In this document: piece after piece, positions 1 through 40,043 of the stretch
Layout of the letters: each line of letters opens with the position of its first letter
Position numbering within the stretch: the stretch's first letter is position 1
DNA from: a bacterium
GTDB lineage: Bacteria; Zhuqueibacterota; Zhuqueibacteria; Oceanimicrobiales; Oceanimicrobiaceae
DNA length: 40,043 nt
Direction: 5' to 3'
NCBI GenBank assembly: GCA_037446635.1
Contig: JBBIIG010000017.1
Span: forward strand, 32,835-72,877
Made by a program: the position numbers and the translations under genes
The notes under the pieces: generated by a model
What the model saw: the letters and a program-made list of their open reading frames with translations, nothing else
What the model was told of the DNA's origin: nothing
Database searches by the model: none

Positions 1-56
1 CATTACTCCATTACTCCATTACTCCATTACTCCATTACTCCACTAGTTCACTACTC
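1..56. repeat. Octamer tandem repeat (CATTACTC)x5 plus 2 degenerate units, truncated by window edge
   Basis: Five perfect CATTACTC units at 1-40, then CACTAGTT and CACTACTC; lies just 3' of the CoA-transferase stop. Confidence 0.95.
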
Positions 57-60
57 CGCG

Positions 61-1353
61 TTACCAATATTTGCGCTCCTTGGCAAATTGCTCCAATTCT
101 CCTCGGAAATCCGGGTGCGCAATTTGAATAAGCGCCTCGGCGCGTTCGCGCAGGCTTTTGCCGTGCAGATAGGCGATGCCGTATTCGGTTACGATGTAGT
201 GAACATCGCCACGGCTGGTGACTACGCCCGCCCCTTCCTTCAAATGCGAAACGATGCGGGAAACCCGCCCGTTCTTGGCCGTGGCTGGCAATGCGATGAT
301 GGGCTTGCCGCGTTTGGCGCGCGCCGCCCCGCGGATGAAATCCACCTGGCCGCCGAAGCCGGAATAAATCGTGTAGCCGATGGAGTCCGAACACACTTGG
401 CCGGTGAGATCCACTTCCACGGCGGAGTTGATGGCGACGATGCCTTCGTTTTGCGCGACCACAAATGGATCGTTGGTGTAATCAACCTGATGCAGTTCAA
501 AAAGCGGGTTGTTGTGGATGTAATCGTATAGTCTGCGGCTGCCCAAAACAAATGTAGCGATCACTTTGCCCGGATGCAAGCTTTTGCGCGCGTTGGTGAC
601 GATGCCGGCCTCCACCGCTTCCATCACGCCGTCGGATACCATTTCGGTGTGAATGCCGAGGTCTTTGCGGTCGCGCAAAAGCGACAGCACCGCGTCCGGG
701 ATGCCGCCGATTCCCAATTGCAGAGTCGCGCCGTCTTCGATGAGCGTCATAATATTTTCGGCGATGCGGGTTTCGACCGTGCTGGCCGGCTTGGGGTTGA
801 GCGTGGGCAGCTCTTCGGAAACCTCGACAATTTTGGCAATGCGCGACACGTGCAGAAAGCAGTCGCCTAACGCGCGCGGCATTTTTTCATTCACCTGCGC
901 GATGACCATCTTCGCGGTTTCCGCGGCGGCTTTGGTGGCGGCGGTTTCCACGCCGAACGAGACGAAGCCATGATCGTCCGGCGGCGAGGTTTGAATCAGC
1001 GCGGCGTCGAGCTGCACTTGCTCGCGGAAGAGGCGGGGGATTTCGTAAAGAAAAATCGGAAAATAATCGGCGCGGCCGTCGTTCACGGCCTGACGGTCGG
1101 CGGGTCCCACAAACAGCGATTTGTGCCGGAAGTGGCCGTCCATTTCCGGGCGCGACAGCGGGTCGTCCCCCATCAATAAAAGATGATAGACTTCGACGGC
1201 TTTTAGTTCGTCTTTGCGTTTGGCGAGCGCATTCAAAAGTACGTATGGCGTGGCAGCGTTGCCGGAGCTGAAAATTTTGTCGCCACTTTTGATGATCGAA
1301 ACCGCCTCATCTGCTGAAACCCGTTTGCTTTTATAATCTTCCATCCATTTCAT
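61..1353 (-). CDS. Acetyl-CoA hydrolase/transferase family protein (4-hydroxybutyrate CoA-transferase-like)
   Basis: 430 aa; motifs TLQLGIGGIP, LGIHTEM (catalytic Glu), INSAVEVDLTGQV, SGFGGQVDF, VTEYGIA; AGGAG RBS upstream. Confidence 0.9.
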   Translation of the reverse strand: MKWMEDYKSKRVSADEAVSIIKSGDKIFSSGNAATPYVLLNALAKRKDELKAVEVYHLLLMGDDPLSRPEMDGHFRHKSLFVGPADRQAVNDGRADYFPIFLYEIPRLFREQVQLDAALIQTSPPDDHGFVSFGVETAATKAAAETAKMVIAQVNEKMPRALGDCFLHVSRIAKIVEVSEELPTLNPKPASTVETRIAENIMTLIEDGATLQLGIGGIPDAVLSLLRDRKDLGIHTEMVSDGVMEAVEAGIVTNARKSLHPGKVIATFVLGSRRLYDYIHNNPLFELHQVDYTNDPFVVAQNEGIVAINSAVEVDLTGQVCSDSIGYTIYSGFGGQVDFIRGAARAKRGKPIIALPATAKNGRVSRIVSHLKEGAGVVTSRGDVHYIVTEYGIAYLHGKSLRERAEALIQIAHPDFRGELEQFAKERKYW

Positions 1354-1371
1354 GATGGATACTCTCCTGTG

Positions 1372-2481
1372 CTATAATTCCAAATTTTTGTAAGGCAGGT
1401 CGAACAAATCGGATAAAGACTTCGATGCGCATTGACCTTGGTATAAATAGATGCCGGTTTGCAGGCAGGTAAATTTTTTGACCGCGTTTTCGATCCCCAA
1501 CCGCGCTACCTGCTGCACCCAGGGCACCACGGCGTTGTTAAGCGCATGGGAAGCGGTGCGCGCCACCGATGCCGGGATGTTGGGCACGCAGTAATGCGTC
1601 ACCCCGTGCAGAACGTAGGTTGGCGAGGAGAGCGTGGTGGGCCGGCTGGTCTCGACGCAGCCGCCCTGATCGATGGAAACGTCGATGATGACCGAGCCGG
1701 GTTTCATATTTTTGACCATTGCTTCGGTAACCAGATGCGGCGCCTTTTTGCCGCGAATGAGAACGGCGCCAATCAGCACATCGGCGAAGCGCACCGCGCG
1801 TTCCACTAACAGCGGCGTGACGATGGAGGTAGAGATCTGCTTCTGCATCATTTGATCGATCTTGCGCAGTTTCTCCACGTCGCGGTCCATGATCATCACC
1901 TGCGCCCCCAATTGTGTGAAGGCCCGCGCCGCGTTGACGCCCACGGCCCCGGCGCCTAAAATCACTACGTTGGCCGGTGGAATGCCCGCAACGCCGGCCA
2001 GCGTGATGCCGCGGCCGCCTTCGCGGCTTTCCAACAATTTGCCGGCGATCTGCGGCAGCACCACGCCGGCAATTTCACTCATGGCGGTGAGAATGGGGAG
2101 GGCACCATCGGGCTGTTCACTCAGCTCATACCCCAGAGCGGTGACGCCTTTTTTCATCAATAGGGAGAGGATCGCTTTGGTGGTGATCCCAAGATTCAAA
2201 AAAGAGAAAATAATCTTTTCCGAATCGAGATAGCGGCCCTCCTCTTCGGTGGGCGGCTGAATTTTGGTGATGAGCTGGCCGCGCTGAAACACCTCTTCGC
2301 CTGAAAACACAATTTGCGCGCCTACTTCGCGGAAATCCTGATCCGAGAAGCCGCTGGCCTCGCCGGCGCCTTTTTGCACGTAAACGTTGTGGCCCTTTTG
2401 GGTCAGGGCATAGACGCCCACCGGCGTGAGCGCCACCCGCCGTTCTTCGGCGGCTATTTCTTTGGGAATGCCGATATCCAT
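1372..2481 (-). CDS. ald: Alanine dehydrogenase-family protein (divergent active site)
   Basis: 369 aa; IGIPKE, ERRVALTP, MSEIAG, GAGAVG, DVSIDQGGC, HYCVPNIP; catalytic His position reads Asn (FSFLNLG). Confidence 0.8.
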   Translation of the reverse strand: MDIGIPKEIAAEERRVALTPVGVYALTQKGHNVYVQKGAGEASGFSDQDFREVGAQIVFSGEEVFQRGQLITKIQPPTEEEGRYLDSEKIIFSFLNLGITTKAILSLLMKKGVTALGYELSEQPDGALPILTAMSEIAGVVLPQIAGKLLESREGGRGITLAGVAGIPPANVVILGAGAVGVNAARAFTQLGAQVMIMDRDVEKLRKIDQMMQKQISTSIVTPLLVERAVRFADVLIGAVLIRGKKAPHLVTEAMVKNMKPGSVIIDVSIDQGGCVETSRPTTLSSPTYVLHGVTHYCVPNIPASVARTASHALNNAVVPWVQQVARLGIENAVKKFTCLQTGIYLYQGQCASKSLSDLFDLPYKNLEL

Positions 2482-2513
2482 GCCAATCTCTCCCTGTGAG
2501 TTTTGAACGCCTT

Positions 2514-2686
2514 GGAGTGCAAAACTTTAATTTTGCGGCCCTCCGAAGAGGGCGTTGCGTGGCTGTCATTCCCGCATGTTTTTAGCGGGAATCTCTGCAG
2601 CCTCCATTGAATGCCTGTTTAAAAGCATTCGGGCATGACCGAGACACTGGCTTTTTGGACAGCCCCAATGCTGAAGCATTGCACTC
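2514..2686. repeat. Composite REP/MITE-like element in the ald leader
   Basis: Outer facing hairpins GGAGTGCAAAAC..TTTTGC (2514-2536) and CAATGCTGAAGCATTGCACTC (2666-2686); inner GTCATTCCCGC..GCGGGAATC..GGCATGAC (2565-2639); TIR-like CTTTTTGGACAGCC (2651-2664). Confidence 0.75.
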
Positions 2687-2722
2687 GGTTTTTTGAAAGA
2701 CACTTTTTCGTCCCTTATTCAG

Positions 2723-2737
2723 GCAAGCAACATGCCA
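2723..2737 (-). promoter_or_regulatory. Sigma54 (-24/-12) promoter for ald and the CoA transferase
   Basis: Minus strand TGGCATG-TTGC-TTGC fits TGGCACG-N4-TTGC with exact spacing. Confidence 0.75.
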
Positions 2738-2765
2738 CCAGCGAGCTCATTTTGGAGTGTCTAAT

Positions 2766-2778
2766 AATCAAACACTTA
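2766..2778 (+). promoter_or_regulatory. IHF binding site
   Basis: AATCAA-ACAC-TTA is a perfect WATCAA-N4-TTR, between the sigma54 site and putative enhancer boxes. Confidence 0.65.
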
Positions 2779-2812
2779 GAGTGAAGCGGCTCACTCGATT
2801 CGCTGCCATTAA

Positions 2813-2860
2813 TCCCACTTTCGGGAAAACGAAATTGGGACGATTCTTAATTCTGAGAAT
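2813..2860. promoter_or_regulatory. Putative upstream activator (enhancer) boxes
   Basis: TCCCA-N4-CGGGA (2813-2826) and TCTTA-N4-TGAGA (2845-2858) dyads about 100-150 bp upstream of the predicted start site. Confidence 0.45.
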
Positions 2861-2869
2861 AAACCGACG

Positions 2870-3991
2870 TTATTGACTTTGAAAGCGCTGCGGCCGGAAG
2901 GCATCGAGCGGCGTGGAGGAGGCGCCGGTGAGAATTAATTCAGAGATGAGCTGCGCGGTAATCGGTGCCAGCAGGATGCCGTTGCGAAAATGGCCGGTGG
3001 CCGCGATGAAATTTGCAATGGCGGTCGCGCCAAGAATCGGCAGATTGTCCGGAGTGTCTGGCCGCAGCCCGGCCCAAACATCGCCCACGGTTGCGGAAGC
3101 CAACGCTGGCGCCACGTTGATGGCTGCCGCCAAGAGTTGCTGTACGCCCTCCGCGGTGACCCGTTTGTCGAAGCCAACATTTTCCAAAGTTGATCCGACC
3201 AGGATGCGGCCGTCCGGCCACGGCACCAGGTAGCAGCCGGTGGAATGGATGAGATGGTGCAGCGGCTGCGGCTTGATTTCCAAACACACCATCTGTCCGC
3301 GCACGGGCCGCAGCGGCAACGGGACGCGATTCTCGGTTTCAATCAACCCCGACCAGCAGCCCGCGGCGTTGACAATGATTTGGCATTCCAAAACGCCCGC
3401 CGGGGTGCGAACGCCGGCCGCGCGATCGCCCTTCAAAACCAATCCTAAAGCGTGAGTGTGATTCAGAAAGGTCACCCCCAGCGCGCTGCCCGCCGCCACC
3501 AGCGCCTTCATCAGCAGGCGATTATCCACGTGATGATCGTCGGGTAAAAAGATCGCCGCTTCGATATTCCTGGCCAACGCCAGCTCCATCTCATAAAGTT
3601 GTTGGTGGGACACCTCCTCGGCGCGTTTGCCAGCCGCGAGCTGGCGCTCCAGCAAACCGGCGAGCGCCTGCGCTTCTTTGAAATCCGCGGCCGTGTAAAT
3701 GCTGCCGGTGGTGCGGTAGCCAATTTTCACACCGCTGGCCTCTTCCAACTCCTTCACAAAATCCGGATAGAGCGCGTGGCTGGCGTAACACAACTCGTCC
3801 ATTGCGCCCCGCAAGCCGTGGGCGGCTTCGGACTGCGGCGCCAGCATTCCCGCCGCAGCCCACGAGGCCTCCAGCCCCGGCTCATTTTTTTCCACTACCG
3901 TAACCTTTGCGCCCTGCTGCGCCAACCGCCAGGCAATCGCACAGCCGATGACGCCGCCGCCGATGATGAGGATGTCGTTATTAGATTTCAT
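2870..3991 (-). CDS. thiO: Glycine oxidase ThiO (FAD-dependent, DAO family)
   Basis: IIGGGVIG, ASWAAAGMLAP, PVRGQ, WAGLRP, GHFRNGILLAP; alternative GTG start at 4000. Confidence 0.85.
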   Translation of the reverse strand: MKSNNDILIIGGGVIGCAIAWRLAQQGAKVTVVEKNEPGLEASWAAAGMLAPQSEAAHGLRGAMDELCYASHALYPDFVKELEEASGVKIGYRTTGSIYTAADFKEAQALAGLLERQLAAGKRAEEVSHQQLYEMELALARNIEAAIFLPDDHHVDNRLLMKALVAAGSALGVTFLNHTHALGLVLKGDRAAGVRTPAGVLECQIIVNAAGCWSGLIETENRVPLPLRPVRGQMVCLEIKPQPLHHLIHSTGCYLVPWPDGRILVGSTLENVGFDKRVTAEGVQQLLAAAINVAPALASATVGDVWAGLRPDTPDNLPILGATAIANFIAATGHFRNGILLAPITAQLISELILTGASSTPLDAFRPQRFQSQ

Positions 3992-4069
3992 TTCAACCAC
4001 TAAGTTTATTTATCTCTTCCTAAAAAAACAAGGGGATTTTGGGAGGATTTAAGATTTCCAAAAAAGTTC

Positions 4070-4098
4070 TTGACATTTAAGTTAAATTATTTTATTGT
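4070..4098 (+). promoter_or_regulatory. Sigma70-type promoter of the hydrolase/ligase/TBDR cluster
   Basis: TTGACA (4070-4075), 17 bp spacer, TATTGT (4093-4098). Confidence 0.65.
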
Positions 4099-4105
4099 TG
4101 GTTAA

Positions 4106-4139
4106 AATCGAATAAACGGAAAAATCAGTTTTTTCGATT
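4106..4139. promoter_or_regulatory. Inverted repeat, candidate repressor operator
   Basis: AATCGAATAAACGGA-AAAA-TCAGTTTTTTCGATT, 13/15 matching arms, directly after the -10 box. Confidence 0.55.
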
Positions 4140-4170
4140 AATCCTTTCTAACTTTAAATCAGCTTCGCTT

Positions 4171-5037
4171 ATGAACTTCCTTTTGATCGTATCTGTAGTG
4201 ATCTCATTGATGATAACGGTCGCAGTTCTGCCTCAAACACCCGTTAGCGGAAAAGTTAACGCCAATGGCGTTCAACTGTATTACGAAATCCACGGCCGCG
4301 GCCCGCATTTAATTTTGATCGAGGGTTTAGGCGTGGCCACCTGGCTGTGGGAGAAACAAGTCCCGGATTTTTCCAATCATTTTACGACGGTGGTGTACGA
4401 CAATCGCGGCGCCGGCGAGTCGGACAAGCCGCCGGGGCCCTACTCCATTTCGATGATGGCCGACGATCTCGCCGCATTGATGGATTCTCTGAAAATTGCG
4501 AAAGCCCACATTCTCGGCGCCTCCATGGGCGGCTTCATCGCCCAGGATTTTGCGCTGCGCTATCCGCACAAAGTGGACAAGCTGGTTCTGGTTTGCACCA
4601 GCGCCGGCGGCCCGGATCACGTGCCCATGTCGCAGGAGGCGCTGGCGATGTTCTTTTATAATGAAGGCTCGCCGCGCGACATCGTCCGCAAAAAACTCGC
4701 GCTTGCCTATTCCGAAAGCTTTATGCAAAATTCGGAGATGGTCGAGCATTTGATTGATTTGCGATTAAACAACCCGCAGCCGCCGCACGCTTACCTGGCG
4801 CAAATCGCCGCGGGCGCCGCGTTCAATCTCTCCGAGCAAGTGCAAAATATTTCGGCGCCCACGCTCATCCTGGCGGCTGAAAACGACTTGCTGGTGCCGG
4901 TCGCGAATGCTCATAATCTCGTTAAAAAAATTTCCAAGAGTCAGCTCAAAATTTACGAAGGGCTCGGCCATCAATTTTTCGTGGAGCGCCCGCAGCCCTT
5001 CAACCAAGACATCATCGATTTTCTTAAACCCGAATAA
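4171..5037 (+). CDS. Alpha/beta hydrolase (enol-lactonase/PhaZ-like) with N-terminal signal or anchor
   Basis: GASMGG nucleophile elbow, ENDLLVP Asp, GLGHQFF His, DNRGAGES; hydrophobic first ~20 aa. Confidence 0.85.
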   Translation: MNFLLIVSVVISLMITVAVLPQTPVSGKVNANGVQLYYEIHGRGPHLILIEGLGVATWLWEKQVPDFSNHFTTVVYDNRGAGESDKPPGPYSISMMADDLAALMDSLKIAKAHILGASMGGFIAQDFALRYPHKVDKLVLVCTSAGGPDHVPMSQEALAMFFYNEGSPRDIVRKKLALAYSESFMQNSEMVEHLIDLRLNNPQPPHAYLAQIAAGAAFNLSEQVQNISAPTLILAAENDLLVPVANAHNLVKKISKSQLKIYEGLGHQFFVERPQPFNQDIIDFLKPE

Positions 5038-5056
5038 AAAGGGAGAATGATCAAAA

Positions 5057-5596
5057 ATGGATGCCATTCGGCAGGCGATCATCAACGACTTTGGCCGCGG
5101 CTATTTGAAGTTTGGCCACAGCGAGCTTTTAGGGCGCGTAGTGGGACTGTTGATTTGCGCCTCCGAACCGTTGACAGAAGAGCAGATCAGCGAACAGCTC
5201 AATGTCAGCAAAAGTCCGGTCAATCAAATCACCACCCGGCTGGAGGAGCTGAATTTGGTGCGGCGGGTGCGCATCAAAGGCGACCGCAAATTTTATTATC
5301 AAATTTCGCCGGATGTTTTTTTGCAAGCGGCTATAAATTTGTCGCGGCTTTTCGAAGACAATTTGCAAGTCGCGGAAAGCCATTTGGAGCCGCTGCTGAA
5401 AAAGTATTCCAAGTCCAACGCCAAAGAAAAAGTGCGGCTGCGCCCCGTGGTGGAGCGCATCATTGCGATGCGCGAATTCCACTTGCGGGAAATCGCCGCT
5501 TACAAAAAACTTTTGGAGGAGTGGCAGACCGCCAAACTCAAACTGCCCACCATCGAGGAATATCTCTCGAAGTGGTTGATCAAGCGCGCGTCGTGA
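5057..5596 (+). CDS. GbsR/MarR-family transcriptional regulator
   Basis: 179 aa; GRVVGLLI..PLTEEQISEQLNVSKSPVN winged HTH, wing GDRKFYY. Confidence 0.85.
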   Translation: MDAIRQAIINDFGRGYLKFGHSELLGRVVGLLICASEPLTEEQISEQLNVSKSPVNQITTRLEELNLVRRVRIKGDRKFYYQISPDVFLQAAINLSRLFEDNLQVAESHLEPLLKKYSKSNAKEKVRLRPVVERIIAMREFHLREIAAYKKLLEEWQTAKLKLPTIEEYLSKWLIKRAS

Positions 5597-5615
5597 AATC
5601 GCGATGATCGTCCTC

Positions 5616-5777
5616 CTCGTTCCCACGTTCCCACGCTGGAGCGTGGGAACGAGAGTGAGGGAGTCGCGTGGGAACGAGAGTGAGGGAGTCGCGGGGGAAC
5701 GAGAGTCGACGCGCGTCTTGAAATTGATGATCGATGATCGATGGCTCCGTCTGCCTTCTGCCATTTGACATTTCACG
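5616..5777. repeat. CTCGTTCCCACGC-type REP hairpin, 25-nt tandem repeat and heptamer run
   Basis: Hairpin 5616-5653; GCGTGGGAACGAGAGTGAGGGAGTC x2.7 (5641-5707); TCGATGA-type and TCTGCCA-type heptamers (5724-5777). Confidence 0.85.
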
Positions 5778-5793
5778 TTACCGGAGATAACCC

Positions 5794-6537
5794 ATGAGAT
5801 TAAAAGATAAAGTCGCCATCATCACCGGCGCGGGCAGCGGCATTGGCCGCGCAACGGCGTTGACTTTCGCTCGTGAAGGCGCGAGCGTGGTGGCGGCCGA
5901 AATTAACGAGGATGCCGGCAAGAAAGTCGTGGCTGAGATTGAACAGCTTGGCGGCGCAGCGCGATTTGAACGGGTGAACGTGGCTGAAGTGGGCGACGTG
6001 ACTCGGATGGTGCAAAACACGGTGACGGCTTTTGGGAAAATCGATGTTTTGATCAACAACGCCGGCATCGTCGTCGATGCCCGGCTGGTGAACATGACCC
6101 TCGAGCAGTGGCAGCGGGTCATCGATGTCAACCTCAAAGGCGTATTTCTTTGCGGGCAGGCGGTCGCCCGCGTGATGGAAGCCCAGCCCAGCGGCGGTGT
6201 GATTTTGAACGCCTCTTCGGTGGTGGGACTCTACGGCAATTTTGGCCAGAGCAACTACGTCGCCACCAAAGCCGGGGTGATCGGCATGACCAAAACCTGG
6301 GCGCGAGAATTGGGAAAGAAAAACATTCGTGTGAACGCGGTGGCGCCGGGCTTCATTGCCACGGAAATTCTGAAAACCATTCCGGAAAAAATCATCAGCA
6401 TGATGGTAGAGAAAACGCCGCTGGGCCGCATGGGCAAACCGGAAGATATTGCCAATGCCTATCTGTTTCTGGCGTCGGATGAAGCGGCGTTCATCACCGG
6501 CGCGGTGCTGTCGGTGGATGGCGGCCTTGTGGTTTAA
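5794..6537 (+). CDS. fabG: SDR, 3-oxoacyl-CoA/ACP reductase (FabG/PhaB-like)
   Basis: TGAGSGIG, NNAGI, NASS, GNFGQSNYVATK (YxxxK), VNAVAPGFI, VDGG. Confidence 0.8.
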   Translation: MRLKDKVAIITGAGSGIGRATALTFAREGASVVAAEINEDAGKKVVAEIEQLGGAARFERVNVAEVGDVTRMVQNTVTAFGKIDVLINNAGIVVDARLVNMTLEQWQRVIDVNLKGVFLCGQAVARVMEAQPSGGVILNASSVVGLYGNFGQSNYVATKAGVIGMTKTWARELGKKNIRVNAVAPGFIATEILKTIPEKIISMMVEKTPLGRMGKPEDIANAYLFLASDEAAFITGAVLSVDGGLVV

Positions 6538-6549
6538 AGGAGTAATCGC

Positions 6550-6582
6550 AACTCTGACGGGGTTTTAAACCCTGTCAGAGTT
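6550..6582. repeat. 33-bp palindrome (16-bp arms)
   Basis: AACTCTGACGGGGTTT-T-AAACCCTGTCAGAGTT, one mismatch. Confidence 0.9.
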
Positions 6583-6592
6583 TTAAAAGACT

Positions 6593-7459
6593 ATGAACAA
6601 CCTGATCCCAGTAAACGGAATCCATCTTTACGTGGAACGGCTTGGCAAAGGCGAGCCGGTGCTGCTCATCCCCGGATTGGGTGCGGGCGCGTGGCTGTGG
6701 TTCAAAACCGCGCCGGCGCTGTCCAAACATTTTTCAGTGATTATGCCGGAGCTGCGCGGCGGCGGGCGGTCCGATAAACCCGACCACCGTTACTCCGTGC
6801 CGCTGTTCGCAAACGATTTGAGGGAATTGCTGGAAAATCAAAATATCAAAAATGCCCACGTCATCGGGGTTTCCCTGGGCGGATTCATTGCGCAATTTAT
6901 GGCAGCGACCTGGCCGGAATTAGTGGGGGCGCTGGTGCTGGTAGCCACGTCTCTCGGCGGCGACGGCCAGCTCGGTCCCGCCGGCGAAGTCCTCTGCCGC
7001 ACCATTCGTCCGCGCGGAAAAACCCGCCAGGAACGTCTCGAAGATTCCTATTCGCTCAACTTTTCGCAGGCTTACCGGACAAGTCATCCAGAAGAGCTGC
7101 AACGCATCACCGAGTGGCGCACGCAATTTCCGCAGCCGGAGTTCGCGTACTACCGACAGTTGCTCGCGGGTTACGCTTTTGATGGCACGCAATTGGTCAA
7201 AAGAATTTCCGCGCCGACGCTTATCGCCGCGGGAAAGGACGACCCATTCGTGCCGTTGGATGATACTCTGACACTTAAAAACAATCTCGGCCATTCGGAA
7301 TTCGAACTCTTCGACGGCCGGCACCTTTTCTTTTTCGAGCACAGCAAAAAGTTTAATCAGCTTGTCATTGAGTTTTTGCAGAAACATCCCATTTCGGGCA
7401 ACTCAGCGGGGATGGTTCAACAAGTGGAAAATCAGCCTGAGCGTCAAGCTGAAGCTTGA
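6593..7459 (+). CDS. Alpha/beta hydrolase (cytoplasmic paralogue)
   Basis: GVSLGG, GKDDPFVP, GRHLFF; no signal peptide; visibly homologous to 4171-5037. Confidence 0.85.
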   Translation: MNNLIPVNGIHLYVERLGKGEPVLLIPGLGAGAWLWFKTAPALSKHFSVIMPELRGGGRSDKPDHRYSVPLFANDLRELLENQNIKNAHVIGVSLGGFIAQFMAATWPELVGALVLVATSLGGDGQLGPAGEVLCRTIRPRGKTRQERLEDSYSLNFSQAYRTSHPEELQRITEWRTQFPQPEFAYYRQLLAGYAFDGTQLVKRISAPTLIAAGKDDPFVPLDDTLTLKNNLGHSEFELFDGRHLFFFEHSKKFNQLVIEFLQKHPISGNSAGMVQQVENQPERQAEA

Positions 7460-7480
7460 CACTCCTAACATTCAGAGGTG

Positions 7481-8983
7481 ATGATGTACATTGGCGACTA
7501 TCTCGCGCGGCGATGCGTTTATTCCCCCGACGCCCTGGCTTTGATCGATATCGGATCGCAGCCGGCTCAGCGGCTGACGTATCGGCAGCTCAATGGGCGC
7601 GCCAACCAGTTGGCCAACTGGCTGCGGGACAAGGGAATTACAAAGGACGAACGCGTGGCAATGTTAGCGCTCGACGGCGTGGAATTTTACGACGCCTTTT
7701 TCGCCTGCAGCAAACTCGGCGCGATCTTCACCCCGCTCAACTGGCGGCTGCACCCGCGCGAAATCGAAAATCAAATTCGCCTCACCTCGCCTAAAATCCT
7801 GCTGCACAGTTTCGAGCCGCCCATTGATGAAATCGTCAACCATCTCGGCGCCATCAAAAATTTTCCGGAGTTCATCGATCTAAACATTCTCGAAAGTATT
7901 TATCAAAAAACTTCCGCCGACCCCGTAACCTGCGAGCCCCTCACCGAGCGCGACACCGCCTGTTTGCTGTTCACCGGCGGCACCACTGGCCAGGCGAAGG
8001 CGGCGCAAATCAGCCACGGCCAAATCGTGTGGAACACCTTCAACGCGCTGCTGGCAGACGTGTTGGGCAGCGACACATTTTTAAATATTTTCCCGATGTT
8101 CCACACCGGCGGGCTCTTTGCCTTTTCCGTCCCGATTTTGATTTTGGGCGGCAGGGTGATTCAAACCAAAAAATTTGACGCCGAGCAAATTCTCGAAACC
8201 ATCGAAAAAGAAAAGGTGACCATCTTCGGCGGCGTGCCGACGATTTTCCAGATGTTGACTGCCGCGCCGAATTGGGAGAAGGCGAACCTTCGCTCGCTGC
8301 GCTACTGTCTCAGCGGCGGCGCGCCCATGCCCATCGCCCTCATTCAAAAATTTCAGAAAGAAAAAGGAGTGGTCTTCCGGCAGGGGTTTGGGATGACGGA
8401 ATTCGGGCCAGACGTTTTTTCGTTGGCCAGCGCCGACGCCGAGCGCAAAATGGGTTCGATTGGCAAGCCCAACTTTTTTGTCGATGCCCGAATCGTCGAT
8501 CCACAAACCAACGAGCCGCTGCCTGCAAACAAAATTGGCGAGCTGGTTTTGCGGGGGCCGTCCGCAACCACCGGCTACTTCAACAATCCGGAGGCCACCC
8601 GCGCCGCGTTCGATTCCGAAAACTTTTTTCACACCGGCGATCTTGCTTACGTGGATGAGGAGGGTTACTTCTTCATCGTCGATCGACTTAAAGACATGTT
8701 CATTAGCGGCGGGGAGAATGTTTATCCCGCGGAAGTGGAAGCGGTGTTGTACCAGCACCCGGCGGTGGCGTTGTGCGCGGTGATCGGCGTTCCCGAGCCG
8801 AAATGGGGCGAAGTTGGAAAAGTGTTTGTGGTGCTCGAAAAAGGAAAGAAACTCACTGAAACGGAGGTGCTGAACTTTTTGCGTCAGCGGCTGGCGAAAT
8901 ATAAAATCCCGCAGTCGGTTGTGTTTGTGGAGTCCCTGCCGAAAACCGCTATCGGCAAAGTGGACAAAAAAGCGTTGACGTAA
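7481..8983 (+). CDS. Acyl-CoA synthetase (AMP-forming, FadD/MenE-like) 1
   Basis: FTGGTTGQAK, GFGMTE, HTGDL, DRLKDMFISGGENVYPAEVE, LPKTAIGK; start 7478/7481/7484 uncertain. Confidence 0.9.
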   Translation: MMYIGDYLARRCVYSPDALALIDIGSQPAQRLTYRQLNGRANQLANWLRDKGITKDERVAMLALDGVEFYDAFFACSKLGAIFTPLNWRLHPREIENQIRLTSPKILLHSFEPPIDEIVNHLGAIKNFPEFIDLNILESIYQKTSADPVTCEPLTERDTACLLFTGGTTGQAKAAQISHGQIVWNTFNALLADVLGSDTFLNIFPMFHTGGLFAFSVPILILGGRVIQTKKFDAEQILETIEKEKVTIFGGVPTIFQMLTAAPNWEKANLRSLRYCLSGGAPMPIALIQKFQKEKGVVFRQGFGMTEFGPDVFSLASADAERKMGSIGKPNFFVDARIVDPQTNEPLPANKIGELVLRGPSATTGYFNNPEATRAAFDSENFFHTGDLAYVDEEGYFFIVDRLKDMFISGGENVYPAEVEAVLYQHPAVALCAVIGVPEPKWGEVGKVFVVLEKGKKLTETEVLNFLRQRLAKYKIPQSVVFVESLPKTAIGKVDKKALT

Positions 8984-9074
8984 CGCAAAGCTCTGCTTTG
9001 CGGCACGTAACGCAAACCTCTGGTTTGCCTGCTTGCGCAGGCAGGCGGCTCTCAAAGTGGAGCTTTGAGTTACA
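8980..9074. repeat. GTAAC-type REP cluster with an inserted mini-palindrome
   Basis: GTAACGCAAAGCTCTGCTTTGC (8980), GTAACGCAAACCTCTGGTTTGC (9007), inverted copy 9049-9073; GCCTGCTTGCGCAGGCAGGC at 9027-9046. Confidence 0.8.
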
Positions 9075-9154
9075 ATTCGGAAAAACCATGTATCATCTGA
9101 ATTATGATTTTGAAAATTCGCGGTCGCAAGATCGCGCGCCGCCCTGAATTTCAG

Positions 9155-9187
9155 ACGTTTACTAAACTTTAAAAGTTTAGTAAACGT
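9155..9187. repeat. 33-bp perfect palindrome (16-bp arms)
   Basis: ACGTTTACTAAACTTT-A-AAAGTTTAGTAAACGT. Confidence 0.9.
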
Positions 9188-9232
9188 GGCTCACACTCAA
9201 TCCACAACTCAAACCAAATGGAGGAAAAAATC

Positions 9233-11719
9233 ATGTTGAGGAAGATCTTGTATGCAGCGCTGCTCACGGTCATGCTGGTCAATCTGGCCATGGCCGAAGG
9301 CGGAACCATCAAAGGCGTTGTCAAAGACAAAGAGACCGGCCAGGCGATGGCTGGCGCCAACGTATTTTTAAAAGGGACCAACTACGGCTCGTCCACCAAT
9401 ATCCGCGGCGAATACGCGATTACAAACGTGCCGCCGGGCAATTACACCTTCGTGGTGACCTACATCGGCTACGCGCAGTTCTCGCAGGCGCTCGCGTTCG
9501 ACAACGCCGCGGAAATGACGCTGGATGTTGAAATGATCAAAACCGATTTGATGAGCGAGCAGGTGGTGGTGACCGCTTCCAAAGCGGCGGAGAAAATCAC
9601 CGAAGCGCCCGCCACCATCAACGTCATCAGCGCGCGCCAAATTGCCGAGCATCCTTCGGCCAACGTCGGCGAGCTGCTGGCGTATGAAAAAGGCGTGGAT
9701 TACGTGCGCACCGGCGTGCTGGGCACCGGCATCAACATCCGCGGCTTCAACAGCGCGTTCAACATCAAAAATCTGCAAATGAACGACACCCGGCTTTCAA
9801 CCCTCATCGCCACCAGTCTGCCGTTAGGCGCGCTGGGCACCACCGTGAAAGAAGATATCGAGCGCATCGAAGTGATTTTAGGTCCGAACGCCGCGCTCTA
9901 CGGCCCCAATGCGCACAACGGCCTGGTGAACACCCTCACCAAAGATCCGCGCACCTCGGAGGAAACCACGGTGGTGGCCAGCGGCGGCAACCACAGCGCC
10001 TTCAGCGGACGCTTCCGCCAGGCCAAAGTGGTCAACGAGTGGTTCCGCTACAAAGTCACCGGCGCCTATTTGCGCGGCGAAGAGTTCGACTACGTGGACT
10101 CCGTTTACGTTGGAACCGCCGCGTTTGAGGAAGTCGGCCTCGACCGCGATTTCGATTCCATTCACGGCGAGGCTTCGTTTTATCTCAGCCCGAACCAGGA
10201 TTCCGATTTCATTTTGACTTACGGCGGCAGCAACAGCAACAACATCGGCGTCACCAACGCCGGCCGCAACCTGATCGTTGACTGGCGCATTCATTTCCTG
10301 CAGGGACGATATGTCTCGCCGCGATTCTTTGCGCAGGTCTATCACACCTGGAGCAAAACCGATGACACCTTCGCCATGAATCAGCGCACCCAAAATTATC
10401 TGACTTACATCAACGCCAGAGATGCGCAAGGAAATCGTCTTTTCAGTGACGAAGAAGCCTTGTCTCGCTCCCTGCATACCGCCTGGTTTGCTCCCCTGGG
10501 TGTGCATCTCAATCGCGAGGCCAATTTCGTGGATGACTCCCGCCGCTGGAACGCCGAGGCGCAGTACAACAACACCTGGGAAGGATTCCAGATGGTAGGC
10601 GGTGTGCAAGTGCAGCGGGACATCGCGAACAGCCACCAAACGTATTTGCTGGATCGGGAAGGCGCCATCGAGCTGGATCAATGGGGAGTGTATGCACAGG
10701 TGGAGAAACCGCTGGGCGAATCCGGCGTCGAGATCATCGGCGCGGTACGCGGCGATGATCACGAGCTGTACGGCTTCAACGTCATTCCCAAAGGCGGGCT
10801 GCTGTATCACACCGGCAGCAACAACTTCCGCGTGACGTACGGCAAAGGAATTTCCGCGCCCAGCATTTTGAATTTGAGCGCGAATATTTTTGGCGGCTTG
10901 CTCTTGGGCAACGGCGAAGGCTTCACCCTGAGCGATGGCACGGAAATCCCGAAGTTAGAGGTGGAAACCATTCACACCATCGAAGGCGGCTACAAAGGCA
11001 TCGTGGCGGATAAGCTGTACATCGACACCAACGCTTATTACAACTTCCACGAAAACTTCATCAGCCCGACCATCAACATTGCCACTCAGGGCCGGACGGT
11101 CACCCACCGCGGCGGCGTCCCCATGCAGGAAGTTATCCCCGGCACGCCGGCGGCCGGTTCCGCGTTTGTTCTAACTTATTTAAACTTTGGCAAAGTGAAC
11201 ACCTACGGATTCGATCTCGGGCTGAATTACTTAGTAAACAGCAACGTCAACCTGCGGCTGAACTATTCGTTCTTTGATTTCGATCTCGACACCGACGACC
11301 CCCAAAACGACGGCAACCGCAACGGCGTCGTGGATGAAAACGATTTGCCCATCAACACGCCAAAGCACAAGCTCAATGCGTCCGTGAATGCCAATCGCGG
11401 CAATTGGTTTGGCACGCTGGGCGCGCGGTGGGTCGATGAGTACGATTTCTTCTCCGGCATCAACGTGGCGGCGAAAACCAACACCAGTTTGATTTACAAC
11501 GGTTCGCCGGTGGTTGAGGGGCAGCGCGTCGGCCGCGACTTCAATGAGGGCCCGCTGGGCGGATACGTCAACATCGACATCGGCCTCGGCTATCGCATCA
11601 ATCGCAATATCGCGATCTCGGGACAACTGATCAACGTGTTCGATTCTGAGGTGCGGGATTTCGTGGCCTCGCCGTCCATCGGGCGGCTGTTCTCCACGGA
11701 GTTGAAATTCACGTTGTAA
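9233..11719 (+). CDS. TonB-dependent receptor with N-terminal carboxypeptidase-regulatory-like domain
   Basis: Signal peptide ending AMA; GTIKGVVKDKETGQ..GANV; TonB box QVVVTASK; plug INIRGF, IERIEVILGPNAALYG; barrel ending GR..ELKFTL; GGAGG RBS favours ATG 9233. Confidence 0.9.
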   Translation: MLRKILYAALLTVMLVNLAMAEGGTIKGVVKDKETGQAMAGANVFLKGTNYGSSTNIRGEYAITNVPPGNYTFVVTYIGYAQFSQALAFDNAAEMTLDVEMIKTDLMSEQVVVTASKAAEKITEAPATINVISARQIAEHPSANVGELLAYEKGVDYVRTGVLGTGINIRGFNSAFNIKNLQMNDTRLSTLIATSLPLGALGTTVKEDIERIEVILGPNAALYGPNAHNGLVNTLTKDPRTSEETTVVASGGNHSAFSGRFRQAKVVNEWFRYKVTGAYLRGEEFDYVDSVYVGTAAFEEVGLDRDFDSIHGEASFYLSPNQDSDFILTYGGSNSNNIGVTNAGRNLIVDWRIHFLQGRYVSPRFFAQVYHTWSKTDDTFAMNQRTQNYLTYINARDAQGNRLFSDEEALSRSLHTAWFAPLGVHLNREANFVDDSRRWNAEAQYNNTWEGFQMVGGVQVQRDIANSHQTYLLDREGAIELDQWGVYAQVEKPLGESGVEIIGAVRGDDHELYGFNVIPKGGLLYHTGSNNFRVTYGKGISAPSILNLSANIFGGLLLGNGEGFTLSDGTEIPKLEVETIHTIEGGYKGIVADKLYIDTNAYYNFHENFISPTINIATQGRTVTHRGGVPMQEVIPGTPAAGSAFVLTYLNFGKVNTYGFDLGLNYLVNSNVNLRLNYSFFDFDLDTDDPQNDGNRNGVVDENDLPINTPKHKLNASVNANRGNWFGTLGARWVDEYDFFSGINVAAKTNTSLIYNGSPVVEGQRVGRDFNEGPLGGYVNIDIGLGYRINRNIAISGQLINVFDSEVRDFVASPSIGRLFSTELKFTL

Positions 11720-11795
11720 TCTGCGAATCTGAAATCCCTCTTGGGAGGGGGCCAACGCCCGGTCGGAAAATGGGTGAAGTGCAGAGGCGATTGTT

Positions 11796-12060
11796 CCTCC
11801 CCCATTTTCGGTTTTTGAAAATGGGGGAGGTGAGGAGGGGGTCGGTTGGATCGATGATCGATAATCAATGATTGACAATTCACAATTGACCATTCACAAT
11901 TCACCATTCACCATTCACCATTCCCGTTGTGCGCCAGCTAATGGTGAACGGTGAACGACTAATTGTGAATTGCCAATTATTCAATCATAATCATCGATCA
12001 TCGATTCACAAGACCCCTCCCGGCCTCCCCCAAATTCCAAAGGGCGGAATTTGGGGGAGG
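11796..12060. repeat. Nested fold-back element: purine-rich hairpins enclosing inverted heptamer arrays
   Basis: 14-bp hairpin 11796-11830 and 15-bp hairpin 12024-12060; between them TCGATGA, TTCACAA and TTCACCA heptamers mirrored by their reverse complements. Confidence 0.85.
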
Positions 12061-12123
12061 TGTTTACTTTACTCACACGATCCAATTTCCGACCGGGCTT
12101 CAATTTGATCTATCTGTAATATC

Positions 12124-13191
12124 ATGAAAGCAAAACAAATTTCAACAGAGTTGCAAGTTGGCATTGTCAGCGCCGGCATGTATTTGCCGGAGACGTTCAT
12201 GACCGCCGCGGAGATCGCAGAACAAAGCGGCTTGCCGGAATGGGTGGTGCGCGAGAAGTTAGGCATCACTAAAAAATACGTCGCCGGGCCGGGGGATCAT
12301 CCCAACGAGATGGCCATCCGCGCGGCGAAAGACTGTCTCGCGAAATGCAATGTGCCGCCGGAGGAGATCGACGTCGTCCTCTGCACCACTGAAGAATGGA
12401 AAGAATATCTACTGTGGACGGCCGGCATTCATCTGGCGCACGAAATTGGCGCGCGCAACGCCTGGGCAATGGATCTGCACATGCGCTGCTGCACCACCAT
12501 CGCCGCCATCAAACTGGCGAAGGACATGATGCTGGCGAACGATGACATCAACACGGTGCTCATTGCCGGCGGCTACGGCGTCAGCCAATTCATCAATCTA
12601 AAAAATCAGCGCACGTCGTTTATGTTCAACATCGGCGCCGGCGCGGGCGCGCTGCTGCTGCGCAAAAACTGGCCGCGCAACCACGTGCTGGGCTGCCACC
12701 TCATCACCGACGGCTCGATGAGCAAGCACGTGATTGTCCCCGCCAGCGGCACCGTGCAGCACCCCACGGACGAGGCCGTCGCGGCCGGCCAATTCTATTT
12801 TGATCTCAAGGAACCCGAGGCGATGAAAACTCGGCTCAACGACGTCTCCATGAAAAATTGGCTGCGCTGCATCGATGCGGCGCTGCACAAGAGCGGCCGC
12901 AAATCCGACGGTTCTTCTTTCACTCGAAAAGATATCGGCTATTTGAATATGATTTTGGTGAAGCCCTCCGCCCACCGCGAAATGCTGAATCATCTCGGGC
13001 TGACGGAAGTGCAATCGGTTTACTTGAGTGACTACGGCCACATTGGCGAGCAGGACAGCATCATCTCCATCATCGAAGGCGAAAAACAGGGCCGGCTGAA
13101 AGACGGCGATTTAATGATGATGGTGGCCGCGGGGATCGGGTATGTCTGGGGAGCAGCGGTGGTGCGATGGGGGGAAGTGCGTGAGGCGTAG
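12124..13191 (+). CDS. 3-oxoacyl-ACP synthase III (FabH)-like thiolase-fold enzyme, non-canonical triad
   Basis: DLHMRC (Cys122), GAGAGALLL, YGHIG, AAGIGYVWGAAVVRW; no HQAN or GNTS motif. Confidence 0.8.
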   Translation: MKAKQISTELQVGIVSAGMYLPETFMTAAEIAEQSGLPEWVVREKLGITKKYVAGPGDHPNEMAIRAAKDCLAKCNVPPEEIDVVLCTTEEWKEYLLWTAGIHLAHEIGARNAWAMDLHMRCCTTIAAIKLAKDMMLANDDINTVLIAGGYGVSQFINLKNQRTSFMFNIGAGAGALLLRKNWPRNHVLGCHLITDGSMSKHVIVPASGTVQHPTDEAVAAGQFYFDLKEPEAMKTRLNDVSMKNWLRCIDAALHKSGRKSDGSSFTRKDIGYLNMILVKPSAHREMLNHLGLTEVQSVYLSDYGHIGEQDSIISIIEGEKQGRLKDGDLMMMVAAGIGYVWGAAVVRWGEVREA

Positions 13192-13212
13192 AGCGAAGAG
13201 CGTGAATGCTAG

Positions 13213-13396
13213 TGGAGTGTTGGAGTAGTGGAGTAGTGGAGTAGTGGAGTACTGGATTAGTGGATTGTTTCTCGCTCCCACGCTCGGCGTGGGAGCGAAA
13301 CCGGAGACGCTCTGCGCCAACCCCCTCGTTCCCACGCAGAGCGGGGGAACGAGAAGGCTCACTTTTAGGCTCATCGATCCAGTACTCCATCACTCC
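13213..13396. repeat. (TGGAGTAG)n octamers and inverted partner enclosing a REP doublet
   Basis: Seven octamer units 13213-13268; REP hairpins 13271-13298 and 13325-13353; ATCCAGTACTCCA (13377-13389) is the exact reverse complement of 13245-13257. Confidence 0.85.
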
Positions 13397-13417
13397 TCTT
13401 TCAATTTACACAGAATC

Positions 13418-14971
13418 ATGGATAACAAACTTAACCGCGAACTTCCACAAAAGTCGGAATTCGTCACCGATTGGCTAGATAAGCGCGCGAAGCTAACCCC
13501 GGATCGCATTGCACTCGAAGACGCGATCACCGGCGAAACCATCACGTTCCGCGAGTGGAATGGCCGCGCCAATCGCACCGCCAACTTTTTGCGCAGCCTC
13601 GGCGTGAAGACCGGTGACCTCGTTTCCGTTTATGCCAGCAACTGCAGCGCGTACCTCGACATCTTTTTTGCGTGCGGGAAAATCGGCGCGATTCTCCACA
13701 ATCTCAACTGGCGGCTGGCCGTGTTCGAGCTGCAAAACATCTTGGCCGACGCCCAACCGAAATTTTTGATCTATTCACCAGAATGGCGCGAGCAGGTGAA
13801 CGCCCTCCGCTCCACGCTCCCGGCGTCGCGCTTCGTTGCCATCGGAGATCGAGCGCTTGAAAACGACACGGATTTTTCCGAACGCTCCCATCACTCCGAC
13901 CAACTAAGCGAACGCCCGGATTTAACACTGGATCACCCGTGGGGAATCTACTACACCGGCGGCACCACCGGCATCCCCAAAGGCGCCATCCTCACCCACG
14001 GCAACATGACCTGGAACAGCATCAACACCGTGATGAGTTGGGGCGTCACCGCCGAAGATTGTGCGCTGCTGCAGCTTCCCTTTTTTCACATTGGCGGGCC
14101 AAACATTTTCATGCTGCCGCTGGTGCACGTGGGCGGCAAAACCATTCTCTGCCGCCAGTTCGACGTCGAGCAAACGTTCGATTTCATTGAGCGCGGCGAC
14201 ATCACCCACTTCGTGGGCGTGCCGACGATGTTCATCATGATGCAGCAGCACCCGCGCTGGCCGGCCACGGACTTTTCCCGGCTGAAATTGGTGATCAGCG
14301 GCGGCGCCCCCTGTCCCTTGCCGGTGATGCAAAAATTCTGGGACAAAGGCGTGGATTTCAAAATGGGCTACGGACTCACCGAAGCTTCGGGCAACAACTT
14401 CTGGCTGCCGCAAGCGGATGTGCGGCGAAAAATCGGTTCGGTCGGTTTCCCGATTTTTCACATCGATATGAAAATCGTCCGCGAAGACGGCAGCGCGTGC
14501 GCCGCGAACGAAGCGGGCGAGCTGCTCATTCGTGGGCCGCACGTCACGCCGGGCTACTGGAACCGGCCCGAGGAAACTGCGGCCATCCTCAAAAACGGCT
14601 GGCTGCACACCGGCGATTTGGCGAAACAGGATGACGAAGGCTATTTTTATATCATCGGGCGCAGCAAAGATATGTTCATCAGCGGCGGCGAAAATGTTTA
14701 TCCTGCCGAAGTGGAAAGCGCGATCTTTGCGCATCCCGCGGTGGCGGAGGCCGCAGTGATTGGCGCGCCCCACGAAAAATGGGGCGAAGTGGGAAAAGCG
14801 TTTGTGGTGATCGAAAAAGAAAAGAAGCTCACGGAATCCGAGCTGCTGGAATTTTTGCGGCAGCGGCTGGCGAGATACAAAATCCCGCAGTCGGTGGTGT
14901 TTTTGGAGTCGCTGCCGAAAACCGCCATCGGCAAAGTGGACAAAAAGGCGTTAACGGAAATGAAGGGATGA
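13418..14971 (+). CDS. Acyl-CoA synthetase (AMP-forming) 2
   Basis: YTGGTTGIPKG, GYGLTE, WLHTGDL, GRSKDMFISGGENVYPAEVE; start moved to ATG 13418 because the upstream in-frame part is repeat DNA. Confidence 0.9.
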   Translation: MDNKLNRELPQKSEFVTDWLDKRAKLTPDRIALEDAITGETITFREWNGRANRTANFLRSLGVKTGDLVSVYASNCSAYLDIFFACGKIGAILHNLNWRLAVFELQNILADAQPKFLIYSPEWREQVNALRSTLPASRFVAIGDRALENDTDFSERSHHSDQLSERPDLTLDHPWGIYYTGGTTGIPKGAILTHGNMTWNSINTVMSWGVTAEDCALLQLPFFHIGGPNIFMLPLVHVGGKTILCRQFDVEQTFDFIERGDITHFVGVPTMFIMMQQHPRWPATDFSRLKLVISGGAPCPLPVMQKFWDKGVDFKMGYGLTEASGNNFWLPQADVRRKIGSVGFPIFHIDMKIVREDGSACAANEAGELLIRGPHVTPGYWNRPEETAAILKNGWLHTGDLAKQDDEGYFYIIGRSKDMFISGGENVYPAEVESAIFAHPAVAEAAVIGAPHEKWGEVGKAFVVIEKEKKLTESELLEFLRQRLARYKIPQSVVFLESLPKTAIGKVDKKALTEMKG

Positions 14972-15094
14972 ATGTTTTGATCAAACACAGTTTGTAACTG
15001 TGTTTTTGAGATGTTTTGGATTCATAAGCAAACACCTTTACAAACGGTGTTAGATCGAAAACATGCAGCTCTCAAAGCGGAGCTTTGAGTTACA
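14972..15094. repeat. Long imperfect inverted repeat followed by GTAAC-type REP
   Basis: TGTTTTGATCAAACACAGTTTGTAA pairs with TTACAAACGGTGTTAGATCGAAAACA; 15068-15094 matches 9048-9074 at 26/27 nt. Confidence 0.75.
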
Positions 15095-15109
15095 TTCCAA
15101 AAAATTGAC

Positions 15110-16618
15110 ATGATTTTAGCCTGGACACTCTTTCTGATTTACATGCTCGGAACCGCCTATCTCGGCTGGCTGGGATACAAGCGCACCAAAAATTTTGACA
15201 GCTTTGCCATCGGCAGCGGCGATATGCCGCCGTGGGTGGTGGGCATCACGCTGGCGGCGAGCGTGGCCTCGGCGGCGACGTTCATTATCAACCCGGGATT
15301 TATTTACGTGCACGGGCTTTCCGCTTTCATGCACTTTGTGGTTGCCGTGGGCTGCGGTTTCTGTTTGATGCTGGTGCTGCTGTCATTCCGCTTCCGGCAG
15401 TTGGGAGAGTCGAACAAAGCGCTCACCATGCCGCACTGGATCGGCAAGCGGTTTCAATCGCGGGGCATCGCGCTCTATTTTGCCGTGGTGAATTTATTTG
15501 CGCTGGCATTCGTGGTGCTCATCGCCGGCGGCCTGTCAATTGTGATGCAGCAGTTGCTGGGGATTTCCAACGTGGCTGCGCTCATCATCATTTTGGGATT
15601 TGTCACCGGCTATATTTTCATTGGCGGGACTTACGCCCACGCCTTCACCAACACCCTGCAAGGCTCGCTGATGCTGATCGTGTCGCTGGTGATTATCATT
15701 TCGGGGCTCAAATTATTTCTTCCCAACTCGCCCGGCTTTTTCGAGCGATTGGCGGCGCAGGATGCCAACCTGGTGGCGTGGGTCAACCCGGCCAGCGATT
15801 TGTACAACAGCGTCTTCTCTATTTACGTTAGTGGATTTATCATTGGCGCGGCGCTGGTGTGCCAGCCGCACATTCTCACCAAAGCGCTCTACGTCAAAAG
15901 CGACCGCGCGGTGCGGAATTATCTCATCATCGCCGTCGGCGCGCTGGTGATTTTCTTTCTGCTGCCCGTCGCTGGTTTTTATGCCCGCCTGACTTTGCCG
16001 CCGGCGCAAATCGTGGATGCCGCCACCGGCGTCTTCCGCCAGGATTTGGTGATGACGATGTACCTCAAATCCGCGTTTCCGGAGTGGACGTTCACGTTTA
16101 TCAGCATCGTGCTGCTGGCGGCCGGCATGTCCACCCTCGACGGCATCCTGGTGTCGCTGTCAACCATCAGCGCCAACGATCTGATATTGAACTTAATTGA
16201 TCGTTTCAGCCGAGTCCAGCGCAGCGAGCCGCAACGGCTTACTCTGGCCTACAAATTAAGTCACGTGATTTTAATTGGAATCGCCGCCGCGGCGTTTATT
16301 ATTTGCTTGAACCCACCGCGGCTGTTAGGGATTTTCGGACAGGTGGGGGTGTACGGAATGGCGGTAGCCGCCGCGCCTCCCCTGTTAGGCGGGATTTTGT
16401 TTCGGAACATTTCCCGCAATCTGGTTTGGCTGTCGTCCTTCGTGGGGCTAACCGCTCATTTCATTCTCTATTTTTACGGCGCGCGCCTTTTTCCGAATTC
16501 GGAACTCGCCTTTGCCAATCCCGGCGTCACCGCGACTCTGGCAATTATCGTCTCGCTGCTGCCGGCGCTGCTCGCCGCCGGGCTGCGGCAGCGCGCACGA
16601 ACGGCTTCCCACCGCTAA
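15110..16618 (+). CDS. Sodium:solute symporter (SSS) family protein
   Basis: 502 aa, about 13 hydrophobic segments; ASVASAATFI, YIFIGG..TNTLQG, QPHI, LLAAGMSTLDG. Confidence 0.85.
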   Translation: MILAWTLFLIYMLGTAYLGWLGYKRTKNFDSFAIGSGDMPPWVVGITLAASVASAATFIINPGFIYVHGLSAFMHFVVAVGCGFCLMLVLLSFRFRQLGESNKALTMPHWIGKRFQSRGIALYFAVVNLFALAFVVLIAGGLSIVMQQLLGISNVAALIIILGFVTGYIFIGGTYAHAFTNTLQGSLMLIVSLVIIISGLKLFLPNSPGFFERLAAQDANLVAWVNPASDLYNSVFSIYVSGFIIGAALVCQPHILTKALYVKSDRAVRNYLIIAVGALVIFFLLPVAGFYARLTLPPAQIVDAATGVFRQDLVMTMYLKSAFPEWTFTFISIVLLAAGMSTLDGILVSLSTISANDLILNLIDRFSRVQRSEPQRLTLAYKLSHVILIGIAAAAFIICLNPPRLLGIFGQVGVYGMAVAAAPPLLGGILFRNISRNLVWLSSFVGLTAHFILYFYGARLFPNSELAFANPGVTATLAIIVSLLPALLAAGLRQRARTASHR

Positions 16619-16755
16619 AGGGTCTTGCCGCCAATGAGCCCAATCACCGCGGTGAACTCACTTTTATAAGTGGTGGAACAAGTTTCGATAAATATCGTCG
16701 CCTCCGGGGTCCGCATTCGTTTAGAATAATCTATTAATCTATTTAACCAGGAAAT

Positions 16756-17322
16756 ATGCTCAAACTAACTTTTCAACCAGTTACCCAAAAAAACTGGAAA
16801 GATTTCGAAAAACTGTTCGGCCCCAGAGGCGCGTGCGCCGGCTGCTGGTGCATGTTCTGGCGGCAGACGCGGTCGGAGTTCGACAAACTCAAGGGAGATG
16901 GCAACAAGCGCGCCATGAAAAAAATTGTTGACTCTGGTGAGATTCCCGGAATTTTGGCGTATCACAACGGCGAGCCGATTGGCTGGTGCGCGGTGGCGCC
17001 GCGGGAACGCTTCTCGGCGCTGGAACGCACGCGGGTGGCGAAGCGAATCGACGAGCAGCCGGTGTGGTCGGCGCCGTGTTTCTTCGTTCACAAAAATTTT
17101 CGCAAACAGGGCGTGACCGTGCAACTCCTGCGCGCGGCCATTGATTTCGTCAAAAAAAATGGCGGCAAAATTTTGGAAGGATATCCGGTTGAAGCTAAGA
17201 AAGAGATGCCGCCGGTGTTCGCTTATTACGGGACGGCGTCGGCGTTTCGGCAGGCCGGTTTTGTGGAATGCGCTCGGCGTTCGGAGACGCGGCCGTTCAT
17301 GCGGTTTATAATCGATAAGTGA
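16756..17322 (+). CDS. GNAT family N-acetyltransferase
   Basis: CAGCWCMFWR, PIGWCAVAP, CFFVHKNFRKQGV (motif A), LEGYP, FRQAGF. Confidence 0.85.
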   Translation: MLKLTFQPVTQKNWKDFEKLFGPRGACAGCWCMFWRQTRSEFDKLKGDGNKRAMKKIVDSGEIPGILAYHNGEPIGWCAVAPRERFSALERTRVAKRIDEQPVWSAPCFFVHKNFRKQGVTVQLLRAAIDFVKKNGGKILEGYPVEAKKEMPPVFAYYGTASAFRQAGFVECARRSETRPFMRFIIDK

Positions 17323-17324
17323 AC

Positions 17325-17373
17325 CACGAATTTCACGAATGAACACTAATGCAAAACTGAAGTTTTGCCCTCC
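17325..17373. repeat. CACGAAT-type short repeats plus REP hairpin
   Basis: CACGAAT-TT-CACGAAT-GAA-CACTAAT, then GCAAAACTGAAGTTTTGCCCTCC, related to 2514-2536. Confidence 0.65.
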
Positions 17374-17386
17374 GAAGTTATTTAGC

Positions 17387-17415
17387 TTGACATTCAGATA
17401 ATTCATTTGTATTAT
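17387..17415 (+). promoter_or_regulatory. Sigma70-type promoter of the kinase cluster
   Basis: TTGACA (17387-17392), 17 bp spacer, TATTAT (17410-17415). Confidence 0.7.
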
Positions 17416-17497
17416 CGGCTTGCATTTCTTAAGAGCTCAAGTAAAGTAAATATTCGTCTCTCCGATTTTTAATCGTTTTGACGGACGCAGAAATCTT

Positions 17498-20104
17498 ATG
17501 ATCGGTCAAACCATTTCCCATTATCGCGTCCTCGAAAAATTGGGACAGGGCGGAATGGGCATCGTCTTCAAAGCGAAGGACGAGTCGCTCGATCGCCTCG
17601 TCGCGCTGAAATTTCTCCCTTCTCACTTGAGCGACGAGGAATACGGCCAAGCGCGTTTCATTCAAGAGGCCAAAACCGCTTCGTCGTTAGACCATCCCAA
17701 TATCTGCACCATTCATGAAATCTCCCGCACCGAAGACGGTCAGCTCTTCATCGCCATGGCCTACTACGAAGGCGAGACGCTGAAGGAGAAGATCGGCCGC
17801 GGCCCACTGGAAGCAGCGGAGGCAGTAAACATCGCCGCCCAGATTGCGCAGGGGTTGAGCCGCGCTCATCAAAATGGCATCGTGCATCGCGACATCAAGC
17901 CCGCCAATATCATGGTTACAAACGATCGACAGGTTAAAATTTTGGATTTTGGTTTGGCCAAATTAGCGGATGAAACCCGGCTCACTCGCACCGGCGAAAC
18001 CCTCGGCACCGCCGCCTACATGTCGCCAGAGCAAATTCAAGGGATGAAGTTGGATCATCGCAGCGACATCTTTGCGTGGGGCGTGGTTTTTTATGAGATG
18101 CTTGCCGGCCGTCTGCCGTTTGAGGGGGAGTATCATCAAGCGCTCATGTATTCGATTCTGCATGATACCCCGCCGTCATTGAGTTCGTTGAACCCGAATA
18201 TTCCGCATGAACTCGATCTCATTGTCGCCAAAGCTTTGGCAAAAAATCCGGACGAGCGCTATCAGCAAACTTCTGAATTGGTGGAAGACCTGCAGATGGT
18301 GGCTAGGCACCTGCAAACCGGTCAGCGATCCGAAAATAAACTTCATGCCTCCTCGGGGGCCGTCGCTGTCGCGTCAACGAAGCGGCAAACGGCTCCAATT
18401 TTTCTGTCCAAAAAAAAGATGGCAGTGGTTGGGACGTTCGTGCTTTTGATGGTCTTGCTCATCCCCAATGTGCAGCGTTTGTTGGATATCATGAGAACGC
18501 CCAAGACCAAGCACATCGCGGTGCTCTCGTTTGCGAATATCGGAGAGGCGCCGGAAAATCAGACGCTGTGCGACGGCTTGGTGGAAACGCTCACCAGCAA
18601 ACTTTCTCAGCTTGAAAAATTTCAGGGATCGTTTTGGGTGGTGCCAGCCAGCGAAGTGCGAGCCAGCAAAGTGACCACCGCCAGCGCGGCGCACCAACTT
18701 TTTGGCGCGAATATGGTAATTACCGGCAGCGTGCAACGATTCGAAAATCGCTTGCGGGTGACGATGAATCTCATCGATGCAAAATCGCTGCGGCAGGTGG
18801 CGTCGCATGTGATTGACGACCCCTTGACCAGCGGCTCAGTTTTGCAGGACGAAGCGGTGTTGAAATTAGCGGAAATGTTGAACGTTGAACTGCAGCCGGA
18901 AGCTCGCGGCGTCTTGATGGCCGGCGTCACCACCGCGCCGGGGGCATACGAATTTTATTTGCAGGGCCGAGGAACCCTGCAGAATTATGATAAGCTCGAA
19001 AACATCAATTCGAGCATTGAGTTGTTTGAGCGGGCGCGGAATACTGATCCCAATTATGCGCTGGCTTACGCGGGCCTGGGAGAGGCTTATCTCCGAAAAT
19101 ATCAGGCCACCAAAGAGGTGGAATGGGTGAAGCGGGCGGAGGAGAATTGCCAGCGCGCGCTAGATCTGAATAATGTGCTGGCGCCGGTTCATGTTACCCG
19201 CGGCTTATTGTTTGCCGAAACCGGACAGCACCAAGAGGCGTTGATGGAATTTCAAAAGGCTCTGGAAATCGAGCCGCACAACCCCGAGGCGTTTCGCGGC
19301 CGCGCCCAGGCTTTTGCGGCGCTTGGTGAAATCGATAAGGCCGAGGAGGTTTACAAAAAAGCCATCGCCATCAAGCCCGATTATTGGGGCGGCTACAACG
19401 ACCTGGGGGTGTTTTATTTCCGGCACGGACGCTACGAAGATGCCATTCCGCAATTCAAGAATGTCATCGCGCTCACGCCGCAAAACGCCAAAGGCTACCG
19501 CAATCTCGGCTCCATGTATTTTTCTCTCAAGCGCAATGCGGAGGCCATTGAAGCCTACCAGCAGGCGTTGGCCATCGAGCCGAATTACAGCGTCTATTCC
19601 AACCTCGCCACTCTTTATTTCAGCGAGGGCAAATATGGCGACGCCGCTCGCATGTACGAAAAGGCGTTGGAGCTGCGCGACACCGACTACCGGGTTTGGG
19701 GATATTTAGCTACGGCTTATAAACGCAATCTTGATCAACAAAAGGCGCAGCAGGCTTATAGCCAGGCCATCAAAATGGGGGAAGAGCAGTTGAAGATTAA
19801 ACCCAACAATCCGGACCTCATGTTGAGCCTGGCGGCGTACTACATCGAATTTGGCGATCGCGCTAAGTCGCTGGCGCTGGTGGAACGCGCGGCCGCTTCA
19901 AAGAGCAAAGAAGTTGAAATTATGTTTCGCATCGGGCTGATGTATGAGCAATTGCAAAACCGCGAGGCGGCGTTGAAGTGGATTGATGAAGCGCTGTCAA
20001 AAGGCTATTCGGTTGCGGCATTGGAAGGCCAGCCCACGTTAGCTGATTTGAGAAAAGATGAGCGTTATCAACGCATCATACAGAAGCTGGAACAGAACAA
20101 ATAG
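17498..20104 (+). CDS. Hanks-type Ser/Thr kinase with TM helix, TolB-N-like domain and TPR array
   Basis: GQGGMG, VALK, HRDIKPAN, DFG, GTAAYMSPE; TM after KKKM; HIAVLSFANI; many TPR units. Confidence 0.92.
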   Translation: MIGQTISHYRVLEKLGQGGMGIVFKAKDESLDRLVALKFLPSHLSDEEYGQARFIQEAKTASSLDHPNICTIHEISRTEDGQLFIAMAYYEGETLKEKIGRGPLEAAEAVNIAAQIAQGLSRAHQNGIVHRDIKPANIMVTNDRQVKILDFGLAKLADETRLTRTGETLGTAAYMSPEQIQGMKLDHRSDIFAWGVVFYEMLAGRLPFEGEYHQALMYSILHDTPPSLSSLNPNIPHELDLIVAKALAKNPDERYQQTSELVEDLQMVARHLQTGQRSENKLHASSGAVAVASTKRQTAPIFLSKKKMAVVGTFVLLMVLLIPNVQRLLDIMRTPKTKHIAVLSFANIGEAPENQTLCDGLVETLTSKLSQLEKFQGSFWVVPASEVRASKVTTASAAHQLFGANMVITGSVQRFENRLRVTMNLIDAKSLRQVASHVIDDPLTSGSVLQDEAVLKLAEMLNVELQPEARGVLMAGVTTAPGAYEFYLQGRGTLQNYDKLENINSSIELFERARNTDPNYALAYAGLGEAYLRKYQATKEVEWVKRAEENCQRALDLNNVLAPVHVTRGLLFAETGQHQEALMEFQKALEIEPHNPEAFRGRAQAFAALGEIDKAEEVYKKAIAIKPDYWGGYNDLGVFYFRHGRYEDAIPQFKNVIALTPQNAKGYRNLGSMYFSLKRNAEAIEAYQQALAIEPNYSVYSNLATLYFSEGKYGDAARMYEKALELRDTDYRVWGYLATAYKRNLDQQKAQQAYSQAIKMGEEQLKIKPNNPDLMLSLAAYYIEFGDRAKSLALVERAAASKSKEVEIMFRIGLMYEQLQNREAALKWIDEALSKGYSVAALEGQPTLADLRKDERYQRIIQKLEQNK

Positions 20105-20147
20105 CGCTCAATCTCATGGTTGGTTGTATTTTGATAAATCACAAAGC

Positions 20148-20193
20148 GGATTGATGGATTAATGGATTGGTGGATCATTGATCCATTAAATCC
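20148..20193. repeat. GGATTRRT octamer run with inverted partner
   Basis: GGATTGAT GGATTAAT GGATTGGT GGATCATT, then GATCCATTAAATCC. Confidence 0.6.
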
Positions 20194-20243
20194 CATAACT
20201 CAATTGGAAAGAACAAGGTCTAACTGAATAGGAGGGTTAAAAC

Positions 20244-20561
20244 GTGGCAAATCCAATCATCACCATCACAGGCTGTACACCGGATAAATATTCGGTGCGC
20301 ACCAATCGCGGCGGAGCGGTGGTTTTCAAATCTGGCGACGGCCAGGTGTATTACGTCGATTTCGGGAACAATGATCCAACCATTTCCAGCCAATCTTTTC
20401 CGATTCAGGTGCCGGCAAATGGGTCCGCGCCATTGAACCTCAAAGACTCAACGCCCGCCAGCACCTATCCATTCAGAATTCTCGACGCCAATCGCAACCA
20501 ATGCTGCCCGCAAGTGGACGCGGGCCCGGGCGAAGAGGCCCCTGTGGTGATCGTGGACTAA
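20244..20561 (+). CDS. Hypothetical small beta-rich protein
   Basis: 105 aa, GGAGG RBS before GTG, alternating beta-strand pattern, no signal peptide. Confidence 0.7.
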   Translation: MANPIITITGCTPDKYSVRTNRGGAVVFKSGDGQVYYVDFGNNDPTISSQSFPIQVPANGSAPLNLKDSTPASTYPFRILDANRNQCCPQVDAGPGEEAPVVIVD

Positions 20562-20692
20562 TTCGGCGCTGCCTTCGGAGGCGTTCATCTTCACAAGACG
20601 GTGGTTTCGAAGCGCAGAACGCATCGTGCACAGCGGAAGGTTTCGGCTGTGCGCCATGCGCTCTGCGCTATGCTTTTAAAGGAAGAATAAAA

Positions 20693-21706
20693 ATGTCAAA
20701 GAAAATATTCGCCGCCGCTCTGCTCATTTCGCTGCCAGTGATGTTCGGGCTCCGCAGCTTTCAGGAGTCAGACCGCAAAGTCATTCTGGAGGTACCGTTG
20801 ATGAAACAGCAAACCAAAATGTGGTGTTGGGCGGCTTCAGCGCAAATGATCATGACTTACATGGGCAAACCGATCACCCAGTGCGAGCAGGCCGATATCC
20901 AACTTAAGAAAACCGATTGCTGCGCCGATTCGATTCCAACGTATTGCATCAAAGGCGGCTGGCCGCAATTTTATCGCTACGGCTTCACCAGCGACAGCGT
21001 CGATGCGGCGCTGTCGTGGGAGCAGCTCAAGGCGCAGATCGACCGGAACCAGCCGGTGGTGTTTTCGTGGCGCTGGTCGCTGGGCGGCGGCCACATGATG
21101 GTGGCGACTGGCTACGCCGAACCCAATTGGGTTTATGTCAACAACCCCTTTCCGCCGCAGGGCGAAGCCAGCCTGCCGCAGGGCGATTATCAAGCCATCA
21201 CCTATGAGGAATTTGTTAGCAGCCAGAATCACAGCCACTGGCGGGATTATTACAATATCCAGCCCAAGCCCGAACCCGAGCCGCAGCCGCCTCCGCGTAC
21301 GATAACGCGCGCCGCTCCTCCTGAAAACCGACCCGAGGCGCAAATCGAGGTGGCGGAAGTGACCACTGCCGCCACCTCGGGTGGAGTGGCGGATCGCGCC
21401 GAAGCATTTGTTTCTTACGACAAAGCGCCGGAACCCATTGGCGGTTTTGCTGCCATTCAGCGGGCGCTCAAGTATCCGCAGAATGCACGCGAGGCCGGCT
21501 GGGAAGGGCGGGCGGTGATTAACGTGCTGGTCAACAAAGAGGGCGAAGCCGCTGACACGAAAGTGCTGCAATCTTCCGGTCATCCAAGTTTGGACGAGGC
21601 CGCCATTGAAGCCATCAAAAGCACCAAGTGGCGGCCGGCGCTGCAGCGCGAAACTCCCGTGGCAGTTTGGGTGGCGATTCCGGTCAATTTTCAGGTTCGC
21701 AGGTAG
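20693..21706 (+). CDS. Exported papain-like (C39/C70-like) cysteine protease fused to TonB C-terminal domain
   Basis: Signal-like N-terminus; QQTKMWCWAAS, GGGHMMVATG, YVNNP; linker PKPEPEPQPPP; YPQNAREAGWEG..SSGHPSLDEAAIEAI..W.PA..IPVNF; start ATG 20693. Confidence 0.8.
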   Translation: MSKKIFAAALLISLPVMFGLRSFQESDRKVILEVPLMKQQTKMWCWAASAQMIMTYMGKPITQCEQADIQLKKTDCCADSIPTYCIKGGWPQFYRYGFTSDSVDAALSWEQLKAQIDRNQPVVFSWRWSLGGGHMMVATGYAEPNWVYVNNPFPPQGEASLPQGDYQAITYEEFVSSQNHSHWRDYYNIQPKPEPEPQPPPRTITRAAPPENRPEAQIEVAEVTTAATSGGVADRAEAFVSYDKAPEPIGGFAAIQRALKYPQNAREAGWEGRAVINVLVNKEGEAADTKVLQSSGHPSLDEAAIEAIKSTKWRPALQRETPVAVWVAIPVNFQVRR

Positions 21707-21712
21707 CGGAGT

Positions 21713-21843
21713 GAGACTGTCCAAAAAGGTACCTGTCATTGCGAGCGAAGCGAAGCAATCTCACAATTTATGCTCAAATTGTGGGATTGCTTCGTCGCTA
21801 AACGCTCCTCGCAATGACAATTTCACCACTTTTTGAACAGCCC
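21713..21843. mobile_element. MITE-like element with TIRs and GTCATTGCGAG..CTCGCAATGAC core
   Basis: GACTGTCCAAAAAG / CTTTTTGAACAGCC (12/14); internal CGAAGCAATC..GATTGCTTCG hairpin. Confidence 0.7.
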
Positions 21844-21873
21844 AGTGCACGCCGGTTTTAGTGGAGAAAGCTT

Positions 21874-22512
21874 ATGTGCCCAAAATTAAAATGGGTCGTT
21901 TTGCCGTTATTTCTTGCCGCAGTCAGTTCCTGCAAACGTGAGCATCCGGCAGGGGGGCCGGCCGCGAAATCACTGGATGCCGTCCGCAGACTGGCGACGG
22001 CCGAGAACTATCGCAAGTTAGGATTTGAATCGTTGGAGGAAATTGAAAGAATGACGTTGGGGACGCCCATTCCGGTTTATTTTGTGGGATTGGAGACGCT
22101 GCGAAAATTCACTCCCGGCGACGACCCCAACACTCTGCTCACCTCGCCCCACGAAATGATCTATCCCGTGTTGGTCGATGGCAACGTGCGCTGCTCGCTG
22201 GGATTAAAAGAGCAGGGCGGAGAATGGCAAGTGCGAACCTACGGCCGGCCGCGGCTATCGCGCGCCCTGGCCAAAATCCGCGACAGCCAGACCGCCGCCG
22301 GCGCCGCGCCCGAGGATTATTTTGCCGTGGAAATTCCTTCGATGTATCTCGTTTTTATCGGACGCAAAAACGGCGAGGCGCTGCTGCTCACCCACGTTCA
22401 CGATCATGAAGAGTTTGGTTTTAACTCTGGGGAAACCGCGCCGGCAGCCGAGGTGTTTGCAAAAATTGCAAATGCGGCCGGAAACTACCCGGGCCCGTTG
22501 CCGCAAATTTGA
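21874..22512 (+). CDS. Hypothetical lipoprotein, possible partner of the upstream protease
   Basis: Lipobox AVSS-C20 after a hydrophobic stretch; GGAG RBS; 212 aa. Confidence 0.75.
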   Translation: MCPKLKWVVLPLFLAAVSSCKREHPAGGPAAKSLDAVRRLATAENYRKLGFESLEEIERMTLGTPIPVYFVGLETLRKFTPGDDPNTLLTSPHEMIYPVLVDGNVRCSLGLKEQGGEWQVRTYGRPRLSRALAKIRDSQTAAGAAPEDYFAVEIPSMYLVFIGRKNGEALLLTHVHDHEEFGFNSGETAPAAEVFAKIANAAGNYPGPLPQI

Positions 22513-22550
22513 TCCTTGCCGGCCGCGCGCTGTCTAAAATGAAACTCAAA

Positions 22551-23282
22551 TTATCGAAGCAGCCGCTGTAAAAACAATGGCAATCCGCTTGCCTTCATGA
22601 TGATCTCTAATGATTTGGTTTGTTCGGGTTCTAATTGCAAAAGCTGTTTTTCAGTCCGATATCCTCTGACCTCGATGATGATCTCGTACTCGCCGGGTTG
22701 ATGAGTAAATTCAAAATTGTCGCCGATGAATTTTGATTCGCCAACGATTTTCTTGCTTTTGAACTCGCGAAGCGAAACCAAAACTTCATTGAGAATGGGT
22801 TCCTTATTGTCGGTCCGGAGACGAACACTCACTTTGGAAAATTTTTCTGTCGTGTCTTTTTTGGCCGCTCGTGTCGTATCCTGATTTAGAGCAAAGGTCG
22901 CTGTCGGATTAAGCAGAGTATGCCAGGCGTCCTCTGCGTTAGGTTCGCGATTGATATTATTGGGGAGATGGGAGTTCAGACTGGGCGGCGATTCGTAGGG
23001 GGTGACGGTCATAATAATTGTCAAAATGCTGGCGCCGACATAAAAAGCTGATTTTTTGGTTTTCGCTTCAAACACCAGACATAATGCCGCACCCAACATC
23101 ACCAGCAGAATTGCAGCCATTAAATTGGAAAAGGCAATCGCCAGAGTGGTCTGAATCGTGTATGCAATTTTTAGGGTGGCCGCGGCTTCGTTTTTTTGAA
23201 TTAAATCAGATAGCACAGCTAAAATCGCCCCCAGCATTCCGGACAAAACAAGGAACGCCCGCTCTTTCAAATTGTCTGTCAC
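22551..23282 (-). CDS. Membrane protein with C-terminal carboxypeptidase-regulatory/PEGA-like beta domain
   Basis: 3-4 N-terminal hydrophobic segments; PGEYEIIIEVRGY; AGGAGG RBS favours GTG 23282 over ATG 23312. Confidence 0.7.
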   Translation of the reverse strand: MTDNLKERAFLVLSGMLGAILAVLSDLIQKNEAAATLKIAYTIQTTLAIAFSNLMAAILLVMLGAALCLVFEAKTKKSAFYVGASILTIIMTVTPYESPPSLNSHLPNNINREPNAEDAWHTLLNPTATFALNQDTTRAAKKDTTEKFSKVSVRLRTDNKEPILNEVLVSLREFKSKKIVGESKFIGDNFEFTHQPGEYEIIIEVRGYRTEKQLLQLEPEQTKSLEIIMKASGLPLFLQRLLR

Positions 23283-23308
23283 TGTTTTACCTCCTTGTGC
23301 AAAAAGAT

Positions 23309-25648
23309 TCATTTCTGCTTCACCCGCGCCAGCACGCCGCCAAAATCATTGAAAATAATTTTTGACGGCTTTTCTACAAAGGGTCCCAATCGGAAGGACT
23401 GCTCGCTGCCCTGCATCCAGATCAGTTGTGTGACTTTTTTCTCCGGCAATTGAATGCCCAGCGGAATGAACATTTTGAAATTGGCCGGCACGTTTTCCTG
23501 GCGGACGATCAATTCCAACCAGTACGCGCCATTGGAAGTTGAAATGGTGTAGGAATAAATGTAAGTCGGAACCTCGACGCCAAAAATCCACTGATCGAAA
23601 AACCAGTCCATCCCTTGGCCCACGTGTTTCTCGACGATATTTTTGAAATCGAAAGTCGTGGCGCGTTGGCTGCGATAGGTGGAAACGAAGTCCGCCAACA
23701 TCGCCCAGAAACGGTCGTCGCGGCCAGTGTCAAAATCGCGCAGCAGGGTGCGCAGCGTATGCAGAACGTATGCGCCCTTCTCATAAACGATCACATAATA
23801 ATCCACGGGAAATTTTGAGCCGAGCCGCTGCCCCAGCCAAATAGGGCCGGCCGCCAGGCCCTGACTTTTCAGCAAATCGTTTTTAGAAAATCCAAAACGC
23901 CGCAATCCCAAACTCACCCCGATGTGGCCCTTGTGCAGCAAATCGTTGCGCCACCCTTCTAAAATTTCAAAGAATATTTTCTCCTCTTTCGCCAAGTGCT
24001 GAGCCAGCAGCGCGCCGGAATATTCCGCCAGCGCTTCACTCAACCACTGGTCGTGATAGGTTTGCCAGCCCACCACGTTGCCCCACCACTGGTGCGAAAC
24101 CTCGTGGCCAACATGATTCTCCGTTGCCCCTTCTACTTTTTTTTGAAACGAAACCGCTGACAGCAGCATCAGCCCCGGATAACTTTGGCTAAACACTCCC
24201 GGCGCTTCCACGACACTCAAGTGCGAAGAAATCTCCGCTTGCAAACGTTCTTCAAAAAAGTGGATGCTTTGGGCAACGGTGCGGCCAATCTCCTCTCGGC
24301 TTTTCTTTGAACGGGCCGGCGTGGAGTGAACGGTTATCTCGGTTTCGATTGCGGTGGAATCGTAACTGCCAAACGCGAACGCCGCCGCCAACGCCGGCGC
24401 CTCCTGAATCCACCGCGACGCGACCCGCTTTTTGCTGGCTTGCTGATCGAGTAACCGACCAACCGACACCACCTGCCAGTCCGCCGAGTGATCGAAGGTG
24501 ATATCAAACGTCGCCGGGTTCAAATAGCCGTGGCGGGGGAGCCAGTTGATCTTGTCTTTCAAAAAAAGCTGACCGCCCGCCGGTTCCAACAATTTGCCGC
24601 TGTAGTAAACCACCAGCGTTTGTTCACTCTGCGGCAGCGGCTCCGGGAATATCGCCGCCAAGCTGGTCTGTTTTTTTTCACGGATGAAGGCGAGGGGCGC
24701 GCCGCGATTATTTTTTAGAGAATCAATTTTCAGCTCATAAAAAAGATCGAAGTCGATGAAACGCAGGCTATGCCGGCGCGGGAGGAAAACAATTTCTGCC
24801 GCGATCTCAACCTCGCCGCTTTTTTCCAACTGTACATTCATTTTATAATGGCGAACGTCGATCAAATCTTTGTTTTGCGAAATTGCCGCCGTCGAACCCC
24901 TTACAACCGAAGCCGCGCGGGAAAATGAACAGATGGTATAAAATGGCTTGAGTGCGCGGTTGGGGTAAAATTGATAAACCGCAATCTCTTCGCGATCTTG
25001 TGGATCGAAGCTGTAAATAAAATAATTGGGGAGAATCACGCTGGCGTCCACGTTTTGCAGCACGGCGTAAAAGCATCCTTCTTTCGGTTCATTTAGCAAA
25101 TCGGCGGTGATGCGGCTGGCGAGATTGAAGCCGAGATCTTCGAGCAGGTGTTTCGAAATCGTCTGGTGGATTTTTGGAACCTCTTTAGGGATGGCGGAAG
25201 GCTGAGCTTTGAATTGAGAAAGCAAGTTGTCGGCGGTGTCGTCCGTGAAGCGCAAGTAGGCGGCGGAAAAATTTTCGCGCAAGGAATCTTTTTCCAGAAA
25301 TCGGCGCAGCTGGTAGCGCTCGATGTCATTGGGCGGCGCGAATTCAAAAACGCCGTCGCCTAAAAACACCGCGCCGGTGATTTTGCCGGCAATGAGATTG
25401 GAGAAATAAAACGTCCCGGTTTGAAATGTAAACTTGGCGTGTTCTTTTTCGAGGATGAGATTTTGGACGGTCGCCGTCTGAGTGAGGTCAAAATCCAGGG
25501 CTTGTTGTTGCTGGTATATTTTTAAAGCGGTGGAATCGGAGGCGACGGAGCCAGGGTAAGCAAGAACGTGATTAAAACGGAAGATTGGTAAAGCGACAAA
25601 AAGTAATAAGATGAACAAACACAAAATTTGAGACCTGCTAAAAATCAA
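23309..25648 (-). CDS. M1-family zinc metallopeptidase
   Basis: HEVSH-X18-E (WLSEALAEY), VYEKGA, WFFDQW; N-terminal hydrophobic leader; TTG start uncertain. Confidence 0.85.
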   Translation of the reverse strand: MIFSRSQILCLFILLLFVALPIFRFNHVLAYPGSVASDSTALKIYQQQQALDFDLTQTATVQNLILEKEHAKFTFQTGTFYFSNLIAGKITGAVFLGDGVFEFAPPNDIERYQLRRFLEKDSLRENFSAAYLRFTDDTADNLLSQFKAQPSAIPKEVPKIHQTISKHLLEDLGFNLASRITADLLNEPKEGCFYAVLQNVDASVILPNYFIYSFDPQDREEIAVYQFYPNRALKPFYTICSFSRAASVVRGSTAAISQNKDLIDVRHYKMNVQLEKSGEVEIAAEIVFLPRRHSLRFIDFDLFYELKIDSLKNNRGAPLAFIREKKQTSLAAIFPEPLPQSEQTLVVYYSGKLLEPAGGQLFLKDKINWLPRHGYLNPATFDITFDHSADWQVVSVGRLLDQQASKKRVASRWIQEAPALAAAFAFGSYDSTAIETEITVHSTPARSKKSREEIGRTVAQSIHFFEERLQAEISSHLSVVEAPGVFSQSYPGLMLLSAVSFQKKVEGATENHVGHEVSHQWWGNVVGWQTYHDQWLSEALAEYSGALLAQHLAKEEKIFFEILEGWRNDLLHKGHIGVSLGLRRFGFSKNDLLKSQGLAAGPIWLGQRLGSKFPVDYYVIVYEKGAYVLHTLRTLLRDFDTGRDDRFWAMLADFVSTYRSQRATTFDFKNIVEKHVGQGMDWFFDQWIFGVEVPTYIYSYTISTSNGAYWLELIVRQENVPANFKMFIPLGIQLPEKKVTQLIWMQGSEQSFRLGPFVEKPSKIIFNDFGGVLARVKQK

Positions 25649-25902
25649 GTTGTTTTAGAAAATTATGAGGCGTTACTATCATTCTCTCGAGGGTTTTTTG
25701 TTAGATCTGTAGCGATGGACTTCATCCACAATTTCAGAAAGCGGCATCGCTTCCTCAGGAACCCTGCATTGGAACAACCGCTCGATTGAAATCGACTGTA
25801 GACAGCAGCAGCTTAATTTATTAAGCTTAAGCTATTAGCTTGGAAATTCATTTCCAAGCGGTCTGTTACATAAAATTAGTAATTTCGATCAAACAATCAA
25901 CT

Positions 25903-28245
25903 CTAATTTTGCCGCCAGTTTTTGTGATACCACTCCTTCACCACTTTCTCCGCCGGCTTGCCATTGGGGGTGAAATCGCTGCTGGTCGGGCCGCCGTATT
26001 CCAAATAGGTGGGCCACTTCCACCAATAAAATCCATAAAACCACTCTTTCTCCCAAAACGATTCGAAGATGGCCTGATAGCACAGCGCTTGATCCGTCAA
26101 CGAAATCGGCGCGCGGCGGTCGCGTTCGTGGGGCGTTCGCCAAGGCGCTGCGGCGCTGGTGAATCCCACTTCCGTTAGCAGCAGCGGCTTTTTGTATTTT
26201 TGGACGACCTTCTCAATCACCGGCATGCCGGTGCTCATGCCCTTTTTTAGTTCGTCAAGGGTAGCGGTTTCGTTTTGTGAAAGGGGGTAATAGAGATTGA
26301 GCCCGATGTAATCGAGGGCGTCCCAAAAGGTGATGCCCTCAAATTCGTGATACCAATTGGCAGCGTACACCAGCGGCCCGCGGTAGAGCCGCCGGATTTT
26401 CGTGATCAGCTCGCGCCACTCAGCATCGTGGTTGGGAGTGGCGTGCATAAATTCCACCCCGATGCAAAAGAGATCGAAGTGGTACATCTCCGCCAGCAGG
26501 GCGTAGTGGCGAATCCAACTGTAATAGTATTTGAAAAACTGCTGCCAGTTTTCTTCGCTTTTCATGTCGATTTCGCCGGGCCAGCCCCAGTCGCCGCCGC
26601 TCATCAACACGTGGGGTTTGAGCATCACCCGCATTCCGAGTTGGCGCGCAAAAGCAGCGGCAGCGATCAGACTCTCGTCGTTCTCGGCGCCGGCGCCGAA
26701 GGAATAGTGAAAGGGACTCGGTTGGTTGCGATGCTCGAGATAACCAAACGGGGTGATGGAAATCCAATCTGCGCCGAGGGTGCGCATTTTTTGGAGGGAC
26801 TCGAACGATTTGCGCGAGAGGTAGCCGTTGTAAATTTGATAGCCCTCGTGCGCGTAACAGAAACCTTTTTGAAAAACCGGATGCCGTGAGTTTCCGTCCT
26901 CTTCCAGCAATTCATCATTCACAGGAGGCAGGTCTTGCAAGTGTTTCTGCCAGCCGTCGTCCAACTCCGCTAATGTCAGTCCGGGCGGCAAACCCGATTG
27001 CGGCCAGCGCCGATAGAGGTCGAGAAATTTATTCCACTCAAACTTTTTGACCAGAAACTCCACCAGGCTGCCGGCCAGCGGCCGCATTAAAAGATAGGAT
27101 TCGCGTTCATAGATTTCCGGTGTCAACAAATCGGCCAGCGGGTTCACGTTGCCGGTGTCATAAAAGCGCTTCGCCCAAAAGCGAAAGCCGCGCCGGCCCC
27201 AATCCTCGGAAAACATCATCGCCGCGCCCTGCGCCAGCGCCGGCGACTCGCACTTGCCAACATATTTATCAAAAATCAGCCGCGCCTCCGAGTAGAAATC
27301 GCCGCCGTTGATTTCATCGTTGAAAATGGCGTGTACTTGCCACTTGTCGAAATCGAAATGAGAGAAATCGGTATTGCGGGTCATCAAACCTTTGTCTTCG
27401 AAGGTTTCATAGAGATGATATGAAATGGTTGGAATCGGCTCATCTGGGATTGGGAGCTTTGAAAGCAGATTGACGATCCGCCGTTCCTGCGTTTCAGCAA
27501 ACGCTTGAATTTTTTCCCGCGGAATTTTTTCGCCGTGATAAGTGAAACGATAGTGCGCGGTTTCTAAAATAAAATGCGCCGAGTTCAAATAATTGCGCGT
27601 CTGATCGAGATCAAGTTTCCACGGGCCGCTGCCCTCCTGTTTGAAGAAACCGTAGGCCACGGCCTGGCCATCGCGGAACACTTGCACATCGCCAGAACGG
27701 AAATTTCGTGAATACTTTTTGAGAAGCTCAACCACCGCGGCGTCGGAATTTCCAGAAAGAATGGAAATGGGCAGCGAGCGCTTCAGGGGATTGGGATAAA
27801 GCGAGATTAAGAAAACATCGTTGGGCTCGGCAAAATCTGTGTTCGCAAACGAGAAGCGTTTTTGCTGAACCCGCAGCGGCAGGGCATCCTGAATTTTGCT
27901 CAACAGGGAATTGGATGCCGGCGCGCCAATCAGCCACAAGGGCAGGGAATCGATCTCCGCCGCGGTGACCGCCGTGTCCGGCTTGACGATCACTTGCAGC
28001 CAGCGCATGCCGCTGGCATATTGTTCGGCAAAATTGCGGTACAAATGGGCAACGCGTTTTTCACCGGTGCTATACACGATTAGCTCTTTGCGAATCTCGC
28101 GCATTTTGCCGCGCAGTTCCTGGCGGGTGGGCCAGAGGGCGTCGTTGGCCGGTTGCGGGGAGGTTGGTTCCCCAAATCGAATCGAGAGCAGAAAGGCTGC
28201 CAAAACCAAAATCAAAATGGCCAGGGAATAGGTTGTTTTTCGCAT
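25903..28245 (-). CDS. Multidomain protein with C-terminal GH113-like TIM barrel
   Basis: VMLKPHV, FCIGVE, YAANW, WDALDYIG, LLTEVG, GFYWW; ~450 aa N-terminal extension with signal or anchor. Confidence 0.8.
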   Translation of the reverse strand: MRKTTYSLAILILVLAAFLLSIRFGEPTSPQPANDALWPTRQELRGKMREIRKELIVYSTGEKRVAHLYRNFAEQYASGMRWLQVIVKPDTAVTAAEIDSLPLWLIGAPASNSLLSKIQDALPLRVQQKRFSFANTDFAEPNDVFLISLYPNPLKRSLPISILSGNSDAAVVELLKKYSRNFRSGDVQVFRDGQAVAYGFFKQEGSGPWKLDLDQTRNYLNSAHFILETAHYRFTYHGEKIPREKIQAFAETQERRIVNLLSKLPIPDEPIPTISYHLYETFEDKGLMTRNTDFSHFDFDKWQVHAIFNDEINGGDFYSEARLIFDKYVGKCESPALAQGAAMMFSEDWGRRGFRFWAKRFYDTGNVNPLADLLTPEIYERESYLLMRPLAGSLVEFLVKKFEWNKFLDLYRRWPQSGLPPGLTLAELDDGWQKHLQDLPPVNDELLEEDGNSRHPVFQKGFCYAHEGYQIYNGYLSRKSFESLQKMRTLGADWISITPFGYLEHRNQPSPFHYSFGAGAENDESLIAAAAFARQLGMRVMLKPHVLMSGGDWGWPGEIDMKSEENWQQFFKYYYSWIRHYALLAEMYHFDLFCIGVEFMHATPNHDAEWRELITKIRRLYRGPLVYAANWYHEFEGITFWDALDYIGLNLYYPLSQNETATLDELKKGMSTGMPVIEKVVQKYKKPLLLTEVGFTSAAAPWRTPHERDRRAPISLTDQALCYQAIFESFWEKEWFYGFYWWKWPTYLEYGGPTSSDFTPNGKPAEKVVKEWYHKNWRQN

Positions 28246-28252
28246 GTCTCAT

Positions 28253-28330
28253 GTAGGGCGACCAGACTGGTCGGCCTACGAATATCAATGTTAGAATGCC
28301 ATGTAGAGGCGTATCGTCATACGCCCCTAC
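28253..28330. repeat. Two GTAG-type REP hairpins
   Basis: GTAGGGCGACCAG-A-CTGGTCGGCCTAC (28253-28279) and GTAGAGGCGTAT..ATACGCCCCTAC (28303-28330). Confidence 0.8.
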
Positions 28331-29331
28331 GATCTTTTACCTTGAATGAATTCTTCGGCTTCCTTCACGTCGTCGTAACTGCCGATGAAGAGGGGCGTTT
28401 TCTGGTGCAGAAGTTCGGGCTGGATATCGAGAATTCGGCGGCGGCCATCTGAGGCGTAGCCACCTGCTTGCTCCACAATTAACGCCAGCGGGTTGGCCTC
28501 GTACATTAACCGCAATTTGCCTTGGGGATTTTTCTTGTCGCCGGGATAAAGGAAAATTCCGCCGTAAAGCAGGTTGCGATGAAAATCCGCCACCAGCGAG
28601 CCGATGTAGCGCGCCGAGTAGGGGCGGTTGGTAGCTTTGTCGGTTTGTTTGAGATAGCTGATGTATTTTTGCGTGCCTTCGTCCCAGCGATCGTAATTAC
28701 CCTCGTTGACGCTGTAGATCGCGCCCCGCCTGGGAATTTTGATGTCATCGTGGGAAAGCAAAAACTCGCCGACGCTGGGGTCGTAGGTGAAGCCGTGCAC
28801 GCCGCTGCCGGTGGTGAAGACCAGCATCGTGGAGGAGCCATAGAGCACATAACCGGCGGCAATCTGCTCGACGCCCTTTTGCAGGCAATCTTCGAGGCTG
28901 CCGCGCGGGCCGTCGGAAATTTTGCGAAAGATGGAGAAGATGGTGCCGATGCTGACGTTGGCGTCGATGTTGGAGGAGCCGTCCAACGGGTCGTAGAGCA
29001 GCACGTATTTGCCAGCGGGGAATTTGTCGGGAATCGGAATGATGTTTTCGCGCTCTTCCGAGGCCATCACGCACAGGCGGCCGGTGTGGTCGAGGGCGCG
29101 GAAAATGATGGAGTCGGCATATTCATCTAATTTGCGTACCTGCTCGCCGTGCACGTTGGTGACGCCGGTGAATCCCAAAACATCCACCAGCCCGGCTTTG
29201 TTGACTTCCCGGGAAATGATTTTAGCGGCGAAAGCGATGTCATTCAGAAGCGCGGAAAATTCCCCGGTGGCCTGCGGAAACTGTCGCTGGGTCTCGCTGA
29301 TGTGGCGCTCAATGGTGACCAGTTTTCTCAT
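28327..29331 (-). CDS. fbp: Fructose-1,6-bisphosphatase class 1
   Basis: [44 protein letters not shown]. Confidence 0.97.
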
Positions 29332-29440
29332 AAAATTGGCTCCTGGTTTGAGTGTTGGGGGTTCGAAAAAGGACTACTTCAATTTGGGTATTGCTTTTAT
29401 ACAAACTGGCAAAGCAGGTTGCAGAAACGACGCTGAGGGG

Positions 29441-29820
29441 CTAGTGACCTTTAACAAACTCAATTCTTTTGACATCTTTGGTATTTAGATAGACACCTAT
29501 TCCATCCACGAGATAAATCTCATTTAGGTTTTCATCAACTCTTCGGGCCTTCGTTAACAGAAATTCTATCCGGCAACAAATAACGCCGAGAGCAGCTTAA
29601 AATTGGGAAAAGTAGAAGCTCTTGAATTAAGGTAATTGGAAAGAAATTCGGTATCGATCCATACTACAACAGTGTAAATGACAACTCCCCAGATCACACT
29701 CCACGCGATTTGAGTGAACTCACTGATATGCCTAACCGGAAAATGTTCTCTATAAATTTCTAATGCGATAAACACGGGTGTAATGTAGAGAATAAATTCA
29801 ATAATAGTATTTGCTGGCAT
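29441..29820 (-). pseudogene. Broken DUF6338-like membrane protein gene (frameshift, probable internal deletion)
   Basis: 84-aa hydrophobic N-part stops at 29566; another frame continues EFLLTKARRVDENLNEIYLVDGIGVYLNTKDVKRIEFVKGH* to 29441; family call from recalled motifs. Confidence 0.55.
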
Positions 29821-29845
29821 TCTTTTTCCGAGCTAATTGAGGTGA

Positions 29846-30043
29846 TCATTTTTTATTGCTCGAAGCAGACTTCCCTGAAGGATTTCCAGCGTTATTTTGA
29901 ACAATTTCCTTTGCATCGCCACGATTGCGATCGTTTGAGGTCACTCTCATAGTGGGTGGGCTGCCCTGCGGGTCGGGGCGTTGATGTACAAATGATTCGC
30001 GCAATTCCCCTTCATATTGGAGATTTTCTTTTTCAATTGACAT
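29846..30043 (-). CDS. Small hydrophilic Pro-rich hypothetical protein
   Basis: 65 aa, GGAG RBS upstream, same strand as the broken gene and 25 nt from it. Confidence 0.55.
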   Translation of the reverse strand: MSIEKENLQYEGELRESFVHQRPDPQGSPPTMRVTSNDRNRGDAKEIVQNNAGNPSGKSASSNKK

Positions 30044-30098
30044 TTTGTTTTCTCCACTAGACTAGTTTTAAATTAATCTAAACTTTAGAATTAAAATA

Positions 30099-31070
30099 TC
30101 AAGCAAAAATTCTATAAAATCTGTTTGAGAAATTTCGCGAATCGATATTTCTTCCAGTCAACACCACAACGGTTTTTCCCGATGTGACGATTTTGTTTTC
30201 AAGTAACGCCGCCAGTCCCACCGCCGCCGAGCCCTCGATCAAAATATGTTCATGTTCCAAAATCAGCCTCATCGCTTCTTTGATGGCGGTTTCGGAAACC
30301 AATAGAACATCATCCACCCACTTTTGAATTATTTGCAAATTCAACTCGGTGACGAAGCGGCCGGCTAGTCCATCCGCGATGGTGTCGTCGATGGGGGTCT
30401 CAACTGGTTTACCGGCGCGCAGGGAATTGTACATCGCCGGCGAGGCTTCCGACTGCACCCCTACGATTTTGATTTTTGATTTGATGGCTTTCGCCGCCAG
30501 CGCCACCCCGGAGATCAATCCCCCGCCGCCAATGGGAACGACGATGGTTCCGGCCTCCGGCAGCGCTTCCAGAATTTCCAGCGCGATGGTTCCCTGCCCG
30601 GCAATGATTTGCGGATCGCTGAAGCCGTGAACGAAGGTCAGCCCCTGCTCGACCTGAATTTGCCGGGCGAATTCTTCGGCTTCATCGTAATCCCGACCGG
30701 CCTGAATCAACTCCACTTTGTAATTTTGCAGCGCTTTGACTTTTGCCGGCGAAGCGTTCACCGGCACAATGATTTTTCCGGCGAGGTCCAGAATTTTGCA
30801 CGCGTGCGCCACCCCCAGTCCGTGGTTGCCCGCCGAGGCGGTGATCACGCCGCGGCGTTTTTCTTCCTCTGAAAGAGTCAACAGTTTGTTGAAGGCGCCG
30901 CGGATTTTGAAGGAGCCGGTGATTTGCCAATTTTCTAATTTGAGATAAATTTCGTGATTGAATTTCTGAGAAAGTGAAAGTGAAAGTTCAAGCGGCGTGA
31001 TGCGAATGTGAGGCGCTATTCGGGCGCGGGCGTTCCAAAATTCAATCGGGGGAAGATTTGTATTTTGCAT
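30099..31070 (-). CDS. Threonine/serine dehydratase (PLP fold II, no regulatory domain)
   Basis: LKLEN..TGSFKIRG (PLP Lys), ASAGNHG, AGQGT, PIGGGGL, TIADGL. Confidence 0.9.
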   Translation of the reverse strand: MQNTNLPPIEFWNARARIAPHIRITPLELSLSLSQKFNHEIYLKLENWQITGSFKIRGAFNKLLTLSEEEKRRGVITASAGNHGLGVAHACKILDLAGKIIVPVNASPAKVKALQNYKVELIQAGRDYDEAEEFARQIQVEQGLTFVHGFSDPQIIAGQGTIALEILEALPEAGTIVVPIGGGGLISGVALAAKAIKSKIKIVGVQSEASPAMYNSLRAGKPVETPIDDTIADGLAGRFVTELNLQIIQKWVDDVLLVSETAIKEAMRLILEHEHILIEGSAAVGLAALLENKIVTSGKTVVVLTGRNIDSRNFSNRFYRIFA

Positions 31071-31083
31071 GTTGACGCCAACA

Positions 31084-31117
31084 AACCCTGTCAGGGTTTT
31101 GAAACCCTGACAGGGTT
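31084..31117. repeat. 34-bp perfect palindrome (16-bp arms)
   Basis: AACCCTGTCAGGGTTT-TG-AAACCCTGACAGGGTT. Confidence 0.9.
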
Positions 31118-31142
31118 GCGACTCTGAGAAGTTAATTTATCT

Positions 31143-32309
31143 CTAAGACGCCCGCAGCGCCTCCACCACCTGCAGGCGCGCGGCGCGTACCGCCGGCGCA
31201 AACCCGCCGACAATGCCCATCACCACGGCGAATATCAGCGAACCCAGCACGATGCCCGGCGAGATATTGAACCCAAACACCACTTCAGAAAAGGACGACC
31301 AATTGGTGGTGGAAATCTTGATGAATTGCAAAGTTGAAGCAAACGCCAAACCCAACACGCCTCCCAGCAGCGACAGCAAAATACATTCAAAGAGAAACGA
31401 AGCCAGCACATTGCGACGCCGGAAGCCCAACGCCCGCAGCGTGCCAATCTCCCGCGAACGATTGGCCACTGCAGAATACATCGTGATCACCGCGCCGGTC
31501 ATGGCGCCAAAACTGAAAATGATGGTCACCGTCAGGCCTAACATTTGAATGAAGGTGCCGAGGTATTGCGATTGCTCTTCGTAAAACGCAATTTCGCGCT
31601 TGACATCGAGGGTGAATTGGGGGTCGCTCTCGATGCGCGCCTTCATGGCGTCAAATTGCGAGGGGTCTTTCATGCGCATGGTAATAGAGGAAAACACCGG
31701 GCGGCGAAAGGCATCCATGAATTGCTCCACGTCGCCCCAGATTTCCGATTCAAAGGCAGAACCGCCAGCGGCGAAAATCCCCACCACCTGCCAATCGCGC
31801 ATCCCCATGTTGACCGATTCGCCGATGCCGCAGCCTTGGAATTTTTCCGCCACGCCTTTGCCCGCGATGATTTCCGAGGTGCCTGGCCGCCACAATCTCC
31901 CCGCGATCAATTTAAATTTTGGGCGCAGCGGAATGGATTCCGGCGACACCCCGCGCACCACAATGTTGGTGGGCTCATTATCCGAGCGCTTGCGCAAATT
32001 GTTAATCACCACCAACTCCGGCGCGGCAAGAGATTTGCCGTCTTCTAAAAGCGCGGCCTCCGGCAGGGCGCGAATGAGATTGTACTGGCTGCGCGGCACG
32101 ATGCTCACCAGTTCGGCGTTGGCGCCCTTGCGCACAAAAATTACATTGTTGGGTTCGCCGGTACTGACCAGGGTTTTCTTAAAGCCGTCGGCCAGCATCA
32201 GCACGGCGGCAAACACAAACACCACCAGCCCAATACCCAGAACCGTAAGCGTGGTGGTTAATTTTCTGGCGAGCAGATTGCGCCAATTGTAGATGATGGG
32301 GATTTTCAT
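31143..32309 (-). CDS. ABC transporter permease (MacB/FtsX-like)
   Basis: RNLLARKLTTTLT, periplasmic domain, NRSREIGTLRALGF, PAVRAARL. Confidence 0.92.
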   Translation of the reverse strand: MKIPIIYNWRNLLARKLTTTLTVLGIGLVVFVFAAVLMLADGFKKTLVSTGEPNNVIFVRKGANAELVSIVPRSQYNLIRALPEAALLEDGKSLAAPELVVINNLRKRSDNEPTNIVVRGVSPESIPLRPKFKLIAGRLWRPGTSEIIAGKGVAEKFQGCGIGESVNMGMRDWQVVGIFAAGGSAFESEIWGDVEQFMDAFRRPVFSSITMRMKDPSQFDAMKARIESDPQFTLDVKREIAFYEEQSQYLGTFIQMLGLTVTIIFSFGAMTGAVITMYSAVANRSREIGTLRALGFRRRNVLASFLFECILLSLLGGVLGLAFASTLQFIKISTTNWSSFSEVVFGFNISPGIVLGSLIFAVVMGIVGGFAPAVRAARLQVVEALRAS

Positions 32310-32334
32310 TTTTCAGTTACCATGTTTTGAGTTC

Positions 32335-32367
32335 AAGTGCCACGCACTTTCAAAGTGCGTGGCACTT
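32335..32367. repeat. 33-bp perfect palindrome (16-bp arms)
   Basis: AAGTGCCACGCACTTT-C-AAAGTGCGTGGCACTT. Confidence 0.9.
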
Positions 32368-32374
32368 TTTATCT

Positions 32375-33544
32375 TCAACCAATGTACCGCAAGCCATCAG
32401 CGATTCTCATGCGGGTGGCTTTGAATGTCGGGAAAATTGCGGCGGCCACGCCAACCAGCAGCGCGGCCGCGACCGCAATGAGAATCGTGCTGCGCGATAA
32501 CTCGAATACCGGAAAGAAGCTGCCCAAATTCACAGATAGAAATTCTCCGAAACCGTCAATGATTGGAAGCGAGAGCAGCAGTCCAACCACGCCGCCCAAA
32601 ATGGCGATAAAAAGCGATTCGCCAAAAATGAGCCCGCCCAAATGACCGGGCCGAAATCCGAGGGTTTTCAAAACTGCATATTCGGTAACCCGTTCGCGCG
32701 CGGTCATGGCCATGGTGTTCGCCAGAACCAGCAGGATGATGGCGATCACCACCACCGAAATCACCCGCACGGTGGTGATGATCGTGCCCACCATGGAGAC
32801 GAAACTCATCTGAAATTCTTTCTCGGTTTCGGTTTTGGTCTCGGCCATGGAATTGGCAAACATCGCGTCGATGGCCTCGGCGACGCGCACCACATCGTCC
32901 GGGCTGGCCACGCCCACATAAAATATTCCTGCCTGCCCCATGCGCCCGGGGGTGGTCAGGCCCAATTGCTCGTCCAGATATTTCCAGTGGAAAAACATCT
33001 GGGTTTCGTCGGTGGTGCGATCGGCGCCGTGATAAATGCCGCGAATCACAAAATCCCAGTCGCCGGGAAAAATGTCGCCAATCAACCGAATGGTGTCGCC
33101 CAATTTCCAGCCGTACTTGGCGGCAATTTTAGCGCCGACAATGCAGGCATTTCGTTCTCTCAAAAAATCTTCTTTTTCTTTGGCGGATAAAACATATTCG
33201 GGATACAAACTCAGAAAGCTCTCGGGCTCGACGGCGAAGCGGGCGAAAAAATTCTTGGCGTCGATATAGACGCCGCCGAACCACTGGCCGATGGCGACGC
33301 CGGTGACGCCGGGAATCTGCGCGATTTTCTCGCGGTAGGAAATGGGCATCGGGAAGCCCAGCGAAACTTTGTTGCGGGTGATGAGCCGCGTCTGCGAGCT
33401 GGCCTCCACGCCAAGGTACCAGGCGTCGATCACCGTGCGTAAAATTCCGAACGCCAGCACCGCAATGGCAATGCCCAGCGCGGTGAGAACCGAGCGCAGT
33501 TTGTGCCGGAACGCGTTTTTGATGATGAGTTTGAAAATTTTCAT
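32375..33544 (-). CDS. ABC transporter permease (MacB/FtsX-like)
   Basis: KNAFRHKLRSVLT, NTMAMTARERVTEYAVLKTLGF, IADGLR. Confidence 0.92.
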   Translation of the reverse strand: MKIFKLIIKNAFRHKLRSVLTALGIAIAVLAFGILRTVIDAWYLGVEASSQTRLITRNKVSLGFPMPISYREKIAQIPGVTGVAIGQWFGGVYIDAKNFFARFAVEPESFLSLYPEYVLSAKEKEDFLRERNACIVGAKIAAKYGWKLGDTIRLIGDIFPGDWDFVIRGIYHGADRTTDETQMFFHWKYLDEQLGLTTPGRMGQAGIFYVGVASPDDVVRVAEAIDAMFANSMAETKTETEKEFQMSFVSMVGTIITTVRVISVVVIAIILLVLANTMAMTARERVTEYAVLKTLGFRPGHLGGLIFGESLFIAILGGVVGLLLSLPIIDGFGEFLSVNLGSFFPVFELSRSTILIAVAAALLVGVAAAIFPTFKATRMRIADGLRYIG

Positions 33545-33553
33545 CGCTGCCCT

Positions 33554-34240
33554 CTACTTGTGATTGATGTCTTCCAACACGCCCTTGTCCAGATGGCGAA
33601 TCACGTGGGCTTTTTCCGCGGCGCGGGGGTCGTGCGTCACCATGACGATGCTTTTTTTGAATTCCTTGTTCAGCCGCTCCATCAAAGTGAGAATCTCATC
33701 GGCGGAATCTTTGTCGAGATCGCCGGTGGGCTCATCGGCGACGATGATGGTGGGGTCGGTAACGATGGCGCGGGCGATGGCGACGCGCTGCTGCTGGCCG
33801 CCGGAGAGTTGGCTGGGATAATGTTTCATGCGGTCGCCGAGTCCAACTATTTCTAGCGCAGAGTGGACGTGTTCGCGGCGTTTCTGCTTGGGAAGTTTTG
33901 TCAGAAGCAGGGGCAGCTCGACGTTTTCAAACGCCGTGAGCACCGGCATCAAATTATAAAATTGAAAGATGAACCCGACGTGGCGCGCCCGCCAGTTGGC
34001 CAGCGCCGATTCGCTGAGCTGACCCAATTCGGTATTCGCCACGTTAATGCTGCCGGCATCCGGACGGTCGATGCCGGCGATCAAATTCAACAGCGTGGTT
34101 TTTCCCGATCCCGACGGCCCCATCAGAGCCAGAAATTCCCCATCCGGAACAGAGAGTGAAATGTTGTTTAACACCGGGATTTTCTGATTGCCGCGGGCGT
34201 AAGATTTCGTTACATCGCGAACATCCACCACGTTTGCCAT
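33554..34240 (-). CDS. ABC transporter ATP-binding protein (LolD/MacB-like)
   Basis: GPSGSGKT, LSGGQQQRV, ADEPTG, VTHD. Confidence 0.95.
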   Translation of the reverse strand: MANVVDVRDVTKSYARGNQKIPVLNNISLSVPDGEFLALMGPSGSGKTTLLNLIAGIDRPDAGSINVANTELGQLSESALANWRARHVGFIFQFYNLMPVLTAFENVELPLLLTKLPKQKRREHVHSALEIVGLGDRMKHYPSQLSGGQQQRVAIARAIVTDPTIIVADEPTGDLDKDSADEILTLMERLNKEFKKSIVMVTHDPRAAEKAHVIRHLDKGVLEDINHK

Positions 34241-34513
34241 TAAAATATACCCTCCATTTTATGATTAACCCAGAATCGAAATGAAACACCGAAGTACACT
34301 GAAACGACCGAATTTTGTTTTGGAATGTTTACTGGATTATTGTAAAAATCTTCCGGTCGCTTTTTGAAGCGCACATGAATACTGCAAACAATCCAATTTT
34401 GTTGCAAGATTCCAATAGACTTTTTTTTCTCAATTCAGTTTATTGTTCAGTGTATTTCGGGTGGAACGGTATTGAAAAAATGTGTAAATGTCAAGTCATA
34501 AAACGAGGAGCTA

Positions 34514-35764
34514 ATGGCAAGAAAAAAAGTCGTTGCGATCCCGCTGGCGCTGTTGGTGCTTCTGTGCATCGTCTTTTTTGAGGCGAATTGCGCGGGTAGA
34601 ATTCCCGCCCGCGATGGCAAGCCCACGATCGTTCTTATCTCTATAGATGGTTTTCGCTGGGACTACCCGGAAAAAGCTAACACCCCCAACCTCGACTTTC
34701 TCATCGCAACGGGCGTGCGCTCGAAACGAATGATCCCGGCGTTTCCCAGCAAAACTTTTCCCAATCATCACACCATCGTCACCGGACTTTATCCCGATCA
34801 TCACGGAGTTGTCGCCAACAATATGTACGATCGCGAGTGGGACGAATGGTTCAGTCTCTCCAACGATTCGGCGATTCACGACAGCCGTTGGTGGGGCGGC
34901 GAGCCCATCTGGGTAACCGCGGAAAAGCAGGGGCTGGTGAGCGCCTGCTATTTTTGGCCGGGCTCCAGCACTAAAATCGCCGGCGAGCTGCCAACGTTTT
35001 TTTATAAATACGACGGCAGCGTTTCCAATGAAACGCGCGTGAAGCAGGTTTTGAAATGGTTGGATTTGCCAGCGGCGCAGCGGCCGTCGATGATTACCAC
35101 TTATTTCAGCACCATTGATGAAGTTGGCCACGATTTCGGCCCCGAGGCGCCGGAGACGGTGCAAGCTATCGAATACATTGACGGCGTCCTCGGGATTCTG
35201 ATTGCCGGGTTAAAAGAAAGGAACATTCTCGACAAAGTGAATATCATCATCGTTTCTGATCACGGCATGGCGGCCACTTCGCCGCAGCGGGTTATTTTTC
35301 TCGATGATTATGTGACCCCGGAGGAGGTGCAGGTGGTGGACTGGTCGCCCATCATCGCGCTTAATCCAAAAGAAAGCGAGGAGGAAGTGGTATATGCCAA
35401 ACTGCGGGATGCTCACCCGCATTTAAAAGTCTATCGTCGGCATGAGATTCCGGAGCGATTTTTTTACGGGAAGAATTCTAAAATTCCGGCGATCATCGGC
35501 ATCGCGGATGAGGGCTGGTCCATTGGTACTCATAAAACTTTTGAAACCAAGCCGCACTATTTCAGGGGAGGAAATCACGGTTACGACAACCTGCTGCCGT
35601 CGATGGGGGCGACGTTCATTGCCCGCGGCCCGGCGTTCAAGTCGGGTGTGGTTGTCGAGCCGTTTCAAAACATTCATCTCTACAGTTTGATGGCGCACAT
35701 TTTAGAAATTGCGCCCGCCCCCAACGATGGCAGCCTCGATTCGGTGCGGGTGGTTTTAAGATAG
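34514..35764 (+). CDS. Nucleotide pyrophosphatase/phosphodiesterase (NPP, alkaline phosphatase superfamily)
   Basis: SIDGFRWDY, FPSKTFPNH (Thr nucleophile), DEVGH, SDHG, HGYDN; N-terminal signal or anchor. Confidence 0.92.
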   Translation: MARKKVVAIPLALLVLLCIVFFEANCAGRIPARDGKPTIVLISIDGFRWDYPEKANTPNLDFLIATGVRSKRMIPAFPSKTFPNHHTIVTGLYPDHHGVVANNMYDREWDEWFSLSNDSAIHDSRWWGGEPIWVTAEKQGLVSACYFWPGSSTKIAGELPTFFYKYDGSVSNETRVKQVLKWLDLPAAQRPSMITTYFSTIDEVGHDFGPEAPETVQAIEYIDGVLGILIAGLKERNILDKVNIIIVSDHGMAATSPQRVIFLDDYVTPEEVQVVDWSPIIALNPKESEEEVVYAKLRDAHPHLKVYRRHEIPERFFYGKNSKIPAIIGIADEGWSIGTHKTFETKPHYFRGGNHGYDNLLPSMGATFIARGPAFKSGVVVEPFQNIHLYSLMAHILEIAPAPNDGSLDSVRVVLR

Positions 35765-35775
35765 TGAATTCCCAG

Positions 35776-35808
35776 AGATGCCAGGCACTTTTAAAGTGCC
35801 TGGCATCT
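35776..35808. repeat. 33-bp perfect palindrome (16-bp arms) between convergent genes
   Basis: AGATGCCAGGCACTTT-T-AAAGTGCCTGGCATCT. Confidence 0.9.
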
Positions 35809-35823
35809 TCTAAAGATTCCGAA

Positions 35824-37269
35824 CTAATGGGAGTTCAGCGCGCGCAGAATTTTTTTCGTGGTTTCGGATTGCGGGTTGATGGTGAGCGCTTTCTTAAAAG
35901 TCTCGATGGCCAATTCCAAATAACCGCCGGCCATATACGCCTTTCCTAAACTTTCATAGGTGTTGTCCGAAGTCGCAAACAGGTAGTTGTTGAATTCGAA
36001 CAAATTAATGGCTTCTTCATAGCGCTGTTTTTTTAACAACTCTTTGGCATGTTGATCGATCCGCGCTTCGATGATCTCGCCCTGGTATTTTCGGTTTTCA
36101 TAGTACAGCACGCCTTCCAGCGAGCCGTGCAGCGCCGTATATTCCGCGATGTCGCGATTGAATTCCTCATCGATAGCCTCTTCGATGTCTTTGTAAATTC
36201 CACCTAACGTCAGCGCATTCCGTGGAAACATGGTCAAGTTGGCGAGCGCCACAAAGCCGGCGTCCTTTTTGGGGAAGTAATAAAACGTGCTCAACACGCC
36301 GTAAATGAAGCCGTCGTGATAAACATAAATCAGCTCGTCGCCCCAATAGCGCAGACGAAAACCGAGGGCGTAATAATCGCGCACGCGGCGGCCGTCGCGC
36401 TCGCCCAGATCTTTGGTGAGGACGGCGTGGCCGGCAAGGTAGTTGAGAAATCTCGGATTCAGGTGATGGCGCAAAAATATCGCCAGCGCTTTGGGCGAAG
36501 TTTGCGCCAGCGCCGCCGGCTCCCAGATCGTGAAGTCCACCAATTTGTGGAGATGCGGGCGGTTGTAACGGCGGACGTAGTTTTTCACCAGGCGCTGGCC
36601 AGCGTCGCCGTTTTGATTCACAAAATAGAGCGGCTCGCCGGTGATGCGAAAATAGTAATCGCCGGCAACTTTTGTAAAAGGCTCGCCGGTCACAATTTCC
36701 ACCAACGCGCCGAGGGCGGCGTAGTTGATGTTGGCGTAGCGGTGGCGCTTGGTCTTCAATTGCGGCGGCAAAAGTTTTACGATGTTGCGGTAACTGGAAT
36801 TGGCTAAATAATGTTCGTTCTCATTTTCCCGGCGCAGGCCGCTGGTGTGGTTCAACAAATCCTGCACCGTGATATTTTTGGGGAAGCCGGCGAGGTAGTG
36901 GCAAACGGAGTCGCTCAACGCGAGCCGATCTTGTTTAATCAGATCGATGATCACGGCGCCGGTGATAGTTTTGGTAACCGAAGCCAGAGTGTAGATATGA
37001 TCCGGCGTGGCGGCGATTTTTTCTTCCAAATCGGCGTAACCCACCGAATAGTCGAGGCGGTACTCCGGCCCCAGGAACATGGCGTAGCTCAGCGAGGTTA
37101 GGTTTTGGGATTTTTGATAAGCGTTCAGATAATTCACTATCCGAGATTGAACTTTTTCAACAAAAAGTTTTTCTTGGCTGAGAGTGAGTTGGGGGGAAAG
37201 CACAAAGCAGAAAAAACCAATAAATGAAGCAAATAAGTCAATCTGTTGGGAACGCGTTCTTGATGTCAT
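35824..37269 (-). CDS. Serine hydrolase (beta-lactamase class C-like) with C-terminal TPR
   Basis: SVTK (SxxK), LLNHTSGL, YAN (YxN), HDG; YESLGKAY..KKALTINP; ATG 37269 or TTG 37275. Confidence 0.85.
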   Translation of the reverse strand: MTSRTRSQQIDLFASFIGFFCFVLSPQLTLSQEKLFVEKVQSRIVNYLNAYQKSQNLTSLSYAMFLGPEYRLDYSVGYADLEEKIAATPDHIYTLASVTKTITGAVIIDLIKQDRLALSDSVCHYLAGFPKNITVQDLLNHTSGLRRENENEHYLANSSYRNIVKLLPPQLKTKRHRYANINYAALGALVEIVTGEPFTKVAGDYYFRITGEPLYFVNQNGDAGQRLVKNYVRRYNRPHLHKLVDFTIWEPAALAQTSPKALAIFLRHHLNPRFLNYLAGHAVLTKDLGERDGRRVRDYYALGFRLRYWGDELIYVYHDGFIYGVLSTFYYFPKKDAGFVALANLTMFPRNALTLGGIYKDIEEAIDEEFNRDIAEYTALHGSLEGVLYYENRKYQGEIIEARIDQHAKELLKKQRYEEAINLFEFNNYLFATSDNTYESLGKAYMAGGYLELAIETFKKALTINPQSETTKKILRALNSH

Positions 37270-37446
37270 AACCAAGGTTCTGCTTAAATCCTCTTCTCTG
37301 TTTTTTATCGGCGGAAGAAGTCAAAACCAAAAGTGAATCTTCAGCTTTGTTTTAATTTGGAACAGGTAATGCGGCAGCGCAGGTAACGCAAATAACAACG
37401 CAAGTAATATACATTCATACTCCTTAATTTCAACAAAAAATTTTAA

Positions 37447-37485
37447 GAAAATAAAAGCCTCGCCCGTTGGGTTCAGACGAGGCTT
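37447..37485 (-). terminator. Intrinsic terminator after the DUF2892 gene
   Basis: Minus strand AAGCCTCG..CGAGGCTT stem followed by TTATTTT. Confidence 0.6.
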
Positions 37486-37510
37486 GTGATAAATTGTGAA
37501 AGGTAGGATT

Positions 37511-37714
37511 TTAATTTGTTTTCTCAACAGAACAGGTGTTCAGTCCGAAGAGCATGTACAACGGGCACCAGGAAACCAGCGCCGTGAGCAGCGGCACGAA
37601 TCCTACCACGGCTAAATAACGCCAACTGCCCTCGAGGACAAAGAACAAGCTGAACAGCGCCAGCGCGATGATCACGCGGATGACTTTATCCAGGGAACCG
37701 ACATTTGCTTTCAT
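37511..37714 (-). CDS. DUF2892 (YgaP-like) membrane protein
   Basis: NVGSLDKVIR, two TM helices, WCPLY..GLNTC; GGAGG RBS. Confidence 0.9.
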   Translation of the reverse strand: MKANVGSLDKVIRVIIALALFSLFFVLEGSWRYLAVVGFVPLLTALVSWCPLYMLFGLNTCSVEKTN

Positions 37715-37767
37715 AACAAACCTCCATGAATTTTAGATTAAAAAGTTTCGTTTAATTCGTCCGTTCC

Positions 37768-37809
37768 AATATAACAGTTATTGAGCAGGAGGTCTGTGAC
37801 TTAATCACA
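37768..37809 (-). promoter_or_regulatory. Crp/Fnr-type box and extended -10 upstream of DUF2892
   Basis: TGTGA-CTTAA-TCACA (37795-37809); minus-strand TGT-TATATT (-10 at 37773-37768). Confidence 0.65.
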
Positions 37810-38012
37810 AGACTATTGTAAAAAATCAAAAGCAAAGATTATTTGCCATGGCGAGGCGTTTTTTGCCGAAGCAATCTCCCGGTTATCAGGCTGAAGATTG
37901 CTTCGTCGTCCGCAACCTTAAATTTTTAGAATTTCAAAAATTTGTGTTGGACTCCTCGCCTGCCTGCAGCAGGCAGGCAATGACAGCTTGCACTGGATTT
38001 TACAATAGTCTT
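37809..38012. mobile_element. MITE-like element with perfect 15-bp TIRs
   Basis: AAGACTATTGTAAAA / TTTTACAATAGTCTT; core related to 21713-21843; carries a nested palindrome at 37958-37978. Confidence 0.75.
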
Positions 38013-38034
38013 ATTAAAGACATAACTACTTTGT

Positions 38035-38703
38035 TCACAAAAATTGTCGCAGCGTCGCTTCGTTGCGCAAGCGAATTCTCCCCCGCGCCACTTCGATGGC
38101 GCCGAGGCGCTCGAATTCTTTCAAGAGGCGGCTCACCACCTCGCGGGCCGATCCTAACTCGGTTGCGATTTGTTCGTGCGTGACATGAAGGACCGTGATT
38201 GGCCGGCCTTCATTCTCAAACCGCTGGCACAGATACTCCGCCAATCGCTTATCCATTTTGTTGAAGGTGATCTCCTCCACCAGCGCCATCAGGTCGGCCA
38301 TGCGCGTGGCTAGGGTTTGGAAGACAAAATCGCGCACCGTTGCCATCGATGCAACCCAATCTCGAAAAACTGGCGCCGGAAAAATCACTGCATCGGTTTG
38401 CGATTCCGCGACCGCCGCGGCCGGATAACTCATGCCGGCCAGCACGCAGGACGCCGTGAGAATGCAGGTCTCGCCGGCGCGCACGTGATAGAGCGTGATT
38501 TCCCGTCCGCTTTCGCCGGCTTTGTACACGCGGATGCTGCCGTTTCCCACCAGCGCCACGTGCGTACAGGCGTCGCCTTCGTGGAAATAGAAATCGCCGG
38601 GGTTGAGCTCGACTTGTGTGGCGGCACGGTCAAATTTCTGGCGCGCGGCCAGCGGGGCGTGGGCGTAAAAGCAATACTTTTGCAGGATGTCGGATTTGTC
38701 CAT
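38035..38703 (-). CDS. Crp/Fnr-family transcriptional regulator
   Basis: GREITLY..GETCILTASC in the cNMP-binding fold; HTH THEQIATELGSAREVVSRLLK. Confidence 0.92.
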   Translation of the reverse strand: MDKSDILQKYCFYAHAPLAARQKFDRAATQVELNPGDFYFHEGDACTHVALVGNGSIRVYKAGESGREITLYHVRAGETCILTASCVLAGMSYPAAAVAESQTDAVIFPAPVFRDWVASMATVRDFVFQTLATRMADLMALVEEITFNKMDKRLAEYLCQRFENEGRPITVLHVTHEQIATELGSAREVVSRLLKEFERLGAIEVARGRIRLRNEATLRQFL

Positions 38704-38957
38704 GAGGCCAATTTAAATTTCTTCGCTGGAATTTCAATCTAAAAATGAATTGGCAACAATTGGCAAATTGTTAAAATTCAACCGAACTTGCGGCATGTTG
38801 CAGAATAGTTGAGTAGTTGCTCGTTCTTCAAATTTGAAGTGGTTGAATTGACGGGTATTGGCGCAGAAATTACGAGGATATGATCCACCGTTGAATGTGC
38901 TCGTCGTTTGGTAAGAATGACACCCTTCAACACTAGGAAGTTTGGCGCCGGCGCCAG

Positions 38958-40043
38958 TCACTCACTATAAATGGCGACATCCGGAAAGAAGGTCCCCCAG
39001 GCAAACCAGTAAGCGTTGTAGGAAGTGGTGGGAGTGAGCTGTTCCCCCGTACGCGTGCCGGCGACCGCCTGACCCAGGAGGTTCCAGACGTTCCCTTCGT
39101 TGTCCACTAAATCGAAAGGATAAATGTGAGGGGCTTCGGTTTTTATGTCAAAGGTTAAAATGGTTCCGTCAGCTGTCCGGCGTGAGTAGCTGAGGTATAA
39201 ATCCGCAGTCTTCATACCGGCTATCACAACCGGCTCCCCATCTATATCATCGTTGATGGCGCGCGCCCCGTTTTCAAACAGAGTGAAGCGATACGTTTTA
39301 GCTTTTAGATTATAGCGGTCTGTGATAATTCCGTGCACGCGCTCTTTGCGGGGCAGCCGGGGGTCATCAATCTGAATTGGAAAAAGTAGAAACGGATCGG
39401 TTTTATAATTTCCATAAGGGAAAATATGATACGGTCTATCAAAGCCCGTGTTGTTGGAAAGAATTTTTGAGTTTGGAAACATTTTTTTCCAGGTTTTCCA
39501 GGAAGTCTCGATGAGCGGCACGGTGACCATGGGGGTCCCCCGGGCGATTCCGTTAACGCAGCGCAGCAACATTTGTGACCAGTTGCTGAAGGTGGTGCGA
39601 TCATACGGGATTAAGTTGTTGTTGTACAGGAAGCCGGAGACCCCAAAACTATGCAAATCGGTGTCCTGGAAGTTCAATCCGCTTTCAACTATATTGATTC
39701 CTACTCCGGACCCCGTTAACGGACAGTACGTTATAGCGATTCGGGGAGAAACAAAAAGTTCGTTGACGATTTCATGCCAATCCAAAATTCTCATGGGGTA
39801 GGCGCGCACTTCATTTTCTAGAACCAACCCATAAATAATATCGTCTTCGTTCAAAAAATTAGCCTCCTCGAGCGTAATGAATGACGGATTTTGAAGGGAC
39901 GGAATGCAGTCGAGGCCGAGACATCCGGTTATGATCGCCCCGCCGCCTCCGGTTACGTCCCACTTAGTTTTCACGTCATTGGGATTGGTTGATGGTGGTG
40001 GCGGTGGGGCATCCTGATTCGGATTATAACTAGGAAAAGTTAA
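38958..40043 (-). CDS. DUF3179 domain protein (5' end outside window)
   Basis: RAYP..ILDWHEIVN, TYCPLTGS, FGVSGFLYNNNL..YDRTT.S.WSQ, YWFAW..F.P; frame is open to the window edge (LTFPSYNPNQDAPPPPP..). Confidence 0.85.
   Translation of the reverse strand, partial: LTFPSYNPNQDAPPPPPSTNPNDVKTKWDVTGGGGAIITGCLGLDCIPSLQNPSFITLEEANFLNEDDIIYGLVLENEVRAYPMRILDWHEIVNELFVSPRIAITYCPLTGSGVGINIVESGLNFQDTDLHSFGVSGFLYNNNLIPYDRTTFSNWSQMLLRCVNGIARGTPMVTVPLIETSWKTWKKMFPNSKILSNNTGFDRPYHIFPYGNYKTDPFLLFPIQIDDPRLPRKERVHGIITDRYNLKAKTYRFTLFENGARAINDDIDGEPVVIAGMKTADLYLSYSRRTADGTILTFDIKTEAPHIYPFDLVDNEGNVWNLLGQAVAGTRTGEQLTPTTSYNAYWFAWGTFFPDVAIYSE

Follow-up and report, generated by a model that had tools for sequence, protein, structure and literature searches.

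A conserved TonB-linked operon predicted to import (R)-3-hydroxybutyrate esters and to convert them into CoA thioesters

What does a locus do in which a TonB-dependent receptor, a sodium symporter, two esterases, two acyl-CoA ligases, an oxidoreductase and a protein of the KAS III fold stand together with a putative repressor? In order to address this question, the genes of the locus, their promoter, their orthologues in related loci and the genome of the host were analysed.

Gene content, promoter and operator

ORF and family searches of the window (the whole stretch of 40,043 nucleotides analysed) confirmed nine intact ORFs at 4171-16618, all on the + strand and corresponding to the nine genes of the preliminary description. 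As also stated there, none of the nine encodes an ACP, an acyl-CoA dehydrogenase or an enoyl-CoA hydratase. The features are as follows.

4070..4098, + strand: sigma70-type promoter, TTGACA-17-TATTGT, from sequence and conservation
4109..4136, no strand assigned: palindromic operator, 10-8-10 bp, immediately 3' of the -10 box
4171..5037, + strand: alpha/beta hydrolase 1, Ser118-Asp239-His267, hydrophobic N-terminal leader, predicted exported
5057..5596, + strand: winged-helix (HTH) regulator of presumed GbsR/MarR type, Pfam TrmB/MarR
5794..6537, + strand: FabG-like SDR, Glu36 NAD(H) signature, YxxxK at 155
6593..7459, + strand: alpha/beta hydrolase 2, Ser94-Asp217-His244, no leader, predicted cytoplasmic
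7478..8983, + strand: acyl-CoA ligase 1, likely start 7484 (ATG)
9218..11719, + strand: TonB-dependent receptor with N-terminal CarboxypepD_reg domain, likely start ATG 9233
12124..13191, + strand: KAS III-fold protein, PRK06840/NF005308, Cys122-His306-Asp311, predicted acyltransferase
13418..14971, + strand: acyl-CoA ligase 2, NF004837 long-chain type, barely above cut-off
15110..16618, + strand: sodium:solute symporter (SSF), with an MFS permease in its place in several relatives

ATG 13418 is the most likely start of ligase 2, since an extension to GTG 13244 crosses a genome-wide repeat, and the corresponding 575-aa form was rejected. A GNAT gene at 16756 was likewise rejected as an operon member, as it finds no match in 80 related loci. 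The absence of acyl-CoA dehydrogenase and enoyl-CoA hydratase genes from the locus says little, because the host carries acyl-CoA dehydrogenase homologues (six tblastn matches) and four ordinary thiolases above cut-off elsewhere in its genome.

Upstream of the first gene, TTGACA is kept in eight of the eight related loci among those listed. A leave-one-out operator matrix was built from seven related promoters, the window's own site being excluded. With this matrix the window operator is the top match in the 4.64 Mb genome (25.4 bits, the next site reaching 18.0), and the operator is also found in one further locus, L128, at 20.9 bits, while it is weak or absent in 11 others. The palindrome is likely to be the site of the GbsR/MarR-type repressor, homologues of which occur in 10 of the 80 loci. 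The scan revealed no second strong site in the host genome, hence no regulon that would hint at the substrate.

Conservation of the enzyme core and 3-hydroxybutyrate genes in relatives

The genes recur in related loci, mostly in the same order and at 52-83% identity, so that their grouping is, judged by sequence comparison, beyond chance. The neighbourhood search around the KAS III-like gene gave the picture foreseen in the preliminary description: the enzyme core is kept across several phyla and the importer varies, being a TonB receptor with a Na+ symporter here (MFS in some relatives) and a LIV-type ABC system elsewhere. The genes are thus co-conserved, and the conserved core with its varying transporters supports the importer-linked catabolic locus that had been proposed. 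PRK06840 members of Bacillus, Brevibacillus, haloarchaea and Chloroflexota adjoin a ligase, a hydrolase, MaoC and/or a LIV importer. Among 39 long loci, 18 hold none of SDR, MaoC, bdhA and PhaC within the examined stretch.

Relatives repeatedly place (R)-3-hydroxybutyrate (3HB) genes in the operon or in a sister module, in at least four settings. Firstly, of 12 metagenome loci with this TonB receptor, five carry phaE together with a class III phaC within the operon; PhaC scores 465-492 bits in the four complete copies (cut-off 365), PhaE passes Pfam PF09712, and the loci hold orthologues of the window enzymes at 56-82% in differing gene orders. The five phaEC contigs come from a single sample and may represent one acquisition. 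Secondly, in the Anaerolineae loci L064, L134 and L135 the KAS III-like gene is immediately preceded by class I and class III phaC genes, the PhaC of L064 being just 32% identical to that of the metagenome loci. Thirdly, a 3-hydroxybutyrate dehydrogenase (bdhA; TIGR01963, 334-349 bits, cut-off 307) is found inside 5 of the 13 Anaerolineae PRK06840 operons examined, and the two of these that were checked have a ligase that shares 55% identity with ligase 2 of the window. Among the five bdhA loci, four resemble one another closely (88-99%). Fourthly, a sister module that lacks the KAS III-like gene shares the binding-protein family and, in Ralstonia, also the TetR and ligase families; it adjoins a 3HB-oligomer hydrolase (3HBOH; PF10605, 981 bits) in Ralstonia L111 and bdhA in Mariluticola L106, and it is absent beside the four other 3HBOH genes checked. 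Furthermore, MaoC hydratases occur in operons that miss the SDR (Bacillus L091, haloarchaeal L093 and L094), and a MaoC in the place of the SDR would be as expected for (R)-3-hydroxyacyl-CoA.

Because phaEC, phaC, bdhA, MaoC and 3HB-oligomer hydrolase genes have been recruited repeatedly, an (R)-3-hydroxyacyl substrate is indicated, most likely esters of 3-hydroxybutyrate, and these embedded 3HB/PHA genes lend support to the earlier idea of PHA oligomers. PHA synthases could join any source of hydroxyacyl-CoA. At the genome level, PhaC is found in 3 of 34 Anaerolineae carriers of the KAS III-like gene, and its co-occurrence is uninformative (three of eight PhaC genomes fall among the 34 carriers of 201 genomes). 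In the host phylum no class III PhaC was found in 167 genomes, 19 of which carry the KAS III-like gene.

The host genome itself was searched for the corresponding families. No PHA synthase, bdhA or PHB depolymerase (PF10503) was found in it, no MaoC scored over cut-off, and 3HBOH gave no match in a search whose positive control did not ring. From this gene content the host could not attack the polymer itself by any known family and would therefore scavenge fragments.

On balance we favour a conserved operon that imports (R)-3-hydroxybutyrate esters, namely PHB oligomers from other cells, and converts them into CoA thioesters for oxidation. The same architecture could instead serve longer (R)-3-hydroxyacyl esters of dead-cell lipids, the KAS III-fold enzyme moving the piggy-back acyl group onto CoA. 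The candidates, which taken together we regard as unlikely, are acyloxyacyl pieces of lipid A or of ornithine/glycine lipids, rhamnolipid HAA and medium-chain PHA. In their favour, the ligases group with long-chain/aryl types, ligase 2 passing NF004837; two paralogous ligase clades are retained side by side in a quick-version tree; uptake through a TonB receptor implies that the solute is bulky or scarce; and the host shows no known PHB depolymerase. However, the families of bdhA, class III PhaEC and 3HBOH are by definition those of enzymes for short-chain 3HB, and 72 of the 80 loci lack an acyl-CoA dehydrogenase.

The KAS III-fold protein and its partner enzymes

The KAS III-like protein lies above the PRK06840/NF005308 cut-off (444.6 bits, cut-off 315), a family named '3-oxoacyl-ACP synthase' for which no characterisation was found in the literature. 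It falls below the cut-off of the FabH family TIGR00747 (107 bits vs 292). The AlphaFold model (pLDDT 89.9) has the FabH fold and superimposes on 8vd9 with Z 38.1 and an rmsd of 2.1 over 310 aligned residues; an Atlas search gave matches all in KAS III clusters. Cys122, His306 and Asp311 are invariant in 80 of 80 orthologues. The column of FabH His244 holds Ile277 in the window and Leu, Ile or Val in all 80, and His306 occupies the column of FabH Asn274; the host's own FabH has C, H and N in the three corresponding columns. The Cys-His-Asn triad is thus missing, and with it and the TIGR00747 score an identity as a FabH/KAS III condensing enzyme was rejected. A Cys-His-His triad was rejected as well, since His278 is present in just 12 of the 80 orthologues and Leu in the other 68. 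OleA, the condensing enzyme of the Ole/beta-lactone pathway, is of the Cys-His-Asn type; its His/Asn pair is absent and importers are the constant partners, and that pathway was also set aside.

The residues found instead are those of a CerJ/ChlB3-type acyltransferase, with an Asp at His+5 and a spacing that corresponds to Cys113-His296-Asp301, the ChlB3 triad according to the accessible part of PMC9573744. Overall similarity is weak (E 2.9e-11 to CerJ, 2e-8 to ChlB3), FabH entries outrank both in the sequence and structure lists, and neither is among the matches listed in the structure searches. Given a CerJ/ChlB3-like Cys-His-Asp triad without the FabH His/Asn pair, the protein is probably not the thiolase that cleaves the C-C bond; it is predicted to transfer acyl groups without cutting the carbon chain.

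The preliminary description had taken this protein for the C-C cleaving enzyme, which is not borne out by a triad kept in 80 of 80 orthologues and by a separate thiolase beside the gene in 9 of 80 loci. Nor does the gene set suffice by itself through to acetyl-CoA, as had been claimed, host thiolases being needed to finish. A non-canonical thiolase that cleaves 3-oxoacyl-CoA from the same substrate would make the operon self-sufficient. The thiolase fold, the Cys nucleophile and a GH motif are compatible with it, as is the absence of an archaeal-type thiolase nearby in 71 of 80 loci, the window included. Against it stand the invariant Asp at His+5, as in the CerJ/ChlB3 acyltransferases, the four thiolases of the host and those coexisting in the nine loci. 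Moreover, the second Cys of thiolases, whose acid/base position we take to be equivalent to 335/336, is replaced by Ala335/Ala336, and TIGR01930, the degradative thiolase family, gave no match at E 1e-10. We consider this activity quite improbable.

The SDR, described earlier as FabG/PhaB-type, is FabG-like with an NAD(H) signature, and it scores below the cut-off of the PhaB acetoacetyl-CoA reductase family TIGR01829 (226 vs 302). Glu36 lies at the end of beta2, a YxxxK motif is present, and position 36 is acidic (Asp/Glu) in 35 of 36 aligned rows. The three nearest relatives of the SDR with a known structure are 4NBW, 4NBU and 4NBV (E 1e-80 to 8e-75), 4NBU being cited as an NAD-bound FabG in the accessible part of PMC5264612. 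The host encodes its fatty-acid FabG separately, in the ACP cluster on contig C87, and this FabG has Ala-Thr-Thr where the SDR has the Glu36 stretch. From its FabG-like sequence and the MaoC/PhaC neighbours, the SDR is predicted to be an (R)-3-hydroxyacyl-CoA dehydrogenase.

Hydrolase 1, whose orthologues likewise carry N-terminal leaders, has PcaD as its best NCBIfam match (159 bits, cut-off 256) and Est1 8v16 and 6eb3 as its closest PDB entries. Both hydrolases fall below the PHA depolymerase families NF050089 (scl-PHA; 85 and 66 bits vs 300) and TIGR02240 (80 and 90 vs 251), and no window protein matches PF10605 in Pfam. The C-terminal end of ligase 1 resembles that of ligase 2, likely through gene conversion.

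Feruloyl-CoA synthetase 8WEV is by far the best PDB match of both ligases (E 1e-113 to 1e-119), which would suit aromatic esters (feruloyl or another hydroxycinnamate) taken up, activated with CoA and shortened in the side chain by beta-oxidation; the related binding proteins are of the LIV class, which in R. palustris binds fatty as well as aromatic acids, as far as the available part of PMC3223731 indicates. Such a substrate is very unlikely, as the annotated loci hold no ring-cleavage or hydratase/lyase gene and the recruited markers are 3HB genes. Similarly improbable is a biosynthetic locus in which the ligases activate imported acids and a CerJ-like enzyme either supplies PHA synthesis or acylates an acceptor such as a signal or a lipid: CerJ and ChlB3 do act in the synthetic direction (PMC9573744, in its accessible part) and phaEC is embedded in some relatives, but the constant companions are dedicated importers and two esterases, the locus has no exporter, ACP or tailoring gene, class III PhaC occurs in none of the 19 phylum carriers, and no support was found for the acylated signal suggested earlier.

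Proposed pathway and comparison with known systems

For the favoured import of 3-hydroxybutyrate esters the genes, their intact motifs, their co-conservation, the operator and the neighbours in relatives are observed, and every substrate and reaction is deduced from them. The TonB receptor would bring oligomers into the periplasm, where the exported esterase would shorten them, and the Na+ symporter would pass the monomer or short oligomers on to the cytoplasm. The two paralogous ligases, probably with different chain preferences, would form CoA esters. Ester bonds would then be hydrolysed by the cytoplasmic esterase and/or the KAS III-fold enzyme would, via Cys122, move an ester-linked 3-hydroxybutyryl group onto CoA. 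The NAD-type SDR would oxidise (R)-3-hydroxyacyl-CoA to 3-oxoacyl-CoA, and thiolases encoded elsewhere would release acetyl-CoA.

The transfer step, a CoA-dependent ester thiolysis of oligomer-CoA that reverses the CerJ chemistry, would save one ATP-to-AMP activation per bond; we propose it tentatively, at a little less than even confidence. The transfer from ester to thioester is energetically uphill and needs a downstream pull. A precedent is the thiolysis of PHB to 3HB-CoA by PhaZ1, described in the accessible parts of PMC3430594 and PMC7147478.

The most far-reaching version is a polyester utilisation locus by which PHB-non-storing bacteria take up the PHB oligomers of others through TonB and split oligomer-CoA with PRK06840, a widespread family, as an 'ester thiolase', and in this full form it is doubtful. 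Many bacteria store carbon as PHB, which is also sold as a bioplastic. If true, an ester thiolase would use free CoA to release 3-hydroxybutyryl-CoA units with conservation of the ester-bond energy. CerJ-type chemistry would then serve catabolism, polyester fragments would be recycled to CoA esters at a saving of ATP, and the turnover of natural and bioplastic PHB would include a hidden cross-feeding route. It would also give PRK06840 its first function; the bacterial and archaeal members of the family carry the annotation of a fatty-acid synthase, yet those that were aligned lack the condensing residues. The operon supplies candidates that can be tested directly, namely a receptor, a symporter, two ligases and a regulator whose operator is defined.

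Among the matches listed, no paper was found on TonB import and CoA activation of soluble PHB or 3HB oligomers. Literature searches gave none on the Bacillus cluster or on the presumed R. palustris locus tag of PDB 3N0X, and H16_A2252 is in none of the papers listed for R. eutropha phaY1 neighbours. The accessible parts of PMC7236355, PMC4908106, PMC4823750 and PMC3734047 contain no operon context.

Within PRK06840, members from Bacillus and haloarchaea carry His278, which the window subfamily mostly lacks, and this subfamily has a TonB receptor and a Na+ symporter as its partners. With CerJ and ChlB3 it shares the KAS III fold, the Cys nucleophile, a His at FabH Asn274 with an Asp five residues later and a hydrophobic residue at FabH His244, whereas its context is catabolic and lacks ACP and polyketide genes. 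Like the NADH-dependent FabG group (4NBW, 4NBU, 4NBV), the SDR has an acidic residue where beta2 ends. The families of PHB mobilisation (PhaY/3HBOH, BdhA, PhaZ1, PhaJ) are of the kind recruited into homologous operons, but the window holds none of them and its hydrolases are PcaD/Est1-like, below every cut-off. Finally, R. palustris pimFABCDE with its ABC binding proteins, as presented in the available part of PMC3223731, similarly joins an importer, a CoA ligase and an oxidoreductase under a local regulator; in contrast, the locus lacks an acyl-CoA dehydrogenase, a hydratase and a canonical thiolase and instead has two esterases and a KAS III-fold enzyme with a Cys-His-Asp triad.

Gene set, promoter and conservation of the locus

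The nine same-strand genes of the preliminary description are borne out, nine ORFs lying on one strand from 4171 to 16618. By Pfam and NCBIfam, two of the products are alpha/beta hydrolases and two are AMP-forming CoA ligases; the other five are an SDR, a MarR-like regulator, a KAS III-fold protein, a TonB-dependent receptor and a sodium:solute symporter. The hydrolases, the ligases and the SDR retain intact catalytic motifs, and hydrolase 1, like its orthologues, carries a hydrophobic leader.

4070: TTGACA promoter, upstream of the first gene
4109-4136: palindrome, directly after the TTGACA promoter
4171-5037: hydrolase 1
5794-6537: SDR
7478-8983: ligase 1
12124-13191: KAS III-like gene (PRK06840/NF005308)
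13418-14971: ligase 2

Scored with a matrix built from seven related promoters, the window's own left out, the palindrome is the genome's top site at 25.4 bits (runner-up 18.0). Hence promoter and palindrome together point to a putative single operon under local repression. The longer intergenic gaps, which are shorter in several relatives, contain short repeats that recur across the host genome (9 to 39 contigs). REP-like palindromes and short tandem repeats (5597-5793, 6538-6592, 8984-9217, 11720-12123, 13192-13417 and 14972-15109) have 12-110 blastn matches elsewhere in that genome, and one member of the nested set at 11720-12123, a terminator-like hairpin of 16 pairs (12023-12061), might attenuate read-through into the last three genes. 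An acetyl-CoA hydrolase/transferase gene (61-1353, minus strand) lies 2.8 kb upstream of the operon on the opposite strand; its product is 41% identical to a CoA-transferase domain within some Chloroflexota operons, and its position is probably incidental. At 20501-21706 (plus strand) a papain-like C39/C70 peptidase domain is fused to a TonB C-terminal domain.

The closest loci come from records labelled KSB1, Calditrichaceae, Cytophagia or simply 'bacterium'. Among the best 80 of 186 confirmed KAS III-like loci, where short contigs are common, a related ligase occurs in 68, the SDR in 37, a third hydrolase type in 33, a LIV-type binding protein in 26, the hydrolase-1 type in 25, the TonB receptor in 15, a second KAS III-like family in 14, the symporter in 11, an archaeal-type thiolase in 9, an acyl-CoA dehydrogenase in 8, MaoC in 4 and PhaC in 2, counts that display the predicted conserved core with varying transporters. 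Within the host's phylum, 19 of 167 genomes have the KAS III-like gene, as do 34/201 in an Anaerolineae sample, and more distant members in Bacillus, Brevibacillus and haloarchaea are accompanied by ligase, MaoC, hydrolase and/or LIV importer. In the cultured Chondrinema litorale, SDR, symporter, ligase and hydrolase are found together with the second KAS III-like family and a receptor of 48% identity.

Several further proteins were seen in the compared loci (L-numbers). A CoA-transferase is fused to a periplasmic-binding-protein domain in L078 (5903-8359); L064 and L071 each have an ORF of ~816 aa that resembles this fusion. A secreted-looking protein of 515-564 aa with no Pfam match recurs in L057 (7422-8999), L051 (1135-2829) and L125 (11064-12611); no TonB receptor homologue was found in two of these operons, and the protein is possibly an unrecognised outer-membrane channel. 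In Bacillus the PRK06840 gene is separated from the LIV importer by an NHL-repeat protein (L091:11008-12873), and a similarly sized unannotated ORF follows the PRK06840 gene in Brevibacillus (L114:13018-14919).

Substrate clues from related loci

Inside the operon, phaE-phaC was found in 5 of 12 metagenome loci of the TonB receptor; gene orders differ and the PhaC proteins are 75-85% identical to one another, all five coming from one sample. Three Anaerolineae genomes have class I and class III phaC immediately upstream of the KAS III-like gene, and a divergent phaC lies close to it in L027. A 3-hydroxybutyrate dehydrogenase (bdhA) scores over cut-off in 5 of the 13 Anaerolineae PRK06840 loci examined (of 35 matches); four of these five are close kin, and in the two checked the ligase is 55% identical to ligase 2. 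The binding-protein family of the relatives importing via LIV-type ABC has 9 plasmid-collection matches, six of them examined besides the query's own record. Beside it lie bdhA in Mariluticola (1/6), ligase, MaoC and 3HB-oligomer hydrolase (3HBOH; PF10605, 981 bits) in Ralstonia (1/6), ligase and MaoC in three of the six, and none of these four genes in one. Furthermore, MaoC and SDR alternate from taxon to taxon. Taken together, these gene contents point to a candidate (R)-3-hydroxybutyryl-CoA node.

Against the 3-hydroxybutyrate (3HB) reading, however, most carriers of the KAS III-like gene are without a 3HB/PHA marker gene, SDR, MaoC, bdhA and PhaC are all missing from the stretch seen in 18 of 39 long loci, the module is absent from four further 3HBOH loci checked, and both window hydrolases fall below PHA-depolymerase cut-offs. 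Longer 3-hydroxyacyl lipid esters are an unlikely substrate, although the best placed of the alternatives. Given that no PhaC, PhaE, PF10503 depolymerase, MaoC or bdhA was found in the host genome (97% complete), the host would scavenge fragments in soluble form, and for (R)-3HB no exit other than the CoA/SDR route is visible in it.

The KAS III-like enzyme

The KAS III-like protein scores over the NF005308/PRK06840 cut-off, and its predicted model (pLDDT 89.9) is FabH-like (Z 38.1, rmsd 2.1, 310 aligned vs 8vd9). Compared with the host's own FabH, Cys is kept as Cys122, His is replaced by Ile277, and Asn by His306, followed by Asp311. Cys122, Lys280, His306 and Asp311 are found in 80/80 orthologues, and His at 278 in just 12/80. 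In passages of PMC9573744, ChlB3 and CerJ are KAS III-fold acyltransferases using Cys113-His296-Asp301. Since this spacing is identical to that of the window enzyme, the latter most likely moves acyl groups between heteroatoms; kinship with CerJ is unproven, FabH proteins outscoring it by sequence and structure.

The preliminary description had assigned C-C cleavage to this thiolase-fold enzyme. At the position where thiolases carry their second Cys, it has no Cys; a true thiolase adjoins the gene in 9 of the best 80 of 186 loci, and four thiolases score over cut-off elsewhere in the host genome. Thus, with an acyltransferase-like triad as well, the cleavage step is unsupported, and we consider a non-canonical thiolase improbable.

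In the second KAS III-like family, the three catalytic positions of FabH are occupied by Cys, Thr and Tyr (15/15 rows). This family stands beside the PRK06840 gene or in its place (L030:3749-4747, L112:7045-8034 and 14/80 loci). In L017 (8267-11038) and L030 (7687-10562), archaeal-type thiolase, DUF35-like protein and PRK06840 gene stand in succession, an arrangement reminiscent of the thiolase/DUF35/HMG-CoA synthase and PhlABC complexes; the thiolase-DUF35 pair was not found in the host genome.

Ligases, SDR and the proposed pathway

In a quick tree (SH-aLRT 99-100) ligases 1 and 2 fall in two distinct clades, both well supported and both including orthologues from other phyla, and a third clade unites KSB1, Acidimicrobiia, Chloroflexota, Ralstonia and alphaproteobacterial ligases. 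The C-terminal domains of ligase 1 (8630-8983) and ligase 2 (14606-14959) are 80% identical and the N-terminal parts 40%; C-terminal identity of the orthologous pairs in four relatives is 44-60%. Ligase 1 terminates in a ligase-2 type motif, and the likeness looks like gene conversion in the host lineage. Feruloyl-CoA synthetase is the top PDB match of both ligases, which makes aromatic esters an alternative substrate, though a very improbable one.

As a rule for SDRs, NAD use suits an oxidative role. Glu36 closes beta2 of the SDR, a position acidic in 35/36 rows, unlike the end of beta2 in the host's fatty-acid FabG. Among solved structures its best matches are 4NBW, 4NBU and 4NBV; 4NBU is cited as NAD-bound FabG in a passage of PMC5264612. 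A biosynthetic locus is the least probable alternative of all.

We somewhat favour a catabolic pathway, all of whose reactions we infer: the TonB receptor would take up the substrate, which would be trimmed in the periplasm, imported with Na+ and ligated to CoA; ester bonds would then be cleaved by hydrolysis and/or CoA-dependent thiolysis at Cys122, followed by NAD-linked oxidation, with host thiolases acting last. Thiolysis is energetically uphill, and we put this step forward tentatively. PhaZ1 provides a precedent for thiolysis of PHB in portions of PMC3430594 and PMC7147478. In the mostly open-access literature covered, no account of the operon or of PRK06840 function was found, and the enzyme reaction is possibly new. 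The window contributes the TonB/symporter form, the operator and, in close relatives, phaEC inside the operons. Overall, we regard the locus as a genuine but uncharacterised form of importer-linked CoA catabolism whose substrate can be tested.
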